Part shown: piece by piece, positions 1-64,000 of the stretch
Layout: the number at the start of each line of letters is the position of its first letter
Numbering within the stretch: the first letter of the stretch is position 1
NCBI GenBank assembly: GCA_964453155.1
Contig: CAYVQU010000007.1
Coordinates: 3,036 to 67,035, forward strand
Reading direction: 5' to 3'
DNA from: an uncultured Anaerolineales bacterium
GTDB lineage: Bacteria > Chloroflexota > Anaerolineae > Anaerolineales > UBA11858
DNA length: 64,000 bases
The notes under the pieces: generated by a model
Seen by the model: only the letters and a program-made list of their open reading frames with translations
What the model was told of the DNA's origin: nothing
The model's database searches: none
Program-made: the position numbers and the translations under genes

Positions 1-1262
1 TTGAGTCCGTAATAAAAAACGGAGGTAAAGACGCTCAGGTATGCAATTAATCCCAATAACCCGGCAAACACCATCGAATCCCAGGTTTCGTTGTGGGAGC
101 GATCTGGAGAAGCATTACGTTTCTCAACATAGGCCAGTTCGGGGGGATAAAATGGGTTGTACGCCATGTGCATCGACTCGGGTCCATAACCGACTAGGGG
201 GCGGATGGTGTTAAATGTATCCACCGTGCCATCGGGGAATTCGATGGGATCATGGGGGGTAACCATTTCGAAAGATCCCCCCCAAATTAACGATCGTACT
301 CGGGCGGTACGACTTTGGGTGTTTAGCAATTGACCCAACCTTCGAAATGAATCTATGGAATGTAAATCTTCAAATGGGCCATTTGGAATATTTAATACCA
401 CCAAAAAACTAGCCGCGCTAATTGCGATGCCAATCAGTGTGAAGGTTAACCACCGTTTTTGCCAGAATAAAGAGAGAAGGACAAAGAGAAAAAATCCCCC
501 TACGAATATCCCGAGCCAGGGTCCCCGGCTTTGGGTAAAAAAGATAGCAATGATTTGTAAGGCGGCAATGAAAATATAGACTGTTGCCCGGGCAGTTTGA
601 TTACTTAAGTTTTCGTCTTCAGTAAGAATGCGTTTGAACGCATCGACGATCCGGCCAATGGTAAGTGGAAAAACCATAATCAAATACGCCGCTACAAAGA
701 TTGGGTTGCCCATATGAGAAGAAACACGGCGAGTCACATCGCCACCCCAAGGAATTGGGTCGATGCCATATTTTTGGAGGATGCCGTACAAACTTACGGG
801 CAAACTAATCAGCACGATGGTCGTCAACAACCGTTCAACCTGGGATTTCGTTCGCAAATTTCCTATGATAACTGCTAAGATAACCAGATAAGCTAACGTG
901 GTGTACATTCCCTGCAATCGTTGGTATGATCCCCACAAGCTGATACGTGGTGTTACCGAGAAGATGGTTGCGATAATATAGGTCACCGCTAACAGTATGA
1001 CCGGAACTATGAGGGGTATTTGACCAATATCCCGTAACGAGAATGCTTGCCGATTTTTGTGAGAATTTCCTTCGAATTGGGCAAGAACTTTCACACCCCA
1101 GGCCAACAGCATAATCAGCGCCAGAGTTCTGACTAAAGTAGCTTTATCGGGTTCGAATATCCGACTGGAGTATTTGTTGAAAAACAGCGGTGCCATCACC
1201 ACTGCAGCTAACCAGCAAGCCTCTATGACACCTTCGGCGTAACGACTCAGTTTTGTGGGCAT
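1..1262 (-). CDS. O-antigen ligase/polymerase-like (Wzy/WaaL family) polytopic membrane protein; C-terminus lies beyond the window edge
   Basis: Absent from the ORF track because it has no stop in the window. My translation of the minus strand from ATG 1262..1260 gives MPTKLSRYAEGVIEACWLAAVVMAPLFFNKYSSRIFEPDKATLVRTLALIMLLAWGVKVLAQFEG. The same frame at ~540 reads FTQSRGPWLGIFVGGFFLFV. It is a multi-span hydrophobic protein with an SRG loop motif typical of the O-antigen ligase family, and it is divergent from the glycan operon. Confidence 0.55.
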   Translation of the reverse strand, partial: MPTKLSRYAEGVIEACWLAAVVMAPLFFNKYSSRIFEPDKATLVRTLALIMLLAWGVKVLAQFEGNSHKNRQAFSLRDIGQIPLIVPVILLAVTYIIATIFSVTPRISLWGSYQRLQGMYTTLAYLVILAVIIGNLRTKSQVERLLTTIVLISLPVSLYGILQKYGIDPIPWGGDVTRRVSSHMGNPIFVAAYLIMVFPLTIGRIVDAFKRILTEDENLSNQTARATVYIFIAALQIIAIFFTQSRGPWLGIFVGGFFLFVLLSLFWQKRWLTFTLIGIAISAASFLVVLNIPNGPFEDLHSIDSFRRLGQLLNTQSRTARVRSLIWGGSFEMVTPHDPIEFPDGTVDTFNTIRPLVGYGPESMHMAYNPFYPPELAYVEKRNASPDRSHNETWDSMVFAGLLGLIAYLSVFTSVFYYGL

Positions 1263-1415
1263 TGTGATTGATACCTGATGGATTTGATTTTTCCTTTGAA
1301 GTTCATTTTTTGAAATATAAGGAAATGATTTTCGAAGGAGGTAATTTGTATTCTGGTTTGAAAATTAACTTATCTATGAATCGCAATATTACCATACATT
1401 CATTTTGGATTTTAT

Positions 1416-2738
1416 ATGGAGAAGCGTGATCTGAAAGCACTTTCGATCAAAGGATGGCAGTTCCTTTTTACTAGAATTAGAAGCCGTCGTTTAGTAAGAG
1501 ATAGTGGTTTATTGGTATTGGCTAACATCATCGTTGTGATACTCGGTTTGGTCCGAATTCCACTAGTGACACGGATTTTTACCAAAGATGAAGTGGGGAT
1601 GATTGCGGTAGTTGGGTCATTGTTGCCATTTATGCATCTGCTTTCCCTGTCTGGTTTGGATAGCGCTAACTATCATTATGTTGCGCGGGGTTTTTCATCT
1701 GCATTCAAAATAACAATATCAAAGCGATTAAAATTGTCAATATTGAGTGGATTGGGATTGTTAATTGGAGCTGGGTATTGGTATTGGAAAGGCGAGACTA
1801 CCCTGACATGGTTATTTATAGTTACCGCTGTAACATATCCATTCACTTATGGGTTGACATCTGCCTCGGGCACTTTAGGTGCAAAAGAGGACTTTATTCG
1901 TCTTTTTGGGTTTCGGGTTGGAACAGCTATCTCTAAATATGCTGGCTTTGTTATCATTTGGTTATTGCAGGGGATGATTATCAGTGTTGTAACTTTTTAT
2001 TCGGCAAATATTCTCGCGTTATTGTTACTTCAGGTTGGTTTTACGATTTTTTTGTTATCTAAGTTAGGCTCAAATCCATCTCAGAATTTTCACCTTAAAG
2101 ACCAACAAGAGATGGTGCAATATGGAGGCCATCTAACTGTGATAGCTGGCTTTACCATTTTGCAATCAAGGGTTGATGCACTGTTGATTGGGTGGTTGCT
2201 ACCATTGAGCGTAATGGCTGATTTTTCAATTGCTCAAATAGTATATACCCAAGTAAAGGGCTTATGGATGATTTATCGTGGAATTCGATATCCGAGGTTG
2301 GTTCGATTTCCGGTAGATCGACGGCGAAAAAGAATAGCATTTGAAATGGTTTTCGTTGTGGTTGTTTTTTTTCTTATAAGTTTAACTTTAGGAATGATTC
2401 TTTGGTTATTTATCCCAATAATATTGCCGAAAAGTTATATATCTAGTATTGTATTTATTTGCTGGTTGTTGCTGGCTTTTGTAGCGGGCATACCAGGGTT
2501 TTTTGTCGAACTCTATTTTCAGACTTGTCAGGATCAGCAGGGACAATATATATTGAGGGGAACATCGGCAATAGTTGGTGTGTTTCTACCATTGTTATCG
2601 TTTTTCATATGGCAGGTGAACGGGATTATGATTGGACGATTTCTTGCTAATCTATTGTTTTCTATTCTTGGAGTCGTCCTATTCATATCAAATAATCCAT
2701 CCCGCAAAATTCTAGCGGATGGTAATGGAAAACTCTAA
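1416..2738 (+). CDS. Polysaccharide/oligosaccharide flippase-like (Wzx / MOP-PST type) membrane protein
   Basis: 440-aa ORF with roughly 12 hydrophobic spans. N-terminal pattern LLVLANIIVVILGLVRIPLVTRIF is typical of polysaccharide biosynthesis (PST) proteins. First gene of a tightly packed glycan operon. Confidence 0.55.
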   Translation: MEKRDLKALSIKGWQFLFTRIRSRRLVRDSGLLVLANIIVVILGLVRIPLVTRIFTKDEVGMIAVVGSLLPFMHLLSLSGLDSANYHYVARGFSSAFKITISKRLKLSILSGLGLLIGAGYWYWKGETTLTWLFIVTAVTYPFTYGLTSASGTLGAKEDFIRLFGFRVGTAISKYAGFVIIWLLQGMIISVVTFYSANILALLLLQVGFTIFLLSKLGSNPSQNFHLKDQQEMVQYGGHLTVIAGFTILQSRVDALLIGWLLPLSVMADFSIAQIVYTQVKGLWMIYRGIRYPRLVRFPVDRRRKRIAFEMVFVVVVFFLISLTLGMILWLFIPIILPKSYISSIVFICWLLLAFVAGIPGFFVELYFQTCQDQQGQYILRGTSAIVGVFLPLLSFFIWQVNGIMIGRFLANLLFSILGVVLFISNNPSRKILADGNGKL

Positions 2739-2791
2739 TGGTAAAGGTACTTTATGTCTTTCGGAGATGATGCTCAGTGTGATCCCAACTT

Positions 2792-3529
2792 ATGATGCGA
2801 AATGAAGTGAAATACGATAAATATAAACACGGGCAGGCTTATCATTGGCAACAAATATCAAAATCTCTTCGATATCGTAATATTTTTGTAATTGCCCGAT
2901 ACAAACTGGTTTTAGAGAATCTAAAATCAAAACCAGAACAGATAGTTTTGGATGTTGGAGGAGGCGATGGCGCTTTGAGTTTCCAAATTGCCAAATCTGG
3001 TGCTCGTCCAATAATTGTTGATACCTCGGAAGATGCCTTGCGTTTTGCGGATCAGGAATTTTTGAAGCGCAAACTCAAAGCTAGTGTAGTAAATGGAAAT
3101 GTTTATGATTTACCTTTGCCCTCAAATTATATTGATGCTTCAGTTTGTTGCGATGTGATTGAGCATGTCAGATCACCAGAAAAATTATTGAGCGAGGTTT
3201 ACCGGGTATTAAAACCTGGCGGCATGTTCGTAATAACAACACCTTTGCGTATCACCGAAGTTCCGAACGATAAATTTCATGTCCGAGAATATTTTTCGAG
3301 CGAATTATTTGAGATTATTGCATCCATATTTGATGAAGTATCAGTAAGCTCCTTTGCCCCAATTGCCTTGAAAGATTTATATAATTTAAACATTCGGTTC
3401 GCAGGAAATAAACGTTTGTTTCGAACCCTGTTTAATGCGATCGAACTGATTTTCAAATATAATTTATTTTTGAGCAAACTGCCATTTGCTCACCAAAGTA
3501 TGCTAATCGCCACAGCCCAAAAAATCTGA
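2792..3529 (+). CDS. Class I SAM-dependent methyltransferase
   Basis: Motif I VLDVGGGDG, then DVIEHV and LKPGGMFVITTP. 245 aa. Confidence 0.75.
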   Translation: MMRNEVKYDKYKHGQAYHWQQISKSLRYRNIFVIARYKLVLENLKSKPEQIVLDVGGGDGALSFQIAKSGARPIIVDTSEDALRFADQEFLKRKLKASVVNGNVYDLPLPSNYIDASVCCDVIEHVRSPEKLLSEVYRVLKPGGMFVITTPLRITEVPNDKFHVREYFSSELFEIIASIFDEVSVSSFAPIALKDLYNLNIRFAGNKRLFRTLFNAIELIFKYNLFLSKLPFAHQSMLIATAQKI

Positions 3530-4335
3530 TGCTTTATTTTGATTCATCACAAAAGCGGTTGATATATGTTGATTCGTCAGCAGATTCCAAGTTTTGGGAT
3601 CGACAATGGCTTTCAAATAAAGAAGCCATATTTAATGTAATGCAAACGAAAAACACTTATGTTTCTAGAATTACGAAAAAATATATTAATCAGACTGATG
3701 GGCAGATACTTATCGGCGGATGTGGTCGTGGTCATCATGTTGCAGCTCTTTCAAATATCGGTTTCAAATGCATAGGAGTAGATTACGCTAAGGAGACAGT
3801 AAAAACTTTGAACCAGCATGCCCCAGAACTAAACATTCGATTTGGTGATGTGCGAGAATTGCAGTATGCAGATGGAACCTTCTATGGTTATTGGTCTTTA
3901 GGGCTGATCGAACATCTATGGGATGGATACCAGAACATTTTGGACGAAATGTCCCGGGTGGTTCGTGACGATGGATATCTCTTTGTTACCTTCCCCTATA
4001 TGTCGCCATTACGTTTATTGAAATCCAAATTAAAAATTTATCCTAAATGGTGTGATAATCAAAAGCCCCAAAATTTTTATCAGTTTGCATTAGATCACAA
4101 GGCAGTAATAAAAGATTTTTGTACGCATGGGTTTAACTTGGTATCTGTTCGCGGATTAGATGGAATAAAGGGGATGAAAAGTGAACTCCGCATATTCCGT
4201 AATGTTCTGCAAACCCTTTACGACTATCGAGGTCAATCATTTTTCCTTAGAGGTTTTCGCTTGGTATTATCAAATTTTCTGGCAAGTTTTGCTGCGCATT
4301 CGGTTTTGTTGGTTTTTCGACGTTCTTCTCGTTAG
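3529..4335 (+). CDS. SAM-dependent methyltransferase (class I-like)
   Basis: ILIGGCGRGHH glycine-rich motif, GLIEHL, VVRDDGYLFVTFP. The start overlaps the previous stop by 1 nt (TGATG). Confidence 0.65.
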   Translation: MLYFDSSQKRLIYVDSSADSKFWDRQWLSNKEAIFNVMQTKNTYVSRITKKYINQTDGQILIGGCGRGHHVAALSNIGFKCIGVDYAKETVKTLNQHAPELNIRFGDVRELQYADGTFYGYWSLGLIEHLWDGYQNILDEMSRVVRDDGYLFVTFPYMSPLRLLKSKLKIYPKWCDNQKPQNFYQFALDHKAVIKDFCTHGFNLVSVRGLDGIKGMKSELRIFRNVLQTLYDYRGQSFFLRGFRLVLSNFLASFAAHSVLLVFRRSSR

Positions 4336-4339
4336 TTAT

Positions 4340-5329
4340 ATGCAAATTTGTATTTGGTATGAAATTACAGAATCGGCTTGGGGGGGTAGCAACTCGTTCT
4401 TGCGTTCTTTATCAAAGCAGTTAATTCGGTTAGGATATCGTGTTACAAATACGCCTAATCCTACAGATGATATTGTCTTAATAAATAGCTGGTCGCGAGG
4501 GTTAGGAAAGCTATTAAAGCCGGTGCAGGTAAAATACATTCAATCCATGGGGCATAGATTTCGCCTTGAGATATTGTTGCATAAAATCAAAAGCAGCTCC
4601 AAAAGTCGTGGGGTTCCGGTTGTGCATCGTTTGGATGGTGTTGCCAGTTTGTATGGCAGAAAAGATTCGCGGGCCGATACTATTCAATGTCAGCTTGCAA
4701 GCATGGTTGATCAAGTGATTTTTCAAAGTCACTATTCACAAGCTAGCTTTGCTTCGTTTGGTGTTTTTCCAAAAAACGCGCGCATAATCCATAATGCTGT
4801 TGATGGTTCAATATTTTTCCCGTCAAATACTCATCGTAGCCCGCAAAGTAAATTGCGTTTGATGTCGGTATCGTGGTCTCAAAACCCAATGAAAGGTTTT
4901 GAATGGTTATCAAAAATTTCTGCAATACCAAATGTTGAATTGTGTTTTGTTGGTAATTGGTGTAAATCCATCGATCCAGGAAATGTTCATCTTTTAGGTG
5001 TTCGGAATGCTGAAGAAATTGCTGAGCTTTTGAGAAACTCAGATATTTTTGTTCATGCGGCCGAAAATGATCCTTGCTCAAATTCGATTGTTGAGGCATT
5101 GGCGAGTGGTTTACCCATTCTTTATCATGGCTCTGGGGGAAACCCTGAACTTGCAGGTGGTTTTGGTCTACCATTAGGTGATAATTTTAAGGATGTAATT
5201 GCGGAGCTGCACACCCGTTATGGTGAATTTCGAGAGAAAGTTATCGAGCATCGGCCCTTATTTTTAATCGAAACTGCTACTCAGAAATACCTTAATGTTT
5301 TTAGGGATGTTCTTGGGAAAAATGGATAA
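4340..5329 (+). CDS. Glycosyltransferase, GT-B fold (GT4/GT1-like)
   Basis: The track ORF 4181..5329 overlaps the previous gene. In-frame ATG at 4340 (MQICIWYEITESAWGGSNSF) sits just after the upstream stop. C-terminal pattern AENDPCSNSIVEALASGLPILYHGSGGNPEL resembles the EX7E region of Glycos_transf_1. Confidence 0.65.
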   Translation: MQICIWYEITESAWGGSNSFLRSLSKQLIRLGYRVTNTPNPTDDIVLINSWSRGLGKLLKPVQVKYIQSMGHRFRLEILLHKIKSSSKSRGVPVVHRLDGVASLYGRKDSRADTIQCQLASMVDQVIFQSHYSQASFASFGVFPKNARIIHNAVDGSIFFPSNTHRSPQSKLRLMSVSWSQNPMKGFEWLSKISAIPNVELCFVGNWCKSIDPGNVHLLGVRNAEEIAELLRNSDIFVHAAENDPCSNSIVEALASGLPILYHGSGGNPELAGGFGLPLGDNFKDVIAELHTRYGEFREKVIEHRPLFLIETATQKYLNVFRDVLGKNG

Positions 5330-6365
5330 ACGAACTCGCCCCAAAATTACTTGGTTTGTTCCAAAACCTCGTTATCGATATTTGTATCGTATGTTTGGTT
5401 ATTCGGACTGGAACCCTGAGATTTCTCTGGCAAGTGTTTGGATCCGCAGTTACCAACTTGTACCATACCTAAGCCAAAAATATGACATAAATTGTAATCT
5501 CCCTGATCAACAACCAGACGTCGCGATTTTTTTAAGACGGCTAACCGCCGCGGATATATTATTAGCAAAACAATTGAAGTCCAAAGGAACCAAGATAATT
5601 TTAGATGTTGTTGTAAATTATTTTGAAGCACGTGATGGCGGCTCCGGAGGGTATCGGCAATCATCGCAGCAACAAGTGGAAATTTTTTTTCAATTTATTG
5701 AATTGGCTGACCAAATTTGGACCGTATCCCCATTCCTGCAAGTTAAAGCAGCCCAATACCATAAAAATTCACATTTCGTTTCTGATTCTGTCGATATCAA
5801 TCATTTTCGACCGCCAACCAAATTCGTTCAGAATAGATTGAGTGCTGAATCAGTGATTTTGGGATGGGCTGGTGTGTCACCAAAAGCAAAATCATTGGAG
5901 GAAATTGCCCCCATAATCAAACCATTTATCGATAATGGTCAAATAAAAGTTGTAATAATTACAAGAAAAAGACCTAAACTTAGCTTCCCGTTTGATTTTT
6001 ATCCCTGGCGATATAAGACTTTCCCTTCCAAAATCGCACAATGCGATTTATGTATCGCCCCTCGAGTTGTTGATAATGATTATACCCGCGGCCATAGTAT
6101 TTTTAAAATTGGCGCGTTTATGGCATTAGGGGTACCCGCATTGGCTGGGCCAGTCCCATCGTATGATTTATTACTTGGAGATGGCAAAGGGGGGGTGATT
6201 TGTCAATCCTATGAGGATTGGGATTATTATATTAATGAATTTATAAATAATGATGTCTTGCGAAATGAAGAGAGTCAAAACGCTTATCAGAAGATACAAC
6301 CCTATATCACATCAAATATTTGCTCACAAGTTGATCGTTTGATTTCCGAAATGCTGAATATTTAA
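5322..6365 (+). CDS. Glycosyltransferase-like protein (GT-B-like C-terminal half)
   Basis: Start chosen at ATG 5322 (MDKRTRPK), overlapping the upstream stop as ATGGATAA; the alternative start is 5295. ILGWAGVSPKAKSL ... IFKIGAFMALGVPALAGPVPSY resembles the nucleotide-sugar-binding half of GT-B enzymes. Confidence 0.5.
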   Translation: MDKRTRPKITWFVPKPRYRYLYRMFGYSDWNPEISLASVWIRSYQLVPYLSQKYDINCNLPDQQPDVAIFLRRLTAADILLAKQLKSKGTKIILDVVVNYFEARDGGSGGYRQSSQQQVEIFFQFIELADQIWTVSPFLQVKAAQYHKNSHFVSDSVDINHFRPPTKFVQNRLSAESVILGWAGVSPKAKSLEEIAPIIKPFIDNGQIKVVIITRKRPKLSFPFDFYPWRYKTFPSKIAQCDLCIAPRVVDNDYTRGHSIFKIGAFMALGVPALAGPVPSYDLLLGDGKGGVICQSYEDWDYYINEFINNDVLRNEESQNAYQKIQPYITSNICSQVDRLISEMLNI

Positions 6366-6368
6366 ATT

Positions 6369-7070
6369 ATGATAAATATTAAACGCTTATCTAGAGTTGT
6401 TATATCAAAGGGGTTGAATCTTCTATCTGCCAGGAAATTACTTTGCGCTCTCTTTTTTATTGATAACTGGCTTTACTATTTTCAAACCCAAGCTGCAACT
6501 CGTTACAATAATGGTATCCATCCCAAACATCGATTGACACAATACCATAATTTTTTTGTTGATAGAATTCAAGATGACGAAAAGGTATTAGATATTGGTT
6601 GTGGCATTGGGGTGGTTGCATTCGATTTAGCGGGAAAAACCGGGGCGTATGTTGTGGGGATAGATATAAATCCAAAGAACATTTCTCTAGCAAGAGAAAA
6701 GCACCAGCATGAAAACGTTCGTTATATTTGCCAAGATATTTTCACCTGGGAACCTGACCAGTGTTATGACACTGTAATACTTTCCAATGTTTTAGAACAT
6801 CTGAAAGAACGTTCAAAATTGTTACAGAAATTAAGGTGGACTGTGAACCCCTCCCGGTTTCTTATCCGAGTACCTCTATTTGAAAGGGATTGGCGCATCC
6901 CATTGAAAAAAGAGTTGGGCCTGGAATGGCGTTTAGATCCAACCCATGTGCTTGAATACTCATTTGAAACATTTGAGAATGAAATACGTTTAGCGGGATT
7001 AACCATTAAAAGCCACGAAATTCGTTGGGGAGAGATTTGGGCGGAAATAATACCTCAAGAAGAGATTTAA
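6369..7070 (+). CDS. Class I SAM-dependent methyltransferase
   Basis: VLDIGCGIGVVAFDLA (motif I), GIDINPKNISLA, DTVILSNVLEHL. Confidence 0.75.
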   Translation: MINIKRLSRVVISKGLNLLSARKLLCALFFIDNWLYYFQTQAATRYNNGIHPKHRLTQYHNFFVDRIQDDEKVLDIGCGIGVVAFDLAGKTGAYVVGIDINPKNISLAREKHQHENVRYICQDIFTWEPDQCYDTVILSNVLEHLKERSKLLQKLRWTVNPSRFLIRVPLFERDWRIPLKKELGLEWRLDPTHVLEYSFETFENEIRLAGLTIKSHEIRWGEIWAEIIPQEEI

Positions 7071-7071
7071 T

Positions 7072-8205
7072 ATGGTTTCACCCAGTGAAATTCATCTAGT
7101 TCTTTTTCTCTCACGTTCAACTCCCTTGAGACGTTGGCATAAAAAAGGAATTTTTTCCAGGGAAATTGCCATCTATAAGGCCCTGGCTCAAGAAATTGGC
7201 AAAGTCAGTATTGTTACGAGTGGGGGGGCTGATGAATTAGATTTTCAGACCGACCTTGGAAAAATCGAGATAATATATAACCGCTGGCGGTTACCTGCTA
7301 ATGTTTTCAGTCTGCTCGCACCATTTCTGCATGGGAAAAGGCTATCTCAAGCCACAATCTTTAAAACTAATCAACTTGATGGCGCGTGGACGGCAATTAT
7401 TGCAGGTAAACTATATCGCAAACCAGTAATTTTGCGAGCCGGGTATCTTTGGTCAAAAAATTATCATCGCACAAATCCTGGATTGAGATCGGCCTTGATA
7501 AAAAGAATTGAGGCTATTTGTGTTAATAATTCGTCAGCGTTGATCGTAACGACAGATGCTATTAAAAGGTTTTTCAATCATGCAAATGCTATTAATAGAG
7601 ATAGGATTTTTGTTATTCCCAATTATGTGGATATTGAATTGTTTACCGTTCAAAAGGAAATCCCAAAAATCCCTGGTCGAATCTGTTTTATTGGTCGATT
7701 ATCACCAGAGAAGAATTTGTATTTATTGATACAGGCTATTGCGAGTATCAGGGGTATTTCCCTTGAAATAATTGGAGAAGGATCTCAGTATGATGAACTT
7801 TCTCGAATAGCTGAAAGCGAGAAAGCAGATGTAAGTTTTACTGGTTCAGTTTTCCATGCAGAGCTATATAAAAAAATCAACCAGGCAGAGATTTTTATCC
7901 TCCCGTCAAAATTTGAAGGCCATCCCAAAGCTTTAATTGAGGCTATGGCTTGTGGAGCAGCTGTTATTGGAACAGATGTAGAAGGTATTCAGGACATAAT
8001 TATTCATCGCCAAACCGGACTGCTCTGTAAGCCAACGGTTGAGAGTATCCGCACAGCCATCTTGGAGTTATATTCTACTCCCGAATTAAGGCAGCAACTC
8101 GGTAGAAACGCGCGCCAATTTGCAGTGGAAAATTTTGATTTACTACAAATTACCTCGAAAGAAATAGAGACCTATCGCGTGGTGATTTCTCGATATGAAC
8201 ACTAA
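7072..8205 (+). CDS. Glycosyltransferase family 4 (Glycos_transf_1)
   Basis: ICFIGRLSPEKN, ILPSKFEGHPKALIEAMACGAAVIGTDVEGIQDIIIHRQTGLL (EX7E signature). Confidence 0.8.
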   Translation: MVSPSEIHLVLFLSRSTPLRRWHKKGIFSREIAIYKALAQEIGKVSIVTSGGADELDFQTDLGKIEIIYNRWRLPANVFSLLAPFLHGKRLSQATIFKTNQLDGAWTAIIAGKLYRKPVILRAGYLWSKNYHRTNPGLRSALIKRIEAICVNNSSALIVTTDAIKRFFNHANAINRDRIFVIPNYVDIELFTVQKEIPKIPGRICFIGRLSPEKNLYLLIQAIASIRGISLEIIGEGSQYDELSRIAESEKADVSFTGSVFHAELYKKINQAEIFILPSKFEGHPKALIEAMACGAAVIGTDVEGIQDIIIHRQTGLLCKPTVESIRTAILELYSTPELRQQLGRNARQFAVENFDLLQITSKEIETYRVVISRYEH

Positions 8206-9361
8206 ACCTGATATTATTTGTTTTTCATCAACGGATTGGGATGACGTTTGGGGGAGTCGGCAGCAAATTATGTTGCGTTTTGCCCAAAGAGGCCATCGCG
8301 TATTTTTTTTTGAGCGCCCGGTTGGTCCCGAACATTTGATGAGATATCCAACAATGCGGGAGAATAAGCTCCATAGGTGGCGCGAAGGTCCTCGTCAAAT
8401 TGATGAGAGGCTTTGGATAATCAGCTTGCCGCTCTTGTTGCCCGGTCGGTATTTTTCACATCTGATTAATTCAATCAATCAATATGTTGTGTTGAGTTGG
8501 ACAAAAAGATTTCTAAAGCAAATGGCAATTGACGACCCGATTTTATGGCTCTACAAACCTGAATTTGGAAAACTCATTGGCCAATATAATGAAATTATTA
8601 GCGTTTATCACTGTATTGATGAGTTTACCGTCGGTACAAAAGGCCATAAAAAACGTGTAATTCAGTCTTTGGAAGAACAATTGCTTCAACGGGTTGATCT
8701 GGTTTTTGCAAATTCGACCAAAACATATCAAAACAAGCTTCAAAAAAAACCAAATACTTACCAAATTCCCAGCGCGGCGGATATCTCTCATTTTGCACAA
8801 TCTATGAATCCCGATCTGGTTCCTCACTCAAAAATTGAACATTTATCTCACCCCATCGCAGGATTTATTGGCAATATTACGAAACGAATTGATATTGATC
8901 TCTTGACAGAAACCGCGATTACTTTAAAACACTGGCAGTTTGTTCTTATTGGGCAGGTTTATACGCAACGAAAAAATATTCGTCATCTTCAAAAACTACC
9001 CAATGTTACTTTTCTGGGGCAGGTCCCGTTTATAGATTTACCATCATTGGCTAAGTGTGTTGATGTATTTTTGTTGCCTTATATCGATGGCGAGCATTCG
9101 TTATTTCGTAGCCCACTTAAGCTGTATGAGTATTTAGCTACGGGTCGTCCAATTGTCAGCACCCCACATCCAGAAGTGTATGAATTCAAAGAGTTGATAC
9201 TGATTGGAGCCAGTAAAAACGAATTCACTCAACAAATTTTGAATTCACAACAAGATACGGAAGCCCTGAAAGCCCAACGGCTTTCATTTGCTAAACAGAA
9301 TTCGTGGGATCATCGAGTTGATCAAATGGAAGCTATCATCACATCCCAAATTGCGAAGTAG
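8195..9361 (+). CDS. Glycosyltransferase (GT-B, TuaH-like)
   Basis: AGFIGNITKRIDIDLL, LPNVTFLGQVPF, LLPYIDGEHSLFRSPLKLYEYLATGRPIVSTP. 11-nt overlap with the upstream gene. Confidence 0.6.
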   Translation: MNTKPDIICFSSTDWDDVWGSRQQIMLRFAQRGHRVFFFERPVGPEHLMRYPTMRENKLHRWREGPRQIDERLWIISLPLLLPGRYFSHLINSINQYVVLSWTKRFLKQMAIDDPILWLYKPEFGKLIGQYNEIISVYHCIDEFTVGTKGHKKRVIQSLEEQLLQRVDLVFANSTKTYQNKLQKKPNTYQIPSAADISHFAQSMNPDLVPHSKIEHLSHPIAGFIGNITKRIDIDLLTETAITLKHWQFVLIGQVYTQRKNIRHLQKLPNVTFLGQVPFIDLPSLAKCVDVFLLPYIDGEHSLFRSPLKLYEYLATGRPIVSTPHPEVYEFKELILIGASKNEFTQQILNSQQDTEALKAQRLSFAKQNSWDHRVDQMEAIITSQIAK

Positions 9362-10246
9362 GTGGAGCTGAATATGCCATTAGGTCCTCGCATTCCAATT
9401 AAATATAATCGTAACTGTCTCCCAGCTTTTCTTCATGGATTGCTTCCAAGCATATCCGATCCTCGTCCAATTTTGCATCAACCTGATCTGTCTCAGACCG
9501 AGTTCTCAAAATGTGTCTCGTCCGTTCGGGTTGGGGGCACCTGGAAAACAACTCAAAAGTTCCGCCACAACACCAGTGATGATTTGATTATTAATTGGGC
9601 TAATTCAAAATCACAAATACTAGATGTTGGAGCCTCCGATGGGGTGACATCATTGGATCTTATTAAAAAATTGGGGATGAAGTTTGACCGATATATCGTA
9701 ACTGATGCCTACCTCACTGTATTTGTAATGAGTTGTTCAGATGGCACATATTTTTACGATGGTTTATCAAATGATGCGTTTATGAAAGTAACGGATACAT
9801 TTGTTGGGTATGCAGACGATAAAGATGCATTATTTCCTTTTGGATTAATTGCTAGAATTTTCCTATGTCAAGCTCCAACTTTTGAGGTAGGTAAAGCTAA
9901 AGAAATTTCACTTTGCCAGCCTGAGTTAATTGCTCAGTCGAAAGTTGATCCACGTTTGCGGGTGAAAGAGTGGAATATCCTAACTCCATGGGCTGGTGAA
10001 ATGGTAGATATGATTAAAGTTGCCAATGTTCTAAACAAACATTATTTTTCAAATGATAAGATAAAGATGGCGGCACGAAATTTGTATCGTGCATTACAGC
10101 CTAATGGGAAACTCGTAATCGTAGAAAATCGAGACAAAGAAAAAATTTCCGTCTTTCAAAAGGAAACCAATAAATTTAAGTTGATCCGTTCTGAAAATAG
10201 CGGCAGCGAGATTGAATATCTAATCCAAGACCTAGTCCTGGCGTGA
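9362..10246 (+). CDS. Hypothetical protein, possible divergent SAM-dependent methyltransferase
   Basis: GTG start directly after the upstream stop. ILDVGASDGVTSLDLIKKLG resembles motif I and LQPNGKLVIVEN resembles the post-II region. A weak call. Confidence 0.4.
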   Translation: MELNMPLGPRIPIKYNRNCLPAFLHGLLPSISDPRPILHQPDLSQTEFSKCVSSVRVGGTWKTTQKFRHNTSDDLIINWANSKSQILDVGASDGVTSLDLIKKLGMKFDRYIVTDAYLTVFVMSCSDGTYFYDGLSNDAFMKVTDTFVGYADDKDALFPFGLIARIFLCQAPTFEVGKAKEISLCQPELIAQSKVDPRLRVKEWNILTPWAGEMVDMIKVANVLNKHYFSNDKIKMAARNLYRALQPNGKLVIVENRDKEKISVFQKETNKFKLIRSENSGSEIEYLIQDLVLA

Positions 10247-10250
10247 TGTT

Positions 10251-11381
10251 GTGATGAGCCCTGAAAAGATCAAGGTCCTTTATCTCATTACCGAACTCTC
10301 AATCGGTGGTGCTCAAAAGGCACTATACCGGTTACTTAAATCCCTAGATCGTTCATCTTTCGATCCGGTGGTGGTGTGCCTCTACAACCGTACTGGCTTG
10401 GTGTCCAAACAAATTCAAGAGTTGGATATTGAAGTTATTGGACTAGAAATGAACGCCAAATGGCGCTGGGATGCCTTTTGGCGTCTTGGGAAAAATTTGT
10501 CCCAGTATAAACCAACTATTCTCCATACCTGGATGTTTCATGCCAACCTTCCTGGGCGGATTCTAGGCCAAATAGCCAGAATCCCTATCATAATTTCCTC
10601 AGAGCGAACGATGGGGCAAGAGGGATATCTGCGTCGTTTTCTAAATCGCTTGACCAGTGGCTTATCTGATGCAATCATTTGTGTGTCTGATAATGTCGCG
10701 ATTTATGCTGCCCAAAAAATTGGAATTTATGAAAAAAAAATATTCACAATTCCAAATGGAATAGATATTAGCGCATTTGAAGCATCTCCCACTCAGCAAA
10801 TAGCTCGAAAAAATAATAAACTTCCAGGAGAAAAAATAATCATAGGTGCAATCGGGCGGCCGCGGTGGGTCAAGGGTTTCGATGTGTTGATTTCTGCGGT
10901 GGCAAAAATAACTGAACTAAATATCCTACTTTTGTTCGTTGGAGATGGGCCAGATCAGTATAAACTCCGACAATTGGTAAAAAACATTGGTCAGTCTGAT
11001 CGAATTTTTTTCTGGGGAGATCAATCTGAGATTCAAGAGATACTACCAATTTTGGATATTTTGGTAAATTCTTCTTTTCACGAAGGTATGTCAAACATTA
11101 TTCTCGAAGCCATGGCTGCAGGACTTCCCGTAGTAGCCACCGCAGTTGGCGGCACGCCCGAAGTGGTTGTAGATGGCGAAACTGGATTGCTAGTGCCCCC
11201 TGGCGACCCTGATTCGTTGGCCGCAGCTTTGTTGAGATTAATTCAAGACAAAGATCTGCGCACCAAAATGGGGCTGGCTGGCCGGAAGCGTGTCCGAAAA
11301 TATTTCACAATTGAAGAAACTGTTCGGAAAACTGAAACGCTGTATTTCGAGTTGCTTCGGGAAAAAGGATTGATATCTTAA
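10251..11381 (+). CDS. Glycosyltransferase family 4
   Basis: YLITELSIGGAQK N-terminus. GAIGRPRWVKGFD, SSFHEGMSNIILEAMAAGLPVVATAVGGTPEVVVDGETGLLVPPGD. Confidence 0.8.
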   Translation: MMSPEKIKVLYLITELSIGGAQKALYRLLKSLDRSSFDPVVVCLYNRTGLVSKQIQELDIEVIGLEMNAKWRWDAFWRLGKNLSQYKPTILHTWMFHANLPGRILGQIARIPIIISSERTMGQEGYLRRFLNRLTSGLSDAIICVSDNVAIYAAQKIGIYEKKIFTIPNGIDISAFEASPTQQIARKNNKLPGEKIIIGAIGRPRWVKGFDVLISAVAKITELNILLLFVGDGPDQYKLRQLVKNIGQSDRIFFWGDQSEIQEILPILDILVNSSFHEGMSNIILEAMAAGLPVVATAVGGTPEVVVDGETGLLVPPGDPDSLAAALLRLIQDKDLRTKMGLAGRKRVRKYFTIEETVRKTETLYFELLREKGLIS

Positions 11382-11401
11382 TCCAGATTATGTGCTTGTA
11401 A

Positions 11402-12625
11402 ATGGCTGAGTTAGGAAGCTCGAATTCTTTTATTTTCGTTTCTGATCAACAGTGGTCGGTAGCAATTTTTGGTTTGAGTCTAACGCTAAGCTTATGTTTT
11501 TGTTTTATTATTTACCCGCGTTTTCTCGGTGACAATATTCGCCTTGACCCTGACGGCTATGGTGCTGCCGGACGGGTTATTTATGAAGAACAGCGCTTTA
11601 CCTCGACTTCTCAAGCCCCCTTCTATCCGGCCTTTATTGCCTCGGTATCGTTTTTAATCGGCGGTTATCGGGTTGATAGCATCCAAGTTGCCCAATGTAT
11701 TTTGTTGGCCATCACAGTTGTAATTATGGATCGGATATTTTTGAAAACGATAAAGAAAAGAGAAGCGCGTTGGGCCAGTCTAATCTGTGCTGTTTTTCCG
11801 CTCCTGATCTGGTATTCACCCCGTCTTTGGACGGAAGTATTTCTAATTTTTATGGTGGCGTGCTATTCATATGTGCTGATACGTTTTTTTCAGGGACCAA
11901 AATCTAGACTAGCGTTTTTTCTAGGAATTGTAGTCGCCTCAACGGCCTTGAGCAAAGGTATCGCTTTAACCTTCGTCATTGTCACACCGCTGGCAATGTT
12001 TCTGAAATATCGAAAATCGGGTTTGCGATGGATCATATTATTTCTCACTACGGCAATATTATGCTACACACCATGGATCCTCCGTAATTGGCAGCTTACA
12101 GGAGATATTTTGATGGCTCAATCTAATGCAGGCGCCAATATGCTCTTGGGGAACGGGTTTACCAGGAATTGGTTGCAATCTCCGTTTTCTTATGTTGCCC
12201 TAAAGTCAAAAACGATCGAGGACCATAAAATGATACTGGATAAGTATGCGCGGCCAGAAAACCCTGTAGTTTATGATAACTTTTTGATGAAAACTGCGCT
12301 GCATGAGTTTCAAGTTCAACCGACTCTGATCTTGCAAAAACTTGTTGTTCAGTCCCTCACGTATTGGTATCTGGCCGCTGATTCCTCTAAAAGCATCCTG
12401 ACAGGCAGCCTCCAGATTCCCTTTGTCATTTTGGCGATTTTTGGCGCGCTGGCAGCTTGGCGTCAAAAATCGGAGGCACTTTTGTTGCTCATTCCTATTG
12501 TAGGAATTATGGGAGGTAGTGTCCTGGTCTTTGCCTTCGCCCGGTTGGCTGTGCCGGTGATACCTTACATTATTGGATTAGCTGTTTTTGGAGTGGCATC
12601 ACTCAGGAGAAAAATGTTAGCATGA
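11402..12625 (+). CDS. Polytopic membrane glycosyltransferase-like protein (GT39/ArnT-PMT-like)
   Basis: 407 aa with about 10 hydrophobic spans. The N-terminal third (FYPAFIASVSFLIGGYRVDSIQVAQCILLAITVVIMDRIF ... PRLWTEVFLIF) resembles GT-C family 39/83 proteins. Confidence 0.5.
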   Translation: MAELGSSNSFIFVSDQQWSVAIFGLSLTLSLCFCFIIYPRFLGDNIRLDPDGYGAAGRVIYEEQRFTSTSQAPFYPAFIASVSFLIGGYRVDSIQVAQCILLAITVVIMDRIFLKTIKKREARWASLICAVFPLLIWYSPRLWTEVFLIFMVACYSYVLIRFFQGPKSRLAFFLGIVVASTALSKGIALTFVIVTPLAMFLKYRKSGLRWIILFLTTAILCYTPWILRNWQLTGDILMAQSNAGANMLLGNGFTRNWLQSPFSYVALKSKTIEDHKMILDKYARPENPVVYDNFLMKTALHEFQVQPTLILQKLVVQSLTYWYLAADSSKSILTGSLQIPFVILAIFGALAAWRQKSEALLLLIPIVGIMGGSVLVFAFARLAVPVIPYIIGLAVFGVASLRRKMLA

Positions 12626-13791
12626 ATCCAATTCGCGTCCTCCACCCCATCACCCGCCTCATCGTCGGTGGTGCTCAGGAAAACACCATGTATACTGCGG
12701 CGCGCCTGAACAAAACGCGATTTAAGGCCGAGATTATCTCTGGCCCCCAAACGGGCAGTGAGGGCAGTTTGATCGAAGCGGTCCATGATTTGGATGTTCC
12801 GCTTGAGATACTGCCTGAGTTGGTCCGGGAGATCAGCCCAATCAATGAAATCGTCGCCCTATGGAAATTGGTTGTTCGAATGAGGCGCGGAAATTATGCC
12901 ATTGTGCACACCCACAGTTCCAAGGCCGGAATTTTGGGGCGAATCGCGGCCAAGATAGCTCGTGTGCCCATCATCGTGCATACGGTTCACGGCTGGAGTT
13001 TTCACAACCGGATGAATCCGATTTTGCGGCGGTTCTATATTTTTCTGGAAAAATTGTGTGTCAGATTTACTGCAGCGATGATTGTGGTCTCCGATCAAGA
13101 TCTGGATAAGGGTTTGCAGGCTGGGATTGGGCAAGCCAAACAGTATCATCTGATTCGTAGTGCAATTCCATTGGATGAATTCGATCTGATCCGCACCAAT
13201 AAAGCCAAGATCAAATCTGAGTTAGGATTACCTCCCAACGCTCCGATTTTGGGGAATGTGGGGCGGTTCTCGCCTCAGAAAAACCCTCTCGATTGGTTGC
13301 GTGTAGTCAGAATCGTAGCGGATCAAATTCCAGCTTGCCGGTTTTTACTGGTAGGAGATGGCCCCATGCGCTCGGAGGTCGAAGGGTTAATCTCTGAGTT
13401 CGGGCTAACGGATCGCTGTGTGCTGACTGGTTTACGGCGCGATGTTCCGCAACTGATGGCTGCCATGGATGTGTTTTTACTCACATCCCTCTGGGAGGGG
13501 CTGCCGCGGGTGATCCCCCAAGCAATGTCGCTGGGCCTCCCGGTCATTGCCAATCGTGCGGATGGAACCGTTGAAGCCATCGAATCGGGGGTTACCGGTT
13601 ACCTTTGCGACCCTGGTAGTTATGGAGAAATGGCATCATATTGTGTTGATTTATTATGCTACCCTGAAAAACGCCAGCAAATGGGTGCCCGCGGCATGGC
13701 GTTTGCTAAACAGGAATTCGACCTTGATGTTATGATTGCGCAGATTGAAACACTTTATGATGATTTACTAGACCAAAAAGGGATCAAATGA
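12622..13791 (+). CDS. Glycosyltransferase family 4
   Basis: ATGA overlap with the upstream gene. LGNVGRFSPQKNP, LLTSLWEGLPRVIPQAMSLGLPVIANRADGTVEAIESGVTGYL. Confidence 0.8.
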   Translation: MNPIRVLHPITRLIVGGAQENTMYTAARLNKTRFKAEIISGPQTGSEGSLIEAVHDLDVPLEILPELVREISPINEIVALWKLVVRMRRGNYAIVHTHSSKAGILGRIAAKIARVPIIVHTVHGWSFHNRMNPILRRFYIFLEKLCVRFTAAMIVVSDQDLDKGLQAGIGQAKQYHLIRSAIPLDEFDLIRTNKAKIKSELGLPPNAPILGNVGRFSPQKNPLDWLRVVRIVADQIPACRFLLVGDGPMRSEVEGLISEFGLTDRCVLTGLRRDVPQLMAAMDVFLLTSLWEGLPRVIPQAMSLGLPVIANRADGTVEAIESGVTGYLCDPGSYGEMASYCVDLLCYPEKRQQMGARGMAFAKQEFDLDVMIAQIETLYDDLLDQKGIK

Positions 13792-14804
13792 CAACGAAAT
13801 TTTCAGCGAACAACGACAGACAGCATTATCTCATCACGGGTGGGGCCGGTTTCATCGGCAGTCATTTAGCTGAAACACTGCTGCAAGCGGGTCATTTTGT
13901 GACCATTATCGACGATCTTTCGACGGGAAGATCCGAGAATATCACTCATTTAACCACCCACCCAAATTTCCGGTTTGCAATCGATACGATTACGAATGAA
14001 GTTGTCATGGATCGCCTGGTCAGCGAGTGTGATATTTTGGTCCATTTGGCTGCCGCCGTGGGAGTGCGGTTGATTGTTGAAAAACCCGTACATACAATTG
14101 AAACCAACGTTATGGGTACTGAAGCGGTCTTGCAGGCTGCTCGGCGGTATCAAGTTAAAGTTCTGATGGCTTCAACCTCGGAAGTATACGGCAAAGGGAA
14201 TGCGGTGCCATTCAAGGAAGGCGATGATGTTGTTTTGGGGCCAACGACCCGCAGCCGCTGGTCGTATGCCGCCACCAAAATGGTCGATGAGTTCTTAAGC
14301 CTGGCCTATTTTGCCGAACACCAGCTTCCCGTGGTCATTTTTCGGCTGTTTAATACTGTGGGTCCCCGGCAAATTGGCCGCTATGGGATGGTAATACCCC
14401 GCTTTATTCAACAAGCCCTGGCTGGCGAACCAATCTCCGTTTATTCGGATGGGCGTCAAACGCGCTGCTTCATGCATGTGCAAGACACCGTTGCCGCGTT
14501 GGTCTCCTTGGCAAATTCAGATGCTGCAGTTGGACGGGTTTTTAATGTTGGGGCGACGACTGAGATCACAATCTTGGATTTGGCGCGAACGGTATTGGCC
14601 GTTTTAGATGACACCTCCGAGCTGCCCCCTCATGATGATCCTCGCATTGAATTTATCCCTTACGAAGCCGCCTACGCCGCTGGATTTGAGGACATGCGTC
14701 GGCGGGTACCCGATACAACCAAAATTCGGGAACTCACCGGCTGGCAGCCCCAACACAATTTACGTTCAATCCTCCAAGACGTAATCGCCGATATCCAAGC
14801 CTAA
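13788..14804 (+). CDS. NAD-dependent nucleotide-sugar epimerase/dehydratase (extended SDR)
   Basis: ITGGAGFIGSHL Rossmann motif, STSEVYG, YAATK catalytic YxxxK. ATGA overlap with the upstream gene. Last gene of the glycan operon. Confidence 0.8.
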   Translation: MTTKFSANNDRQHYLITGGAGFIGSHLAETLLQAGHFVTIIDDLSTGRSENITHLTTHPNFRFAIDTITNEVVMDRLVSECDILVHLAAAVGVRLIVEKPVHTIETNVMGTEAVLQAARRYQVKVLMASTSEVYGKGNAVPFKEGDDVVLGPTTRSRWSYAATKMVDEFLSLAYFAEHQLPVVIFRLFNTVGPRQIGRYGMVIPRFIQQALAGEPISVYSDGRQTRCFMHVQDTVAALVSLANSDAAVGRVFNVGATTEITILDLARTVLAVLDDTSELPPHDDPRIEFIPYEAAYAAGFEDMRRRVPDTTKIRELTGWQPQHNLRSILQDVIADIQA

Positions 14805-14817
14805 GATAAATTTCAAT

Positions 14818-14848
14818 ACAGAATGGCCCCCATCGGAGGCTATTCTGT
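14818..14848. terminator. Hairpin between convergent genes (possible bidirectional terminator)
   Basis: ACAGAATGGCC / GGCTATTCTGT arms (one G-U position) with a 9-nt loop, 14 nt after the epimerase stop. A second palindrome GTGAACGGC-gcc-GCCGTTCAC at 14853..14873 overlaps the stop of the minus-strand gene. No clear U-tract. Confidence 0.4.
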
Positions 14849-14869
14849 TAAAGTGAACGGCGCCGCCGT

Positions 14870-15778
14870 TCACTCATAGTGCCGCGCAATCTCAGATGCG
14901 TATTGCACTCCAATAATCTCCCGATTTTCTTGCAGCCATTCTGAGAGTTTTTTATCGCCCCGCGGGGGATGTGCTGAAATCAGTAAATCAGTCTTCAAAC
15001 CTTTGACTTCATCGCTCGTTAGAATCACATCGTTGACGAAAAACCCAATGATTCGGGATAAGAATAGGGCCAACCCGGGGGGGAGATTCACCAGGATTGA
15101 CCGGCTGCCCACCGTAAATCGCAGCAGTTTCACCAACTCTTGGAAAGAAAAGGTTTCGGGACCAACCGCGTCCCAGAAGAAATTTTCATCCATCTGGCTG
15201 GCTTGGATGGCTAAATCAGCCATTTCTTCGACAAAAATTGGCTGCAAGCGATATTTCCCATCACCAGGAATGGCAAAAAATGGGAATTTTCGCAGCAAAT
15301 AGGCAATATTGTTGATTAAAATGTCTTCTTTCCCAAAAATTACCGTTGGCCGCAGAATGGCATATGATAATCCTGAGTCTTGGAGATATTGCTCCAGGGT
15401 TGCTTTTCCACTGAAATAGGGCAGCGGTGAATCCACTGCTGGGTTGCTGATGCTGACATGGATAAAGCGCCGCACCCCGGCCTTTTTGGCAGCATTGATC
15501 AGCTTTTTCGTGTTCTGGACGGCCTTAGTGAAGGTTTTGTCCCCGTGATCAAAGCGAACCCAATACGTGTTGATGAATACTTCAACACCCGTTAATGATG
15601 CTGCTAGAGCATTCAGATCGTCAAAATTAAATGGCTGAACTTGAATTTGGTCGCCAAATGGGTTGGCGCGGTTTGGATTTCCAGTGAGTGTTATTACAGT
15701 GTGTCCTTGGGTTAATAGTTTTTTTGCGATGTATTTGCCGGTATAGCCAAAGGCCCCGGTTATTGCGTAGGTGGTCAT
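14870..15778 (-). CDS. NAD(P)H-binding SDR / NmrA-like oxidoreductase
   Basis: Start moved to internal ATG 15778 (MTTYAITGAFGYTGKYIAKKLL, Rossmann GxxGxxG), which is preceded by GGAG. The longer track ORF adds 20 non-conserved residues. Confidence 0.7.
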   Translation of the reverse strand: MTTYAITGAFGYTGKYIAKKLLTQGHTVITLTGNPNRANPFGDQIQVQPFNFDDLNALAASLTGVEVFINTYWVRFDHGDKTFTKAVQNTKKLINAAKKAGVRRFIHVSISNPAVDSPLPYFSGKATLEQYLQDSGLSYAILRPTVIFGKEDILINNIAYLLRKFPFFAIPGDGKYRLQPIFVEEMADLAIQASQMDENFFWDAVGPETFSFQELVKLLRFTVGSRSILVNLPPGLALFLSRIIGFFVNDVILTSDEVKGLKTDLLISAHPPRGDKKLSEWLQENREIIGVQYASEIARHYE

Positions 15779-15857
15779 AATTTTCTCCTGTACCGATAAT
15801 TTGAGTTCAACTTTCTGTTGGTGATTACAACTAATCAAGAATACTTTTGGTTTTTCT

Positions 15858-16400
15858 TCATTCTTGACTGGAGTTTGAAAACAACTTTCCCAGTGAAGTG
15901 ATGCGTAATTCTTCTAAAGCCAGTAGGGTAGCGACGATATTATCGATGGTGTTGAAAAAGTTACTCATCGCTTGCAATCGTTCTTGATATACGGTCGCGA
16001 TTTCAGTATCTTCGGCTGACATTTCTAGGGAAGAAACCATCTCCAGGCTGGCGTTGACGGTTTTTAAGGCCGCGTCAAATTCAGATTTTTCTCGTTCTTG
16101 CAAAATCCCTTTGATTATTTTCCAAAAGTCCGTTTCGGGGCGGTAATAATCTTTGCGGTCCCCGATTACCAGATGCTTGTGAATCATCCCCAGACGTTCA
16201 AGCTGGCGGACATTGGTACTGACAGCCCCTTTTGTCACGCCCACCTGTTCAACCAGATCCGCTAGAGAGAGCGGAGTGGGTGAAAGATATATCGCGCCAT
16301 ATATTGCGCCCATGGCCTTGGGAAAACCCCAAAAATGGGCAATTTGACTGGTGCCTTGAATGAAAGTTTCGCGAGCTGAAATTAAATTTTGATTGGTCAT
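15858..16400 (-). CDS. GbsR/MarR-family winged-helix transcriptional regulator
   Basis: FWGFPKAMGAIYGAIYLSPTPLSLADLVEQVGVTKGAVSTNVRQLERLGMIHK matches my memory of the GbsR-type HTH. Lies 79 bp upstream of the SDR gene on the same strand. Confidence 0.65.
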   Translation of the reverse strand: MTNQNLISARETFIQGTSQIAHFWGFPKAMGAIYGAIYLSPTPLSLADLVEQVGVTKGAVSTNVRQLERLGMIHKHLVIGDRKDYYRPETDFWKIIKGILQEREKSEFDAALKTVNASLEMVSSLEMSAEDTEIATVYQERLQAMSNFFNTIDNIVATLLALEELRITSLGKLFSNSSQE

Positions 16401-16425
16401 TATTGTGCTCTTCTTGTGGTTATTT

Positions 16426-16449
16426 CTAAACGTTTAGTAGTTACTAAAC
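16426..16449. promoter_or_regulatory. Candidate operator: overlapping palindromes built from CTAAAC/GTTTAG half-sites
   Basis: CTAAACGTTTAG is a perfect 12-bp palindrome (16426..16437). It overlaps GTTTAGTA-gt-TACTAAAC (16432..16449). The site lies 26 bp upstream of the GbsR-like gene start, in the divergent region shared with the EamA gene. Confidence 0.4.
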
Positions 16450-16542
16450 AAAGTATACAGTAATTCTTGAGTTTGTCAAGCCCAGCTATTTTCAAACAAA
16501 TCTCAAGTCCCCATTCGCTAACTCCGAGCTATAATTCTCAGC

Positions 16543-17403
16543 ATGGATTGGATTGGACTGATTGCCGGAATTGTCGCGGCCGCCTTATGGGGCGGGATGT
16601 ATGTCGTTAGCAAGGTTGTATTAGACGTTATCCCACCATTTGCACTGTTGACTTCTCGCTTAGTTTTGGGGACCTTAACTTTATTGCCATTTACCTGGCG
16701 GGTCGGATTACAAATGACCCGCAAACAACTCGGACAAGTGTTAGGTGTGGGGTTAATCGGGTATGGAATTTCTTTGGGTTTTCAGTTTGTCGGAACAAAG
16801 CTATCGACTGCGGCCAATGGTGCGCTGGTGACGTCTGCGACCCCCGCGTTTGTACTCATCTTTGCCGCCTGGATCTTGGGTGAACGAATTTCTACCGGGC
16901 GCTTGAGTGCGTTAGGGCTGGCAACTTTGGGCGTTATTATTGTGCTAGATCCCCGTAATGCCAGGCTGTCCCCCGATTTGTTTTGGGGAAATCTGAGTTT
17001 GATCGCGGCGGCCCTTACCTGGGCGCTGTATTCGGTTTTGGTCCGGAAGGTGACGCGGGGGTTGGCAGTTTTACCCGTCAGCCTGGTTGTTTTTCTTGGC
17101 GGGTTACCCCTCACGATCCCCGCTGGCATCTTTGAGATTCAGGCGAATGGTGTCGGAACGATCGATGGTGGTGTGATCTTAGGCGTTCTCTATCTGGGGA
17201 TAATATCAACCGGCTTAGCCATGTATCTCTGGAATCTAGCTTTTGCCCGTCTAGAAGCGGGCGTTGCCTCCCTGACATTTTTCGCCCAACCGGTGGTTGG
17301 GGCCGGATTAGGCGCACTCTTGCTTAGTGAAAAACTAACCCCGCTGTTTTTTATCGGCGGGGTTTTAATTGGTTTGGGCGTGTTGGTAGCGGCCAGGGAG
17401 TAG
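16543..17403 (+). CDS. DMT-superfamily (EamA-like) transporter
   Basis: 286 aa with 10 hydrophobic spans in two repeated halves. VVSKVVLDVIPPFALLTSRLVLG and AMYLWNLAFARLEAGVASLTFFAQPVVGA are typical EamA patterns. Confidence 0.75.
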   Translation: MDWIGLIAGIVAAALWGGMYVVSKVVLDVIPPFALLTSRLVLGTLTLLPFTWRVGLQMTRKQLGQVLGVGLIGYGISLGFQFVGTKLSTAANGALVTSATPAFVLIFAAWILGERISTGRLSALGLATLGVIIVLDPRNARLSPDLFWGNLSLIAAALTWALYSVLVRKVTRGLAVLPVSLVVFLGGLPLTIPAGIFEIQANGVGTIDGGVILGVLYLGIISTGLAMYLWNLAFARLEAGVASLTFFAQPVVGAGLGALLLSEKLTPLFFIGGVLIGLGVLVAARE

Positions 17404-17424
17404 GTGACTGTCACCTATTGTCGT

Positions 17425-18861
17425 TCATCTCTGCCCAATCGTATGTAATAGCGCAAAATTCGCCGATCGCATGGCCCCAATGGGGAAGCCGGCGATCAGG
17501 ACAACCTCCTGCCCGGGTTGGAGCGAGGTTGAAGAGATTATCGCCGCCTCAACGTGGGTCAGCATCACTTCAACCGTCTCGGCATGGGGCACCAGGACAG
17601 GGATTACACCCCACAGCAGGCCCATTCGGTGGTAGGTCCGTTTTTCAGGCGTAAAAGCCAATATGGGGACCTCTGGACGGCCCTTGGACATCATCCGGGC
17701 AGTCCGGCCACTGGAGGTGAACACCGCGATCGCCTCCACATCCCGGTCGTGGGCCAGTTCGCTGGCAGCCCGCGTAATGAAGAGGGCATCATCGTGGGGG
17801 ACATCATCACTAAGTTTGGTTTCGCCCGGACCCCATTCTGAAATGTGTTCCTCCGCCTGGCAGACGATGGCATCCATCATTTTTACAGTTTGGACTGGAT
17901 ATTTACCGACCGCGGTTTCGCCGGAGAGCATCACAGCATCACTGCCGTCAAAGATGGCGTTCGCCACATCGGAGGCTTCGGCGCGGGTTGGGCGGGGGTT
18001 GTTAATCATCGAATCCAGCATTTGGGTCGCGGTGATGACGATTTTTGTGTGCCGATTGGCAATATGGATGATCTCTTTTTGGGCGATCGGCACCGCCTCA
18101 GGGGACATTTCCACTCCGAGATCGCCGCGGGCCACCATAACGCCATCGGCGGCATGAATCAACTCGTGCAGATTTTCTAACGCTTCGGGTAGTTCTATTT
18201 TAGCAATGATCGGTGTGGCCGCTTTGTCAGGGGCTATGCAGGCGATTTCTTGTCGCAAACGGGCCACATCTTTAGCAGAGCGGACGAAAGACAGGGCAAT
18301 TACATCCACATCTTGTTCCAGTCCAAAGGCTAAGTCAGCCCGATCTTTTTCTGTGAAGGCTAGGATGTTGAGATTGGAACCAGGCAAATTAACGCCTTTG
18401 CGAGACTTTAGAATTCCTCCCACGATTACCTTGGTGTCCACAAAATCGGGTCCGACGAAGGTTACCTTCATTTCGAGATTGCCATCGTCCATCAGGATAC
18501 GGCCGCCCGGTTGAACACATGAGGGTAGATCAACATAATCTACGGCCACACATTCTGCATTTCCAGGCGTACTTCTGGTTGTTATTCTGAGATCTTGACC
18601 AGCGACAATTTCAACCCCGCCATCTTCGATTTGTCCCGTTCGAATTTTAGGCCCTTGTAAATCTTGCAAAATTGCAACGGGTTGATCAAGTTGATCTGCA
18701 ATCCGGCGGATGCTTTCGATTGCAGTAGCATGATCCGCATGGGCACCATGCGAAAAGTTGATCCGGGCCACATTCATCCCAGCCAAAATTAACTGCCGGA
18801 TGGTTTGCTCATCCTGGCTGGCTGGTCCAATGGTGGCGACAATTTTAGCCCGACGGTTCAT
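17425..18861 (-). CDS. pyk: Pyruvate kinase
   Basis: MNRRAKIVATIGPAS, MNVARINFSHG, GPKIRTG, IIAKIE, MVARGDLGVE and MLSGETAVGKYP are all canonical pyruvate kinase motifs. 478 aa. Confidence 0.92.
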   Translation of the reverse strand: MNRRAKIVATIGPASQDEQTIRQLILAGMNVARINFSHGAHADHATAIESIRRIADQLDQPVAILQDLQGPKIRTGQIEDGGVEIVAGQDLRITTRSTPGNAECVAVDYVDLPSCVQPGGRILMDDGNLEMKVTFVGPDFVDTKVIVGGILKSRKGVNLPGSNLNILAFTEKDRADLAFGLEQDVDVIALSFVRSAKDVARLRQEIACIAPDKAATPIIAKIELPEALENLHELIHAADGVMVARGDLGVEMSPEAVPIAQKEIIHIANRHTKIVITATQMLDSMINNPRPTRAEASDVANAIFDGSDAVMLSGETAVGKYPVQTVKMMDAIVCQAEEHISEWGPGETKLSDDVPHDDALFITRAASELAHDRDVEAIAVFTSSGRTARMMSKGRPEVPILAFTPEKRTYHRMGLLWGVIPVLVPHAETVEVMLTHVEAAIISSTSLQPGQEVVLIAGFPIGAMRSANFALLHTIGQR

Positions 18862-18882
18862 ACGCTTGCCCTCCGCAATACC

Positions 18883-18913
18883 GTTGGAACGTTAAAAGTG
18901 TTAACGTTCCAAC
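18883..18913 (-). promoter_or_regulatory. Perfect intercistronic hairpin between the CoA-transferase and pyk genes
   Basis: GTTGGAACGTTAA / TTAACGTTCCAAC form a 13-bp perfect stem with a 5-nt loop. On the minus strand it is followed by GGTATTGCGGAGGGCAAGCGT-ATG(pyk), with no U-tract. It could be a processing or stability element or a weak terminator. Confidence 0.5.
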
Positions 18914-18920
18914 CTTTATC

Positions 18921-20213
18921 TCATATGTAATTCAATTCTTTGGCCTGGTGGCGCAGCTCATCCCGGAATTCGGGGTGGGCCACATTGATCAGGTTCGTGG
19001 CCCGTTCTCGGATTGTTTTCCCATATAATTCCGCGATGCCGTATTCGGTCACCACATAATGGACGTGGTTGCGCGTAGTCACTACTCCCGCGCCGTGCTT
19101 GAGCAGGGTCACAATCCGACTGAAATTTTTCGTCTTACTGGGGAGTGCTATGATCGGAACTCCGCCTTTGGAGCGGGAAGCGCCATAGATGAAGTCCAAC
19201 TGCCCGCCGACGCCGCTGTAGAGTTTTGGCCCGATGCTATCAGCACACACCTGACCGGTAAGATCGACCTCGATCGCCGAATTGATGGCAACCATTCTGT
19301 CATTTTGGGAAATTACAAAGGGGTCGTTGACATACTCAGTCCGATGAAATTCGATCAGGGGATTATTGTGGCACCAATTATAGAGCCGTTTGTTTCCTAA
19401 GATGAACCCCGCAATAATTTTGCCCGGATGGAGGGTTTTACGAGCATTGGTCAGCACGCCTGCTTCGACCAGATCGATAACTCCATCGGAAAACAACTCG
19501 GTGTGGACGCCCAAATCTTTCTTGTCGTACAAAAATCCCAAAACCGCGTCAGGGATGGCACCGATCCCCATTTGCATCGTGGCTTCATCGGGGATTAATT
19601 CGGCGATATATTGGGCAATTTTTGTGACGACTTCATCGCCTTCACCGCCCATGGGAACTTCGGGGAGGGCATAATCGACTGGGATGATATGATCGATCCG
19701 GTTGACATGGATGAAGGAATCTCCCAAAGTCCGCGGCATTTGTTCATTTACTTCGGCGAGGATGATCGTTGATGATTCGGCAATGGTTTTACTTAACCCA
19801 ACTTCCACCCCAAAACTACAAAAGCCATGTTCATCCGGTGGTGAAAGATGGACCATCGCCACATCTACCGGTAAGACTTTATTTTTGAAAAGCAAGGGGA
19901 ATTCTGAGAGTAATACCGGTGTGAAGTCGGCCCGACCAGCCTGCACGGCTTTACGGACATTGTGCCCAATGAAGAGGGCGTTAACCCGTAGATGACCTTC
20001 CATTTCGGGGGCGACATAATCAGCGGAGCCGACTGTGAGGGCGTGGCATATCTCTACGTTTTCAAGTTCAGGGGCCCGATCCACCAGGGCTGCGAGGGAT
20101 TTGGTGGGCACCGAACAGTTTCCGGTCAAGAAAATCCGATCATTGGATTTGATGGATTGAACCGCCTCAGCGGCTGTGCAAACTTTGTTTTTATATTGTT
20201 CTACCCAGTTCAT
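18921..20213 (-). CDS. Acetyl-CoA hydrolase/transferase family protein (4-hydroxybutyrate CoA-transferase-like)
   Basis: 430 aa. The N-terminus MNWVEQYKNKVCTAAEAVQSIKSNDRIFL and the segments GIGAIPDAV and EVDLTGQVCADSIG...SGVGGQLDF are typical of this family. Confidence 0.8.
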   Translation of the reverse strand: MNWVEQYKNKVCTAAEAVQSIKSNDRIFLTGNCSVPTKSLAALVDRAPELENVEICHALTVGSADYVAPEMEGHLRVNALFIGHNVRKAVQAGRADFTPVLLSEFPLLFKNKVLPVDVAMVHLSPPDEHGFCSFGVEVGLSKTIAESSTIILAEVNEQMPRTLGDSFIHVNRIDHIIPVDYALPEVPMGGEGDEVVTKIAQYIAELIPDEATMQMGIGAIPDAVLGFLYDKKDLGVHTELFSDGVIDLVEAGVLTNARKTLHPGKIIAGFILGNKRLYNWCHNNPLIEFHRTEYVNDPFVISQNDRMVAINSAIEVDLTGQVCADSIGPKLYSGVGGQLDFIYGASRSKGGVPIIALPSKTKNFSRIVTLLKHGAGVVTTRNHVHYVVTEYGIAELYGKTIRERATNLINVAHPEFRDELRHQAKELNYI

Positions 20214-20215
20214 CG

Positions 20216-21310
20216 CTACCTCCTGCCCTCGAGTGAATCACGTAGATAGGCGTGGACGATTTCACCATGGTGCGTATAAAGGCCGCGTTTCAGGGCGATA
20301 TTCTGCTCCAGGGCATGATCAAGTCCAATTTCGGCAATTAATTGGATGAACGGCCAGGAAGCATTGTTGAGCGAATGGGTTCCGGTACGTCCCAAAACCC
20401 CGGTCATGTTGGGGACACAGTAATGGATCACCCCTTCATCCTCATAAGTGGGCATGCTGTGCGTTGTCGGCCGACTGGTTTCGATACAGCCACCCTGATC
20501 GATAGCCAGATCGATGACCACCGAGCGGGGTCGCATGGATTGCACCATTTCCCGATTAATGACGATGGGGGTTCGGGCGCCAGGAACTTGAATGGCCCCG
20601 ACCAATACATCGGCAAACTTACAAACTTTTTCCAGGTTGAATTCGTGCGATACCATCGTGATCACTCGGTCTCGATGCCGGTGATCTAAAACCCGTAAAT
20701 TGGCTAAATCGCGATCAAAAACATACACAGAAGCACCCATGCCGATAAAGTTCCGGGCTGCGGCGCGGCCTGCGGTGCCCCCACCCAGGATGACAACTTC
20801 GGCCGGTGGCACCCCGGGTACCCCGCCTAACAGGATACCTTTGCCGCCGTAATTATTCTGGGCCAGGGTCGCAGCCACCTGGGGGACCATCCGCCCTCCG
20901 AGTTGGCTGATGGGGATTTGAACGGGGAGTTTTCCATCATCTTCCTGGATGATTTCCAAACCAATTGCGGTGACCTTCTTCTCAGCCAATTGAGCCGCTT
21001 TATCCGCCCGTCCGGCTGCCAGATGCAAAAATCCGAGAATGACGGATTCTTCCCGCAGCCATTCAAATTCCTGGACAGTGGGACGCGCGACTTTCAGGAG
21101 CAGGTCGGCCCGGCCATAGACCTCTTCACCGCTGTAAACGATTTGCCCACCTGCTTGTTGGTAATGGTAATCGCTAAATCCACTGCCGATTCCGGCCTCA
21201 TGTTCCACGAAACAGGTGTGTCCAGCCTGGGTTAACAGCCGGACCCCGGCGGGGGTCAGCCCCACCCGAAATTCGGAATCGCGGCGTTCTTTTGGGATAC
21301 AAATATTCAT
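20216..21310 (-). CDS. ald: Alanine dehydrogenase
   Basis: Start set at ATG 21310 (MNICIPKERRDSEFRVGLTPAGV), preceded by GGAGG. VVILGGGTAGRAAARNFIGMGASVYVFD is the NAD fold and AIDQGGC is conserved. 2-nt gap to the downstream gene. Confidence 0.85.
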   Translation of the reverse strand: MNICIPKERRDSEFRVGLTPAGVRLLTQAGHTCFVEHEAGIGSGFSDYHYQQAGGQIVYSGEEVYGRADLLLKVARPTVQEFEWLREESVILGFLHLAAGRADKAAQLAEKKVTAIGLEIIQEDDGKLPVQIPISQLGGRMVPQVAATLAQNNYGGKGILLGGVPGVPPAEVVILGGGTAGRAAARNFIGMGASVYVFDRDLANLRVLDHRHRDRVITMVSHEFNLEKVCKFADVLVGAIQVPGARTPIVINREMVQSMRPRSVVIDLAIDQGGCIETSRPTTHSMPTYEDEGVIHYCVPNMTGVLGRTGTHSLNNASWPFIQLIAEIGLDHALEQNIALKRGLYTHHGEIVHAYLRDSLEGRR

Positions 21311-21328
21311 TCGTGTACCTCCGGAACT

Positions 21329-21416
21329 CAAAAACAAAAAACAGGATGGACAGGAAAATTAGGATGTTTCAATCTTGGTTGGTGGATCCATCCTGCTCAT
21401 CTTGTCTATCCTGTTT
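21329..21416 (-). terminator. Intrinsic-terminator-like long hairpin plus U-tract immediately upstream of the ald RBS (possible attenuator)
   Basis: Minus-strand RNA: AAACAGGAUAGACAAG ... CCUGUCCAUCCUGUUU pairs at 14 of 16 positions. There is an inner AGGAUG/CAUCCU stem, and the structure is followed by UUUUGUUUUUGAG. Then come GGAGG and the ATG only ~20 nt later. Confidence 0.5.
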
Positions 21417-21454
21417 ACGAATTATGGCTCTTTGCGATGTGTTGTGGCCGAGTC

Positions 21455-21521
21455 AGTTCCCCGGAAACTTTGAAATACATTGACCCAGCAAGAAAAACGG
21501 ATCGGAAGTTTCCGGGGAACT
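21455..21521 (-). repeat. Perfect 16-bp inverted repeat with a 35-nt spacer in the argF-ald intergenic leader
   Basis: AGTTCCCCGGAAACTT (21455..21470) is the exact reverse complement of AAGTTTCCGGGGAACT (21506..21521). Confidence 0.7.
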
Positions 21522-21566
21522 TTCACCACATCAAAGCTAAGAGCACCTGAAATAATCAAGGAAAGG

Positions 21567-22490
21567 TTAGCCAGCACCTAATAATCGGACTAAAATGGCC
21601 TTTTGGGCATGCAGCCGGTTATGGGCCTGCGGGAACAGACGCGAGTGGGGGCCATCGGCCACTTCATCGGTGATCTCTTCCCCGCGGTGGGCTGGGAGAC
21701 AGTGGAGCACAATGACGTTGGGTTTGGCCGCTGCAACGAGTTGGGCATTGACCTGAAAGGGAGGGAACACGGCCTGACGTTTTTTGGTTTCCTCCTCCTG
21801 TCCCATGCTGGTCCAGGTGTCGGTATAAATGACATCGGCATCTTTGACTGCTGCTTGGGGATCGTTCAACAAAGTGATCGAACTACCACTGACCGCGGCG
21901 TATTTCCGACCCTGGTCGATGGCGTTTGCGGGCATATCGTAGCCCTCTGGATTGCCAATTGTAAAGTTAGCGCCCAATTTGGCACAAATATGCATGAGTG
22001 AAACCGCCACATTATTGCCATCCCCTACATAAGTGACATTTAGACCTTTCAGGTTGCCAAATTCTTCCTGGATCGTGAGGGCGTCGGCCATGGCCTGGCA
22101 GGGATGGTTAAAATCACTCAGTCCGTTGATAATGGGAATATCAGACCATTCGGCCAATTCCTCGACATGGGCGTGATCAAAAACGCGGGCCATGACAATA
22201 TCTACATATCCAGCCAGCACGCGGGCTACATCGGCGATTGATTCGCGTTTCCCCAAGCCAATTTCGGCGGGGGAGAGATAGAGGGCATCGCCACCTAACT
22301 GCCGCATTCCCATATCAAATGAAACCCTGGTTCGCAAGCTGGGCTTCTGAAAGACCATCGCCAGGACTTTATCCTTTAAAATGGGTTGGTTGCCGCCATT
22401 TTTTAATTCCGATTTGATGCTTACGGCCAGATCGAGTAACTCTTGCAAGGTTTCCCCAGAGAACTCTCCAACGGTGAGAAAATCTTTCAT
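21567..22490 (-). CDS. argF: Ornithine carbamoyltransferase
   Basis: Start set at ATG 22490 ([11 protein letters not shown]), preceded by [13 protein letters not shown] (carbamoyl-phosphate site), HPCQAMAD and [10 protein letters not shown] are canonical OTCase motifs. Confidence 0.9.
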
Positions 22491-22777
22491 GAATATGCTC
22501 CTAAAGGTGAGTTTCCCCAAGGGTCTTGATGGCAGTGGCTATTTTGGTTCGATGCCAGACACCTCGCTAATCAGTGACTGTCACCTTTGATTTTATTGGG
22601 AAAACTCAAGGATTAAAGTTGATTTGCGGAGGTAGTATAACATGGAAGATTTTCGGAAATAAATGCCATTGTGCTGGAAATCCCTAAACCAATGTCATGC
22701 CAATTCCTTGTGAATCGCTCGTTTTTTGGTCTATAATTGCCCAGAAGAAAAGCTGGACCAACGAGGATTTTTAACCA

Positions 22778-25700
22778 ATGACAACTGATCTTATCAGAAC
22801 CCAACTTCAAGAAGGTTGTAAGATCACAACAGCAAATTGGGCCGCACGACTAGAATTGGGGCCAACCGGGTGGCGTTTGAATCAAGCTTTTGGGTTATCG
22901 CAGTCGGGACGAAATTTTGTGGCGGCGATGATTACCGGCGCCTCATTTGCTGCCTGGTTGGCGGGGGGACTAAAAACTGGACGAATTCGGTCGCGAAAAT
23001 TGGTCGATGCCCACGCCTCCCTCCTCAGTTCGCGGGTTTTCATTGTCCCAAATCCGGCCTCCCAAACGGCAGTGTTGATCGGCTGCGATCAATTGAACTC
23101 AACTGCTCGCAGCGTCTTTCGGATAATTGCTAACGGTTTCGTCTCTGCGCCCCCGATATCTCCTGACTGGGAACAAATTATCGCAAAAACGTTGAATGAA
23201 ATCACGGCGGAGATTACGTATGATTTACCGAGTGTGCTGCGGCGAATTTTAGGAGCGCTCGACCATATCCTCCCAACAGATGCGGCCGTAATCGGTCTCC
23301 GTTATGGGAGCCAGTTACAGTTACAGGCAGGGCATGGAATCCTAATTGAAGCTGGTTTGCATCAAATAGAATTAGCAGATATTCCCGCGCTTAATAATTT
23401 GCTGGCGGGGAAAAAAGAACGAATTATCCAGCCACTAACCGCCCAAGAACAATGTCCCTTATTCCCAGAATTTGAGGTTGGGTTCTGGGTGGGGTTGCCC
23501 TTGATTATTGGCACGCGGAGCATTGGCGCAATTTGCTTTTTCGCCGCGGACAAAGCCATTTTTACACCAGAGCGCCTCAAATCAGCTGAACTTATCATTG
23601 CCCATTTGGCCCCGAGTATTGAAAAAGCAGTCGCCTTTGACGAAATGTCGCACTATTTGGAGAAGTTAGCAATTCTCAACGAAATGGCCGCAACCGTAGC
23701 CATTAGCAATGATCCCCGTGAAGTTGCTGAACGAATTATGCGCCGCTTGCGGAAAATATTTAAAACCGAATTGGTCTCCTTGCTCATGGTACATCCGAAT
23801 GGGGAGACATTGTATGAATTTGGCAATCATCAATCCACGAATCAGCAGCTTGAAATTCCGATTGACCAGAGTTTGACGGGTTTTGTGGTCGATACTGGCC
23901 AACCCGCTCGTCTGGCTGATGTTCAAACTGCACCGCGTTATTACGCTCAAAATCCGGGGGTTGTCTCCGAACTGGCGGTTCCCTTGAAATATAGAGAGCG
24001 GGTGATTGGCGTGATGAATCTAGAGTCGCCTCAACCAGATGCTTTTTCGGAACGCGATGAGCAGCTATTGGTGGTCATCGCCAGTCATCTCGCCGGATTT
24101 GTTGAAAATGTACGCCTGAATGATGAAACGCGACGCCGAGTGAAAAACTTGGCCCGCTTGCACCATATAACCGAACAAATTGTGGGGTTAGAAGATATTG
24201 CTATAATTGCTCAGGTTGCCGCTGATACCATTGCTGATCAGTTTGAATATGAGATTGTTACTGTAAATTTGGCTGATGCTGATGGCAAAAATTTGGCGGT
24301 TACTGGTGTTGGAGGAATAGGGGCTACTAAAATCCGCCTGGGTTTTCAGAATGCCGCCAACTTAGGGATTACCGGTAAAGTTTATCAAACGGGGCAAAGT
24401 CGACTCGCCAAAGACACCACGCAAGACCCCGATTATATTGATTTTGCAGGCTGGCAAGCCGGATCTGAGTTATGTGTCCCGTTGCGATCAGGAGAGCAAG
24501 TCATTGGCGTTATCGATGTTGAACGAGTTACTAAAAATGCAATTTCAAAAAATGATCAATTGTTGTTAGAAGCAGTGGCCGGGTTGGTGTCTAGTGTTAT
24601 GACTAGTGCCATGCGGTTCCAGGAATTGCAAGTAAATTATCGCCATTTACAGGCCGCCCGAGAAACTGCCATCGATATCAGTACCGAGTTGGATTTAAAC
24701 ACCGTTCTCCACCGCGCCGCCCACCGGGCCAGGGAGTTAGTCGGAGCCAAAGGGGTTGAGTTAGGTTTTGTAAATCCGGATAAAGAAGTCGTCGAAGTTA
24801 AAGTTTCCGAGAATCCCTGGGGGGATCTCATTCGGGGAGCTCAAATTCCCTTTGGGGCCGGGGTGGCTGGGGTAATGGCTGTTGAAGGAAAATCTATTCG
24901 AGTGGGAAATTACAGTTCTTGGGAACATCAACTGACATTTTCGGGATCACCACCATTTTCGAGTGTAGCCGGTGTGCCCTTGATTTATCAGGGGGCAATC
25001 ATCGGGACGCTCACGGTGAGTAACGATGAGATCGGAATCCATTTTTCATCAGAAGATTTGCTGTTGCTAGAATTATTGGCTCCCCAAATTGCCGCCTCGG
25101 TGAACAATGCGAAACTTTACCAGGAATTACAAGAATCTGTGAAAGCCGAACGCCTAGCAAGTGAACGGTTAATCCAATCGGCCCGTTTAGCCGCAGTGGG
25201 TGAAATGGCTGCCGGGGTTGCTCATGAGCTTAACAATCCACTCACTACCATAACCGGGTTTGTCGAGCTGGCTATGGAAGAAATTCCAGCCGATAGCCTA
25301 TTAAAGGCTGATTTAGCCTTGGTTTTACGCGAATCTAACCGAGCAAAAGAAGTTGTCCGGCGGTTACTTGATTTTTCTCGGCCGGGTGAAGGCTTTCGGG
25401 TCCGGTCGGATATCAATGACATGGTGAGTGAAGTTATTGCCATTATTCAGCATTTAGCGCGCACCACCGGCGTTGATTTACGGATGGAATTATGGAATGA
25501 TTTGCCGTGGTTGCAAGTTGACCGGCATCAAATCAAACAGGTTATCCTAAATTTATTTCAGAATGCTTTGCAGGCCATGCCGAATGGGGGTGTTCTAAAA
25601 ATTCAAACGGCCATGCAATCCCGTGAACAGCGCGATTGGGTTACCGTTAAAGTTGAAGATACCGGGGAAGGAATTTTGCCAGATATTCTGCCGCGGATCT

Positions 25701-25873
25701 TCGAGCCATTTTTTACAACGCGGCCCCCCGGAAAAGGCGCCGGTTTAGGTTTAGCAGTCAGCTATGGCATAATACAGGATCATGGTGGTATGATCGCAGT
25801 CGAGAGTACCCCAAATCATGGGAGCGAATTCACAATTTGGCTGCCGGTGAAATCCAATCGGATGATGATTTAA
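22778..25873 (+). CDS. Sensor histidine kinase with about four GAF domains (GAFx4-HisKA-HATPase)
   Basis: The recurrent GAF C-terminal pattern occurs four times (...[39 protein letters not shown]; ...[34 protein letters not shown]). Then the H-box [13 protein letters not shown], and N/G boxes [11 protein letters not shown] and DTGEGI...FEPFFTT...GAGLGLAVS. Confidence 0.85.
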
Positions 25874-27447
25874 TGACAGAAATAATTGATGCCAAAGTAT
25901 TGATCGTGGATGATGAAATTGGGATCACCCGATTAACGCAGCGCTTGTTAAACCGGGCGGGTTATCATGTTGTGGCCGTTAACCGGCCGCAAAAAGCCCT
26001 CGAGTATTTAGATCAAGAACAAGTTGACTTGATGTTGGTAGATATCCGCATGCCGGAAATGGATGGATTTCAGTTAATGGAAATCGCCCGGGAAACCCAA
26101 CCCGAACTGGCTGTCGTGATTATGACTGGTTATGGCACGGTAGAAACTGCGGTTGAATCACTCCGTAAGGGGGCCGATGGGATGGTGCTCAAGCCATTTA
26201 CGGGGGTCGAGTTAGTACAGAGTATCGAACAAGCCTTACGGGAGAAACGCAGTCAACGCGAAATTCAGCGTTTACGGGTATTGCGCCCGTTATTTGACAT
26301 CACCGAAACCCTTTTCTCTGAAAAAGATCCCCACCGATTGAAGGAATTGATTCTTGAAATTGCCACGAATCACCTGAATTGTTCCAATATTCATTTGTAT
26401 CAACGCATTTCTGGCGAATATGAATTGTTGGTCGGTCCTGTGGAAACCGCCCCGACCAAATTTTCCTCCATTTTCGATCAAGCTTACAAATCAAACGATC
26501 CCATCATTGTTACCGGTGATTCACAAGAAAACGCAAATTATCACGCCTTGTTGAAAGAAATGGAATTAGGGGCTTTTGTTTGTGTCCCCAACACCTCGGA
26601 TCGTGGTTACAGCGTTTTAGCCGTCAGTCGGCATGCATCAGAAGGCAGTTTTAGTGCTGCAGATCAGGAGTTGATATTATTGTTCTCTCGCCAGGTGGCA
26701 GTCGCGATCGAGAATGCCCATTTATATCAAGAACTCCAAGATCATGTTATCCAGGTGGAAAAATCTCAACAAGCATTAATTCAGGCCGAAAAAATGGCCG
26801 CGGTGGGGCGCTTGACAGCCTCGATTGCCCATGAGATTAACAATCCTCTGCAGTCAGTACAAAATTGTTTACACATCATCCAAAATGGAAATCTCTCCGA
26901 GGATGAGTTGGGCACCTATTTGCGGCTAGTTTCCGAAGAACTTGATCGCCTGAAGAGTGCCGCGAAACGGATGTTGGAGTATTATCGACCTGGAGCTTTA
27001 CATCGTTATCCAACCCCAGTATCAGACTTGATCGAAAAAGCGCTATCACTCTTAGAAAAACAGCTTGTACGGCAAAATATAACAATTACCAAAGATTATG
27101 AAGAACGGATTCCCGATGTGATGGTGGTGGCCAATCAATTGCAGCAGGTCATCTTTAATTTGGTGTTAAATGCGATGGAGGCGATGCCATCGGGGGGCGA
27201 TCTGAACATCCAAACCAGGCAAATTGACAATCAAGTTATAATAGGAATTAAGGATTCTGGCCCCGGTATCCCGGAAAGCAATCATAAAAGTATATTTGAA
27301 CCTTTTGTTAGCACAAAAGAAGATGGCTTAGGCTTGGGGCTCACGGTTAGTTATGGAATCATAACTGCTCATGGTGGCACGTTAGAATTGTTACCCCATC
27401 TAGAAGTCGGATCAAAATTTCAAATCACCTTACCGGTAGGAGGGTAA
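25873..27447 (+). CDS. Hybrid response regulator-histidine kinase (REC-GAF-HisKA-HATPase)
   Basis: Start set at ATG 25873, overlapping the upstream stop as TAATG ([15 protein letters not shown]). Receiver motifs LMLVDIRMPEMDG and VIMTGYG..KP. GAF end-helix SRQVAVAIENAHLYQELQ. H-box ASIAHEINNPLQSV. G-box DSGPGI..GLGLGLTVS. Confidence 0.8.
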   Translation: MTEIIDAKVLIVDDEIGITRLTQRLLNRAGYHVVAVNRPQKALEYLDQEQVDLMLVDIRMPEMDGFQLMEIARETQPELAVVIMTGYGTVETAVESLRKGADGMVLKPFTGVELVQSIEQALREKRSQREIQRLRVLRPLFDITETLFSEKDPHRLKELILEIATNHLNCSNIHLYQRISGEYELLVGPVETAPTKFSSIFDQAYKSNDPIIVTGDSQENANYHALLKEMELGAFVCVPNTSDRGYSVLAVSRHASEGSFSAADQELILLFSRQVAVAIENAHLYQELQDHVIQVEKSQQALIQAEKMAAVGRLTASIAHEINNPLQSVQNCLHIIQNGNLSEDELGTYLRLVSEELDRLKSAAKRMLEYYRPGALHRYPTPVSDLIEKALSLLEKQLVRQNITITKDYEERIPDVMVVANQLQQVIFNLVLNAMEAMPSGGDLNIQTRQIDNQVIIGIKDSGPGIPESNHKSIFEPFVSTKEDGLGLGLTVSYGIITAHGGTLELLPHLEVGSKFQITLPVGG

Positions 27448-27449
27448 AA

Positions 27450-28235
27450 ATGACAGCAAAGATTCTCGTTGTTGATGATGAAAAAATTGCCCGAGTGACA
27501 TTGGCTGAGATTTTGCGGATGGAGGGCTATTCGGTTTCAGAAGCCGGTGATGGGCCGGAAGCGTTAGCCGCGGTTAAAGATAATAGCTTTGATTTAGTTT
27601 TACTCGATCTCAAAATGCCTGGTATGGATGGTATTGAGGTCATGCAAAAATTAGCTGAGATCACCCCAGATACGCTGGTTATCATGTTAACCGCCCACGG
27701 TTCAATGGAGTCGGCTATTGAAGCGCTCCGGCAGGGAGCCCATGATTATCTTATCAAACCGTCTTCGCCGCAAGAGATCTTGAGTAGCGTCGCGGCCGGC
27801 CTGGGCCGCCGGGCAGAGAACCAGCATCGCCGAATTCTTTTAGACCAATTAGATACCTCTTTGCAGCAACTACGGGATGTCGAAGGAATTTCCCAATCGG
27901 CCGCAACTGGGCGGCGGATTTTGACTTTTCCTGGTGGCATAATGGTGGACTTAGCTCGACGGGAAATTTGGCGAGGGAATGAAAAAATTAACCTGACCCC
28001 CACGGAGGGGAAACTGTTTCAAGTCCTGATTGAAAATCAGGGGCGGGTGATGACGCACCGCGAGCTGGTTTTTTTGGTGCAGGGCTATGAAATCACCGAT
28101 TGGGAAGCTCCTGAAGTTTTGCGTCCCCTGGTAAGCCGTCTACGTCGAAAATTGGCCACATTCCCTGGTGGGGATACCTGGATAGCCAATGTGCGCGGCA
28201 CTGGTTACGTTTTCGAAGTCCCCAAAGAAGAATGA
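27450..28235 (+). CDS. OmpR-family response regulator (REC + winged-helix DNA-binding domain)
   Basis: KILVVDDE, LVLLDLKMPGMDG, LTAHGS..A..GAHDYLIKP. The C-terminus LTPTEGKLFQVL...VSRLRRKL...IANVRGTGYVF is typical Trans_reg_C. Confidence 0.85.
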   Translation: MTAKILVVDDEKIARVTLAEILRMEGYSVSEAGDGPEALAAVKDNSFDLVLLDLKMPGMDGIEVMQKLAEITPDTLVIMLTAHGSMESAIEALRQGAHDYLIKPSSPQEILSSVAAGLGRRAENQHRRILLDQLDTSLQQLRDVEGISQSAATGRRILTFPGGIMVDLARREIWRGNEKINLTPTEGKLFQVLIENQGRVMTHRELVFLVQGYEITDWEAPEVLRPLVSRLRRKLATFPGGDTWIANVRGTGYVFEVPKEE

Positions 28236-28270
28236 AAAAATGGCCCGGAGAGCATCCGGGCCATTTTTTA
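28236..28270. terminator. Bidirectional rho-independent terminator
   Basis: AAAAAATGGCCCGGA-gagca-TCCGGGCCATTTTTT: a 10-bp GC-rich stem flanked by an A-run and a T-run. It sits between convergent genes, directly after the response-regulator stop. Confidence 0.85.
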
Positions 28271-28271
28271 T

Positions 28272-29219
28272 TTAATCTCTTGGCTGCCAGGGGAGGTCGC
28301 TGGGAATTGTGGGGTGACTGAGCCAACTTAACCAGCCGCCGGGGTTGCTTTTTACCGGGCGAGTTTTTTCCATCCCCACCAGGATCATCGTGATACTCAA
28401 TAGGCCGGCCCCAATCCATTGGGTCAAGGTCAGGCGTTCTCCTAACCATATTTGGGACATTGCCATGGCAACCAACAATTCACTCAATCCTAAAAATGCA
28501 GTTTGCATTCCCCCGATATTTTTGACACCCATAAATAATGTCAGCCGAGATAAGAAGGTAACTATGGTTAAACCCAACAACGGCCACCACCCTTCTATCG
28601 AAGTAAACAACCCGGTGGTATCTCCAAAAAACAGGACTGGAACCGTAATGGCACTCATGGCCAATAAGGTATAAAGTGTCACTGTGGGCGGGGGCATATC
28701 GAATAATACCCGTTGGTTGATCGGCAGATGTAAGGCATACAGCGCCGACCCAATCAGCATCTGAATCACCCCCACAATATCGATGGATTGATCACTCGTT
28801 TGAACCAATAAAACCACCGCCGGAAGAGCTAATCCAATTCGCAGAATTGTTAACCGACTAGGGGGTTGGCCATCTAAAAATAACCACAAAACCAAAAACA
28901 AGGGATACAACGAATACAGTAATTGGCCGACTCCGGCTCCAATGCGGCCTAATGCGCTGTAATAAAACAAAGACCCGAGTCCATTGATCCAACCTGCCAA
29001 AAGGCAGCCTAATAGTCCTGCCGGGTAGATAAATAAAAATTGCCGCTTAAATATACTGATGATGATCAAAAGCAAGGTGGCGGCCAATAATGTCCGAATG
29101 GCGACGACTGCCAGGGGAGGCATCCCAAACATCATAGCTCGTTTCCCAAAAACAGGTGCCATCCCTAAAAATAACGCGGATGACAGTGCGGCGGAGATCC
29201 CTCGGAGGCGTGAATTCAT
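28272..29219 (-). CDS. DMT-superfamily (EamA-like) transporter
   Basis: 315 aa with 10 hydrophobic spans in a two-repeat organisation (ALSSALFLGMAPVFGKRAM ... FLSRLTLFMGVKNIGGMQTAFLGLSELLV). Confidence 0.7.
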   Translation of the reverse strand: MNSRLRGISAALSSALFLGMAPVFGKRAMMFGMPPLAVVAIRTLLAATLLLIIISIFKRQFLFIYPAGLLGCLLAGWINGLGSLFYYSALGRIGAGVGQLLYSLYPLFLVLWLFLDGQPPSRLTILRIGLALPAVVLLVQTSDQSIDIVGVIQMLIGSALYALHLPINQRVLFDMPPPTVTLYTLLAMSAITVPVLFFGDTTGLFTSIEGWWPLLGLTIVTFLSRLTLFMGVKNIGGMQTAFLGLSELLVAMAMSQIWLGERLTLTQWIGAGLLSITMILVGMEKTRPVKSNPGGWLSWLSHPTIPSDLPWQPRD

Positions 29220-29303
29220 ATGATTACGAGCCTTTATACTTTATTGGCACAAGTTTTGTTTGATTTGTTCCTACGCAATTTAAGGAACAATTTCTGGATA
29301 TTA

Positions 29304-29358
29304 AGCAGTTTTCGGGAAGCAACTTGAAACAGAATACCCGATCAAACCGAAAACTGCT
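29304..29358 (-). repeat. Perfect 12-bp inverted repeat with a 31-nt spacer
   Basis: AGCAGTTTTCGG (29304..29315) pairs with CCGAAAACTGCT (29347..29358). Located downstream of the threonine-synthase-like gene. Confidence 0.65.
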
Positions 29359-29361
29359 CAG

Positions 29362-29411
29362 GTGTGACGGTAAATCTTGCTGATTTTATTTTCAGCGCCA
29401 AACCGTCACAC
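29362..29411 (-). repeat. Perfect 9-bp inverted repeat with a 32-nt spacer
   Basis: GTGTGACGG (29362..29370) pairs with CCGTCACAC (29403..29411). It begins 3 nt after the stop at 29414. Confidence 0.6.
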
Positions 29412-29413
29412 AC

Positions 29414-31108
29414 TTACTTCAACAGCGTATCCACTTCTTCTAGCAATTCATCATTTAAGAACTCCCCTTTTTGCATCAAAGCGTGAATCCGGCCTTTCAG
29501 ACGACCTTTTTCATCCTCGGTAAGCTCTTGGGCCGTAACCACAATCACGGATATTGATGCGGTCTGTTCATCAGCCTTTAATGCTTCGATAACGCCGAAG
29601 CCATCCATTTCGGGCATCATGAGGTCGAGAATCATCACATCGGGGAAGGCAGTTTGAGCTAATTCAACTGCTTCAATCCCATTTTCGGCTTCATACAAAG
29701 TGTACTCGCCCTGTGATTGCAGGATTCGGCGGATCAAACGACGCGCATCAGGGTTATCATCTACGATGGCTACGCTGGAATAGCGGTCGGGCGTGATCCG
29801 ACTTAAGGCCGATAGCAGCCCCTCTTCGGGTTTTTCTTCCATCGTTTTGGATGAAATGATCATATTCTTGGCCCAACCCTCCCCTAAGATCATTTTCTCA
29901 ACTGGTAGGGTATGCCCCGTTAAATTTACCACAATTACATCATCGGGTTTGACCTGCCCATTACGAACCAGCTTGATTAGACCAGCAAAAGCAACCGCCG
30001 AAGCGGGTTCCATGGAAAGACCTTCCATTTTGGCTAGAACATGGATCGCCCGAAATGCAGCTTCATCCGATACGCTCTCAAAAGTGCCTCCCCCGCCTTT
30101 TAGCATCCGGTCTCGCAAAACAGTGTACGTCCGACCTGGATCGCCGGTTGCGAGAGTAGCAATATTGGTACGCGGAGATTGGACCGGAACTGCCTCTGCA
30201 AGATCATTCTTCCAGGCATGAACCATTGGCTCACAGCCCTCTGATTGAATGGCTGCCACGGCCGGAATTCGGTCAGAGATACCCATCGCTTGGAGTTCTT
30301 CAAACCCCTTGAGTACGCCTACGGGGCCCATCCCGCCGCTGACGGCCTGGATGTAGAGGTCAGGTACTCGCCAGGGGGGGGCATTTTCTCCCTCGGGCGG
30401 TCCGAGGGCTTGGGTGATTTGTTCACTGATTTCAAACGCAATGGTTTTCATGGCTTCTAAGGCCGGAATTGAGCGGACGCCCCGATCTAGATAAGAACCT
30501 TTTTGGCGTTGATTGGCGTATTCCACCGCGACTTTTTTGGCATGATCATACGAGGCGGTAACTTTGATTACCTGGGTCCCATAAATTGCGACTTCGCGCA
30601 TTTTTTCTGCGGGTACTAGGCTGGTCAGAAATGCCCATAATTTGATTCCAGCTCGAGATGTATACGCCGAATATGAAATCGCAACATTCCCCGTCGAGGC
30701 TAATACGGTCTCTGTGACTCCAGCCTCTTTCAAAGATGTGACAGTAATTGCTGCTTGCCGATCTTTGAATGAGCCAGTTGGATTTTGACGTTCATCTTTG
30801 ATATACAGGTTTTTCAACCCCAGCATCATCCCTAGATTGGTTGCTTTTATGAGAGGTGTACCGCCCTCAAACATACTAATTGGGGGGTGGGGACCGGTGA
30901 CGGGCAGTAATTCAAAAAAACGCCAGATATCAAATGGGCGGGAGGGAATACGTTCTAGAATCGATTTACCAATTTCTTCGTAATTGTAACGAGCTTCGCG
31001 CCACCCACTGCCACACTGGGTACAGGTGGTTACTTTGGGCGTATATGGATCTTGATTGCCACAATCTAAACATTCGGCAACTAAATGTGAATACAAAATG
31101 GCCTCCAA
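29414..31108 (-). CDS. Threonine-synthase-like PLP-dependent enzyme with N-terminal Cys4 zinc ribbon and C-terminal receiver (REC) domain
   Basis: CLDCG...CTQCG ribbon. PLP-lysine motif NPTGSFKDRQAAI. ASTGNVAISYSAY and AVSGGMGPVG (phosphate-binding loop). The last 120 aa, SVAIVDDNPDARRL..VMILDLMMPEMDG..VIVVTAQ..., form a canonical receiver. TTG start at 31108; a TTG 12 nt downstream preceded by GGAGG is equally possible. Confidence 0.8.
   Translation of the reverse strand: MEAILYSHLVAECLDCGNQDPYTPKVTTCTQCGSGWREARYNYEEIGKSILERIPSRPFDIWRFFELLPVTGPHPPISMFEGGTPLIKATNLGMMLGLKNLYIKDERQNPTGSFKDRQAAITVTSLKEAGVTETVLASTGNVAISYSAYTSRAGIKLWAFLTSLVPAEKMREVAIYGTQVIKVTASYDHAKKVAVEYANQRQKGSYLDRGVRSIPALEAMKTIAFEISEQITQALGPPEGENAPPWRVPDLYIQAVSGGMGPVGVLKGFEELQAMGISDRIPAVAAIQSEGCEPMVHAWKNDLAEAVPVQSPRTNIATLATGDPGRTYTVLRDRMLKGGGGTFESVSDEAAFRAIHVLAKMEGLSMEPASAVAFAGLIKLVRNGQVKPDDVIVVNLTGHTLPVEKMILGEGWAKNMIISSKTMEEKPEEGLLSALSRITPDRYSSVAIVDDNPDARRLIRRILQSQGEYTLYEAENGIEAVELAQTAFPDVMILDLMMPEMDGFGVIEALKADEQTASISVIVVTAQELTEDEKGRLKGRIHALMQKGEFLNDELLEEVDTLLK
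29417..29776 (-). other. Receiver (REC) domain portion of the threonine-synthase-like fusion
   Basis: DD pair (IVDDNPD), phospho-acceptor context ILDLMMPEMDG, T (VVTAQ) and K (LMQKG) positions are all present. Confidence 0.8.
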
Positions 31109-31155
31109 TAAGAAGTGTTATACCGATAAACTTGGCTAATTTTACACCAACTACA

Positions 31156-31199
31156 GAGAACGCAGGGTTGTAGGAATTCGATTATTACCCTGCGTTCTC
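31156..31199 (-). repeat. Perfect 13-bp hairpin (18-nt loop) between the giant kinase gene and the threonine-synthase-like gene
   Basis: GAGAACGCAGGGT pairs with ACCCTGCGTTCTC. No U-tract follows on the minus strand, so terminator function is uncertain. Confidence 0.6.
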
Positions 31200-31240
31200 G
31201 ATGTTCTAAAAACTGACCGTTTTGTTGCGATCACCTCACC

Positions 31241-34200
31241 TTATTGGTATTCCTTGATCCGATTCAAAGATGCAACGAAATCATCGCCCAAAATTGGTTT
31301 CACCAAATAATCGGTGGCTCCGAGATCAAAACCCTTATCGATGTCCTCTAGAATGCTGCAGATGATCACCGGGATATTTCGGGTTTGCGGGTCAGCTTGA
31401 AGCTCTTCCAGTAGTTGCCAACCATCATGATCTGGGAGCATAATGTCGAGGGTGATTGCAAAGGGCTGAATTTGACGAGCGAACTCCATCGTTTTGCTTG
31501 GATCGGTAAGGGGTACGATATCGTACTCAGAACCACTCAAATACCGTTCGTAGAGATGAATGACCTGCATATCGTCGTCGATAGCCAGCACAGTGTTGCC
31601 GCCATCGACATCGGGAGGCAGAAGGGCTCGATCATCCAAGGGGAGCGTGAAGAAGAAATCACTCCCTTTGCCTTCTTCACTCACTAAACCAATTTCACCG
31701 CCATGTAATTCAACCAATAGGCTCGTAATAGAGAGACCCAACCCAGTCCCACCAGTTGCCCGGGTGGGTGAACCATCAACCTGAACGAATGGTTCGAAGA
31801 GTTTATCTTGATCTGCCGCCCCGATACCCAGCCCGGTATCTTTCACACTTATGTAAAGTTCGGGCAGACCACTTTCATTGGTTTGCTGCCGGGCTGTCAT
31901 TGTGATGCTGCCTTCGTCCGTAAATTTGGCGGCATTTGAAATCAGGTTGAGTAATATCTGACGAACTCTGGTTGAGTCAGCATTGACTATGGGTAGGTCC
32001 TCCTCGATAGCCGCTATGAGTTCGACGGGTTTATCCTTGATCAAGCCGCGCGCCGTAGACATTACGCTATTGATAATATCGGTAACGATTACATCTTCGA
32101 AGGCCAATTCCATCTTCCCGGCATCGATCTTGGAGATATCCAAAATGTCGTTAATCATTTTGAGCAGGTGCTGGCCAGCGTTATAAATCGCTCCCAGGTC
32201 TTGCTGCTGGAGGTCCGTCACTGGGCCGTCGATGCCTTTCATGATCACGCGCGAGAACCCAATGATGGAGTTCAGCGGAGTCCGCAGCTCATGGGACATG
32301 TTCGCCAGGAACTGGGATTTGAGTTGATCGAGCTCACGCAACTGCTCTGCGGTTTCAAATTGTTCCTCGTAAAGTCGGGCATTTTCGAGTGAGATGGCGG
32401 CTTGATTAGCCAGGGTCATCAACAGATTGATTTCATCGTCTGAAAATGAATATTCATTGTGCCTGGTTTCGATTTCGATAACACCGATGGTTTGACCTTT
32501 GACTGCTAACGGCAAAACCACCATCGTACCCACCTTATTCTCTGTCATGTAGGCAATTTCGGCCGGGTCTGCATCCTCGTCACCGATGTTCACCACCAAA
32601 ACTTCCTGTGTTTCTAATACTTTAGCTGTTGCTGGATATTCTGATAACGCAAAGTTCCAAATGCTAGGGTCATCATCCAGTCCTTGATGACCTTCAGTAA
32701 GGCCTAAACTGGAAATTGTAATCATCGAGTTTGGATCGATGGAATCTAGTAAGGCGATTGAACAACTCGCTTCATCCGGAATTAGATTAGCAATTTGCAG
32801 AGAGATAACATTCGCTACCTCCCGGGTTTCCAAAGGTGCCCTGGAGAGGTTCTGACTGGCATCGGATAGAGTGGTTAAGTCCTGAACGCGTCGTTCGGTT
32901 TCCGCAATCGCCTCCTGAACGGCTTGATAGGCCCGGGCATTGGCGATTGCGACCGAAATCTGATCAGCCAGGGTTTGGAGCACGGTAATATCATCATCTT
33001 GGAAAGTATCGATTTCAGTAGCTTGAACATCCAAAGCCCCAATAACGCGATTACCAATTTTTAGCGGGATCGCTAATTCGGCCGCAGTATCTGGTAAGAG
33101 TGGATGAGGTTGGTGGGTTTTATCCTGACTGACATCGTTAATGACCAGGTATTCGCCACTGGCTGTCACTGCCCCGATTATTGATTTAGACCCCACAGCT
33201 AGGCCATGGCCGGTTTCCATCATTTGTACCCCGGCTTCTCCGGTAGCTGCTTGGATCACTGCATTTTGACCAGTCTCATCCAGTAAGAAAATTGATGAGT
33301 GGTAAAAATCAAACCGGTCTCTGACGGAATTTACACTACGGATAAGGAGTTCTTCCTGTGAAAGGGTGGCAGATGTATCCCGGGCAATTTCGGCTGCAGT
33401 TTCCAATTGACCGGCTTTGCGGATACTGTCTTCCAATGACCGGATGTTTTGGATTGCCACTGCTGCCTGTCCGACCAGACTCATCATTTGGCGAATGTCG
33501 TTTTCGGCGAAATCTTGTTTTATCTCGTAAATTGCGATGATATGACCAAACCATTGCCCACCGGCAACCAGAGGGGCAAAGACCAGGCTATCGGCCTGGT
33601 AATGGTCCACATAGACCTGACGTCCAACCTCGTCTAATCTTGGATCATTGGCAATATCGGTGATAATGACTGCCTCGCCGGGGTTGAGTAAGTCTTCGGC
33701 CGTTGACCAAGCACTGAGCGGGTATCTTTGGTTTTTTTCCCGAGGACCTTCGGTTAATTTATTCCAGCGCGCAATCGGTATTAGCCATTCCGGTTGGGTA
33801 TCTGTATCCCAGACTTGATCAAATAGACTGACTGAAACACTTACCACCCCTTCTCCTAATATGGAATGATTCCGTAAAACGGAAAGGATTTCAGCATAAG
33901 ACTGCACCGTATTCAACTCAGAACTAGCCTGATAAAGGGCTGCCATTTCGTTTAGGGCCGTTTCAACTTGATCAAATAGCCGAGAGTTCTGAATTGCGAT
34001 GGCGGCCTGATTGGCAAGAGTCGTAGCCATGCGGATGTCTTCGTTAGCAAATGTTCCCTTAGGGGTTTGGCGATTCAAAGAGATAACCCCAATTACTCCC
34101 TCTGGCCCTACCATGGGGACGGTTGCGTTAGCTGCGATGCCGGCGGCCTTAAAATTCTCGCGGGCGTGTTCTTGCAACCGGGGATCATCGGCGAAGATGT

Positions 34201-37200
34201 TCGACGGTTGACGGGTACGAATAACTTGCTGTGTCAGAGGATAGCTTTCAAGCGGGATGCTCTCACCGATCGTTGACTCACCGGCAGTAAGTTCGGGGTA
34301 TGAACCCGACCGGATCATGTTTTCGCCTTGGAGCATGAACAAACTGACCGAGTCAGCTTCAGCAGCTTGGGCCACACTATTGATGAGGGTTTTGCTGACA
34401 TCTTCAAAACTCAGCGATTCACTCAATTCAGAGGTTGTCGATTGAATGATTTGCAGGTCTTCGAGTTGTTGCTGGGTTTGGGAGAATAAGCGGGAGTTCT
34501 CGATGGCGGAAGCTGCTTGACCGATAATTGTTTCAGCCAATCGTATCTCTTCTTCAGTGAATCGGCGACCAGCCTCGAGAATATCGAGGCCCACGGTGCC
34601 GATCACGCGACCAGCACTGATCAATGGCATTATTGCCAGGGACACAACTCCATGAGATTTCATCACTTCATGGATCGGTGCCGTGATGGGATCATTTTGG
34701 GCGTCATCGACAACCAGGGATTGCCCAGTTTCAATTACTTTTTGCGAAGATAGATTGCCTTCCACGGGTAGCTCAACGCCTACCGCTGAGGGGCGTTCTG
34801 GATTGGGTGAATATGCCGCGATAATTGTGAAAGTGGTCCGGGCGTTATTAAGCAAGGCAATGCCCGTTTGAATATTCAAGGCCCGGCCTAATTCCGAAGC
34901 CACAATATCCAAACTTACTGACAGGTCCAAAGAACTGGCCACTTGTGAAACGATGTTGTTAATCAAGGCTAATTCTTCACTGCGTTGTTGGGTCTGGTCG
35001 AAGAACTCGACGTTCTGCAGCGAGATCGCAGTTTGACTGGCGATAGAGGCCAGAAGATCCCTTTGACGGGTGTCATAAAGGCGGGGCGTAGTAACACTTT
35101 GAACCGTAATAACGCCAACAACCTTTTCACCAACCAACATAGGAACCCCCAACCAACAGAGTGGCGGTCCACTGTCGCCCAGCGGTACAAATTCAGCCCC
35201 CAAATTTTCCATGTGGGTAAGGACATCATCTTCGAGCAATAAGGCTTCACCATTCTTGAGAATATATCCGGTTAAGCCCTTTCCTGCTGGTTGGGTAAAA
35301 GTTTCGGCGGGTTCACCGTTAAAAACGTTGAACTCGACAGAAATTTCGGTCTGTTCATCATCAAAAGTTGCAATGAAAAAATTAGTTGTATCGAGTAATT
35401 GGGAGGTGTACCGATAGACAGTTTCAAAAACTTGTTCCCGTTCCAAAATTGTGGTCAATTCCCGTCCCATATCATTGAGAATTGAAAGATCATCGGTTTG
35501 TTTTTGAGTCGCCTGGAATAAACGGGCGGTCTGGATCGCGATCGCCGATTGGCGGGCAATTGAGATTAATAAATCTTGATGATGTTCGTTGAAAACATGG
35601 GGCGTATCCGCATTTTGAGTGGCGATGACACCCAAAACATCATCACCAATAATCAAAGGTACCCCCAACCAAGATTGAGCTGGGGCACCGATAATAATTT
35701 TTTCAAGACCTAATTCTTTGATAACCTCTTCAATATTTTCTGAGATGAGCAGTGGTTTTTTCGTATCGATTACGTGTTGGGTTAATCCCCGCCGTTTTTT
35801 CATGGTGGGGATATTGGATAATTCACCTTGTTCATAAACTAAGGGGAAGGAGACAGTATCATTTCGTTGGTTATAAAGCGAAATAAAGAAATAAGTCGTA
35901 TCCATCAACCGAGATGAGTACTCGTGGATGGTGCCCATGATTTCATCCAAATCGAACAGTGTGCTGAGCACGCGACTCATCTCATTGAGAACGGCCAATT
36001 CTGCAGCCTGATCTTGGGTTTGCTCAAAGAGGTTGGCATTTTCAATTGCGACCCCAATTTGCTGACCAACTGCCGAAAGCAGCGAGATATCGTTGCTTTC
36101 GGGCGACAATTTCTGGGTTGAAAATGTACACAACGTCCCTAGAATCTCCCCTTTGGCTTCGAGCGGTACCCCCTGATAGGATTGATACCCTAAGTTTATG
36201 GGGCCAGAGACTTCTATATCTGTAATTTTTGACAGATCATCGAAGTAAATCGGTTCTTTCCCCAGGTAAACCATTTCACATAAAGAACCTTCAAGTCCGT
36301 TTTCTTGAATACTCAATAACATCGCTTCCGGTAATTCATGTGCCAGGAGATCAAGTTTTCCGGTATATGCATTTGCGATTGTAATGAGCCCGATTTCTGA
36401 ATCGATCGTATTGAGTACCAGGTCCAATACTTCCTTTAGGGTCGTTTGTAATTCGAGAGAACTACTCGCCACATTAGTGATGCTCAATAGTGATTCGGTT
36501 TCTGATAAAGCCTCTTGAACTTGGTCAAGAAGCCGGCGGTTTTCTAGGTTGGAACCTATAACGGCAACCAATTGTTGTAGTAGATTTTCATCGCGGGATC
36601 CATACGCATTGGGTTTCAGACTACCAATATTCAGAGTCCCCACAATTTGGGTACCAAAGGCGACCGGCGCGACCATGAACGATCTCACCGCGCCTAAGGC
36701 TTCTTGGTTCGTATCAGGAACAACAATTGTTCTGTTTTGTTGGACCACGCTTTCCAGGGTTGAATCGGCCAGTGGAACGATATCACCAATGACGGTTGTG
36801 CCGGTTTCCCCCCGGATTGCAACCACTTCAATGGCATCTTGAGTGGGCACCAACATCGCCAAGGTTATCCGATCGGCAGTGAAAATTTGCTCAGATTTTG
36901 TGGTAATAAAGTTGTACGCCTCAGGAAAACTTTCAGCCCGGCTAAGTTCTTCACTGAGGTCGTTCAAGAGGGCCAGCCGGCGCACCAATTCTTCTGTTTC
37001 AGAAAGTGCGGCCTGGGTTTGTGAAAACAGATTCGAGTTTTGAATGGCGATCGCACTTTGGCTGGCGATGGCCACTAATAATTCCAGGTCCTGATCTGAA
37101 AAATGATGTGAGGCTTTGTTTTGGACACAAATAATACCTAAAGCCCGGTCTCCAATTGCCAGGGGAACGCCCAACCAACTTTGGGACATTTCACCGACTA

Positions 37201-39859
37201 ACTTTACTTCAATACCATGCGCCTCCATCCAGTCCAGCAGGTTTTCTGTGATCAGGGTGGGTTGCCGCGAGCGCAGCACATATTCCGTCAGACCATCCCC
37301 CATTGGGCGAGTAGGTATTTGAATTTCTTGACTGTCTTCAACCGAAAATGGGAAAGAAAGTTCGTCGGTTTCCGCGTTGTATAGGGCGATAAATAAGGTT
37401 GAAGTATCAATCAGCCGAGACCCATACATATAAATATTTTGGATAATGGAATTGATATCCAAGTTTTGTGATAGGGTTCGGCTCATCTCATTGAGGACTT
37501 GTAACTCACTGGCGCGGGCCTGGGTTTGATCGAACAGGTTCGCGTTTTGCAGCGCATTTGCCACCTGATCTGCCATGGTTTGTAGGATGGCCACATCCTC
37601 GCCACTAAAAGCCTCTACTAATGAGCTTTGAATAGTCATTGCCCCAATCACCTGGCCACGGCTAATCAAGGGCAAGGCAATTTCTGTTTGAGTTTCCGGT
37701 AAAAGCGGGTTTACAAACCGGGTGGTTGAAGTCGTAATTTGCTCGGGAGTTTGCGGTTCGGCGCTGCGAATACATTCCCCAATCATTGAACCCCCACCAA
37801 TCTCTAATTGGTGACCGCGTTCAATTTGAATCCGCCCAGCCTCCCCAGTACCCGCGCGCAATACGGCCCAGCGACCGGGTTCCTGGGTTAGTTCGCCACT
37901 ATGATCAACAAGAAATAAACCAACATAATACAAGTCAAAGCGGTCTTGAATCAGGTTTACAGTTTGCTGAATGAGCGGGTTAGGTTCCAGGATTGAACTT
38001 GCAGCGCGGGATACTTCTGCGGCGGTTTGCAACTGAACACTGCGGCGTTTAATTTGTTCGAACAAACGGGCATTTCGGATTGCAACCGAAGCCTGGGCTG
38101 CAATCGCACTAACCAGATCAACAGTTTCTTCGTTATAGGCATTGGGCACCGAATGATCTAAAAAGAGCAAACCGATCGTATCTTCACCGGCCAATAATGG
38201 GGCTCCAATCCAGGAACGAACATGTTCGATCCCTTCAACCTTCTCCCACAAAGGATGTTCATGGGTGTCTGGGATGATGAGCGGGGTTTTGGTATCAACA
38301 ATGGACTTGACCAAGGGATCTTCTGTTAGCGGTCGTAACAGCCGGGGCGAGGCGTCTAATTTTTCGTCCCCTATTTTGCTGAAGGCCGTCAGGAGACGAC
38401 GCTGGTCGCCTTCAACACTTTGCAGTGAAGCGGTTGAGAATTCAACCACATCTGTTAACTGAGCCAATAATCGGTTACCCACATCTTCCAGTTCGAGGGT
38501 GGCGCCAACCACCCGGGCAGTCTCACTCAACGTGTCCGCGATTTGCCGGCGGCGCTGCTCCTCCTGGAAAAGCTGTGAGTTGGCCAGGGCTGTAGCAACC
38601 TGGTTGGCCATCGCGTTCAATAACTCAACATCACCTTGAGTGAAATTGTTTTGATCCGGCCGATTAATCGTTGTTATTGTCCCGAAAACTTCATCGCGGT
38701 AGATTAGAGGAACGACGATCAAAGACCCCGCTTCGGTTTGCTCCCGGACTTTTCGAGCTTCGGCAGACTCCCGCAGATCAATTTTCTCTTTAAGAGAAAG
38801 TGCGGGTTCGCGTTCTCGCATACACCACCCCGTCAAACCGTCCATTAAATCGGAATATGTGTTTTCGTTGATTTCAATAGGGGGGGCATTACTCTCAAAG
38901 AAGTGGGTTAATATTTCTTTTTGGGTGTCAAAAACAGCAATTAAGGTGCGATTAGCCGGTAGAACCTTCGTAATTGAATCAATAACCGCCTGAAGTAATT
39001 CTTCGAGATTTTCGAATGCAATTGCAGCCTGGCCCACGTTGTATAGGGCCTCGGTTCGCGACAGGGATACTTGGGTTTCCTGAAACAATCGGGCATTCTC
39101 GAGGGCAAGAGCCAACTGGTCAGCCACTTGCTCTACCAGCCGTAGTTCATCCTGGTTCCATTTTCGATTGGGGTCTGGGTCGATGATCTCCATCAATCCT
39201 AATGATTGATCTTGGAGATCAACCGGTACGGCTAAGGTTGCGGGAGCTTCGGCCGTGGCCTCAATGGCGATACTCTCTCGTTTCAAAGCACTGGCCCGGC
39301 CGACATCTGTTAGGGGTTGGGTTACCGATAAAACTTGGTCGGCCTCGATGGCCACTCCTAATGCCTGGAAATCGGATGATAATGTTTGGGTGGATCGCTG
39401 ACCGGGGTGTTCACCTTCACCCTGACCGACCGGTGGTTGAAACTTGTTGTCGGTTGGCTCAGCTATTACCTGATTTAAACCTTGCCAGCCAATAACCTGA
39501 TTTTCGTCATCAAAGATCGGTTTAATATTGACTCGAACCAATAAATCGATCCCCGAAGGAACCTCGAAATTTATTTCAAGTTCATGAAACTGCGGGTCTT
39601 CCGCAATAACCATTTCCAGGGTCTTAGCCGATTCTGCTGTCACCAGATATGAGCAGATCGATTTTCCAATAAAAGTCTCTGGGGCATACCCTAAGATGCT
39701 TTCAACTTCAGGGCTGCACGCGACATATCGACCTGCCGGGTCACATTCCCAAATCCAACCCGAGATGTTCTCATCTTCGGAGGTGGTTTTGGAAGCCTTG
39801 TCCTCTAAATCTGAAAACAGATCGTTAAGCCGGTTGTGTAATTCTTTCTGTTTTGACAT
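31241..39859 (-). CDS. Giant hybrid sensor histidine kinase: PAS + ~13-14 GAF-type repeats + HisKA + HATPase + REC (2872 aa)
   Basis: N-terminal PAS-like segment ISGWIWECDPAGRYVACSPEVESILGYAPETFIGKS. I count 14 occurrences of the GAF terminal-helix pattern (ADQLALALENARLFQETQ, ANQVATALANSQLFQEEQ, AAQASVAIRNARLFEQIK, ... ANQAAISLENARLYEEQF). H-box FLANMSHELRTPLNSIIGF. N-box LLNLISNAAKFT. G-boxes DTGLGI and GGTGLGLSIT. Receiver VLAIDDD...TLDIMLPDHDG...DYLVKP. Confidence 0.9.
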   Translation of the reverse strand: MSKQKELHNRLNDLFSDLEDKASKTTSEDENISGWIWECDPAGRYVACSPEVESILGYAPETFIGKSICSYLVTAESAKTLEMVIAEDPQFHELEINFEVPSGIDLLVRVNIKPIFDDENQVIGWQGLNQVIAEPTDNKFQPPVGQGEGEHPGQRSTQTLSSDFQALGVAIEADQVLSVTQPLTDVGRASALKRESIAIEATAEAPATLAVPVDLQDQSLGLMEIIDPDPNRKWNQDELRLVEQVADQLALALENARLFQETQVSLSRTEALYNVGQAAIAFENLEELLQAVIDSITKVLPANRTLIAVFDTQKEILTHFFESNAPPIEINENTYSDLMDGLTGWCMREREPALSLKEKIDLRESAEARKVREQTEAGSLIVVPLIYRDEVFGTITTINRPDQNNFTQGDVELLNAMANQVATALANSQLFQEEQRRRQIADTLSETARVVGATLELEDVGNRLLAQLTDVVEFSTASLQSVEGDQRRLLTAFSKIGDEKLDASPRLLRPLTEDPLVKSIVDTKTPLIIPDTHEHPLWEKVEGIEHVRSWIGAPLLAGEDTIGLLFLDHSVPNAYNEETVDLVSAIAAQASVAIRNARLFEQIKRRSVQLQTAAEVSRAASSILEPNPLIQQTVNLIQDRFDLYYVGLFLVDHSGELTQEPGRWAVLRAGTGEAGRIQIERGHQLEIGGGSMIGECIRSAEPQTPEQITTSTTRFVNPLLPETQTEIALPLISRGQVIGAMTIQSSLVEAFSGEDVAILQTMADQVANALQNANLFDQTQARASELQVLNEMSRTLSQNLDINSIIQNIYMYGSRLIDTSTLFIALYNAETDELSFPFSVEDSQEIQIPTRPMGDGLTEYVLRSRQPTLITENLLDWMEAHGIEVKLVGEMSQSWLGVPLAIGDRALGIICVQNKASHHFSDQDLELLVAIASQSAIAIQNSNLFSQTQAALSETEELVRRLALLNDLSEELSRAESFPEAYNFITTKSEQIFTADRITLAMLVPTQDAIEVVAIRGETGTTVIGDIVPLADSTLESVVQQNRTIVVPDTNQEALGAVRSFMVAPVAFGTQIVGTLNIGSLKPNAYGSRDENLLQQLVAVIGSNLENRRLLDQVQEALSETESLLSITNVASSSLELQTTLKEVLDLVLNTIDSEIGLITIANAYTGKLDLLAHELPEAMLLSIQENGLEGSLCEMVYLGKEPIYFDDLSKITDIEVSGPINLGYQSYQGVPLEAKGEILGTLCTFSTQKLSPESNDISLLSAVGQQIGVAIENANLFEQTQDQAAELAVLNEMSRVLSTLFDLDEIMGTIHEYSSRLMDTTYFFISLYNQRNDTVSFPLVYEQGELSNIPTMKKRRGLTQHVIDTKKPLLISENIEEVIKELGLEKIIIGAPAQSWLGVPLIIGDDVLGVIATQNADTPHVFNEHHQDLLISIARQSAIAIQTARLFQATQKQTDDLSILNDMGRELTTILEREQVFETVYRYTSQLLDTTNFFIATFDDEQTEISVEFNVFNGEPAETFTQPAGKGLTGYILKNGEALLLEDDVLTHMENLGAEFVPLGDSGPPLCWLGVPMLVGEKVVGVITVQSVTTPRLYDTRQRDLLASIASQTAISLQNVEFFDQTQQRSEELALINNIVSQVASSLDLSVSLDIVASELGRALNIQTGIALLNNARTTFTIIAAYSPNPERPSAVGVELPVEGNLSSQKVIETGQSLVVDDAQNDPITAPIHEVMKSHGVVSLAIMPLISAGRVIGTVGLDILEAGRRFTEEEIRLAETIIGQAASAIENSRLFSQTQQQLEDLQIIQSTTSELSESLSFEDVSKTLINSVAQAAEADSVSLFMLQGENMIRSGSYPELTAGESTIGESIPLESYPLTQQVIRTRQPSNIFADDPRLQEHARENFKAAGIAANATVPMVGPEGVIGVISLNRQTPKGTFANEDIRMATTLANQAAIAIQNSRLFDQVETALNEMAALYQASSELNTVQSYAEILSVLRNHSILGEGVVSVSVSLFDQVWDTDTQPEWLIPIARWNKLTEGPREKNQRYPLSAWSTAEDLLNPGEAVIITDIANDPRLDEVGRQVYVDHYQADSLVFAPLVAGGQWFGHIIAIYEIKQDFAENDIRQMMSLVGQAAVAIQNIRSLEDSIRKAGQLETAAEIARDTSATLSQEELLIRSVNSVRDRFDFYHSSIFLLDETGQNAVIQAATGEAGVQMMETGHGLAVGSKSIIGAVTASGEYLVINDVSQDKTHQPHPLLPDTAAELAIPLKIGNRVIGALDVQATEIDTFQDDDITVLQTLADQISVAIANARAYQAVQEAIAETERRVQDLTTLSDASQNLSRAPLETREVANVISLQIANLIPDEASCSIALLDSIDPNSMITISSLGLTEGHQGLDDDPSIWNFALSEYPATAKVLETQEVLVVNIGDEDADPAEIAYMTENKVGTMVVLPLAVKGQTIGVIEIETRHNEYSFSDDEINLLMTLANQAAISLENARLYEEQFETAEQLRELDQLKSQFLANMSHELRTPLNSIIGFSRVIMKGIDGPVTDLQQQDLGAIYNAGQHLLKMINDILDISKIDAGKMELAFEDVIVTDIINSVMSTARGLIKDKPVELIAAIEEDLPIVNADSTRVRQILLNLISNAAKFTDEGSITMTARQQTNESGLPELYISVKDTGLGIGAADQDKLFEPFVQVDGSPTRATGGTGLGLSITSLLVELHGGEIGLVSEEGKGSDFFFTLPLDDRALLPPDVDGGNTVLAIDDDMQVIHLYERYLSGSEYDIVPLTDPSKTMEFARQIQPFAITLDIMLPDHDGWQLLEELQADPQTRNIPVIICSILEDIDKGFDLGATDYLVKPILGDDFVASLNRIKEYQ
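31244..32362 (-). other. Kinase core (HisKA-HATPase, ~31595..32362) and receiver domain (~31244..31594) of the giant kinase
   Basis: Residue counting back from the C-terminus: the last 373 aa begin at QFETAEQLRELDQLKSQFLANMSHELRTPL, and the last ~117 aa form the REC domain. Confidence 0.75.
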
Positions 39860-40607
39860 ATTGTGTCAACTCCTGCGCTAGAGTGGTATATTGCTGCGCA
39901 CTCCGGCTGCTGGGGAGATAGTGGGTAATAGGTTGGCCAGCGATGGCACATTCACGCAATTTGCTGTCGGTTTGGATCATCGTATCGAAAACGGCCGCAT
40001 CGAAAGTTGTTTTGAGTTGTTGACTCAGTGTATTATGCGAACCAATGCGGATATCAAGCATTGTTATGAGAATCCGATATTTCAAACCTGGATTTTCAGA
40101 TTTTCGAATGGATTGGATCATGCTCATCATATTGCGCAGTGCATAGGCTGAGAAATATTCTGCCTGGGTTGGGATAATTAACAAATCTGCCGCGGTGATG
40201 GCATTCAGCGTAACAACCCCTAGGGATGGCGGGCAATCCAAGATGATCAAGTCATAATGGGAAATGGTTTCGAGCGCAGTTTTTAAGATTGATTTGTAAT
40301 CTTGTCGGATCGGTAAAAAGCGCTCGGTTAATCCCATTTCAGAATTTGAGGGGATCAAATCTAAACCAGGGATGGCGGTCTCACGAGAAACGCTGACCGG
40401 TTTTGCCGAGTAAAGCATCACATCCGCGATTGACCGCCGGACTTTATGGGGGGCAATCCCCATTGCCAAAGATAAATTGGCTTGCGGGTCTAAATCAACC
40501 AGCAAAACTTCGTATCCTTTCTCAACGAAAGCCCCGCCAATGGAAACCGCGGTAGTGGTTTTTGCCACTCCACCTTTTTCATTTGAAACTGCAATAACGT
40601 TCGTCAT
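39825..40607 (-). CDS. ParA/Soj/MinD-family P-loop ATPase (orphan; no ParB nearby)
   Basis: Deviant Walker A VSNEKGGVAKTTT, LLVDLDPQANLS, Walker B LIILDCPPSLG. 260 aa. Its 3' end overlaps the giant kinase start by 35 nt, and there is an 8-nt gap to the upstream gene. Confidence 0.85.
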   Translation of the reverse strand: MTNVIAVSNEKGGVAKTTTAVSIGGAFVEKGYEVLLVDLDPQANLSLAMGIAPHKVRRSIADVMLYSAKPVSVSRETAIPGLDLIPSNSEMGLTERFLPIRQDYKSILKTALETISHYDLIILDCPPSLGVVTLNAITAADLLIIPTQAEYFSAYALRNMMSMIQSIRKSENPGLKYRILITMLDIRIGSHNTLSQQLKTTFDAAVFDTMIQTDSKLRECAIAGQPITHYLPSSRSAQQYTTLAQELTQYVKTERITQPA

Positions 40608-40615
40608 AACATCAT

Positions 40616-43600
40616 TTAAGAATTTGATTCTTTCGATTGGACCACGACTTGGGCGCGCTGGGCTTGTAAGGCCTCCCGGAGTTCGCTAGCTGCAGTGTGC
40701 AGCATCGCCTGAGGATCAGTGGTTGCTCGAATTTTGGTTGTAATTTCAGTTACCAGGCGCTCGCGGGCGGCCCGCCGTTGGGTGGTATCGAGCAAGCGCA
40801 AGGTTTCGGCTGCCAGACCAAACTGCTCGCTGACAGCCTCAGCAATCGCAATATCATCGGGTGACCAAGAGTCTTTGTCGGGAGGTAAATTGAAGCCCAA
40901 AGCCCCAATGGGTTCATCGCGAAGTAGCACGGGGACGGCCAAGATTGTATTGGTGCCATTCTCGTCTGCTAAAACGATGGAACGCTTTTCTTGCATGGCG
41001 ACTTGTACTTCAGGTAGTAACTCATTTCCTAATGGAATGATATCGGCATCCGTACTTTGATATCCGGTTTTTGTCTGATTTTGTGTGAATTCAGACCAGG
41101 CCTGGGTCAAGTAACGCCGTTGCGTGCGTTCTAACTCAACCAGCGCAGTTTGGGTTTGTTCGAACAGACGAGTATTTTGAATCGCGCTGGCAATCTGGTT
41201 GGCCATCGTAGTCAGACTGGCAGCATCTTCGGGGGTGAATGCATGAGCTGCCGTGCTCTGAATAGTGAGGGCCCCAAATGTAGATCCTCGGCTGGTCAGC
41301 GGTAAGGCCATCTCTGAGCGGGTGTCTGGTAAGTGGGGGTTGCGTAAGTGTATCGGTGCTTGCTCCACTTCAAGCTGAACATCAGCTTGACCGCTCTCAA
41401 TACACCGACCGATCATGGATCCGCCACCGACCTCTAATTTCCAGTTTTGAGCCAACATTTGCTGCCCCGCCTCGCCGGTACCGGCCTGGAGGTCGGCCCA
41501 TTGCTGGCTCTCATCTACCAGGAATAAACCCACATAGTAGAGATTGAACCGATCGCGGATGACGTCCACAACACGAGGGAGCAAAACATCAACATCCAAG
41601 ATGGATGAGATTGCACCCGCAACTTCTGCCGCGGCACTTAATTGGGCCGACCGTCGTTCATTCAAAGCTAGGCTGGCTTGCATTTCATCAAACAATCGGG
41701 TATTCATCAATGCCGCGGAAATCTGGTTGGCAACTGAAGTTGCTAGACCCAGATCCATATTTGTAAAGTCAGGACTTTCGAGGCGTTTGATGAGCGTCAT
41801 TGTGCCGAAGGTTTCGCGCTGAGAATGTAGCGGCGCGATGATAATTGAACCAGCTCCGAAATCTTCCCGCCTTTTTTGTGCCTCCGGGCTTTCACGGGGA
41901 TCGGGGATCATTGTTTTTGGAGAGAAAATGGGTTCCAGATCGCGCAATGCCAACCCACTTAACCCCTCCCATAACTCTCCATAACTGGCTCGATCAAATT
42001 CTTCTGGGGCGTGGGGGCCAGCCATGCTCACCAACTCAACGGTTTCAGTAGCGGTATCGATGATGTTGATTACTACGATATCGGCCTGAGTCCCATCAGC
42101 AGTCCCTTCTACGGCTGCCTGGACCGCCTCAGCCACGCTGGTAACATCTCTTAGCCGACGGCTGGTAATATTGAGGATATTAGCGCGATTGAGGGCCGCA
42201 CTGGTGGTGACCGAGAGTTTTAGCCCATGAAGACTACTGCTGATATATTCGGCCAGATTGAGATATTGGCTGCTAATTTGGGGGCTATATTCAAAGATCA
42301 CATATCCGTGACTGGTTGTTTGGTGGTAAATAGGGCGGATGACCAATGAAACGGACTGCGTTTCTGGGAGAAGTTGATCAGGAATGATCTGACTTTTGGG
42401 GAGCAGCGTGTCGGTTAAAACCCCGGTGGAAGTAAAAAGGATGGGGATTTGATACTGGTTCGCGGCAATTTCGTTATCGGGTTGTAAAATCAACCCAAAA
42501 CCAGGGACGCCTAAAAATTGCAGCCCGTTGGCCATGATTTCGTAAAATGTAGGAAAATCCGCGGCAGTATTGAGGGCTTGTCCCCATTCACGAATATTGG
42601 TTGTGAATTGTTCGGTTGAATTTTGGCGCTGCTTCTGACCTCGAAGGGCGATATCACTTAACAGGGTTTGGGATTGAAATAGCCAGGTTTCGATTTGGGC
42701 ACTTAACGTCAACTCCTTGAAATCAGGCGGTAATAGGAATTGCCGCAGAAATCTCAGCATGTTTTGCCAGTGTTGAAGTTGGTCGGTTTGAGTTTGAAGT
42801 TGTGTGAATATCCGATTAACTGACCGGATAAATTTGGTTTCATCCTGGGTTTTGATGACGGCCGCAAAAGCAGCGATCAGGTCTGCCGTCGCCCAGGTTT
42901 CATTTGTTGGAATCTCTGCTTTCTCGTTGAGCATGGCGGAAAGCTTTTCTTTTTGTGGGGCTAAGGCGGTTACATCCAACCGGATTTCGGGTGGCGCGCC
43001 CTCGGTAGTTTGTGGCTGGATGGGCAAACATCCACAAGACTCCCTGGTCACCAGAGCGGTAGCCAGCCGGACGATTGGTTCAACTTCAATCCCGTTAATT
43101 TGTTTGAGCAGCAGTTCAACGGCCATCTGACCTTGTCGATGAATGGGTTGGTGGACAGTTGTGAGGGGCGGGGCTGAAAAATTCCCGTCTTCAATGTTAT
43201 CGAAGCCGACGACTGCGATGTCTTGGGGAACATGCAGATCAAAAGATGGCAATGCGGCCATGATCCCAATTGCCATCGTGTCATCGACACATACAATGGC
43301 ATCAACTTTGGCCTGACGATCTGTAAGCAAAGTTGTCACCGCCCCAGTAGGATCAGTATCAAAATCAGGGGGAACCACTAAGTTGGGATCGAATTCGATC
43401 TCATGATCGTTCAGGGCGGCAAGATAAGCCTGGTATCGTTCTTCGGCCTCCGAATTCCCGGCATATTGCTGAATGAAAGCAATATTTCGATAGCCATGAT
43501 CGTCAATTAAGTGAGATACAGCCTGATACATCCCCGAATGGTTATCAATTAATAAACTGGGAATATTTTCCAGCCCTAAAGCAATACTTACAGTGGGTAG

Positions 43601-43924
43601 GGAGGGAAATGTGGCCTGAATTGTTTGGCGAGCCTGTTCAGCAGTATCTGAAAATAACGTGCCGGAGGCAATAATTAACCCGGCAACTGTTTCGGCGGCT
43701 ATCAGTTCGTAAATTGCGTTTTCTTGGGCTGCAAACGGTTCATTTCCCTGAAATCCTCCCCCAATAAAAGTGACCAGGTTAACTTGAAGATTTTCAGCCG
43801 CCGCGACAACACCCTGCCATAAAGTTTGTTGATATCCCAGGGAAATATCATCAATGATGAACCCAATTGTAGGGTATGAATTCCGTTGGCTTTGAGCGGC
43901 GTTCTGTTGGGCTGCAGTGGCCAT
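40616..43924 (-). CDS. Cytoplasmic sensor protein: LacI-type periplasmic-binding-protein-fold ligand domain (no HTH) + GAF + GAF(A-type) + half-GAF + conserved tail; no output domain
   Basis: aa 17-296 (IGFIIDDISLGY...VAGLIIASG...GYRNIAFIQ...VDAIVCVDDTMAIGIMAAL...DIAVVGFDNIE...PPLTTVHQP) match the LacI/PurR sugar-binding core without the N-terminal HTH. A-type GAF RDRFNLYYVGLFLVD...LPDTRSEMALPL...ALTIQS. Tail TTQRRAARERLVTEITTKIRATTDPQAMLHTAASELREAL. Confidence 0.8.
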   Translation of the reverse strand: MATAAQQNAAQSQRNSYPTIGFIIDDISLGYQQTLWQGVVAAAENLQVNLVTFIGGGFQGNEPFAAQENAIYELIAAETVAGLIIASGTLFSDTAEQARQTIQATFPSLPTVSIALGLENIPSLLIDNHSGMYQAVSHLIDDHGYRNIAFIQQYAGNSEAEERYQAYLAALNDHEIEFDPNLVVPPDFDTDPTGAVTTLLTDRQAKVDAIVCVDDTMAIGIMAALPSFDLHVPQDIAVVGFDNIEDGNFSAPPLTTVHQPIHRQGQMAVELLLKQINGIEVEPIVRLATALVTRESCGCLPIQPQTTEGAPPEIRLDVTALAPQKEKLSAMLNEKAEIPTNETWATADLIAAFAAVIKTQDETKFIRSVNRIFTQLQTQTDQLQHWQNMLRFLRQFLLPPDFKELTLSAQIETWLFQSQTLLSDIALRGQKQRQNSTEQFTTNIREWGQALNTAADFPTFYEIMANGLQFLGVPGFGLILQPDNEIAANQYQIPILFTSTGVLTDTLLPKSQIIPDQLLPETQSVSLVIRPIYHQTTSHGYVIFEYSPQISSQYLNLAEYISSSLHGLKLSVTTSAALNRANILNITSRRLRDVTSVAEAVQAAVEGTADGTQADIVVINIIDTATETVELVSMAGPHAPEEFDRASYGELWEGLSGLALRDLEPIFSPKTMIPDPRESPEAQKRREDFGAGSIIIAPLHSQRETFGTMTLIKRLESPDFTNMDLGLATSVANQISAALMNTRLFDEMQASLALNERRSAQLSAAAEVAGAISSILDVDVLLPRVVDVIRDRFNLYYVGLFLVDESQQWADLQAGTGEAGQQMLAQNWKLEVGGGSMIGRCIESGQADVQLEVEQAPIHLRNPHLPDTRSEMALPLTSRGSTFGALTIQSTAAHAFTPEDAASLTTMANQIASAIQNTRLFEQTQTALVELERTQRRYLTQAWSEFTQNQTKTGYQSTDADIIPLGNELLPEVQVAMQEKRSIVLADENGTNTILAVPVLLRDEPIGALGFNLPPDKDSWSPDDIAIAEAVSEQFGLAAETLRLLDTTQRRAARERLVTEITTKIRATTDPQAMLHTAASELREALQAQRAQVVVQSKESNS
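43037..43876 (-). other. LacI-family-type ligand-binding (Peripla_BP) domain of the 1102-aa protein
   Basis: Coordinates from residue counting (aa 17-296). No helix-turn-helix precedes it; only 16 residues lie upstream. Confidence 0.65.
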
Positions 43925-45654
43925 TAGCGGGTCTCCTCACGGGCTGAATTGTTGGCATTTGATCCGTTTTCAGGAGCAGACGCGGAATCCTGTTCGGGGA
44001 TAGAACCAAACTGGACAAAAGAGCTGGAGGCTCCCAAGGTTTGGGCGACTTCTTGAATAATCGTGTTCATTAAGTTTTCAATATCACCGGCGCGATGTAG
44101 TTTATCGGTGAGGCTGGCCGTAGTCTGTTCGCGCTCGGCCCGACGTTGGGTTTCCTCATACAACCGGGCGGTATCTAAGGTGGATTCAAGTCGGTCAGTT
44201 AAAGTACTTAAGAAATTTATCTCGGTCGTCGTCCAGGCCCCGGAATCATTTTTTTTCTGAACATCGAGTTGACCGACGACCTGCCCGCGGATCTGAATGG
44301 GTATCGATCGAATTTGCTCATTTTCTGGTTCAGGTACGACCTCTGGAGAGCGGATTTCATTTATTCCGGTTTGATTACGCCGATACCCGACCTGACCATA
44401 ACGGCTGAGAAATTCCTGCCAGTCTGTTTGAGTTTGTTGACGGTAAGCTTTTCTTTCGGCTTCTAACGCGGCTTCTTTTTCGCTCAATAATTCGACATTC
44501 GATAACAACACTGCAATCTGGTCAGCCAAAATTTGGAATGAATTGGTCGTAGCCGGGCCAAATGGTTGCCTGAGGCGACTTTGCAAGGAAATCATCCCCA
44601 GAATTTCTTGCCGGGATCGTAAGGGTAAGATGGCAATTGCTTCGGTGTTGGATAACAAATATGGGAAATCGTCGCTAGTAATTTCGGGATCGATTACGCG
44701 TGATTGGGCTTGCGAGGTGGTCAATACTTCACCAAAAATACCCTCTTTTGCCGGAAACTCATCGTAAAGGTTGGGTAAATTTTGCCCAAATCCACCACTG
44801 CTGGCCTGGATCGATAAAGTGTCCCGATTGGCATTTAATGTCAGAATTCCGACATGAATTAAATCAAACCGATCTTCGATCAAGGTAGCTGCTTGAAACA
44901 TCAATAACTCGGGTTCTAAAATTAAAGAAATTTGACGGCTAATTTCCGTGACTGTTCCTAATATCGATGACCGGGCCTGTAGTGTTTTCGTTTGTTCCTG
45001 GAGAGCGCTTTGTTGTTCCTCTAATTCGGTAGTTAAAACTCGACTTTGGCTAAGCGTAGTGAAAAGGTTGTTTAAGATGGCCGACACCGATGAAACAACC
45101 ACAATACCAATGACCAAAAAGGTCGTACCAGTACTAAACCAAGCTGACCAATTATCTGGTTGGGTGAGTATCTCGATAGCGGCATATCCATAGGGGAGGA
45201 TCGCCTGCTGGAATAAATACCCAAACAGCAACCAGGTGAAATAACTAACGAAAGATAAGATTAAACCCACTCGGCCGCGAATGAAGATGGCAGCAAAGAT
45301 TGGCGCACTAACCAACCATAAACGCCCATCTCCGACCAGGCCTGTTTCGAAAGTCGATAACAACCCTAGCAGGTACAGCAGAAGGATAAAGCTGCCGGCT
45401 CTTAAATTGTAGGCAATTCTACGGATATAAGTAATACTGATCAGCCAGAAATACACCCCAATATAAATTCCCAAGAATACCCAACTACCCCGTTGGGCCA
45501 ACGTATAAATGCTGATGAGAACGATAAAAAAGCCAGCAAAAGTACCTAAGGTTAAGATCGCTGAAAAAACGCGCTCTCGCCAAACCTGAAGCGTGACATC
45601 CTCGTCACCCTCAGATTGAGTAAATAGCGGTTCCAGAAAAGGAACAAAATTCAT
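43924..45654 (-). CDS. Membrane sensor paralogue: polytopic N-terminal module + coiled-coil + degenerate A-type GAF + half-GAF + conserved tail
   Basis: About 6 hydrophobic spans (WRERVFSAILTLGTFAGFF...). EDRFDLIHVGILTLN... GAF. KAYRQQTQTDWQEFL linker. IPIQIRGQVVGQLDV. Tail ETQRRAEREQTTASLTDKLHRAGDIENLMNTIIQEVAQTLG. TAATG overlap with the downstream gene. Confidence 0.8.
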   Translation of the reverse strand: MNFVPFLEPLFTQSEGDEDVTLQVWRERVFSAILTLGTFAGFFIVLISIYTLAQRGSWVFLGIYIGVYFWLISITYIRRIAYNLRAGSFILLLYLLGLLSTFETGLVGDGRLWLVSAPIFAAIFIRGRVGLILSFVSYFTWLLFGYLFQQAILPYGYAAIEILTQPDNWSAWFSTGTTFLVIGIVVVSSVSAILNNLFTTLSQSRVLTTELEEQQSALQEQTKTLQARSSILGTVTEISRQISLILEPELLMFQAATLIEDRFDLIHVGILTLNANRDTLSIQASSGGFGQNLPNLYDEFPAKEGIFGEVLTTSQAQSRVIDPEITSDDFPYLLSNTEAIAILPLRSRQEILGMISLQSRLRQPFGPATTNSFQILADQIAVLLSNVELLSEKEAALEAERKAYRQQTQTDWQEFLSRYGQVGYRRNQTGINEIRSPEVVPEPENEQIRSIPIQIRGQVVGQLDVQKKNDSGAWTTTEINFLSTLTDRLESTLDTARLYEETQRRAEREQTTASLTDKLHRAGDIENLMNTIIQEVAQTLGASSSFVQFGSIPEQDSASAPENGSNANNSAREETR

Positions 45655-45656
45655 GG

Positions 45657-48527
45657 TTATAGCTCCTCCTGGAGATTTTTAAGATCGTCGGTAAGACGGA
45701 TCGATACTTCTTCAAGGGGCAAAGAATCATAGATTTCATTCACCGCAGTTTGCAAAATCGTTTCAATATTCAGGCTAGATCGTAACCGAGTCGTGATTTC
45801 TCCGATGATTTGCTCTCGGACGGCTCTTTGTTGGGAATCCCGATAAAGTCTGGCCCCTTCCAAGGCAACTCCCAATTGCTCAATGATCGTTTGCACTACT
45901 TGTAGTTCTTCGGGGGCCCAGTTGCCGGCTTCGATCGGTTTATGCGTATTCAATACCCCAATCGTCGTATCGCGCACCTTAATTGGAATAGCCAGGTTAT
46001 GACTCCCTTTTTCAGTGGATTGGGTAATATCTCCGGCCCGTAAAGCTGTCTTTTCGATATTTGTGGATTGATCTTCAACCGCAATGAGACCTTGTTCACT
46101 GCTCTTGTAACCCAGGGTGCTCTGGGTAGCTAAAGTCTCTGTCCAGGCTTGGTCACTGATCTCGCCATAAGCCCGGCGAGAAGCTACCAGGGCATCTTGT
46201 GTTTGGGTATACAAGTTGGCATTATCGATGGCGACACTCACTAGATCTGCCATTGTTTGGAGAATGGCAATGCTGGCGTCATCGAAGGAATCAGGTTCAG
46301 AATCCTGAATAGTGAGGGCCCCGATAATTTGCCCGCGAACTCTTAGCGGCAGCGCGGCCTCCGAACGAGTTTCGGGTAGTTCTTCAGTTGCCAGGCGCAC
46401 AGCATCCGCACCTGCCTCCAGCGCAATTCGGGCTTCGGCATTAGCAATACTCCAACCGATCATCCCTTGGCCAACTTGAATGCGGTGTTGACGAGCTAAC
46501 ATTTTCTGCCCAGCTTCCCCTGAACCAGCCCGGAGATACGCCCATTCCCGCGACTGATCTACTAAGAACAAACCCACATAATAAAGGTTGAAACGTTCTC
46601 GAATGACCTCCACAACCTCCTGGAGCAATTGAGTGGGATCGAGCATCGCAGAAGCAGCCCGGCCTACATCCGCGGCGGCCTGGAGGTGGGTGGATCGTTT
46701 TTCCAGGTCGCGGGTGCGATCGCTGACACGTTGTTCCAAGGACCCGATCGATTCCAATAATTGTTCCGTCATTTGGTTGAAGGATTGAGCCAAAATTCCA
46801 ATTTCATCCTGGCTGACTACCGGTGCGATTCTGGTCAGATCACCCTGGGAAATCGCAGTTGCAGTTTCGGTCAGACTAGCAATCGGGCGGATGGCCTGAC
46901 GGATCGCCAGCGTAGTCAGCCCTCCCAACAAAATTATGCCTACGACCATGGTCAACCCCACTGCAGACTGGAAAGCATTCAAAGGTCTGAGTAGTTCAGC
47001 CTCTTTTTGTTGGACAACTACCCCCCAGCCATTTTCCAGCCGTGCTGCGATCGCAATCCAATTCTCGCCATTTTCATCGGTAAATTCGACCAATTCGACC
47101 AGTTTGTCACTTTCTGAGCGCCGTAGGGCCGTGATGGCGGGGTCGGTGGAAAAATCTGCAAGAGAATATTGTTGATCGGGGTGAATCAACACCTGGTTAT
47201 TATGGTCAACAATATAACTAAATCCGGTTTCACCGATCTGATAAATATCAAGCGAAGTGCGGAAATCCTCCAGAGTAGAGGCCAGCATACCGATACCGAC
47301 CAATTCGTTCTGGGATGAATAAATTGGTTTAGCGATTACCAACGCGGGTTCGCCACTCGTTTTGCCAATTAGACTTTGATATGCGATTGGTTCACCGGCC
47401 AATATTTTTTGAACATATTGCCGATCACTATTATCTTTATTGGGGGCACCATCGCTGCGGGAGACATTTACGCCATCTAACCCAATTGTGCTAATCAAAT
47501 AAATATGTTCAAACGCTTGATCAACGCTTTCCAAAATGGGTCTTTGCGAGTTTGCGTTCATTGAACGCACAGAACCCAATTCAATTACGGCATCTAAGGC
47601 ATTGATGCTATAGGTTAGCGAGGTTTCAACTGACTTTGAAATGGTCTGGTTGCTTGTGGCTAGATCTTGAATGGCGTTTGATTTAATAAATACACCTGCC
47701 CGGGAAATAACGAAGGTAGAAATGGCCAACATCAACGGCAATGCGATCGCCAGGACTAATATCGTTAAGCGCGGTTGCAAGTTCCCCCGTTGCAAATGGC
47801 GCTCAGAGAGCATTTGCGCAAAGGCGGCGTACCCATATCCAACCACGAAGACAGTACTGGTGATGAGCAGGGCCAAAGATACTTCGATCGTGAAGATTAG
47901 CGAGATATTTACAATTTGGGCGGCGACTTGGGTTCCTAACAGAATAAAAGCCAGGCGCCGGGTGGTACTCGGGAGGGTGCGATCAAAGAACGCAAAATAG
48001 AACTGAGGAATGATGACAAAAATGGATAGACCATAAATCATCAATCCCCGGAACCAAGCTGAAATCTCACCTTGGGTGTAGGTAGAAATTGGCAGATACC
48101 CCCCCAGGTAAGTATCGGGGTTGAACCCCGAATACCATAGATTGGTGGCGGTCGTGAGATCCAGAATTGTCAACACCAGTGGTGCAAAAAATAGAGCGTA
48201 CAACCCCCACCATAAATATTTCAGACGGCTTTGCAGCCATCGTTCTTTAAGCAAAATGATTGTGACGATCAGCAATCCCGGTTGGGCCATTGGAGTAGTG
48301 ACCGCGATCAGAATACTCGGGAGACGGGCTTGATCGAACAACTCGGCAATGGTGAAAGCCCCAATCGCATAGGAGTTGATGGCAAAAATAATCATCAATA
48401 TCCCAACCCGACGGTTTGCATTTGCCCAGGGGTTTAATAAGATGATGTAGAGACCCAAGATAAATTCGATCAGGGCCACTGACCAGGCAAACATCTGGAT
48501 GATTTCTAATGTTTCAAGTTGGAACAT
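45657..48527 (-). CDS. Membrane sensor paralogue: 7TM-type N-terminal domain + Cache-like extracytoplasmic domain + HAMP + A-type GAF + half-GAF + conserved tail
   Basis: Start placed at ATG 48527 (AGGAG 8 nt upstream); the alternative ATG 48545 overlaps the upstream gene. HAMP: RPIASLTETATAISQGDLTRIAPVVSQDEIGILAQSFNQMTEQL. GAF: RERFNLYYVGLFLVD...LPETRSEAALPLRVRGQIIGALTIQD. Tail DSQQRAVREQIIGEITTRLRSSLNIETILQTAVNEIYDSL. Confidence 0.8.
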   Translation of the reverse strand: MFQLETLEIIQMFAWSVALIEFILGLYIILLNPWANANRRVGILMIIFAINSYAIGAFTIAELFDQARLPSILIAVTTPMAQPGLLIVTIILLKERWLQSRLKYLWWGLYALFFAPLVLTILDLTTATNLWYSGFNPDTYLGGYLPISTYTQGEISAWFRGLMIYGLSIFVIIPQFYFAFFDRTLPSTTRRLAFILLGTQVAAQIVNISLIFTIEVSLALLITSTVFVVGYGYAAFAQMLSERHLQRGNLQPRLTILVLAIALPLMLAISTFVISRAGVFIKSNAIQDLATSNQTISKSVETSLTYSINALDAVIELGSVRSMNANSQRPILESVDQAFEHIYLISTIGLDGVNVSRSDGAPNKDNSDRQYVQKILAGEPIAYQSLIGKTSGEPALVIAKPIYSSQNELVGIGMLASTLEDFRTSLDIYQIGETGFSYIVDHNNQVLIHPDQQYSLADFSTDPAITALRRSESDKLVELVEFTDENGENWIAIAARLENGWGVVVQQKEAELLRPLNAFQSAVGLTMVVGIILLGGLTTLAIRQAIRPIASLTETATAISQGDLTRIAPVVSQDEIGILAQSFNQMTEQLLESIGSLEQRVSDRTRDLEKRSTHLQAAADVGRAASAMLDPTQLLQEVVEVIRERFNLYYVGLFLVDQSREWAYLRAGSGEAGQKMLARQHRIQVGQGMIGWSIANAEARIALEAGADAVRLATEELPETRSEAALPLRVRGQIIGALTIQDSEPDSFDDASIAILQTMADLVSVAIDNANLYTQTQDALVASRRAYGEISDQAWTETLATQSTLGYKSSEQGLIAVEDQSTNIEKTALRAGDITQSTEKGSHNLAIPIKVRDTTIGVLNTHKPIEAGNWAPEELQVVQTIIEQLGVALEGARLYRDSQQRAVREQIIGEITTRLRSSLNIETILQTAVNEIYDSLPLEEVSIRLTDDLKNLQEEL

Positions 48528-48531
48528 GAAG

Positions 48532-50244
48532 CTAGCTCCTGGCATCCGTGCCGGCGGAAGTATCTTGCCTGAGGCGAATCGTTACCTCGGGCAAATTTAG
48601 AGCCTGCCGAATTTCTTCGGTCGCGGTTTTGATGATGGTTTCAATATCTAATGTTTCTCGCACTTTGGCAGTGGCCTCACTGGTGAGTTGTTCGCGAACA
48701 GCTGCTAATTGCGAATCTTGGAATGAACGGGCACTTTCTAACGCGACCCCCAATTGTTCAGAGATGACCTCCATGAGGGAGATTTCTTCTGGTGTCCAAG
48801 CTCCGGCTTCTGGTGATTTGTACGCATTGAGAACTCCGATGGTCCTACCGCGCTCAGAAACTGGCAAAGCCAAAGATGAGTATTCGGCCTGATGGCCTAA
48901 AATTGGTTCACCCTGGGTGGCCGCGGCGGTCATTTCGGAGGACCATTCTGTGGTTGGGGGCAAAATTCCTTCGGGATCAAAGCGTTCGTGTAAGCGTCCT
49001 TGCGCACCAAGGTATTTTTGCCAGGCCTGCTGACTAATTTCTCCAAAGGCGCGTTGGGTGGCTTCCAAATTGGATTGTAATTCTTGTAGTAACCGGGTGT
49101 TTTGAATGGTTTGGGCTACCTGATCGGCCAGGGTTTGTAGCAGGGTGACGTCTTCATTGGTAAACGCCGACGGCTCAGAGCTTTGTACATCTAAAGCGCC
49201 GATTACTTGACCACGCACCCGCAAAGGTAACGCCATTTCTGAACGGGTTTCTGGGAGGTTGGGGTTTTGGAAATATACCGCATCGGCGCCAACATCCAAT
49301 GAAATTCTGGGGATGCCGCGGTCGATGACAAAGCCAACAATCCCCACTTCACCAATCCGCAGTTGATGCCCGCGTTCCAGCATCCTTTTGCCCCCTTCCG
49401 AAGATGCCGCCCGGAGGACCGCAAACCGGTTGGTTTCATCGATTAAGAAAATGGCGGTATGGTAAAACTCAAAGTTCTGAGAAATTGAATTGACCGCTTC
49501 AACCAGGAGTTGATCGAGATCTTGAATCGTAGCTATTTCCCGGGTTACTTGGGCTGTCAGCGATAATTGTTGGTTGCGTTTTTCAAGAGCAGCAGTTCGG
49601 TCTTGAACGATTTTTTCAAGTGACCTTTGGTTTTCCCGTAATTCGGAAGTTAGGTTTTGACTGTGTTGGAGTACGGCCGACAGACGCGGGACGAGAAAAG
49701 TAAGCGAGTTGTTTATCAAGATACTCATCATCAAAACCACCCCAGTACCCGCCAGCCAATCCCCAACCAGACTGGAACGAATATCGTTGGGGTCTACCAG
49801 AATCCCCTGCGTGTATAGCAAGGCAAACACCATCATGGTCGATATGACCAGGGTTGTGACAATTTCTCCAGCCCGGCGACTTATCAGCATTCCCGCTAAC
49901 GCAGCTGTACCAGCCAGGATAACTTGAGAACTCCCATTCAGACCCTCATCTATAAAATCTGTGGTACCAATGATGAACAATAACCCCAAGAAAAACCAGA
50001 CTTTTAAGGCATAAGGCACCTTTTTCCAGAAATTGAGGATCACAATTAACAGGTACCCACCCCAATATAAAAAGATTGGCCAAGGTGTATCTGTACCTGC
50101 CTGGAGGGAATCAACAGTGCCAAGGACGGCAGCTAATAATCCAATAACAATTGCAACCCGATACAAATTCTTGACGAGTTCTTCTTGTAATTGCGGTACA
50201 GAAACTGATATTTCAGGGTCTAATTGAGGATTCTTGGTTTCCAT
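48532..50244 (-). CDS. Membrane sensor paralogue: polytopic N-terminal module + coiled-coil + A-type GAF + half-GAF + conserved tail
   Basis: About 6 spans. DRTAALEKRNQQLSLTAQVTREI connector. NFEFYHTAIFLIDE...NPNLPETRSEMALPLRVRGQVIGALDVQS. RAFGEISQQAWQKYL. Tail DSQLAAVREQLTSEATAKVRETLDIETIIKTATEEIRQAL. Confidence 0.8.
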   Translation of the reverse strand: METKNPQLDPEISVSVPQLQEELVKNLYRVAIVIGLLAAVLGTVDSLQAGTDTPWPIFLYWGGYLLIVILNFWKKVPYALKVWFFLGLLFIIGTTDFIDEGLNGSSQVILAGTAALAGMLISRRAGEIVTTLVISTMMVFALLYTQGILVDPNDIRSSLVGDWLAGTGVVLMMSILINNSLTFLVPRLSAVLQHSQNLTSELRENQRSLEKIVQDRTAALEKRNQQLSLTAQVTREIATIQDLDQLLVEAVNSISQNFEFYHTAIFLIDETNRFAVLRAASSEGGKRMLERGHQLRIGEVGIVGFVIDRGIPRISLDVGADAVYFQNPNLPETRSEMALPLRVRGQVIGALDVQSSEPSAFTNEDVTLLQTLADQVAQTIQNTRLLQELQSNLEATQRAFGEISQQAWQKYLGAQGRLHERFDPEGILPPTTEWSSEMTAAATQGEPILGHQAEYSSLALPVSERGRTIGVLNAYKSPEAGAWTPEEISLMEVISEQLGVALESARSFQDSQLAAVREQLTSEATAKVRETLDIETIIKTATEEIRQALNLPEVTIRLRQDTSAGTDARS

Positions 50245-50320
50245 AAATATTCAAATCACCTGGATAGGGTTGACTTTACGATCTGCTGATCGCGCGAACA
50301 AACTCATTGGAAGCAGTGAA

Positions 50321-50348
50321 TTTCTAGAGAAGAAAGGCTAAATGTCAA
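50321..50348 (-). promoter_or_regulatory. Weak candidate sigma-70-type promoter for the six-gene unit starting at 50244
   Basis: The minus strand reads TTGACA (50348..50343), a 16-nt spacer, then TAGAAA (50326..50321), inside the 110-bp gap upstream of the 48532..50244 gene. By-eye match only. Confidence 0.25.
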
Positions 50349-50354
50349 CACGGC

Positions 50355-51842
50355 CTAGTCCGACTCGCTACCGGTGAGTTCCGGTGGTTGGTTTGGGTCA
50401 ACCCATAACTGGATATCGAGAGCAGCCAGACCTAATGAGCGCAAAATTTCGGTGGATGCGGTTTTTAGGACCGTTTCAATATCCAATGTTTCCCGAATTT
50501 TTGCGGTAATTTCACGGATAACTTGCTCACGTGAAGCACTGCGCTGGGTTTCTTCGATAAGGCGGAGATTCTCGAGGGCTAGACCCATCTGCTGGGTAAC
50601 TGTATCGATCAATGCTTGCTGTTCGGGTGAAAGTTGATCTCCTCCTGCAGGGATCTCAATTTCGAGTTGGCCGATAGATTGCCCGCGAATGGCAATTGGG
50701 ATATCTAAGGCAGTTTCCAGTGGGGCTGTATCTTCTGCCTCAACCTCTGGTTTTTGAATAGCAGCTTCATCTGGCGATATCCTTGAAAAAACTTGTGGTT
50801 CAAACTTCAGTTGACTTTCTCGGCGTTCGGTATATTCTTCCCACCGTTTACGGAGATAGAGCTGATGGGTTTCTTCCGCTTCTGCCAGGGCAGCTTGCGC
50901 CTGATCATATAAACCGATCCCGTGCAAAACAATGGCAGCCTGATCTACTAAACTGCTGATTTGACGCTGGTCGTTTTCATCTAGATGAATTGTGCGATGA
51001 GATTGTCCAGATACCAACCCCAGCCATTGATCACCCGTTGTTAAGGGCCAAATTCCGAAACTACGAACACCGCGTTCAGCCATCAAATCGGAGCGTTGTT
51101 CTGCCTCCAGGCTTGGATCAGTGCTAACATCCGAAATGATAATGGGGTCTGCGCGCGAAATGCGGGCCTGAACCGGTAGGTTCTCGAAATTAACTCGGGC
51201 ACCCAAGAGATCACCGGTTGTTTCATTGCTTTGAGTCAAAACCGCCGCAACCGTGATCACAAGCGGCGCTTCTCCCATCGAGAGGGGAGTGTCGAACAGA
51301 TAAATCCCATTCCAATCAAAGTATTGGAGGGCACTGGAGCGAATGAGCGCATTTAAAACATCATCAATGGTTTGAGAACGCAAAACCCGATCGCTCCCGA
51401 CGTAAAGAGTTTCAGTCTGTTCGAGCGCTTTCTCGATGATTTGACGGGCATTTTCCTGTTCGGCTAACATTTGGCGGAGGTCACCAATCATCATTTCGAC
51501 CCCAACTGCTAATTCTGAAAGGACCTCGATCCCTTCGGGGATGGGGACTTCAACATCCATATCCCCAAGGGCGACCGACTGAACCACATCCAGCAAGGCC
51601 CGGCTTTGGGCCTCGATGAGAAGGTTTTTCTCCTGTTCGGCATTATATTGCTGCTGAACCAGTCTATTCCGCTCGAACAATTCTTCCGAAGTCAGGTCCA
51701 GGGAGCGTTCGAGGAGGGTCCGGTCGGCATCAGACTGCGCATAGGCGTTATCTACGGCCGTAATGAACTGTTCCCATTCGGCTGGAATTTTTTCTGTAGA
51801 ACCAAAAAAGCGGCGTAACTGCCTTTGTAATAAACGGTGCAT
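50355..51842 (-). CDS. Soluble sensor paralogue: N-terminal LLxRQLRR...DRxLLERS helix motif + GAF-like domain + half-GAF + conserved tail
   Basis: No hydrophobic spans. MHRLLQRQLRRFFGSTEKIPAEWEQFITAVDNAYAQSDADRTLLERSLDLTSEEL. GAF-like segment ETLYVGSDRVL...WLGLVSGQS...SSLVDQAAIVLHGIGLYDQAQ. IPIAIRGQSIGQLEIE. Tail ETQRSASREQVIREITAKIRETLDIETVLKTASTEILRSL. Confidence 0.75.
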   Translation of the reverse strand: MHRLLQRQLRRFFGSTEKIPAEWEQFITAVDNAYAQSDADRTLLERSLDLTSEELFERNRLVQQQYNAEQEKNLLIEAQSRALLDVVQSVALGDMDVEVPIPEGIEVLSELAVGVEMMIGDLRQMLAEQENARQIIEKALEQTETLYVGSDRVLRSQTIDDVLNALIRSSALQYFDWNGIYLFDTPLSMGEAPLVITVAAVLTQSNETTGDLLGARVNFENLPVQARISRADPIIISDVSTDPSLEAEQRSDLMAERGVRSFGIWPLTTGDQWLGLVSGQSHRTIHLDENDQRQISSLVDQAAIVLHGIGLYDQAQAALAEAEETHQLYLRKRWEEYTERRESQLKFEPQVFSRISPDEAAIQKPEVEAEDTAPLETALDIPIAIRGQSIGQLEIEIPAGGDQLSPEQQALIDTVTQQMGLALENLRLIEETQRSASREQVIREITAKIRETLDIETVLKTASTEILRSLGLAALDIQLWVDPNQPPELTGSESD

Positions 51843-51871
51843 TTACAACTCCAGGATTAACACCATTCGAT

Positions 51872-53014
51872 TTATTCTTCGGTAAAGGTCGTGATGGTCA
51901 TGGTCTGGTTATGCAGTTCGCACAACCCGGTGGGGATGAAGGGGGCAATTTCACCATAGGAGTAAAATCCAGTTAGCGTTGCAGATTCTCCAAAGATGTC
52001 TAAAACACCTTCAACCTCTTCTTCAATGCGTTGCTGCATTACCAATTTACGCCCAACACAACTGATGAGGACGGCCAATTGCGGTTGCGATTGGAGCATT
52101 TCATGGGCGTTTTGGGCTGCTTCCATGGCGCCATCAATCAGCCGTTCAACATTGGCTTTCATGAACCGGGCCACATAACCTTCGGGCACATCCCCCGCGA
52201 AGGTCATACTATTGGTCTCCTCATCAACACCCAAAATCGTACGGACCAAGCCGCGCTCTCCGGTTTTTGACGTTAGGCTGAGCGGAAACAACAGTCCGCT
52301 AGAAGGGAGATCAGCGGCATAATCGCCCAAATAGCGCTTGTAAAGCTCTAAGGCGGATTGGCCATCTAATTCGTATAAAACATTATTTTCAGATCGGGTA
52401 ATAATCCGTTCGGGACCAAATGGATCCCAGCCACCCCAAGATCCATTCCCAATTTTTAATCGCTGACCATAAAAACCGATCGCCCCAACCCGCCGTTGAG
52501 TTGACTGACCATCGATGATGACCCGGGTTTTCTCAAACCGGGAGCCATCGCCAGCCAAGCCCCCGGTTACCAGTATCCCTTCAGGAAGTTTTTCTTCCAG
52601 GCCTCTAACCAGATGGCTGCCATTTACATAGATTCCATCCGATAGTACGAAAACATGGGTTAATTCGTCTTCATCACTGAGAATCTCGGCCAGTTGCTGT
52701 CCGGCGAGATAACTGTCATTTTCAGCGTTTAATTCCACGTTGGCGCTTTTAATTTTGGTATGTTCGAATTCAACCGCGGTTACAGCTAGTGTGTCGTCCC
52801 AGACTTCGGTCCCCAAAATTTCACCAGCTGTCGAACAGCCCAGAATATGAGCAGCGGGATATGCGGATTGGATATTATCAACTAATTCAGTATTACGCAT
52901 TAGCGCGGTGGCACCAAAAACAAACACCAATTGAGCAGAATCTTTTAGCCCGTTTTCTGTTTTGGTTACCCAGCCAGTATTTTGGGTCCACTGCTTTTGT
53001 TCTGTCCTGATCAT
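51872..53014 (-). CDS. FIST-domain signal-transduction protein (FIST_N + FIST_C)
   Basis: 380 aa. The overall pattern (LVFVFG...ILGCSTAGEI...AVTAVEF; later GFYGQ...YVARFMKAN...GFYSYGEIAP) matches my memory of FIST N and C domains. 29-bp gap to the downstream gene. Confidence 0.7.
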   Translation of the reverse strand: MIRTEQKQWTQNTGWVTKTENGLKDSAQLVFVFGATALMRNTELVDNIQSAYPAAHILGCSTAGEILGTEVWDDTLAVTAVEFEHTKIKSANVELNAENDSYLAGQQLAEILSDEDELTHVFVLSDGIYVNGSHLVRGLEEKLPEGILVTGGLAGDGSRFEKTRVIIDGQSTQRRVGAIGFYGQRLKIGNGSWGGWDPFGPERIITRSENNVLYELDGQSALELYKRYLGDYAADLPSSGLLFPLSLTSKTGERGLVRTILGVDEETNSMTFAGDVPEGYVARFMKANVERLIDGAMEAAQNAHEMLQSQPQLAVLISCVGRKLVMQQRIEEEVEGVLDIFGESATLTGFYSYGEIAPFIPTGLCELHNQTMTITTFTEE

Positions 53015-53043
53015 GCTGGTCTCCTTTTTATTGAATCGGTCGA

Positions 53044-53409
53044 TTATTCACTTTGAAACCATTTTATCGCTTCAGTTTCATCTTGAAATAAGCGTAAATC
53101 TTTTGTGCCGGTGGCCTTTATTACAAATCCAGCTAATACTCGAATATAACGACTGGCTCCGATAATCGCAGATTTACCAGATCGTGGGTCTACATCTTGG
53201 AATAGGGTTCCAAAAACTCTTCTTACGGAGGCTGAGGCTTTACCAACTTCACTGGCTTCTATGATGGTATGGAGGGGAGATTCTGCGGAGGCCTTTTCTA
53301 AATAAGTCCGGTATGCTTCGATATACGCCAGGACTTCGGCCTCATCAATATCACCCCGGAATACGATCCGGAGGATGCCGTCTTCACCAAGATCAAATGC
53401 AAAACTCAT
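53044..53409 (-). CDS. Small STAS/SpoIIAA-like protein (121 aa), tentative
   Basis: GILRIVFRGDIDEAEVLAYIEAY...KSAIIGASRYIRVLAGFVIKATGTKDLRLFQDETEAIKWF resembles the SpoIIAA-like/STAS (DUF-type) small-domain layout. No enzymatic motifs. Confidence 0.4.
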   Translation of the reverse strand: MSFAFDLGEDGILRIVFRGDIDEAEVLAYIEAYRTYLEKASAESPLHTIIEASEVGKASASVRRVFGTLFQDVDPRSGKSAIIGASRYIRVLAGFVIKATGTKDLRLFQDETEAIKWFQSE

Positions 53410-53561
53410 TCGGTTTCTTCCTTGTGGCGATCAAATCTCTGAACCCTTCTGGAGATAAGGACCAAAAAATGATTAAGTAAATGTTGGTCGCCCAGTTTGG
53501 GTTTCATGATTACTTTTTTCACCACATCATGTTCAGCTTGAGTATGCTAGCCTAATCCTAG

Positions 53562-55334
53562 CTAATCTTTGTCAGGGAGAATGCCTTCATCAGATTGAAC
53601 CGCTAACTGCGCGGTAACTTTTTGAGAAGCGCCCAATGCCAGGTATAGTTCATTAATTGCAGTTTGAACGATATCCTCAACACTGGTTGCCCGCCGCATT
53701 TTGTCCGTAATTTCACGCGCGAGTTGCTGGCGAGTTGCACTTTTTTGAGTGTCCTGATACAACTGCGCACTTTCCAGGGCCAAGCTCATTTGATCGGTGA
53801 TCGTTTGCAACATGTTTATTTCATCGGGCGACCATTCGTCATCTGGGTTGGACTTGCGGACCTTGATCGTTCCCAAAACCTGCCCACCACGCATCACCAC
53901 TGGAAAATCTAAGGCGGGTAGATCATTTCTTTGGGCCGTTTCGGGAATGTTATCCAGGTCTGAAACGCCACTTTCGTTGCAATAATAGCCCAGTGTTAGT
54001 TGTCCACGAAGAAGCTCACTCCAAGATTCGCGACTGAGTTCACCATAAGCCCGGTTGAGAATATTAAAGTTTTCTTGTGCTTGTTGGAAGAGGCTGGCAT
54101 TACTGATGGCCATTGCAATTTGATCGGCCAGCGTTTGGAGCACACTGACATCTTCAGGACTGAAGGCATTAGTAGCCGTACTCATAACATCTAAAGCCCC
54201 AATAATTTCTCCGCGGGCAATCAATGGTAAAGACATTTTGGATTGGGCTTGGGTGTAGACTTCATTACCGACATAAATTGGATCGGTGCTGATATCGTTG
54301 GCTACATATGCTTGCCCGGTGGCAGTCACATGCCCAATAATGCCCTGGACACCAACCTCGAGTTGGAATCCTTGTTCTAGTACGGTTTCCTGATCTTCTC
54401 CAATATCCGCGTGTAAAACTGCCCATTTACCGGTCCGGTCAAGTAGAAAAATACTCTGCCGGTAAAACCCAAAATGCTCATGGATCAAATTGACTGCTCG
54501 GTTAAGAAGTTCATCCTGTTCTAATACCGAAGTTGCCTCTCGAGCGATTGCAGCAGTAGCCTCCAGATAACGGGCTCGTTGTTCAACCTCATGAATTTGT
54601 TGCTCAAAATCAGTATAGAGTTGCTGCAAGTCTGTTTTCATTTGCCCCAATGCATGTCCGACCACCGCGGTTTCTTCCAGACCCAATGAAGGAATTACAA
54701 CCTCCAAATTTCCTTGTCCAATTTCATCAGCGGCATTAACCAAAGACCGTAATGATCTGGTTGCGTATCTGGAGAAAAGGACACTGCTAATGACGACGAT
54801 TGAGATAATGACTATCCCGGTCAGAGTCATGTTGCGAGTAAGCGTGGTGATCGAGGTCTGCAAAGAAGATAAATCGAATACAATTTCTAACGAACCAATT
54901 ACCTCCGATCCCGAGGCGATTGGACCGGCCATAATAACGGTGCTTTCGTGCTCTCGTTCTAAGATGGTTTGTTGCGCAAAAGCCTGGCGAGCCAAATCCC
55001 TGTTCGTTTGCCCCTGAGGTAACCACCCTTCTATTCGGGCGTCAGCGATGGTTTGCCCGGTAGTGTCCCGAACGCCAGCATATAAGATTCTCGGGTCGCT
55101 GATGAAATCTTGCAACATGCGGTCTATCGTCCAGGCATCGAGTTCATAGAGGGGGTTAAACATCAGGTTTGCAGAAACCGATACCAGGGTTTGGTTGCTG
55201 GAAGTTACCAAATCTTGCGATATGCGATTCGCAGTTTGAACACTGGTAGCCACGAAAATAATCAGGGCCAAACCAATGACGATCCCGAAAAATGCTGGAA
55301 CAAGGACTGTAACTCTTGGGCGTCTACTTTGCAT
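53562..55334 (-). CDS. Membrane sensor paralogue: TM + extracytoplasmic domain + TM + HAMP + A-type GAF + half-GAF + conserved tail
   Basis: HAMP: LRSLVNAADEIGQGNLEVVIPSLGLEETAVVGHALGQMKTDL. GAF: HEHFGFYRQSIFLLDRTGKWAVL...IIGALDVMS...LADQIAMAISNASLFQQAQ. RAYGELSRESWSELL. Tail DTQKSATRQQLAREITDKMRRATSVEDIVQTAINELYLAL. Confidence 0.8.
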   Translation of the reverse strand: MQSRRPRVTVLVPAFFGIVIGLALIIFVATSVQTANRISQDLVTSSNQTLVSVSANLMFNPLYELDAWTIDRMLQDFISDPRILYAGVRDTTGQTIADARIEGWLPQGQTNRDLARQAFAQQTILEREHESTVIMAGPIASGSEVIGSLEIVFDLSSLQTSITTLTRNMTLTGIVIISIVVISSVLFSRYATRSLRSLVNAADEIGQGNLEVVIPSLGLEETAVVGHALGQMKTDLQQLYTDFEQQIHEVEQRARYLEATAAIAREATSVLEQDELLNRAVNLIHEHFGFYRQSIFLLDRTGKWAVLHADIGEDQETVLEQGFQLEVGVQGIIGHVTATGQAYVANDISTDPIYVGNEVYTQAQSKMSLPLIARGEIIGALDVMSTATNAFSPEDVSVLQTLADQIAMAISNASLFQQAQENFNILNRAYGELSRESWSELLRGQLTLGYYCNESGVSDLDNIPETAQRNDLPALDFPVVMRGGQVLGTIKVRKSNPDDEWSPDEINMLQTITDQMSLALESAQLYQDTQKSATRQQLAREITDKMRRATSVEDIVQTAINELYLALGASQKVTAQLAVQSDEGILPDKD

Positions 55335-55361
55335 GAAAATCTCTCAAAAAAACCAAAAAAC

Positions 55362-55799
55362 TTATTCTCTAACCGCGGCGAATAACTCTTGTAAATCTTC
55401 CATGGTTCCTACCGGGCCATGGGTAGGGCGTCGAATTGGGTTGTGCCCTCAAAAGCTTCGAATACTGCCCGGCCTTCAGCACTGCGATGAAGGTTGAGCA
55501 ATAGGTCGAAAATCTGTCGGGATAATTCATCATCCATGTCGGGGCGGGCCAAAACAATGTGGCGCGGTACCGCTGGCGTTTCGGCAATGATCCGCCAGGG
55601 GTTGAAAATGCTCTATGGACCAGGCGGGGTCTCCGGCCACATCTCCTAGTACTAAAACTTGGCTAGGCGTTAAATCCGTAGGGGCCTCAATTTCAGTCGA
55701 AGGCGGGGTTGCCCCGCGGTCCTGACAAGCTGCCAGGACCAAAATTAAGCCAATACTTAGGATAAAAACCAGGAAATGAACCCAAAATTTGTTGCTCAA
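55362..55799 (-). pseudogene. Decayed PhnD-like (phosphonate/phosphite ABC-type) substrate-binding lipoprotein gene: internal deletion plus two frameshifts
   Basis: Frame 1 from TTG 55799: SNKFWVHFLVFILSIGLILVLAACQD (lipobox), then VLVLGDVAGDPAWSIEHFQPLAD. Frame 2: IIAETPAVPRHIVLARPDMDDELSRQIFDLLLNLHRSAEGRAVFEAFEGTTQFDALPMAR-stop (55409..55411). Frame 3: GTMEDLQELFAAVRE-stop (55362). Together these amount to only ~145 codons, against ~300 for intact PhnD-type proteins. Confidence 0.6.
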
Positions 55800-55833
55800 A
55801 TCAAAATCCAATAAAAAATTAAAGTTTATCTGT

Positions 55834-58593
55834 TCACTCGGTTTCAGTTGGGGCTTCCAACCGGATGGTGACATCGTAAAGCCCTAATGCATCGCGCATT
55901 TCTTGAATGGTTGATCTCAGAACTGTATTGACATCCAGGGTCTCACGAACCTTCGATGTGATTTCGGCTGTTCGCTGTTCTTGGGCTGCCCGGAACTGGG
56001 TTACCTCTAACAGGCGAGCGTTATCTAACGCCAGGGCTAAACGCTCAGCAATATCATTGACTAGCTCCACCATTTCGGGGGTTATTTCTTCGTTATCTAC
56101 AGATAGATCGATGCTACCCAGGACTGTGTCCCGTAAGATAATTGGGATATCAAGTCGATTTGAACCATTTTCTTCTTGTGATGCGGTCTCAAATATGGGC
56201 TGAATTTGGGCCTCGTGATACCGATAACCACTGCTGGCCAGTGATCTTTGAGTCCATTCTTGCCACGATCGCCGGGTATATTCACCGTAGGCACTCTGCA
56301 ATTCTTCGACCGTAAATTGGAGCTCGGATAATAACTGGTTATTACGGATTGCGATGGCTAATTGATCGGCCATAACTTGCAAAACAACGATATCCTCATC
56401 GTCGAACGCGCCTTGTTCCGTGCTTTGGACATCCAAAGCGCCAATAATGGTTTCACCGACTTTTAGCGGTAAGGCCATTTCTGATCGGGTTTCGGGGAGG
56501 AGCGGATGGGCAAAGTGAGTAACATCTAACCCCACATCCAGGGCAATATGAGGTCGCCCGGTGGCGGTGGTATCACCTACAATCCCAACTTCGCCTACCT
56601 TAAGTTTGTGGTTTTGGGCTAACATTTGCTGGCCGCCTTCACTGCTGGCCGCCTGAAGAACGGCAAACTCCCCCGGTGCATCCAGCAGGAATATCGCAGC
56701 ATGGTAAAACCCAAATCGATCCTCAACCAAATCTACGGCGTTACTCAATAAGGTGTCCAAATCAGAGGCCGCGCTGGCATCGCGGGCAATTTCAGCCGCA
56801 GTTTGAAGTTGTAATGCCCGGCGTTCCAATTCAAGGGTACGATCCGTTACTTGCGATTCCAGCCCAGAGAGTAGATTACGCATCTGGGCCGTCATACTAT
56901 TAAATGTTCCAGCCAGCCGGCCAATCTCATCTTCGGCCACGATGGGCACTTGAATTGTCAGGTCACCAGCTGATATCCGTTCAACCAACTCAGTCAGATT
57001 ACTGATCGGCGCACCAATTAAGCGCGCCGCCCAAATCGCGGCAATAGTCACAATCCCGGTAATCACGATCCCCATCACCAAATTGAACCGGGTTTGGGTA
57101 CCCGCGGCAACCAAAAAAGTTTCTTGGGGCTGGAAGAAGGCGACTTTCCAGGGGCGATTTTCAAGCCGATAAACGGCCACCTGGCTGGTTTCTGCTAACC
57201 AATCGTTGGCTTCTAGAGCAAAAACGGGCGTTGTCTTGGCGTTGTTTAGTCTGTCTTCAAGAGCTGGCTGGTTGATGGTTAGGTTATCGACTGTATCGTT
57301 GGGTAACCGCTGGGAGTCAACAAGATTTTCAAGTCTGGCTGAATTAAATGGAACAACCGATTTGAATTGGTTCTCCGGGTTGCTACCATGGGCCAATTGA
57401 ATATTCAAATCATCAAAAAGGACGCCAAACGAGTTTTCACCACCAGCTTCATTTCGTTCTGCAATCAGGTCTTGTAGGATCGCGGCATCGTAACGCACAA
57501 TCAATAAGCCCAAAGGTTTGTCGCCAATTGATTTAGTTCCTGCTGCGAAATATAAGCTGGAACTCTGTTCGCCTTCATCCAGCATAACCGGCGAGATGAA
57601 GGGGAGATCGGCCACCAAAGCAATTTGCAGGTTTTGTACTACGGTTGGGTTTAAACCCAAGTATTCGGGGATTTGAGTTGTTGACTGAGGGTAACTGGCG
57701 ATCGTATTCCCATCGCGATCTAGTAAATGGTATGACTTGATATAGTCTGGATTCTTGCTGGTTAAAAGCTGCAAGGTATTGATGACCCCGCTCCTGAGAA
57801 TATTGAGACCTTCGGGAGGCAGTTCAAGCGTGCTGCGGAAAATGTCGATTTGGGCGTCTGATTGAATAATATCCAGGTTATCCTGAATGAATTGGTCAAT
57901 TTCACCCCCGGTATGACTGGCAACCAGAGCCAGATTTTGGCTAGCAACATCGGTCAGTGCATTACGGGAGGCAACATTATTGATATAGATCAGAAAACTG
58001 AGGGGAATAATTGCCACCCCAATAAACATAACCAATAATTTTGCCAGCATTGTGAAACTAGAAAACCGTCGAATTAAGACCGTCGCCCCTAATGCCAAGA
58101 TAGAAATAACTGCAATCGGAATAATTATCTCTGAGTTGGGCATCGCGGGGCGCCCAGTATTCCCGTACAAATCCAAAATGATCCCGGCAATCCCACCAAC
58201 AGCGCCTAAGAATATAGCCCGGGGGAGGTTGTGCCGCGGTAGGGTAAACCCGCCAACTGCCCCAACCACCAGGGGAATGCTGAACAGCATAATCCACCCA
58301 TAACCAGCCACCAAAAAAGAAATTAATGGAATGAAAAGGCTGATACCAAATAGTAAAAACCATATTCCTTGAATAGCTTTCCCTCGCCGGCATAGGATCG
58401 TTGCCCAAATACTAATAATCGCAACGCTCAGGGTAATGGCTGCGATCCCCTGCATGGGGATAATACTCCGGTTGAACCCCACCGTAGCCAATGTGGCTGT
58501 AAAAATTACGTGCAAGCCAGCCAATAGTGCTGAAATACGCAGCGCTAGACGGGGGTTGGGCGATTGATTAGGGATGAGAGATTGTGTAGTCAT
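55834..58593 (-). CDS. Membrane sensor paralogue: ~7 TM + double-Cache-like extracytoplasmic domain + TM + HAMP + A-type GAF + half-GAF + conserved tail
   Basis: HAMP: APISNLTELVERISAGDLTIQVPIVAEDEIGRLAGTFNSMTAQM. DRTLELERRALQLQTAAEIARD connector. GAF: EDRFGFYHAAIFLLD...LPETRSEMALPLKVGETIIGALDVQS. SAYGEYTRRSWQEW. Tail VTQFRAAQEQRTAEITSKVRETLDVNTVLRSTIQEMRDAL. Confidence 0.8.
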   Translation of the reverse strand: MTTQSLIPNQSPNPRLALRISALLAGLHVIFTATLATVGFNRSIIPMQGIAAITLSVAIISIWATILCRRGKAIQGIWFLLFGISLFIPLISFLVAGYGWIMLFSIPLVVGAVGGFTLPRHNLPRAIFLGAVGGIAGIILDLYGNTGRPAMPNSEIIIPIAVISILALGATVLIRRFSSFTMLAKLLVMFIGVAIIPLSFLIYINNVASRNALTDVASQNLALVASHTGGEIDQFIQDNLDIIQSDAQIDIFRSTLELPPEGLNILRSGVINTLQLLTSKNPDYIKSYHLLDRDGNTIASYPQSTTQIPEYLGLNPTVVQNLQIALVADLPFISPVMLDEGEQSSSLYFAAGTKSIGDKPLGLLIVRYDAAILQDLIAERNEAGGENSFGVLFDDLNIQLAHGSNPENQFKSVVPFNSARLENLVDSQRLPNDTVDNLTINQPALEDRLNNAKTTPVFALEANDWLAETSQVAVYRLENRPWKVAFFQPQETFLVAAGTQTRFNLVMGIVITGIVTIAAIWAARLIGAPISNLTELVERISAGDLTIQVPIVAEDEIGRLAGTFNSMTAQMRNLLSGLESQVTDRTLELERRALQLQTAAEIARDASAASDLDTLLSNAVDLVEDRFGFYHAAIFLLDAPGEFAVLQAASSEGGQQMLAQNHKLKVGEVGIVGDTTATGRPHIALDVGLDVTHFAHPLLPETRSEMALPLKVGETIIGALDVQSTEQGAFDDEDIVVLQVMADQLAIAIRNNQLLSELQFTVEELQSAYGEYTRRSWQEWTQRSLASSGYRYHEAQIQPIFETASQEENGSNRLDIPIILRDTVLGSIDLSVDNEEITPEMVELVNDIAERLALALDNARLLEVTQFRAAQEQRTAEITSKVRETLDVNTVLRSTIQEMRDALGLYDVTIRLEAPTETE

Positions 58594-58603
58594 ACGGTTT
58601 TTA

Positions 58604-60856
58604 TTACTTGCGAGTCGGATCGATGACGATTGAGGCGTCGGCCACGTTGGGTAATTGGCCTAGTTCGCGCACTGCGGTGCGAATAATGCTGTCGATATCA
58701 ATCGCCCGTGAAAGTCGATTTGAAATCTCACTAACGGTTTGTTCATGCTCGGCCCGTTTTTGGGTTTCATCGAGCAACCGGGCATTATCAAGGGCAATCG
58801 CTACTTGACTGATGGAATCTTGAACTAAATTTAAGTCTTCAGGTGCCCACGGGAGATCGGTTGCTTCTCGGCGAAGCATAATGGTGCCCAGATGTTGATC
58901 GCGCAGTGTAATCGGTACGGAGAGAATATGGCCATTTTCAGCGCTCAAGATTTGGGGTTGATGACGGTTTTGGTGATCCAAGATGCTAATTTGCTCAGTG
59001 CTTGCTGGGGTAACTCGCACTCGATCAAAATAGTAAGCCCGAGGTTGCCCGGTTAATCGGCGGCTCCAGCCTAATCGCATTTCTCTCCCTTGGGTTTGGA
59101 GCAACTCGTCCACCGCACTCTGACTTTGTTCAAGCAATCGGGCATTCTCGATTGCCAAAGAAATTTGGTCGGCTAATACTTGCAATACTTCAACATCGGG
59201 ACCAGAGAATGCCGCGGGTTCGGTAGACTGCACATCTAAAACGCCAATTACCCGTGACCGGATCTTGAGTGGCAAAGCCATCTCAGAACGAGTATTTGGC
59301 AAGTCGGGGTTATCAAAGAAATAGGCATCCGAACCAACATCCAGGGCAATCCTGGGTAATCCAGTTGAAGCTACATATCCCACAACCCCACTTTGCCCGA
59401 CTTCAAGTTTGTGCCCTCGGGACAGCATTTTCTGCCCCCCAATACTGTTGGCCGCTTGTAATACAGCAAATTGGCGGACATTGTCGAGCAAAAAGATACC
59501 GGTATGATAAAAATCAAAGTGATCTGAAATCAGTTCGGCGGTGTATATCAACATTTCATCCAAGTTACGGATGGCGGCAGTTTCTCGGGCAACCAAGGCG
59601 GTGGCTTCCAATTGGCGGCTACGACGTTCAAGCGAACTAGTCCGATCCAAAACCTGGGTTTCTAGCGAGCGATAAAGTTGAGACAAATCATCCGCCATCT
59701 GGTTGAATGTAAAAGATAATTGTCCAATTTCGTCATTACGGTCAACTTGGGCGCGGTGGTCCCATTTTCCTTGGGCAAACTGGGCGGTTATTTCGGTCAG
59801 GTTGATCAGGGGCTTAACCAATCGTTGGGTTCCGATTAGGGTTGCGATGATCACAAATAAACCCAAGGTTACTGCGATCCCTACGATAAAAACACCTAAC
59901 GAATTTAAGCGCCCAAAAGCCACCGAAGTGGGTATTTCAATGACCAATCCAGCCCCTAATGATGGTAACCAGGTGTAATCAGTAATTACCGTTTCTCCAG
60001 AGAAGGATGATATGGTACTAATTTTGTGTTGACTACCTGGCGTTCGAAAAGTGTAAACATCTCGGAATGGCAGGAGGACTTCGGTTTGGCTGTTCGTCGG
60101 TTGCCGGACGGTTAAGGTTTCTTGGTAGGGGTCGATCCCAATAAATTCATTTTGAGCCGTAATAATGTAACTGCTTGCTTGGGGATAATTTCGAGAAACC
60201 TCGTTTAAGAAATTTTGAATACTCAATGAACCAGAGTACCCAAATATTGTCGCAACCAACACATCATCTTGATAAATAGGTACACTAGTGACAACGACCA
60301 GTTCATCTGATGTTAAAGGTCCAGGGCCAAATTCGGCGATCGAACCAGCTTTGGATGACAATGTCTCATAAAAATTGGTATTGGCAACAGACTGCTTGTG
60401 CCACTCTGGGCGGGTGGCAATAAAAATCTCTCCAGAGGGGATGGTGATGAAAAATTCATTGAAGAGTAGTTGGTCTCCAGATTTGGTGGTAGCCTGCAAC
60501 TTTTCTAGAATTGCATCTTTTGCCGCAATGAACTCATAGTTTGATGCAATTCGAATACGGGTGGCTGTCATTAGCTCTTCCTGAAAATCTTCATTGCGGG
60601 CGGCGAGATCCAGGCGGATAATTTTGGTGGTCAACCAAGAATCGATGTCCAGGGCAAAGCGGTTCAAGTTAGTAAATAACTGCGTATTATTTTGATCCTG
60701 TAAAGCTGTTCGAGCAAGAACATAAGTAACGCCCCCCATAATCATCACGGCAATAAGCGTGATCGGCAGCACAATGAATAGAAATGTATTACGAGCTCGA
60801 CCGCTAAATCGGGGAACCGGTTCTAGGGGAGAATTAAAGTTTGGAGTGGATGCCAT
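58604..60856 (-). CDS. Membrane sensor paralogue: TM + Cache-like domain + TM + HAMP + A-type GAF + half-GAF + conserved tail
   Basis: HAMP: KPLINLTEITAQFAQGKWDHRAQVDRNDEIGQLSFTFNQMADDL. GAF: SDHFDFYHTGIFLLD...LPNTRSEMALPLKIRSRVIGVLDVQS. Tail ETQKRAEHEQTVSEISNRLSRAIDIDSIIRTAVRELGQL. Confidence 0.8.
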   Translation of the reverse strand: MASTPNFNSPLEPVPRFSGRARNTFLFIVLPITLIAVMIMGGVTYVLARTALQDQNNTQLFTNLNRFALDIDSWLTTKIIRLDLAARNEDFQEELMTATRIRIASNYEFIAAKDAILEKLQATTKSGDQLLFNEFFITIPSGEIFIATRPEWHKQSVANTNFYETLSSKAGSIAEFGPGPLTSDELVVVTSVPIYQDDVLVATIFGYSGSLSIQNFLNEVSRNYPQASSYIITAQNEFIGIDPYQETLTVRQPTNSQTEVLLPFRDVYTFRTPGSQHKISTISSFSGETVITDYTWLPSLGAGLVIEIPTSVAFGRLNSLGVFIVGIAVTLGLFVIIATLIGTQRLVKPLINLTEITAQFAQGKWDHRAQVDRNDEIGQLSFTFNQMADDLSQLYRSLETQVLDRTSSLERRSRQLEATALVARETAAIRNLDEMLIYTAELISDHFDFYHTGIFLLDNVRQFAVLQAANSIGGQKMLSRGHKLEVGQSGVVGYVASTGLPRIALDVGSDAYFFDNPDLPNTRSEMALPLKIRSRVIGVLDVQSTEPAAFSGPDVEVLQVLADQISLAIENARLLEQSQSAVDELLQTQGREMRLGWSRRLTGQPRAYYFDRVRVTPASTEQISILDHQNRHQPQILSAENGHILSVPITLRDQHLGTIMLRREATDLPWAPEDLNLVQDSISQVAIALDNARLLDETQKRAEHEQTVSEISNRLSRAIDIDSIIRTAVRELGQLPNVADASIVIDPTRK

Positions 60857-60907
60857 AATTGCCTTCTGCGAGTTGGGAGGCTGGTATGTGATAATTCTTC
60901 GCTCAAA

Positions 60908-60935
60908 ATCGAGCAGGATGACAATCCTGCTCGAT
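60908..60935 (-). terminator. Rho-independent terminator after the 60943..62577 gene
   Basis: ATCGAGCAGGAT-gaca-ATCCTGCTCGAT: a 12-bp perfect stem with a 4-nt loop, starting 8 nt after the stop. It is followed on the minus strand by TTTTGAG. Confidence 0.75.
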
Positions 60936-60942
60936 CCATTAC

Positions 60943-62577
60943 TTACTCTGGATCGGTAGTTTCGAGTTGTATCAAACCATCGGTGGCTTGCAAAGTTTGT
61001 CCTAATTCACTCAATGTCGTTTGAAGAATGGTATCGATATTGGTTGATGTCCAAGCTTTACCGGTGAGTTCTGAAACGATCCGGTCGTGTTGCGCGGTGC
61101 GTTGCGTTTCTTCCACCAGCCTTACATTTTCAAGTGCTAAGGCAGCTTGGGTTGAAACGGCTTCGACAAAAGCTTGATCTTCGGGGGTCCAAGGCCCTTG
61201 ATTGCTTTCAAGTTGGATATTGCCAATGACTTGATCGCGCAACACCAGGGGGTGACTGATCCGTGAAACCTGGGCTGAATCGTCAGCTGTGGCCGCCGCC
61301 TGACTTTCGAAAGAAAATATCAGATCTTGTTCCTTGGCGATTACTTGGGTCCAAGCTTCACCGAGGTATTGTTGGTGTAAACGCTGGATCTCTGCCAGGT
61401 TTGTCTGTGACTGCTGGAATAAACGGGCGTTTTCCAGGGCAGTTGCCAAACCATCGGCAACCCCTTGCAACACAATAATATCGTCCTGGTCAAAGGCTTC
61501 CGCTTCAGCCGACTGGATGGTCAACGCACCTAATACTTGCGGACCACTAATCATCGGCAAGGCTAATTCTGAACGGGTTTCTGGTAAATGCGGATTCTCA
61601 AACCGTACTGCGTCTTGACCGACATCTAACGCAATCCTGGCCTGACGTCTAGAGATGGACCAACCGATCATCGAGGTCCCCCCAATGGGCAGGCTGTGGC
61701 GGCTGGCTATCATCGCCTCGCCAGCTATGCCAGTTCCGGCCCGCAATACAGCGTATAAGCCCGAAGTATCAATCAGGAACACCCCAACATAATAAAGGTT
61801 GAAACGCTCTTGCACTAAATCCACAACCTGCTGGAACAACCGTTCTGGATCAAGTTCAGCACTGATTGTGCGGGAAATTTCAGCGGCTGTTCGTACCTGC
61901 ACTTCACGTCGTTCGAGTTCCTGGGTGCGACGTTCGAGCCGCTGACGGTCAGCTTCCAGATCCGTGGCCAGCTGGCGACCGCGCTGGAGACTGCGGTTCA
62001 GCCCGTTGACGATTGCACCCAAGCATAAGATGATCAGCACGCTTACGGCTAGTACCGGAATACTGGTGCTAATCCAAGATGAAAAAACAACCGGTTCGAA
62101 AACGCCGGTAATATCAGGGGGCGCAACAATCCCGCGGTTCATCGCCCATCCCATACTAATCAGGGTTGCCAGGCTAAAGATTGCCGCAGCAAACCCTTGC
62201 CAGGCTCCAAGAAATAAAGCTGTCAAAATGATAAACCCGAGCAGCCAGACGCGGGTATCACCCGCAGTGCCGTATTGCAACCCCGAAATAATGCCAAAGG
62301 CATACAGCATGAAAAGCATCACACTTGCCCGTAGCGTGTAGGGGAGGTTGGGCGAGAAGGCGATGATGGCAATACTGACGAATGCCGCGGTGTAAACAAT
62401 GGCCCACCCCCAAGTGCCATTTTGAAAGGCCAGGACCATATTGATAGCATAGGCCGCGGAACCTACCAGTACCGCACCAAAAAGGGTGAGTGCTACGATG
62501 CGTTCGCGCCAATATTGAACTTCATTTTCAGAGGTTGCCGTGCGGGGGGTTAGTAAGTTGCTGAAGTATCTTCTCAT
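60943..62577 (-). CDS. Membrane sensor paralogue: polytopic N-terminal module + coiled-coil + A-type GAF + half-GAF + conserved tail
   Basis: YWRERIVALTLFGAVLVG..., about 6 spans. RRTQELERREVQVRTAAEISRTI. QERFNLYYVGVFLID...NPHLPETRSELALPMISGPQVLGALTIQS. Tail ETQRTAQHDRIVSELTGKAWTSTNIDTILQTTLSELGQTL. 4-nt overlap with the upstream gene. Confidence 0.8.
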   Translation of the reverse strand: MRRYFSNLLTPRTATSENEVQYWRERIVALTLFGAVLVGSAAYAINMVLAFQNGTWGWAIVYTAAFVSIAIIAFSPNLPYTLRASVMLFMLYAFGIISGLQYGTAGDTRVWLLGFIILTALFLGAWQGFAAAIFSLATLISMGWAMNRGIVAPPDITGVFEPVVFSSWISTSIPVLAVSVLIILCLGAIVNGLNRSLQRGRQLATDLEADRQRLERRTQELERREVQVRTAAEISRTISAELDPERLFQQVVDLVQERFNLYYVGVFLIDTSGLYAVLRAGTGIAGEAMIASRHSLPIGGTSMIGWSISRRQARIALDVGQDAVRFENPHLPETRSELALPMISGPQVLGALTIQSAEAEAFDQDDIIVLQGVADGLATALENARLFQQSQTNLAEIQRLHQQYLGEAWTQVIAKEQDLIFSFESQAAATADDSAQVSRISHPLVLRDQVIGNIQLESNQGPWTPEDQAFVEAVSTQAALALENVRLVEETQRTAQHDRIVSELTGKAWTSTNIDTILQTTLSELGQTLQATDGLIQLETTDPE

Positions 62578-64000
62578 TGGGAAGAATCCTCCCGGTTGGT
62601 TCCATTGTCGTGAGGACTGTCAATATCTAATGGGTCGAGGGTGATGTTGATTTGAGCGCGTTGGGCCCCTAATGCTTTACTCAGTTCTTCAGCCGTGGTT
62701 GCTAATACGCTCGGCATATCGATTGCATGACGAATCTTACTGGTGACTTCATATAACTGCCGGTCACGATTTGCTCGATCTTGGGCGGTTTCGATGAGTT
62801 TAGCATTCCGGATTGCAATGCCAACCTGGGCCGCCAGCGTGGTAAGGAGTTGTAAATCATCTTCATCAAACCGGTGTTCTTTTTCAGTATCCTGGACGAC
62901 AATGGCACCTAAAACGTCACCACCCACAATGAGGGGTACCCCTAACCAGGATTGGGCCCAGGTATCGCCGGTGACAATGGCGCCTAAAGCTCGGCTGCGG
63001 TTAACGGTATCTTCTACGATCATGAGGGGCTGTTGGCTGCGGATAATGATTGAAGTTAAACCCTGGCCCAAAGGGAACGGAGGGACAGTAATAATTTCAC
63101 CATCTTCGTCCATATATGGAATTTCAATCATGTCCACCACCGGATCGTAAGATGCAATCAAGAAACTGACATCTCCCATCACCTGGACAATTTGGTGATG
63201 AATAATTTCGTAGAGGTTCGCTAAACTGGTTTCGGCTGAAATGGATTGGCTGATTGTATTGATGGTTTGTAATTCGGCCAAACGTTGGGTGATCATTTCG
63301 AGTGCATTCACCTTTTCGAGGGCCGTAATGGTCATTTCAGTGAGACTGTTGAATGTCTCGAGAATAGCAGCGGTAAACGGCTCGGATTCAGCAGTACCCA
63401 AAATTAATAAAGCAGCTAACTTCTCGTCGACTCTAACTGGGAAAACAGCCGTAATCGGAAAATCTAAATGCGCTACGATGGCTTTCAAAGGATCAGGGAA
63501 ATTGGTGTTTGGACTGCTCTTTTGAATTAGTATCGGAACGACTGCCGGAATTTGGGTAACCCAAGTGTGATCTGGGGTCGGGATGATGAAACCATCTCCA
63601 TCGGTAGCTGAGCCTTCACGATCTAATACCAAAACACTTTTTAATTCTTTGGCTTCAGATAAAAAGATCGCGGCCGAATAGGGAACCAGCCGCATGGTTT
63701 CAGATAGAGCCTGAAAAACACTCTCAAAAGTTTCCGCTTCGGCAATCGTATGGCTGGCCCGATAAAGCAGGGAGGTCGCTTGAAGATCGGTTTGGGTTGT
63801 TTCGAGTATTTGAATGTTTTTGATGGCCGATGCAATTTGGTTCGCCAGGGTTTGCAAGGTGAAAATATCGTCCTCGCCGAAAGCATCCAGGTGTGAATTT
63901 TGAACGTCTAAGGCTCCTAAAATCTCGCCACCCAAACTTAATGGAATACCAACTTCAGATTTGGTTGCTGGCAAACTTTCGATCGGTAAGTAATAGGGGT
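62574..64000 (-). CDS. Multi-GAF paralogue (A-type, C-type and B-type GAF + conserved tail); N-terminus lies beyond the window edge
   Basis: The track starts this ORF at a TTG in the middle of a GAF domain (LPATKSEVGIPLSLGGEILGALDVQN). The frame stays open to position 64000 (..PYYLPIESLPATKSE), so the gene continues upstream. B-type GAF ...AQSWLGVPLIVGGDVLGAIVVQD.... Tail TAQDRANRDRQLYEVTSKIRHAIDMPSVLATTAEELSKAL. Confidence 0.8.
   Translation of the reverse strand, partial: PYYLPIESLPATKSEVGIPLSLGGEILGALDVQNSHLDAFGEDDIFTLQTLANQIASAIKNIQILETTQTDLQATSLLYRASHTIAEAETFESVFQALSETMRLVPYSAAIFLSEAKELKSVLVLDREGSATDGDGFIIPTPDHTWVTQIPAVVPILIQKSSPNTNFPDPLKAIVAHLDFPITAVFPVRVDEKLAALLILGTAESEPFTAAILETFNSLTEMTITALEKVNALEMITQRLAELQTINTISQSISAETSLANLYEIIHHQIVQVMGDVSFLIASYDPVVDMIEIPYMDEDGEIITVPPFPLGQGLTSIIIRSQQPLMIVEDTVNRSRALGAIVTGDTWAQSWLGVPLIVGGDVLGAIVVQDTEKEHRFDEDDLQLLTTLAAQVGIAIRNAKLIETAQDRANRDRQLYEVTSKIRHAIDMPSVLATTAEELSKALGAQRAQINITLDPLDIDSPHDNGTNREDSSQ

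Follow-up and report, generated by a model that had tools for sequence, protein, structure and literature searches.

ThrC-REC, encoded on the minus strand of the window (the whole stretch of 64,000 nucleotides that was analysed), is, as judged from its sequence, a response regulator whose enzymatic output is of a new kind. Response regulators nearly always end in DNA-binding or second-messenger domains; in ThrC-REC the receiver is joined to a PLP enzyme core related to the threonine synthases (ThrC). This arrangement suggests a sensing system which directly switches a metabolic step and, if this is true, environmental sensing would be wired straight to one metabolic reaction, without a transcription step. 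The fusion, together with a kinase and a transporter, has been long retained across one bacterial class. A literature search yielded no paper describing a PALP-receiver fusion. A phosphorylation-switchable PLP enzyme, should ThrC-REC be one, would also be a useful tool.

Gene and Domain Architecture

The gene and its parts are the following (residues in the numbering of the 564-aa ORF, which is used throughout):

29414..31096, minus strand: coding sequence of the ThrC-like PLP enzyme plus receiver, 560 aa, likely TTG start at 31096
29414..31108, minus strand: longest ORF of ThrC-REC, 564 aa, TTG start, stop codon at 29414-29416
31013..31072, minus strand: N-terminal Cys4 zinc ribbon (C13, C16, C29 and C32)
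29915..30880, minus strand: fold-type-II PLP (PALP) core, residues 77-398, Lys115 codon at 30764-30766
29774..29914, minus strand: inter-domain tether, residues 399-445
29417..29773, minus strand: C-terminal receiver, residues 446-564, codon of the phospho-acceptor Asp495 at 29624-29626

A GGAGG sequence is found 5 nt 5' of the TTG at 31096, and in 87 of 128 homologues the start falls at query residue 5. On both grounds the true start is probably this TTG, which gives a protein of 560 aa and likely a spacer of 144 bp to the kinase gene. The preliminary description had placed the gene 132 bp downstream of the kinase on the same strand, and this distance is right for the longest ORF.

The three parts that had been proposed (Cys4 ribbon, PLP core of fold type II, and complete receiver at the C-terminus) were borne out by Pfam and by residue conservation. 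PALP was identified at residues 77-398 (E 1.9e-59) and Response_reg (PF00072) at residues 446-547 (E 3.3e-19; 69.5 bits, the threshold being 30.2). Each of the four ribbon cysteines is retained in 123-126 of the 128 homologues, and they are also retained across the wider Zn-ribbon ThrC-like superfamily. The ribbon region appears in the structure model as short strands with a pLDDT of 79-97.

The receiver is complete, as had been described, since the DD pair, the phospho-acceptor and the T and K positions are each 97-100% conserved in the 128 homologues (D450 97%, D451 100%, D495 100%, T525 98%, K547 100%). Its best PDB match is a response regulator (3dge_C family, 122 aa). The first helix of receivers is generally the kinase-docking surface, and nine of its ten positions in ThrC-REC (residues 455-464) are 92-100% conserved. 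Within the tether, residues 412-427 are predicted to be disordered and are followed by the nearly invariant motif PEEGLLSAL (427-435). Variants with a ThrC-REC-REC architecture also exist (L022, L024, P0123 and P0126). Their second receiver scored 77-100 bits to the receiver of the enzyme and 38-54 to that of the kinase, so that it arose by duplication, and its origin as a relocated kinase receiver was rejected.

Genomic Neighborhood and Distribution

The following features surround the gene in the window:

31241..39859, minus strand: hybrid histidine kinase of 2872 aa (PAS, 14 GAF, HisKA, HATPase_c, REC), kinase core at about residues 2480-2750, candidate phospho-donor
28272..29219, minus strand: EamA/DMT-family transporter, conserved downstream partner
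39825..40607, minus strand: ParA/MinD-like ATPase, its end overlapping the kinase start; found on the upstream side of the kinase gene in 17 of 25 genomes
40616..63974, minus strand: at least 11 sensor-GAF genes without kinase or cyclase output, accompanied by genes of the FIST and SpoIIAA-like types
22778..28235, plus strand: divergent second two-component set (GAFx3 kinase, REC-GAF kinase and OmpR-type regulator), syntenic in many genomes
25837..27447, plus strand: REC-GAF kinase of this set, a receiver protein, syntenic in many genomes
27450..28235, plus strand: OmpR-type regulator of this set, a receiver protein, syntenic in many genomes
31156..31199, minus strand: hairpin of the kinase-enzyme spacer (perfect 13-bp stem, 18-nt loop, U-tract lacking)

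The order kinase, ThrC-REC, EamA transporter is retained in about 20 of 25 species-level genomes. About 20 of the 25 have a GAF kinase gene as immediate upstream neighbour in the same orientation, most often separated by 14-75 bp, and EamA is directly downstream in 19. The second subfamily of the fusion, which is 50% diverged, has the same triad with a different kinase architecture, the histidine kinase being either upstream or downstream of the fusion gene. The retention of the triad in these genomes and in the second subfamily supports the earlier proposal that ThrC-REC is the output of the kinase, and ThrC-REC has both an intact receiver and an adjacent kinase, as a response regulator should. 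However, the kinase is a hybrid with a receiver of its own, and no HPt gene was found either in the two large intergenic gaps of the cluster (53-56 kb), whose only small gene is SpoIIAA-like, or among the window ORFs scanned; direct transfer from the kinase to ThrC-REC is therefore not assured. Nor is ThrC-REC the sole standalone receiver protein of the block, as had been stated, because the OmpR-type regulator and the REC-GAF kinase are encoded on the opposite strand, at a distance of about 1.2 to 3.5 kb.

The run of sensor-GAF genes without output likely provides inputs to the kinase, and many upstream sensors bear dCache or periplasmic-binding domains. ThrC-REC offers a tractable way into these very large and little-explored GAF-based signalling clusters of the Anaerolineae, abundant members of the communities of wastewater and sediments.

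Searches for the same fusion in other genomes, as proposed in the preliminary description, retrieved it in more than 200 distinct protein clusters (90% identity) belonging to two subfamilies. All named clusters are from Anaerolineae/Chloroflexota. The sequences came from assemblies of NCBI, ENA, JGI and Logan, and some of them lie on contigs 1.3-3.7 Mb long. Near-complete genomes bearing the fusion include the 3.68-Mb contig ERZ25072999:ctg321994, CAWIOV010000001.1 and JABTUK010000001.1. This class-wide distribution and the EamA partner are additions to what had been described before.

The 13-bp inverted repeat reported in the spacer is exact (arms 31156-31168 and 31187-31199), and the RNA fold of the spacer beats 200 of 200 shuffles (z = -2.9). 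No conservation was seen: the sequence is absent in relatives 84% identical, whose 206-bp spacer holds a different hairpin, and the hairpin of the window is lineage-specific. Within the window it is not repeated. A weak terminator-like site, with a 6-bp stem followed by GTTTTTAGAA, was located past the kinase stop codon (31233-31214); sites of this kind are no more numerous in the region than expected from shuffled sequences.

The PLP Core, a Probable Diverged ThrC Paralogue

The SFKDRQ motif of the core is invariant, and its lysine, K115, which aligns with K61 of Thermus ThrC, is kept in all 128 homologues. SFKDRQ, STGN, EPAS and the Gly-rich PLP loop do not vary across 94-128 members of both subfamilies, which points to purifying selection on catalysis. 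At the structural level, the top 22 Foldseek matches were ThrCs, save 9k3c at rank 16, and the nearest solved folds are those of class-II ThrCs, with TM-scores of 0.83-0.85 and 26-32% identity.

The distal pocket, on the other hand, has been remodelled (V142, Y187, R209-G210-x-R212, A216 and S257-G-G-M-G261). Both fusion subfamilies have, as fixed changes with respect to Thermus ThrC, T88V, N154R, S155G, R160A/S and GNAGN to SGG[LM]G. Residues T88, N154, S155, R160 and N188 of Thermus ThrC are presumably the ligands of the O-phosphohomoserine phosphate in the 1V7C complex. With V, R, G, A/S and G at these positions, ThrC-REC lacks the presumed phosphate site of the threonine synthases. These ligands are retained by canonical ThrCs irrespective of a Zn ribbon, and the more distant PRK08197-type ThrCs likewise retain the Arg160 equivalent. 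In the fusion proteins, positions 209 and 212 carry conserved basic residues (Arg/Lys).

Family models gave a concordant placement. ThrC-REC missed every NCBIfam ThrC equivalog cut-off: its best-scoring model was PRK08197 (230.1, the cut-off being 303), TIGR00260 gave 150.5 against 167.1, and the remaining ThrC models scored lower still. Deeper fusion members reached 244-271 against the PRK08197 cut-off of 303. Of two unfused members of the clade, P0128 is narrowly above two ThrC cut-offs (305.5 vs. 303 and 180.9 vs. 167.1) and P0281 is located on a cyanobacterial contig. In a distance tree the representatives with a fused receiver all fall into a single clade, nested in a 15-member group which is the only one, among the nested clades around the query, without the Arg160 equivalent. 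Cysteate synthase, considered in the preliminary description as another possible placement, was rejected (TIGR03844, 100.6 against a cut-off of 324.9; CapA2 9K3C, fold rank 16); in the PDB sequence comparison it gave an E of 1.2e-9, that of the ThrCs being about 1e-41. Serine/threonine dehydratases (IlvA, TdcB, SDH) were also rejected, with at most 57 bits against cut-offs of at least 320 and fold ranks from 23 onward.

Taken at the level of residues and family scores, the PLP core is probably a diverged ThrC paralogue and is not a canonical threonine synthase. The earlier assignment to a ThrC-like enzyme thus stands as to the fold and the lysine motif, and the PLP-binding motifs align with those of active enzymes; the presumed phosphate-binding residues are replaced, and the specific name of threonine synthase goes too far for a protein below all cut-offs. 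The same name, given by NCBI/PGAP to the second subfamily, is probably over-specific. Besides correcting it, these data define a clade of ThrC-like proteins whose substrate pocket has been rebuilt.

Proposed Mechanism and Alternative Explanations

The reading that we prefer, to which we give an even chance, is that ThrC-REC is a response regulator whose output is an enzyme, the diverged ThrC paralogue, switched by the adjacent kinase. According to it, the GAF-rich histidine kinase would phosphorylate Asp495 of the C-terminal receiver, a role that in some lineages may be taken by a small REC-HisKA-HATPase kinase. The receiver, held on a flexible tether through the PEEGLLSAL motif, would then alter its packing or dimerisation, and this would switch the activity of the PLP core in one direction or the other; class-II ThrC relatives are dimeric. 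The core seems to keep everything required for PLP chemistry, and its distal pocket to have been rebuilt, with two basic residues replacing the Asn-Ser...Arg phosphate site. Since the PLP motifs are kept and the phosphate site is rebuilt around these residues, a beta- or gamma-elimination or replacement might be expected on an anionic amino acid, which would be handled differently from O-phosphohomoserine in ThrC. The two conserved basic residues could nonetheless bind a phosphate, that of O-phosphohomoserine included. The EamA transporter encoded by the neighbouring gene would move the product or the substrate.

Alternatively, ThrC-REC might be a true threonine synthase converting O-phosphohomoserine to threonine, possibly with a housekeeping role, the receiver tuning its output and EamA exporting threonine/homoserine in the manner of RhtA. 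RhtA is a member of the transporter superfamily of EamA. In addition, the top sequence and fold matches are threonine synthases, PGAP uses this name for the second subfamily, P0128 marginally exceeds the cut-offs, the fusion is widespread in the class, and the Arg/Lys residues at 209 and 212 could stand in for Arg160. We consider this explanation rather unlikely, though, because the query is under every ThrC cut-off and all five presumed phosphate ligands are replaced, although canonical lineages with or without a Zn ribbon keep them. Moreover, the gene belongs to a signalling cluster, neither hom nor thrB was found adjacent to it in any locus examined, and the EamA protein only matched the generic 2A78 model, with 49.6 bits against a cut-off of 230. 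As for P0281, it is cyanobacterial, and cyanobacteria would generally also own a canonical ThrC, to judge from a study of Microcystis (PMC12172450). A canonical thrC was sought in about 1.5 Mb of the window and fetched loci, where only the fusion gene itself was found, and cluster look-ups of Zn-ribbon ThrCs with the canonical signature returned no Chloroflexi names.

The loss of the presumed phosphate-binding Arg could also indicate a phosphorylation-switched deaminase or dehydratase whose substrate would be an unphosphorylated amino acid (threonine or serine, for example); the amino-acid- or sugar-type sensors upstream would then start catabolism, and EamA would be an importer of the substrate. 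The SGGMG loop resembles the GGGG[LM]-type PLP-phosphate loops typical of dehydratases and racemases, and the dCache or periplasmic-binding domains of many upstream sensors are consistent with it. Threonine deamination is possible in ThrC-family enzymes (PMC12172450). Nevertheless, the low dehydratase scores, the position of dehydratases well under the ThrCs in the fold-search ranking, and the two conserved basic pocket residues, which suggest an anionic side chain, make this explanation improbable. Most characterised EamA-family members are, besides, exporters.

Equally doubtful is an extension in which the triad would be a signal-controlled synthase and exporter of a diffusible amino-acid-derived compound in filamentous Anaerolineae, driven in this window by a receptor array of a new kind: the sensor-GAF proteins would join the 14-GAF kinase by GAF-GAF contacts and the ParA-like ATPase would position the assembly. 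The model for this last role is ParC/PpfA, which position chemotaxis arrays. In this window, a dozen sensor-GAF proteins without output would take part.

Less probable still is that the PLP domain is a ligand sensor and not an enzyme, so that the protein, as a phosphate sink or connector, would adjust the kinase to the amino-acid status. A receiver is already part of the kinase, and the Zn-ribbon ThrC-like PadR fusions without the catalytic lysine show that sensors can arise from this fold; unlike these, however, more than 120 receiver-fused members show no change in the catalytic lysine or in any of the PLP-contact motifs, and the conserved pairing with a transporter fits more easily a metabolite that is made or consumed. 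Finally, an assembly or frameshift artefact joining a thrC-like gene to a separate receiver gene, a concern raised in the preliminary description, was ruled out for practical purposes by the same architecture in the more than 200 independent clusters of the four sources and on contigs of up to 3.7 Mb, by the conserved linker motif, and by a continuous and confident structure model.

Comparison with Known Systems

The fold of ThrC-REC is that of class-II ThrCs (Thermus 1UIM/1V7C, Aquifex 2ZSJ, M. tuberculosis 2D1F and B. subtilis 6CGQ), with which the Schiff-base lysine, the STGN carboxylate loop, EPAS and the C-terminal TGH align. It differs from them in the extra N-terminal Zn ribbon and C-terminal receiver, and in the changes T88V, F134Y, N154R, S155G, R160A/S, GNAGN to SGGMG and KDRG to KDRQ. 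The N-terminal Cys4 ribbon is shared with the PRK08197 Zn-ribbon ThrCs (e.g., that of Clostridium algifaecis, locus L027). However, true members of this family score about 600 bits, compared with 230 for ThrC-REC, keep the Arg160 equivalent, have FKARG, lack a receiver and are well outside the fusion clade in the tree.

Among signalling proteins, the CheB methylesterase, the PleD/WspR diguanylate cyclases and the HD-GYP protein RpfG likewise combine a phosphorylatable receiver and a catalytic domain, with a kinase adjacent. Their receivers are N-terminal and their outputs are signalling or second-messenger enzymes, whereas ThrC-REC has a C-terminal receiver, a PLP amino-acid-metabolism enzyme as output and a transporter as conserved third partner.

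Plant threonine synthase (2C2B), which was among our fold-search matches, is activated by S-adenosylmethionine bound at the dimer interface through an N-terminal extension. It is a precedent for an allosterically switched ThrC, although one regulated by a metabolite and not by a phosphorylated receiver as proposed for ThrC-REC. In the Rv2531c type of fold-type-I PLP decarboxylases, an attached CheY-fold domain has been implicated in a change of oligomeric state (PMC12329521). The PLP fold is another one, and in the part of that source available to us a partner kinase or phosphorylation is not described; as far as this comparison goes, ThrC-REC differs in having all phosphorylation residues invariant and a kinase adjacent. 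The 'unique-lineage' ThrC of Microcystis aeruginosa has both threonine synthase and deaminase activities and is thus a case of a diverged ThrC with altered or dual chemistry (PMC12172450). It is a non-canonical paralogue with an extra N-terminal segment and without receiver (PMC12172450); its primer-derived termini had no match among the window and homologue proteins compared.

The same Zn-ribbon ThrC-like scaffold bears other modules at the same C-terminal position, namely a LeuA allosteric domain (proteins of about 615 aa), presumed to respond to a small-molecule ligand, or PadR (about 470-500 aa), in which the catalytic lysine is often lost and the protein has a sensor-like look. Within this superfamily, only the ThrC-REC clade is tied to two-component signalling.

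Domain organization and distribution of the fused enzyme

The ORF encoding the receiver-fused enzyme (ThrC-REC) is preceded on its strand, at a distance of 132 bp, by a 2872-aa ORF and followed by a transporter gene:

29414-31108, minus strand: ThrC-REC, 564 aa, TTG start
31241-39859, minus strand: histidine kinase, 2872 aa
28272-29219, minus strand: EamA transporter

Pfam analysis placed a PALP domain at residues 77-398 of the enzyme (E 1.9e-59) and a receiver at residues 446-547 (E 3.3e-19). The Cys4 ribbon, PLP lysine motif, complete receiver and distance to the kinase reported in the preliminary description were all recovered. Among 128 homologues, each of the four ribbon cysteines is kept in 123-126, K115 of the SFKDRQ motif in all, and D450, D451, D495, T525 and K547 of the receiver signature in 97-100%. 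Since most homologues begin at residue 5 of the query, where a TTG codon has GGAGG 5 nt upstream, the true start is probably 31096, giving a protein of 560 aa. In an AlphaFold2 model computed from 94 family sequences (mean pLDDT 88.8, pTM 0.74), ribbon, PLP core and receiver are predicted with confidence; the tether at residues 412-427 is disordered, and the nearly invariant PEEGLLSAL forms a short helix immediately before the receiver.

The PALP-receiver fusion is genuine and lineage-bound. A search of 5.8 billion proteins yielded at least 120 distinct 90%-identity clusters with PALP and Response_reg domains, about 560 aa long and 65-85% identical to the query, whose organism names were Anaerolineales or Chloroflexota without exception. 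In a scan of species-representative genomes, the fusion gene was intact at 25 loci, often accompanied by a GAF kinase, and fragmented at one (L026); all come from Anaerolineae or Chloroflexota MAGs, some on contigs longer than 2 Mb. A further search, with an unfused relative as its starting point, revealed another large fusion subfamily, present in Aggregatilineales and other Anaerolineae, with a length of about 548 aa and about 50% identity to the window enzyme; NCBI names it threonine synthase. In databases the fusion proteins bear no other labels than "threonine synthase" and "pyridoxal-phosphate dependent enzyme". Two receivers are present in a few members. These ThrC-REC-REC variants (L022, L024, P0123 and P0126; 699-719 aa) have a duplicated receiver, and at L022 and L024 the gene adjoins a kinase devoid of its own receiver, with extra single-domain receiver genes downstream.

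Relationship with threonine synthases

The nearest solved sequences (E about 1e-41) and folds (TM 0.83-0.85) are class-II threonine synthases, and the family shares with canonical ThrC, without variation, the Schiff-base lysine, STGN loop and EPAS. To this extent the ThrC-like core first described was borne out. However, the enzyme scored under every NCBIfam ThrC equivalog cut-off (PRK08197, 230 vs. 303; TIGR00260, 150.5 vs. 167.1), and column-by-column comparison with four solved ThrCs revealed that T88V, N154R, S155G, R160A/S (Thermus numbering) and GNAGN to SGG[LM]G are substituted and then fixed in the fusion family, together with F134Y and KDRG to KDRQ. The first five positions are those which we take to hold the phosphate of O-phosphohomoserine in the Thermus substrate-analogue complex. 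Hence the enzyme core belongs to the ThrC superfamily but falls short of threonine synthase proper by these two sequence criteria. An anion-binding site probably persists, differently built, because D-[RK]-G-x-[RK]-S occurs in the remodelled loop of both fusion subfamilies. Cysteate synthase gave far weaker sequence, model and fold matches than ThrC, and dehydratases also matched far more weakly. In addition, C292, part of a G-C-x-P-M motif (G291, C292, P294, M295), is invariant in the two fusion subfamilies and also in the unfused relatives, where canonical ThrCs have G-A-A-P.

The Zn-ribbon ThrC-like superfamily proved very diverse when 1.84 billion representatives were searched exhaustively; the canonical signature (NS-xNPxR, GNAGN) occurs with and without the ribbon, in proteins strongly passing TIGR00260. 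The phylogenetic placement proposed earlier was carried out as a distance tree, in which all receiver-fused representatives and one unfused cyanobacterial protein form a single clade within this superfamily. With three further unfused proteins it makes up a 15-member group, the only one of the nested clades around the query without the Arg160 equivalent; the next sister clades retain Arg, and PRK08197-type ThrCs lie well outside.

An unfused fusion-clade member with the same pocket signature, P0281, probably lost its receiver or was transferred without it:

L081 (cyanobacterial contig), 5239-6507: P0281, 422 aa

Its gene is two genes away from a phycobilisome-linker gene and convergent with that of a GAF-PAS sensor protein. 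At the C-terminus, some other ThrC-like proteins with a Zn ribbon have a LeuA allosteric/dimerisation domain (P0154, P0169, P0180 and others, about 615 aa) or a PadR DNA-binding domain (P0170, P0185 and P0187, about 470-500 aa). In the three PadR fusions checked, L, I or R stands in place of the catalytic lysine, which suggests that they are PLP-fold ligand sensors for transcription factors.

Gene neighbourhood and proposed signalling

The window kinase comprises PAS, 14 GAF, HisKA, HATPase_c and REC domains. A GAF-containing histidine kinase (760-2872 aa, core 55-67% identical to that of the window) is encoded directly upstream of the enzyme, on the same strand, in about 20 of the 25 genomes, usually at 14-75 bp; the EamA gene directly follows the enzyme in 19 and a ParA-like ATPase gene lies 5' of the kinase in 17. 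The second subfamily has the same triad with other kinases, such as a 2441-aa dCache-GAF kinase upstream of the enzyme at L083, whereas at L084-L086 an orthologous small REC-HisKA-HATPase kinase stands between enzyme and EamA. L020 has both the giant and the small kinase. The small kinase, which the window lacks, occupies this place between enzyme and EamA at L020, L025, L084, L085 and L086, with a length of 415-466 aa and 40-57% identity between loci. What is conserved is thus a triad of receiver-fused enzyme, kinase and DMT transporter, EamA being a partner additional to the kinase-enzyme pair originally proposed. For the EamA protein, the sole model match was the generic one for carboxylate/amino-acid/amine transporters, at a score far under the cut-off, and neither hom nor thrB adjoined the enzyme gene at any locus examined.

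This conserved order supports the earlier proposal that the enzyme is the output of the kinase. Within the operon of the kinase it is the possible acceptor. However, it was also taken for the only standalone receiver protein of the block, which does not hold, since a second, divergent two-component set, likewise syntenic in many genomes, is found just beyond EamA:

22778-28235, plus strand: GAFx3 kinase, REC-GAF kinase and OmpR-type regulator

The enzyme is therefore not the sole possible acceptor, and this set may provide the same system with a transcriptional arm. The window kinase is itself a hybrid with its own receiver, and no HPt gene was found in the two large intergenic gaps of the cluster or among the window ORFs scanned.

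Response regulators with enzymatic outputs, such as CheB, PleD and RpfG, are well known, the plant ThrC is activated by S-adenosylmethionine, and the PLP core is dimeric in class-II ThrC relatives. In our proposal, the neighbouring kinase would phosphorylate Asp495, and the phosphorylated receiver would repack or dimerise, switching the PLP core. The substrate of this core would be an anionic amino acid undergoing elimination or replacement, and EamA would carry either that substrate or the product. The main rival is a true threonine synthase tuned by phosphorylation and paired with a threonine exporter; the kinship of the core with class-II enzymes favours it and the replacement of the presumed phosphate-holding residues argues against it. 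A phosphorylation-switched deaminase is a lesser candidate, as threonine deamination is within reach of ThrC relatives (PMC12172450). A sensor role, which the lysine-less PadR fusions show to be accessible to this fold, is opposed by the invariant catalytic lysine of ThrC-REC. Receiver-like domains are present in fold-type-I PLP decarboxylases (PMC12329521), whereas ThrC-REC combines fold type II with a phosphorylatable receiver, an arrangement for which no description was found in the literature searched.

The 13-bp hairpin noted between kinase and enzyme is exact, and none of 200 shuffles reached the stability of the spacer RNA (z = -2.9). That specific hairpin is not conserved, however: 84%-identical relatives have a 206-bp spacer with a different one. 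The window spacer (132-144 bp) exceeds the gaps of most genomes, and in this lineage a stem-loop 3' of the kinase gene may determine how much regulator is made relative to kinase.

Other features of the locus

Upstream of the kinase, the following genes were identified:

39825-40607, minus strand: ParA/MinD-like ATPase, 3' end overlapping the kinase start by 35 bp
40616-63974, minus strand: sensor-GAF run (the 23 kb upstream), at least 11 consecutive genes ending in GAF, without kinase, cyclase or DNA-binding output
51872-53014, minus strand: FIST-domain protein, inside the run
53044-53409, minus strand: SpoIIAA/STAS-like protein, 121 aa, inside the run

The sensors are a LacI-type periplasmic-binding domain, MASE11, dCache plus HAMP, or HAMP alone. 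Synteny of all these genes with the kinase extends to other genomes, and many Anaerolineales have homologues of the run in synteny with the multi-GAF kinase and the ParA-like gene. The ATPase recalls ParC/PpfA, which position chemotaxis arrays. Because the GAF domains of the L083 kinase are 42-47% identical to those of three window sensor proteins, the run may be a receptor-array-like input layer coupled to the kinase by GAF-GAF contacts.

A second EamA-family transporter (16543-17403, plus strand), divergent from a MarR-type regulator (15858-16400, minus strand), had the aromatic amino acid exporter YddG and the O-acetylserine/cysteine exporter as weak best matches. Finally, positions 1-12000 have a G+C content of 38-42%, vs. 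46-53% in the remainder of the window, and encode a Polysacc_synt flippase-like protein, several group-1 glycosyltransferases, three SAM methyltransferases and two ORFs without Pfam match; this region may be a horizontally acquired surface-glycan island.

Follow-up and report, generated by a model that had tools for sequence, protein, structure and literature searches.

The giant soluble hybrid histidine kinase encoded on the minus strand at 31241..39859 of our window (the whole stretch of 64,000 nucleotides from an uncultured Anaerolineales bacterium that was analyzed) probably serves as the common kinase in an undescribed pathway in which many sensors report to one kinase. Its gene cluster, which contains this one kinase, is conserved in Anaerolineae (Chloroflexota), a group that is abundant and poorly cultured in sediments, wastewater, and anammox communities. 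We assign a rough probability of one half to the core of this proposal, namely that the output-less membrane sensors of the cluster signal in trans to the soluble kinase. The common picture of two-component signaling pairs one sensor kinase with one regulator, and the main known exception in which many output-less receptors feed one kinase is the chemotaxis array. Built from around ten receptors and one kinase with up to 14 GAF domains, together with a ParA-like ATPase and a putatively metabolic instead of transcriptional output, the cluster appears to be a second, unrelated many-receptor architecture that is conserved across Anaerolineae. The literature that we searched contains no description of this cluster or of a fusion between threonine synthase and a receiver domain.

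The open reading frame, which begins with ATG and encodes 2872 amino acids, is a genuine, constrained gene, and together with Pfam matches it bears out an earlier reading of the sequence (the preliminary description) as a hybrid kinase with a PAS domain and tandem GAF repeats. All coordinates below refer to the minus strand unless indicated otherwise. In order, the protein consists of a basic N-terminal peptide, a PAS domain (aa 30-134; 39458..39772; Pfam PAS_9 and PAS, with strands at residues 34-133 of the AlphaFold model), a mini-GAF, 13 full GAF domains on continuous helices, a DHp-CA core, and a receiver (REC), and a hydropathy scan revealed no transmembrane segment. The kinase core and receiver (31268..32320) were delineated by Pfam, motif reading, and an alignment of homologs. 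They comprise HisKA (aa 2514-2581; 32117-32320; 70.3 bits against a cut-off of 26.9) with H2523 in the motif SHELRTPLN, HATPase_c (aa 2628-2742; 31634-31978; 91 bits, above cut-off) with the boxes N2638/N2642, DTGLGI, LFEPF, and GGTGLGLS read from the sequence, and REC (aa 2757-2864; 31268-31591; Response_reg, 52 bits, above cut-off) with D2762/D2763, D2805, and K2854 conserved. All catalytic motifs (H, N, G1, and G2) and the receiver Asp motifs are intact, and 15 aligned homologs show no variation in them. The protein is a dimer-type hybrid histidine kinase, and its domains and motifs place it in the HisKA type with predicted activity. No other protein with HisKA or HATPase domains is encoded in the 31-64 kb interval, in agreement with the original view of the kinase as the only one in this block with a phosphotransfer output.

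Immediately upstream lies a gene for a ParA/MinD-family ATPase of 260 aa (39825..40607; Pfam AAA_31, 8e-49) whose 3' end overlaps the start of the kinase gene by 35 nt. The encoded protein has a deviant Walker A motif (EKGGVAKTT, aa 10-18) with the signature lysine, and all NCBIfam subfamily models score below their cut-offs, with ParA_partition as the best of them (107 versus 180 bits). The overlapping kinase N-terminus (aa 1-24; 39788..39859) was recognized from the alignment of homologs as a conserved basic peptide of the form MSKQKxLxNRLxDLFxDLE in which M1, R10, L14, and F15 are invariant, and the AlphaFold model predicts a helix at residues 3-24. We regard this peptide as a candidate docking site for the ParA-like ATPase based on its distribution among related loci: Of 11 loci, 8 have a ParA-like gene that extends over the kinase start (by 8-47 nt), the basic peptide is found in exactly these 8 kinases, and the 3 kinases without the ParA-like gene have a different N-terminus instead. 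This correlation (8 versus 3) may reflect a single evolutionary event.

Beyond the ParA-like gene, 10 genes for sensor-GAF proteins without an output domain form an array that was defined by Pfam and by a shared C-terminal module (40616..64000). Nine of them are complete in the window (40616-43924, 43924-45654, 45657-48545, 48532-50244, 50355-51842, 53562-55334, 55834-58593, 58604-60856, and 60943-62577), and the tenth extends from 62574 past the window end (827 aa on the full contig). Their N-terminal sensor regions contain a periplasmic-binding-protein-like domain, MASE11, dCache-HAMP, or HAMP according to Pfam; 7 of the 10 proteins are polytopic with several transmembrane segments, and Pfam found an output domain in none of the 10. 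Inside the array are also encoded a FIST-domain protein (51872..53014; Pfam FIST and FIST_C), which matches the NCBIfam NosP model at 1.3e-21 with 77 bits and thus falls below the cut-off of 450 for NosP membership, and, just upstream of it and called as a gene on the contig, a STAS/SpoIIAA-like protein of 121 aa (53044..53409; PF11964, 27.2 bits with a cut-off of 25).

On the other side of the kinase, the next gene encodes a pyridoxal phosphate (PLP) enzyme resembling threonine synthase with a C-terminal CheY-like receiver (29414..31108; Pfam PALP and Response_reg). Its designation as ThrC-like is a sequence resemblance: It matches the threonine synthase structure 2zsj in the PDB at 7e-41 and contains an SFKDR motif alongside the DD/D/T/K residues of its receiver, while all NCBIfam ThrC models score below cut-off (e.g., 230 versus 303 bits). 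We consider this protein, ThrC-like-REC, a candidate cognate response regulator of the kinase. Downstream of it follows an EamA (DMT-family) transporter (28272..29219; Pfam EamA) with nine hydrophobic segments. Pfam and NCBIfam then delineate a convergent three-gene two-component module on the plus strand (22778..28235) that comprises a GAFx3-HK (22778-25873), a REC-GAF-HK (25837-27447), and an OmpR-type regulator (27450-28235) located 3 kb from the kinase. The claim that no DNA-binding response regulator is encoded nearby therefore has to be withdrawn, given this OmpR-type gene and the PALP-REC gene directly downstream of the kinase, and the companion claim about Hpt is correct in that the gene calls of the loci examined contain no Hpt domain. 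Likewise, no MCPsignal or CheW domain was found in the proteins at 22-64 kb or in the gene calls of related loci. The operon context of ParA-like, ThrC-like-REC, and EamA genes had been overlooked at first reading, as had the mini-GAF and stub at the array proteins' ends (see below).

All 11 loci examined keep the order of array, kinase, ThrC-like-REC, and EamA genes, even where kinase identity is as low as 27%; ThrC-like-REC directly follows the kinase in each of them, EamA keeps its position in all 11, and the three-gene module adjoins the cluster in 9. These loci were found by exact-protein contig look-up. A contig scan seeded from the kinase alignment was of no use for synteny: It picked the generic H-box peptides FLANMSHE and LRTPLNSII and returned mostly unrelated kinases from many phyla. 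The conserved gene order shows a functional link, which does not imply physical contact.

An HMM built from the GAF domains of the window detected 14 terminal-helix units in the kinase (domain E-values of 1e-12 to 2e-26) that end at residues 255, 427, 596, 772, 941, 1107, 1274, 1443, 1616, 1788, 1958, 2138, 2307, and 2493 and have a period of 166-186 aa. This is the count that the preliminary description had given, although the literal helix pattern behind it matches only twice and represents a loose consensus. Pfam likewise recovers 14 GAF_2 stretches (E = 9e-186), and a structural model of aa 1-430 displays a mini-GAF followed by a full GAF, so that profile and structure both identify the protein as a tandem-GAF protein. 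The 13 full GAFs, G02-G14 (aa 256-2493; 32381..39094; from Pfam, the HMM, and comparison with the ortholog P0001), are joined by continuous helices that end in ...A.A[IL].N / [AS]RLF.QTQ. Separate clades of orthologous units are recovered with 100% bootstrap for G03, G07, G12, and G13 and with 99% for G14.

Four GAF subtypes are common to kinase and array, and sequence comparisons support their shared descent. The preliminary description had named three, of which A and B stand, and had missed a fourth. A-type units are G04 (aa 597-772; 37544..38071) and the penultimate G13 (aa 2139-2307; 32939..33445), both assigned by identity and tree. They are 49-54% identical to array GAFs and at most 28% identical to the GAFs of two unrelated kinases in the window, which upholds shared descent with the array specifically; the A clade as a whole has a bootstrap of only around 50%. 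G04 is the most conserved unit across orthologs (70-88% identity) and with 49-50% identity to array GAFs is placed inside the array A-clade. G13 shares 54% identity with the GAF of gene 55834 and forms a 100% bootstrap clade with its orthologs, which are kept in nearly all homologous kinases (85% identity in P0001 and 52-70% in more distant homologs). The three B-type units G05 (37037-37543), G08 (35531-36037), and G09 (35012-35530) occupy a region at 35012..37543 with G06 and G07 in between and were also assigned by identity and tree. G05 and G08 are 49% identical, G09 shares 35-36%, and their clade (95% bootstrap) retains 76% when the second GAF of gene 62574 is added, a unit of 35% identity that had rightly been called B-type before. 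The single C-type unit, G12 (aa 1959-2138; 33446..33985; from profile and tree), resembles the GAF of gene 50355 (26% identity; 89 bits by profile versus 58 for the next unit; 76% bootstrap). That part of the earlier C-type assignment thus has moderate support, and its extension to gene 62574 does not, since bootstrap drops to 32% once the first GAF of that gene joins and BLAST finds no match between this GAF and G12. The subtype overlooked is that of G02, here called D-type (aa 256-427; 38579..39094), whose array counterpart is the first GAF of gene 40616 (97% bootstrap, a profile score of 132 bits versus 68 for the next unit, and 35% identity over 169 aa). No array counterpart was found for G03, G06, G07, G10, G11, and G14, and these types must therefore serve another role.

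Two functional assignments of individual GAFs were considered and dropped. A photoreceptor with bound bilin is ruled out by the absence of the conserved cysteine: 7 of the 14 units have no cysteine at all, there is no CH motif, and the remaining cysteines are found at non-equivalent positions. A-type GAFs show weak sequence and structure matches to fRMsr, and an enzymatic activity of this kind is not supported because G13 contains no cysteine.

A particular connection between kinase and array is the first unit, G01 (aa ~167-255; 39095..39361; HMM match at 172-255), which had initially been taken for a half-GAF. It is instead a conserved mini-GAF, not a broken half, whose homolog in the array proteins is their penultimate module. 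AlphaFold models give it a beta-beta-alpha-beta-beta-beta fold followed by a long helix, the same order of secondary structure elements as in the penultimate array module, and kinase residues 128-315 align colinearly with the array C-terminal modules. The first unit of most homologous kinases is of the G01 type. Array proteins end in a truncated-GAF stub in 10 of 10 cases, with the short module ahead of it in 9; the unit before this module is an A-type GAF in 8 and a C-type GAF in gene 50355, and gene 62574 ends in a B-type GAF and stub without the module. Among the best 120 database matches, the array module is C-terminal in all. An AlphaFold model of an array protein (pLDDT 87) matches GAF-A/B of PDE2A by structure comparison, and the stub forms two helices followed by a disordered tail in the monomer, which does not support the idea that stub and short module build a circularly permuted GAF. 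In the GAF of the dual-sensor kinase 6oap, the stub aligns to the N-terminal helices, with E = 2e-5 over the aligned stretch.

Taken as a mechanism, the array sensors would receive extracytoplasmic or membrane inputs through dCache, HAMP, MASE11, and periplasmic-binding-protein-like domains as well as the separate FIST protein, and would convey their state to the kinase through direct protein contacts made by the common modules, i.e., A-type GAF, mini-GAF, and helical spine. The 13 full GAFs may form a long rod that integrates signals, possibly with ligand sensing as a further role, and the ParA-like ATPase could bind the N-terminal peptide of the kinase and position or partition the complex. 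The kinase might then phosphorylate the receiver of the ThrC-like enzyme and thereby control synthesis of an amino-acid-like compound that EamA would export, with the neighboring OmpR module as a possible second, transcriptional output. The full version of this proposal, a GAF-based receptor array in which sensors and giant kinase form a supramolecular complex that is positioned by the ParA-like ATPase and has a phospho-controlled ThrC-like enzyme making an exported amino-acid-derived compound as its output, is one that we put forward tentatively and consider rather doubtful; the compound could possibly carry signals between cells of filamentous Anaerolineae. Hybrid kinases normally depend on an Hpt protein for phosphotransfer to a separate receiver. 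The lack of an Hpt gene nearby and the six kinase GAF types without array counterpart speak against the mechanism.

Several known systems share parts of this logic. Chemoreceptor-CheW-CheA arrays, which the ParA-like ATPases ParC/PpfA position, also combine many output-less receptor paralogs (with dCache, HAMP, or 4HB), one kinase, and a ParA-like ATPase, but the cluster has no MCP signaling domain, CheW, or CheA (Hpt/P2/P5), its shared module is GAF-based, and its kinase is of the HisKA type, so that the likeness is an analogy of logic without homology. In NosP-NahK and H-NOX-HnoK, an output-less sensor binds and regulates a separate histidine kinase, and the cluster encodes a NosP-like FIST protein (at the 77 versus 450 bits given above), yet it has around ten GAF-terminated sensors instead of one. 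The stressosome (RsbR paralogs, RsbS, and RsbT) similarly connects several sensor paralogs to one kinase in a large complex, and a STAS/SpoIIAA-like protein is encoded here too; however, the array sensors contain no STAS domain, there is no RsbT-type kinase, and the sole STAS-like gene is the 121-aa open reading frame. Phytochrome and cyanobacteriochrome multi-GAF kinases (6oap) as well as PDE2A/PDE5 and CyaB2 (1mc0, 3lfv, and 1ykd) are alike in having tandem GAFs on long continuous helices that feed a C-terminal effector. Our kinase differs from them in lacking the bilin-binding cysteine, in its 13-14 units compared to two per matched structure, in being tied to separate output-less receptors, and in coming from Chloroflexota, not cyanobacteria. 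CheB, PleD, and RpfG are response regulators with a receiver fused to an enzyme and hence a catalytic output, while ThrC-like-REC would add a PLP enzyme with a C-terminal receiver and an EamA transporter next to it.

GAF domains are classic binders of small molecules, and a possible though unlikely alternative is that the kinase is an autonomous cytoplasmic integrator whose GAF pockets directly sense up to 13 such molecules. The array proteins would then be independent paralogous sensors with stubs acting on another partner, and clustering would reflect nothing but local family expansion and co-regulation. This explanation gains from structural matches to the ligand-binding GAFs of PDE2A, cAMP-binding Lcd1, PtsP, and fRMsr, from the six GAF types restricted to the kinase, and from the imperfect correspondence of subtypes between kinase and array. 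A G04-type unit is missing from the kinases P0021 and P0039 although their arrays retain the corresponding A-type GAFs, which contradicts a strict pairing of like GAF with like GAF. Homologous kinases moreover contain 5 to 15 units, with the middle ones differing in number and order by lineage as would fit a modular gain and loss of ligand sensors. An autonomous integrator would, however, leave the array proteins without any output despite their large family and conserved C-terminal end, and the kinase N-terminus shares the mini-GAF module with them. The order conserved across all 11 loci, where genes overlap or nearly abut and kinase identity falls to 27%, also exceeds what one would expect of duplication debris.

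Signaling in trans from array to kinase also has to be weighed against the improbable idea that most GAFs sense nothing and form a structural rod or scaffold, i.e., a long rigid dimeric spacer for geometry or docking, with regulation left to PAS or a few GAFs. The uninterrupted inter-unit helices of 46-52 residues in the AlphaFold models, which characterize parallel tandem-GAF dimers like 1mc0, and the very regular unit length of 166-186 aa would suit such a rod, and the accompanying ParA-like gene suggests that the assembly is large and positioned. A mere spacer, however, would not need unit types that are individually conserved with positional orthologs, and the range of 5 to 15 units among homologs indicates that no fixed length is required.

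Recent shuffling or internal duplication in this genome by exchange with array genes, as implied by the preliminary description's view of the B-type copies as probably recent, is highly improbable, and its recency is effectively refuted. Two units count in its favor: The neighbor of G04 in the tree is the A-GAF of the array protein with the periplasmic-binding-protein-like domain (65% bootstrap), and G02 is closest to the first GAF of the same protein (97%), which makes an old exchange between these adjacent genes plausible. Yet Tandem Repeats Finder detected no DNA-level repeat in the gene, where the best direct repeat, the only residual DNA similarity noted for the B-type region, covers 70 nt at 70% identity, and even the B-type pair G05 and G08 has diverged to 49% protein identity. 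Each unit is closer to its same-position ortholog than to any paralog in its own genome: The ortholog P0001 (81% identity) has an identical architecture, including all 14 units in matching order, and kinase units are 65-88% identical to their P0001 counterparts (81% on average) compared to only 39-54% for paralogs in the same genome. Same-position units across P0002-P0010 still share 44-80% identity, and orthologs with 11 units keep the unit order. Absence of DNA repeats together with positional orthologs in other species shows that the internal duplications are ancient. Metagenome contigs can in principle be mis-assembled at repetitive multi-domain genes, but a chimera or mis-joined repeats can be dismissed and the assembly is sound, with 0 mismatches over 8619 nt to a contig assembled from a second sample, no DNA-level repetition to mislead an assembler, and colinear orthologs of 14 (at 81%) and 11 units.

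If signaling from array to kinase is borne out, the cluster would make signal integration along a tandem-GAF rod testable, give a role to the thousands of database proteins labeled only as "GAF domain-containing protein", and add a new class of cargo for ParA-family ATPases and, with ThrC-like-REC, a new type of enzymatic response regulator. If it fails, the kinase would be one more member of a large multi-GAF kinase family. Such kinases are common in Anaerolineae metagenomes with 5-15 units, and some proteins have around 20. Used as a profile in an exhaustive search, the array C-terminal module proved unspecific. The search matched 72,465 representatives, mainly partially and at GAF-GAF junctions of giant multi-GAF proteins, and it thus gives no size for the array family while showing that giants exist, the largest of which reach 3952 aa with about 20 matched stretches.

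The hybrid histidine kinase encoded at 31241..39859 on the reverse strand (2872 aa, ATG start) is not an artefact but a genuine, constrained, and soluble protein with 14 GAF units. Pfam recognized, each above its curated cut-off, a PAS domain (aa 30-134), 14 GAF_2 stretches (E = 9e-186), HisKA (2514-2581), HATPase_c (2628-2742), and a receiver (2757-2864). An HMM of the GAF unit, built over successive rounds from GAFs in the window itself, also found 14 units in the kinase (E-values 1e-12 to 2e-26; G01 to G14 from the N-terminus), which end at aa 255, 427, 596, 772, 941, 1107, 1274, 1443, 1616, 1788, 1958, 2138, 2307, and 2493. Units 2-14 are 166-186 aa long, and the end of a unit ("...A.A[IL].N") runs unbroken into the first helix of the next one ("[AS]RLF.QTQ"). 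The count of 13-14 GAF repeats in a preliminary description was right and far above chance; the terminal-helix signature proposed there matches the kinase only twice when read literally as a regular expression. The possibility that the gene is an assembly chimera is contradicted by identical DNA in a second sample (0 mismatches over 8619 nt between the 68.5-kb JGI metagenome contig that is the source of the window and a 17.8-kb contig of the second sample), by the lack of DNA-level repeats in the kinase gene that could mislead an assembler (nothing reported by Tandem Repeats Finder; best direct repeat 70 nt at 70% identity), and by the 81%-identical ortholog P0001 (2871 aa), which has the same order of 14 units at a per-unit identity of 65-88%. 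The catalytic residues (H2523, the N, G1, F, and G2 boxes, and D2762/D2763, D2805, and K2854 of the receiver) are intact and invariant in an alignment of 15 sequences, and no transmembrane segment was found in the kinase. All testable features of HisKA hybrid kinases and tandem-GAF proteins were found in its sequence, which places it in these two known kinds.

An array of ten sensor-protein genes extends upstream of the kinase from 40616 to the window end. Their products carry as N-terminal sensors a periplasmic-binding-protein-like domain, MASE11 (three genes), dCache-HAMP (two), or HAMP (three), while one is purely cytoplasmic; 7 of the 10 are polytopic membrane proteins, and none contains an enzymatic or DNA-binding output domain. 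All-against-all BLASTP, profile searches built from orthologous units, and neighbour-joining with bootstrapping over 75 units concordantly matched kinase and array GAFs. The A-type (G04 and G13, only 39% identical to each other) has counterparts in nearly every array protein, with G04 at 49-50% identity to genes 40616, 60943, and 45657 and G13 at 54% to gene 55834. The B-type (G05, G08, and G09; 49% and 35-36% identity within the kinase) corresponds to the second GAF of gene 62574 at 35% identity, with a bootstrap of 95% for the kinase units alone and 76% with the array unit added. For the C-type, G12 pairs with the GAF of gene 50355 at 26% identity (89 versus 58 bits; a modest 76% bootstrap). 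The preliminary description had named these three subtypes as shared, which holds for A, for B in gene 62574, and modestly for C in gene 50355; the C-type that it also placed in gene 62574 has no BLAST match there and a bootstrap of 32%, and it overlooked a D-type formed by G02 and the first GAF of gene 40616 (35% identity; 132 versus 68 bits; 97% bootstrap). No array counterpart was found for G03, G06, G07, G10, G11, and G14. Shared ancestry of kinase and array GAFs withstands comparison with two unrelated kinases of the window (22778-25873 and 25837-27447), because their GAFs are at most 28% identical to any kinase unit over the full unit. Four of the kinase's GAF types, and a mini-GAF besides, are specifically homologous to parts of the neighbouring output-less sensors.

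This mini-GAF is G01, previously labelled a half-GAF. In an AlphaFold model of kinase aa 1-430 (pLDDT 76), a helix (3-24), the PAS domain (34-133), and a disordered linker (135-166) precede a small domain (168-227) of beta-beta-alpha-beta-beta-beta order, a 46-residue helix, and the full GAF G02. In a model of the last 346 aa of array protein 48532 (pLDDT 87), a helix of 52 residues connects an A-type GAF to a domain whose secondary-structure elements follow the same order, and helices of 47 and 16 residues then lead to a disordered tail. Since the fold order matches in both models and nine array proteins align colinearly at their C-termini with kinase aa 128-315, G01 is best described as a conserved reduced GAF and no remnant. 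Foldseek matched the 48532 model to tandem-GAF structures (PDE2A 1mc0; Cph1 GAF-PHY) and its A-GAF to fRMsr and the PtsP GAF (TM 0.82-0.85). At the end of nine array proteins, mostly after an A-type GAF, this short module is followed by a ~60-aa stub. In a phytochrome-class GAF (PDB 6oap), the stub aligns with residues 125-181, which cover the N-terminal helices and the first strand, so that each protein stops just past the start of a new GAF. The exception is the last array gene (62574-64000, reverse strand, cut by the window end; ORF 62574..63974, 466 aa, TTG start), which on the full contig (L088, 401-2884) encodes 827 aa with HAMP, A-type GAF, GAF, B-type GAF, and stub but without the short module. 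A profile of the array end matched 410 database proteins at E ≤ 1e-5, with a median distance of 10 residues from match end to stop among the 120 best; these matches mark the truncated end as a family trait. In a related locus without a ParA-like gene (L085, 3279-9971), a 2230-aa protein immediately upstream of the kinase comprises dCache, HAMP, GAF, short module, and six further GAFs, that is, an array-type receptor with the stub extended into full GAFs.

Typing the units of 60 homologous kinases revealed the colinear core order 01-02-03-04-05-07-08-09-12-13-14; relative to such 11-unit orthologs, G06, G10, and G11 are additional in the window kinase. Each kinase unit is nearer to the orthologous unit at its position in other species (70-88% identity for G04; 52-70% for G13, and 85% in P0001) than to any paralog of the same genome, and orthologs form clades with bootstraps of 100% (G03, G07, G12, and G13) or 99% (G14). 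These two patterns show that the duplications are old, including those of the B-type copies that had been taken as probably recent. G04 nests within the array A-clade beside the A-GAF of the array protein with the periplasmic-binding-protein-like domain (gene 40616), whose first GAF is the nearest relative of G02; an ancient exchange between the kinase gene and this neighbour is plausible. The 120 best homologs have 5 to 15 units, and an exhaustive database search turned up GAF proteins as long as 3952 aa, in which about 20 stretches matched, by which measure fourteen GAFs are large, not exceptional. Named homolog hits were all from Chloroflexi or Anaerolineae metagenome-assembled genomes and annotated only as "GAF domain-containing protein". 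Two GAF-repeat proteins from public metagenomes, P0244 (3952 aa) and P0246 (3792 aa), are far larger than the window kinase, with 20-21 stretches matching a GAF-junction profile.

The window and the contigs of ten homologous kinases (81% down to 27% identity) share the order of sensor-GAF array, kinase, PALP-REC, and EamA transporter at 11 of 11 loci; by gene order, the cluster is demonstrably conserved across deep divergence. PALP-REC (29414-31108, reverse strand) combines a threonine-synthase-like PLP enzyme (PDB 2zsj at 7e-41; SFKDR lysine motif; N-terminal CxxC...CxxC; below cut-off on NCBIfam ThrC models) with a complete C-terminal CheY-like receiver and would be an unusual, enzymatic type of response regulator; no prior description was found in the literature searched for such a fusion. 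The EamA/DMT transporter gene (28272-29219, reverse strand) follows, and the pair lies directly downstream of the kinase at all 11 loci. Convergent with the cluster are three genes (22778-28235, forward strand), with overlaps among them, for a GAFx3-HK, a REC-GAF-HK, and an OmpR-type regulator; a module of GAF-HK, REC-(GAF)-HK, and OmpR-type regulator flanks the cluster at 9 of the 11 loci and may either carry its transcriptional output or form a cascade of its own. The preliminary description correctly reported no Hpt protein nearby and missed both the PALP-REC receiver next to the kinase and the OmpR-type regulator. Inside the array lie a FIST + FIST_C protein (51872-53014, reverse strand; weakly similar to the nitric-oxide sensor NosP, 77 bits against a cut-off of 450), of a type that acts as a stand-alone sensor on separate kinases, and, 29 nt upstream of its gene, a 121-aa STAS/SpoIIAA-like ORF (53044-53409, reverse strand; PF11964 score 27.2 bits, cut-off 25).

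Between array and kinase, 8 of 11 loci carry a ParA-like gene (39825-40607, reverse strand, in the window) whose 3' end runs 8-47 nt into the kinase gene. The first ~24 kinase residues (39788-39859, reverse strand; MSKQKxLxNRLxDLFxDLE) are basic and more conserved than the PAS domain after them, and a related basic peptide ending [RK][LI]xxLFx[DG][LI] begins all eight kinases with an overlapping ParA-like gene, PAS-less ones included. The three without it (P0012, P0034, and P0035) start with MH.LL.RQL..FGS instead; this pattern (8/8 versus 0/3, nominal p about 0.006) may go back to just one evolutionary event, as these three form one subgroup. It suggests that the peptide is a candidate docking site for the ParA-like partner. 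The cytoplasmic array protein 50355 starts with MHRLLQRQLRRFFGSTEKIP (51740-51842, reverse strand), the same motif that begins P0012, P0034, P0035, and several others.

We propose that the output-less sensors would signal in trans to the kinase via the common GAF and helix modules, that the ParA-like ATPase could position the complex through the kinase's N-terminal peptide, and that the enzyme controlled by the kinase would be ThrC-like-REC, with the EamA transporter as a possible exporter of its product. The main rival, to which we give a lower but appreciable probability, is an autonomous multi-ligand kinase whose neighbours act independently. A simple rule by which like GAFs pair with like is contradicted by P0021 and P0039, which lack a G04-type unit yet have arrays that retain this A-subtype, and further by the six kinase GAF types without array partner. 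A bilin photoreceptor is ruled out by the lack of a conserved Cys in the kinase, and a chemosensory system by the lack of MCP, CheW, or CheA domains. Trans signaling to the kinase would follow a logic similar to that of chemoreceptor-CheA arrays with ParC/PpfA or of sensor-kinase pairs such as NosP-NahK. No prior description of the cluster was found in the full-text literature searched, which is not proof of absence.

Elsewhere in the window, a stretch of low GC content (1416-14804, forward strand; 38-42% versus about 48% elsewhere) encodes a flippase-like protein of polysaccharide synthesis together with a methyltransferase and several GT4 glycosyltransferases; this is likely a surface-polysaccharide cluster with no relation to the kinase system.

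Follow-up and report, generated by a model that had tools for sequence, protein, structure and literature searches.

A Soj-derived ParA-type ATPase whose gene overlaps that of a giant hybrid histidine kinase, and its possible role in positioning a signalling complex

Organization and conservation of the locus

ParA-type ATPases are normally the motor of chromosome partition, in which they work together with ParB. In the window considered here (the whole stretch of DNA that was analysed, 64,000 nucleotides), such an ATPase is encoded between an array of sensor genes and the gene of a giant hybrid histidine kinase (Table 1). The array proteins combine PBP, MASE11, dCache-HAMP or HAMP inputs with GAF domains and are without output domains, one of the 11 genes encoding a FIST protein; the gene next to the ATPase specifies a 1102-aa PBP (LacI-type)-GAF protein, ends at 40616 and leaves a gap of 8 nt. 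Several of the sensors, namely those with MASE11 or dCache-HAMP, are membrane proteins. On its other side the ATPase gene runs into the kinase gene, and the 35-nt overlap implies translational coupling; the Shine-Dalgarno sequence of the kinase is located 10 nt before its ATG, within the ATPase codons for a conserved AQEL. In the kinase, an N-terminal peptide and a linker precede the PAS domain, which is followed by 13–14 GAF domains, HisKA, HATPase_c and REC (Pfam). The flanks are chromosomal, with housekeeping genes (ornithine/aspartate carbamoyltransferase, alanine dehydrogenase and pyruvate kinase) and a glycosyltransferase operon.

Table 1. Features of the ParA-kinase module, with positions counted from the first letter of the window
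Feature	Position	Strand	Basis and remarks
OmpR-type response regulator, convergent	27450..28235	plus	Pfam and synteny; conserved beside the module
EamA-family exporter	28272..29219	minus	Pfam and synteny; conserved last gene of the module
PALP-REC fusion, threonine-synthase-like PLP enzyme	29414..31108	minus	Pfam and NCBIfam; conserved response regulator of the module
Hybrid histidine kinase, 2872 aa	31241..39859	minus	Pfam; proposed partner and cargo of ParA
Kinase codons 1-20, MSKQKELHNRLNDLFSDLED	39800..39859	minus	Translation; conserved basic amphipathic peptide, proposed ParA-binding/activating motif
ParA/kinase overlap, 35 nt	39825..39859	minus	ParA 3' end YVKTERITQPA-stop; kinase 5' end MSKQKELHNRL
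Shine-Dalgarno sequence of the kinase, AGGAG	39870..39874	minus	Read directly from the sequence
ParA-type ATPase gene	39825..40607	minus	ORF and translation, Pfam AAA_31; ATG start, 260 aa
Deviant Walker A, EKGGVAKTT	40554..40580	minus	Translation; signature Lys K11, P-loop Lys K16
11 co-directional sensor genes, upstream of ParA	40616..63974	minus	Pfam

Genes and sites of a partition system were sought throughout the window. A Pfam scan of the 39 ORFs of at least 150 aa contained no ParB, the parS consensus TGTTTCACGTGAAACA had no match at up to 3 mismatches within the 64 kb, and neither plasmid context nor centromere-like repeat arrays were found, the repeats between 27 and 64 kb being coding, paralogous GAF domains. 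Che, MCP or CheW domains were absent from the window ORFs and from the related loci; the scanned window ORFs likewise include no polar landmark, ParP/CheW-like, min or flh gene, and ParA has no McdB or carboxysome neighbours. The first-pass annotation, which named no strand, had described a ParA/Soj-type ATPase with a KGGVAKTT Walker A motif, 8 nt after a PBP-GAF gene and overlapping with its last 35 nt the start of a 2872-aa kinase gene, in a window free of ParB, parS and plasmid context; on the minus strand, the ORFs, the Pfam and parS searches and the housekeeping flanks bear out each part of this description.

ParA homologues at least 46% identical to this protein, from 14 distinct loci in uncultured Anaerolineae-type Chloroflexota, form a separate Soj-derived clade, specific to this group (NJ bootstrap 95/100), apart from 56 ParB-linked homologues. 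At 13 of the 14 loci, ParA has GAF-sensor genes on one side and a multi-GAF kinase on the other, and in none is a ParB beside it, as opposed to the homologues at 30–40% identity, of which 56/75 have a ParB ORF directly downstream. The order of sensor(s), ParA, multi-GAF kinase, PALP-REC and EamA is kept in relatives with as little as about 52% ParA identity, the sensor genes upstream being present in all related loci in variable number and PALP-REC lying directly 3' of the kinase in L007, L091, L093, L094, L097, L098 and L099. Wherever the gene downstream of ParA is visible, it is the orthologous multi-GAF kinase, except at L015 and L012, and the ParA stop and kinase start overlap by 8–47 nt in 12/12 loci. 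L015 (about 46–48% ParA identity) is rearranged but keeps the association, with the kinase upstream of ParA and with a dCache sensor 3' of ParA in which the N-terminal motif is only degenerate; the 5-kb contig of L012 carries neither GAF nor kinase genes beside ParA. A ParB just outside the window, a grouping with ParB-linked chromosomal Soj or a gene order lost in relatives had been named at the outset as counting against a positioning role: no ParB was seen within 10 kb on either side at any clade locus, including one on a 1.35-Mb contig, and the tree and the gene order, conserved as above, both went in favour of the earlier proposal.

Sequence, fold and interface residues of the ATPase

The protein is a member of the deviant Walker A ParA/MinD superfamily, with the Walker A motif, the Asp motifs and a P-loop NTPase fold of the Soj/MinD type. 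Pfam returned AAA_31 (7.8e-49) and, in addition, CbiA, BcsQ (9.6e-16), MipZ and ParA; no NCBIfam model reached its cutoff, ParA_partition scoring 107 bits where 180 are required and the MinD models falling far under theirs. Residues K11, G12, G13, V14, A15, K16, T17 and T18 are invariant across 44 family members, as are the catalytic K11, K16, D38, D40 and D124 (44/44), which comprise the Asp residues of Motif 2/Walker A' and Walker B; D38 and D40 align to D58 and D60 of M. xanthus ParA. Residue 15 of the Walker A motif is clade-specific, being Ala in 120/120 family members versus Gly in 56/56 ParB-linked homologues. With an AF2 model (pLDDT 82, pTM 0.86), Foldseek gave TM values of 0.83–0.88 to Soj/ParA, 0.80 to McdA and about 0.7 to MinD/FleN/BcsQ, the structural neighbours including the FleN-FleQ, BcsQ and Soj-NrdR complexes; phmmer against the PDB ranked M. 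xanthus ParA (2e-40) and Soj (1e-35 to 1e-36) far above McdA (1e-14) and MinD (1e-13). The C-terminus is polar and varies in length (proteins of 253–268 aa), is often an out-of-frame image of the kinase start, and shows no evident amphipathic membrane-targeting helix in the family. An identity as MinD/FlhG was rejected on this polar, variable C-terminus, the sub-cutoff MinD models and the lack of min or flh genes in the scanned ORFs.

The surfaces that would contact ParB and DNA have fared differently. In M. xanthus ParA, Y81 and E117 constitute the docking site for the ParB-motif arginine and have been called invariant (PMC12462528). The equivalent of Y81 in this family is A61 (Ala in 108/120 members, Tyr in 0/120) and that of E117 is F97 (Phe in 118/120), compared with Tyr and Glu, each in 44/56, in the ParB-linked controls; the docking site is thus replaced, Tyr by Ala and Glu by Phe. 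The L150 equivalent is L/M/I and the L152 equivalent A/V. Alignment to the Soj sequence places K/R216, present in 118/120 members, at R218, the second DNA-binding arginine of Soj. The nonspecific-DNA-binding arginine R189 of B. subtilis Soj (PMC5393062) corresponds in the same alignment to R187, found in 120/120 members. The DNA-binding arginines are therefore retained, and nonspecific DNA binding is predicted for this ParA.

The kinase N-terminus and the proposed function

What is new in this analysis is a conserved basic, amphipathic peptide at the start of the kinase. Its consensus, MSKxKxLxNRLxxLFxDL, is found at 12/12 loci as well as in 24 distant kinase orthologues, which represent 50%-identity clusters, are about 32–45% identical over the matched N-terminal stretch and carry a variable linker after the peptide; as a regular expression, the motif matches 21/24 of these orthologues and none of 126 other PAS hits. 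Of 33 sequences, 32 have Arg10; there is hardly any variation at the Leu/Ile, Leu and Phe positions, the mean net charge over aa 1–12 is +2.6, and a hydrophobic moment (muH) of 0.52–0.58, equalled by 2.6% of shuffles, marks the peptide as amphipathic. It is retained where ParA and kinase genes overlap by 8–14 nt only, which indicates that it is the peptide of the kinase, as opposed to the tail of ParA, that is under selection. The stretch L-x-x-R-L-x-x-L-F parallels L-G-[RK]-G-L-x-x-L-[LF] of the ParB proteins at control loci, although it lacks the typical glycines and has its Arg one position off; when an HMM of the peptide was run over 1656 N-termini, the top two were ParB proteins, with E-values of about 1–2, so that the likeness is weak in statistical terms and it is the rank enrichment alone that is supportive. 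The kinase N-terminus may thus be called loosely ParB-like. The motif of ParB adopts a helical conformation. In partners of ParA/MinD proteins, a positively charged N-terminus is the binding element (PMC10241942; PMC11407121), and the conserved basic peptide of the kinase is of the type by which such partners engage their ATPase (PMC10241942; PMC12462528). On the evidence as a whole, the likely direct partner of ParA is the kinase. The term orphan, used in the first-pass annotation, consequently turns out to be only half right, since a partner can now be identified; the analogy drawn there with PpfA, ParC and McdA has gained support from the same peptide.

Our preferred interpretation, held with moderate confidence, is that a Soj-derived ParA no longer linked to ParB and parS has the kinase signalling complex as its dedicated partner and as a cargo positioned on the nucleoid. 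The ATP-bound sandwich dimer of ParA would bind nucleoid DNA nonspecifically through the conserved basic R187 and K/R216, while a dimeric kinase would offer it two copies of the N-terminal peptide, each laid out as a basic stretch, an amphipathic helix and an acidic flexible linker. The nearly invariant Arg10 could then dock on a remodelled neighbouring site, where A61 and F97 stand in for the Tyr and Glu of chromosomal ParA. The kinase, and anything assembled on it, would be tethered to nucleoid-bound ParA, the tethering would stimulate ATP hydrolysis and ParA release, and the outcome may be that a large, low-copy signalling complex is distributed and inherited by way of a diffusion ratchet. 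If the membrane sensors bind the kinase, the cargo would be at the membrane, unlike the classical situation of a ParA with the nucleoid as matrix.

Alternatively, ParA may be an ATP-dependent regulatory switch without a role in spatial distribution, whose dimer clamps two kinase peptides or sequesters the kinase on the nucleoid and thereby modulates kinase activity or couples it to the cellular ATP or nucleoid state, as Soj does with DnaA and FlhG/FleN with FleQ. This main rival is possible, if not what we would expect. The linkage and peptide evidence is equally applicable to it, regulators of the ParA/MinD type are known and their FleN-FleQ, BcsQ and Soj-NrdR complexes are among the structural neighbours, and tight 1:1 translational coupling suits a stoichiometric regulator; moreover, efficient stimulation of ParA requires paired N-terminal motifs (PMC12462528), so the conformation of the kinase dimer could gate the interaction. 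The fully kept DNA-binding arginines, however, indicate use of the nucleoid as a matrix, and a very large, probably low-copy complex is typical ParA cargo. Nothing in the sequence tells regulation and positioning apart, and both could apply.

It is unlikely that ParA serves as a membrane or polar localization factor in the style of ParC, MinD, BcsQ or TadZ, by which the sensor-kinase assembly would be targeted to or clustered at filament poles or septa with the nucleoid unused. ParC and BcsQ offer precedents (PMC11407121), membrane sensors are numerous in the array and Pfam does detect BcsQ; yet ParA has no evident C-terminal membrane-targeting helix, is far nearer to Soj than to MinD, FleN or BcsQ, conserves its DNA-binding arginines and has no polar landmark or ParP/CheW-like gene in the scanned ORFs. 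An ordinary chromosome- or plasmid-partition ParA, with ParB/parS elsewhere and in this operon by chance, is very improbable and close to refuted, since the nearest solved structures (chromosomal Soj/ParA) and the canonical catalytic and DNA-binding residues on its side are countered by the separate clade, a ParB adjacency of 0/14 loci versus 56/75 among more distant homologues, a position and overlap with the kinase conserved across 52–100% identity, the replaced docking residues, the chromosomal housekeeping context without parS in the window and the sub-cutoff ParA_partition score, and an identity as a ParABS-type Soj was rejected on the same tree, partner, parS, docking-site and cutoff results.

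Comparison with known systems

PpfA-TlpT of Rhodobacter sphaeroides and ParC-ParP of Vibrio resemble the present case in having the gene of a ParA-like ATPase within a signalling operon, a likeness in gene context. Roberts et al. reportedly found in 2012 that PpfA is stimulated by the TlpT N-terminus. Both PpfA and ParC presumably have a large signalling assembly as their object, which they reach via a signalling or adaptor protein (PMC11407121). Unlike at those loci, no CheA/W, MCP or ParP occurs here, and the partner role falls to a two-component hybrid kinase containing GAF repeats; a ParC/PpfA type by operon context was rejected for want of chemotaxis genes and of a ParP, CheW or chemoreceptor partner. 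McdA-McdB shares the logic by which a nucleoid-bound ParA positions a protein cargo via a partner with a charged N-terminus (PMC10241942), but sequence similarity is far lower, neither McdB nor a carboxysome context is present, and the partner here is itself an enzyme, a kinase; identity as McdA was rejected, the match to 6non being 1e-14 at 19–21% identity versus 1e-36 to 1e-40 for Soj/ParA.

An orphan ParA-like protein of M. smegmatis (PDB 4pfs/5ihp/5if9), deposited as 'cobyrinic acid a,c-diamide synthase' with no ParABS annotation, has the same KGGVAKTT variant of Walker A and is a high-scoring PDB relative at 3e-38, but it is only about 33% identical to the ParA described here, and we know of no kinase link for it. 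The closest system is the chromosomal ParABS Soj/ParA of B. subtilis, T. thermophilus, H. pylori and M. xanthus (33–39% identity, TM 0.83–0.88), from which the present ATPase differs in its clade-specific Ala15, in Ala and Phe instead of the docking Tyr and Glu, in a pocket Leu reduced to the smaller Ala/Val, and in a downstream partner that is a PAS-multiGAF hybrid histidine kinase instead of ParB, with no parS. Like those proteins, it is a small single domain with deviant Walker A, Motif 2, Walker B and nonspecific-DNA-binding arginines, and its partner gene follows immediately downstream and starts with a basic hydrophobic N-terminal motif. Because this ParA is tightly coupled to a giant kinase with a loosely ParB-like peptide, the object it handles appears to be a signalling complex and not DNA.

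The ParA operon and its conservation

ParA is encoded by a genuine reading frame, and the position, the 8-nt gap to the preceding gene and the overlap with the kinase gene that the first-pass annotation had described are borne out: the kinase ORF starts 35 nt ahead of the ParA stop codon, and an AGGAG within the ParA coding sequence lies 10 nt 5' of the kinase ATG. The protein matches Pfam AAA_31 (7.8e-49), and identical copies occur on metagenome contigs as long as 68.5 kb, while its named relatives come from MAGs labelled Anaerolineales, Anaerolineae or Chloroflexota; all of these sequences stem from uncultured organisms. The described lack of partition partners also stands, since no ParB occurs among the 39 window ORFs of at least 150 aa, all scanned against Pfam, and the parS consensus has 0 matches in the window at up to 3 mismatches; the repeats in the window are all coding and arise from paralogous GAF domains. 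On its left side, the window carries a glycosyltransferase operon together with genes for pyruvate kinase, alanine dehydrogenase and a carbamoyltransferase, whereas its right side, through to the end, is taken up by a single co-directional array of 11 sensor genes.

Features of the ParA module in the window
Feature	Position	Strand	Description
ParA ORF	39825..40607	minus	ATG start, 260 aa; ORF translation
Deviant Walker A EKGGVAKTT	40554-40580	minus	translation of ParA
PBP(LacI-type)-GAF gene, 1102 aa	end at 40616, upstream of ParA	minus	8 nt to ParA
Kinase ORF, 2872 aa	31241..39859	minus	PAS, 13-14 GAF, HisKA, HATPase_c, REC (Pfam)
Conserved peptide of the protein directly 3' of ParA	kinase N-terminus in window		reads MSKQKELHNRLNDLFSDLED
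The peptide in other loci	kinase N-termini		MSKKKQLNNRLNALFADM, MSKQINLRNRLDDLFADL, MPKKKPIDKRLKNLFEAI, MSKKQLRSRLDNLFATL, MSDQNKLNQRINDLFADL and similar
Sensor array	40616-63974	minus	10 GAF-type sensors and one FIST protein
PALP-REC	29414-31108	minus	threonine-synthase-like PLP enzyme with receiver domain; conserved response regulator of the module
EamA exporter	28272-29219	minus	follows PALP-REC

The gene order that the first-pass annotation had described is conserved in relatives. In all eight homologue contexts with precomputed Pfam annotation (83, 71, 65, 64, 62, 63, 61 and 63% identity), a variable number of sensor-GAF genes is followed by ParA, a multi-GAF hybrid kinase of 1133-2872 aa, the PALP-REC fusion and EamA, and then, where visible, by a convergent OmpR-type regulator. 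Our own ORF and BLAST analysis of neighbourhoods covered 90 loci, in which homologues at least 46% identical all lie among GAF-sensor and kinase genes and never adjoin ParB; the sole exception in linkage is L012, a clade member (1991-2986; 51-58% identity) with a 30-aa N-terminal extension, whose short 5.2-kb contig has no GAF or kinase neighbours. At least 6 clade members, together with the ParB-linked control ParAs, came from a pattern scan of metagenomes, and scanning genome contigs with ParA as the query gave 3 loci. Among the matches listed from the metagenome scan, the control homologues at 30-40% identity carry a Spo0J-like ORF directly 3' in 56 of 75 cases, and the split between GAF/kinase-linked and ParB-linked proteins is a clean dichotomy.

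Several loci depart from the common layout. The order is rearranged in L015, a locus at 46-48% identity (6765-12177), where ParA is preceded by a 771-aa kinase and followed by sensors, among them a dCache-HAMP-GAF protein, but still has its place between the two. In L002, a locus from another sample, the kinase gene is 100% identical except that it is broken up into ORFs of 498 aa (7351-8847) and 2357 aa (8896-15969); the break reflects a variant in the population, a pseudogene or an assembly error.

All 10 GAF-type array sensors are without an output domain and share a C-terminal stub of ~60 aa (..TQxRAxREQxxxEITxKIRxxLDIETILxTAxxELxxxL..). An HMM of this stub matches the kinase 14 times at a spacing of about 172 aa, corresponding to its GAF-GAF junctions; therefore, each sensor breaks off after the connector helix and the opening elements of a 'next' GAF that is missing, and the stub may serve to dock the sensor on the GAF spine of the kinase. 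GAF is lacking in just one array member, the FIST_N/FIST_C protein (51872-53014, minus strand), whose similarity to the NO sensor NosP is weak (77 bits, the cutoff being 450). At the other end of the module, PALP-REC is followed by an exporter, so the pathway output may be the synthesis and export of an amino-acid-derived small molecule rather than transcription. Where the EamA gene and the OmpR-type regulator gene converge, a 29-nt inverted repeat with flanking A/T runs (28221-28283) lies between them and probably terminates transcription in both directions.

Lineage and interfaces of ParA

Chromosomal Soj/ParA proteins are the closest relatives of ParA in both sequence and predicted structure. 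A phmmer search of the PDB returned M. xanthus ParA (2.4e-40), an orphan M. smegmatis ParA-like protein (3e-38), H. pylori Soj (1e-36) and T. thermophilus Soj (9e-35), and further McdA (1e-14), MinD (8e-14) and ParF (4e-10). Similarly, the AF2 model of ParA (pLDDT 82) gives TM values of 0.83-0.88 to B. subtilis, H. pylori and T. thermophilus Soj and M. xanthus ParA, 0.80 to McdA, and about 0.7 to MinD, FleN and BcsQ. In an NJ tree, the GAF-linked ParAs, L012 included, form one clade with a bootstrap of 95/100, separate from 56 ParB-linked proteins that are 33-39% identical to the window ParA; the grouping with chromosomal Soj that the first-pass annotation had allowed for was thus not found. 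The catalytic residues K11, K16, D38, D40 and D124 are invariant in the family alignment, and no NCBIfam model matches ParA at its cutoff. Taken together, the Soj-like sequence and fold, the invariant catalytic residues and the separate clade point to a Soj-derived lineage of its own that is, judged by its residues, catalytically intact. In membership tests, identities as a plasmid partition protein, McdA or MinD/FlhG were rejected. The sequences of B. subtilis Soj and Spo0J and of E. coli MinD that served as probe, reference and outgroup behaved as anticipated; the Soj sequence has R189, R218, K16, D40 and G12 at their published positions, and the Spo0J probe picked up ParB ORFs adjoining ParA.

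The residue aligned to Soj R218, reportedly a DNA-binding residue, is Lys or Arg in 118/120 family members. That aligned to R189, which Soj requires for nonspecific DNA binding (PMC5393062), is Arg in 120/120. For the partner side, residues of M. xanthus ParA were mapped via the phmmer alignment, chain index + 19 giving the UniProt numbering (an offset checked at D58, the D60A substitution and N64). In that protein, Y81, E82, D110 and E117 form the surface on which Arg13 of ParB docks (PMC12462528; see also PMC5393062). Y81 and E117, on which the arginine docks, align with A61 and F97 in the window ParA; position 61 is Ala in 108/120 family members and Tyr in none, position 97 is Phe in 118/120, and among the ParB-linked controls the equivalent positions are Tyr in 44/56 and Glu in 44/56. 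The hydrophobic pocket is retained but altered, with L/M/I at L150 and Ala/Val in place of Leu/Met at L152. With the R189 and R218 equivalents kept and those of Y81 and E117 changed, the interface to the DNA matrix appears retained and the partner interface remodelled, a pattern expected of a ParA that has changed its partner and is insulated from ParB.

The N-terminal peptide of the kinase

A conserved N-terminal peptide on the kinase downstream of ParA is a new observation of this analysis. To find orthologues, kinase residues 1-140 were compared exhaustively by phmmer with 1.84 billion cluster representatives, and 24 proteins align from residue 1, at just ~32-45% identity over the matched stretch, all of which have a recognisable motif; a motif regex matches 21 of the 24 and 0 of 126 other PAS-domain matches. 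A variable acidic linker of ~15 residues separates the peptide M-S-K-x-K-x-L-x-N-R-L-x-x-L-F-x-D-L from the PAS domain after it (GWTWECD...), and Arg10 is present in 32/33 aligned sequences. The ParA and kinase genes overlap by 8-47 nt in 12/12 loci, and the peptide is kept even at overlaps of 8 or 14 nt, where ParA ends early; therefore, it is the kinase peptide that is under constraint, and not the ParA tail. With a mean net charge of +2.6 over aa 1-12, the peptide is basic, and its residues 5-20 have an amphipathic helix pattern (muH 0.52-0.58, reached by 2.6% of shuffles). A single-sequence AF2 prediction of kinase 1-140, at a low-confidence pLDDT of 44, hints at a helix over residues 3-21.

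Partners of ParA/MinD ATPases bind and activate them via a positively charged, disordered N-terminus (PMC10241942; PMC11407121), and the chromosomal ParB motif, composed of aliphatic residues and one central positive residue, folds into a helix (PMC12462528; PMC5393062). The ParB ORFs of the control loci begin ..KK-GLG[RK]GLxAL[LFI]. Set in register, L-G-R-G-L-x-x-L-[LF] of ParB and L-x-x-R-L-x-x-L-F of the kinase have equal hydrophobic spacing; however, the basic residue is one position off and the glycines are lost in the kinase. When 1656 ORF N-termini are scored with an HMM of the kinase peptide, the best two belong to ParB proteins, with 5 ParB proteins in the top 40 against 1.3 expected, but at E-values of about 1-2, which are non-significant alone; the resemblance to the ParA-activating motif of ParB is therefore suggestive and not proof of homology.

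Variants of the peptide were noted elsewhere. The downstream sensor of the rearranged locus L015 begins with MESFKQSLEELFSDF, retaining just the L..LF.D portion of the motif. L096 (293-2521) has two convergent ParA copies (P0057, of 251 aa, and a 260-aa paralogue), each followed by a truncated PAS fragment with an MSKxK..NR[LI]DNLF peptide; the arrangement suggests either an inverted duplication or a chimeric assembly, and the locus contributed peptide sequences only. Two more kinases adjoin the module on the plus strand at 22778-27447 (GAFx3-HisKA-HATPase, 1031 aa; REC-GAF-HisKA-HATPase, 536 aa), and the peptide is absent from both; the pair of REC-HK and OmpR genes is conserved in the loci L007 and L098 too.

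Proposed mechanism, alternatives and known systems

In the most far-reaching interpretation of these data, which we advance tentatively and at clearly less than an even chance, an ancestral parA-parB pair was rewired: the activating motif of ParB was in effect transplanted onto the kinase and the ParA site co-evolved (Tyr to Ala, Glu to Phe), so that a megadalton two-component 'signalosome', made of the kinase and up to 11 output-less GAF-type sensors, would be partitioned on the nucleoid like a plasmid. As the proposed mechanism of ParA action, ParA-ATP dimers would bind the nucleoid, the kinase dimer would offer two N-terminal peptides that both tether it to ParA and stimulate hydrolysis, and a diffusion-ratchet would then spread a very large, probably low-copy signalling particle. 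In the rewiring interpretation, the sensors may dock via their shared truncated-GAF tails, and the signalling state of the kinase dimer might gate ParA activation by pairing of the two peptides.

The main rival is that ParA acts as an ATP-dependent regulatory clamp on the kinase, a role compatible with positioning. A membrane or polar localiser in the style of ParC, MinD or BcsQ is less likely, because ParA is without a membrane-targeting helix, has a variable C-terminus and is far closer to Soj. That ParA is a chromosomal Soj gone astray is all but excluded; it falls outside the ParA set of ParABS systems, with no adjacent ParB, no parS in the window, a changed Y81/E117 site, a separate tree position and a score below the curated NCBIfam cutoff.

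We know of no partner for many 'orphan' ParAs; here, the sequence alone allows a candidate to be named, a histidine kinase. If the rewiring of parA-parB onto this kinase is true, it would be the first ParA system with a two-component signalling complex as cargo, and by this prediction the multi-GAF kinase would make up, with its sensor array, a discrete, low-copy structure in the cells of filamentous Anaerolineae, a group that is widespread and little studied. The system would also offer a natural example of partner-specificity rewiring, with the DNA interface kept, a variant motif on the partner, and the partner interface changed at two residues whose equivalents were recently shown to be important for ParB (PMC12462528).

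ParA/MinD ATPases are a general bacterial solution for placing large cargos, which include chromosomes, plasmids, carboxysomes and other microcompartments, the divisome, flagella, chemoreceptor arrays and secretion/conjugation machines (PMC11407121, PMC10241942). Two-component signalling complexes would join this list; the cargo table of a 2024 review has no ParA-two-component-kinase system (PMC11407121), and no description of a ParA tied to such a kinase, or of the present operon, was found in the papers searched. PpfA/ParC and McdAB resemble the system in function, but the chemotaxis context that defines ParC/PpfA is absent from the loci of ParA. Likest in its working is ParABS, in which the kinase would take the place of ParB.
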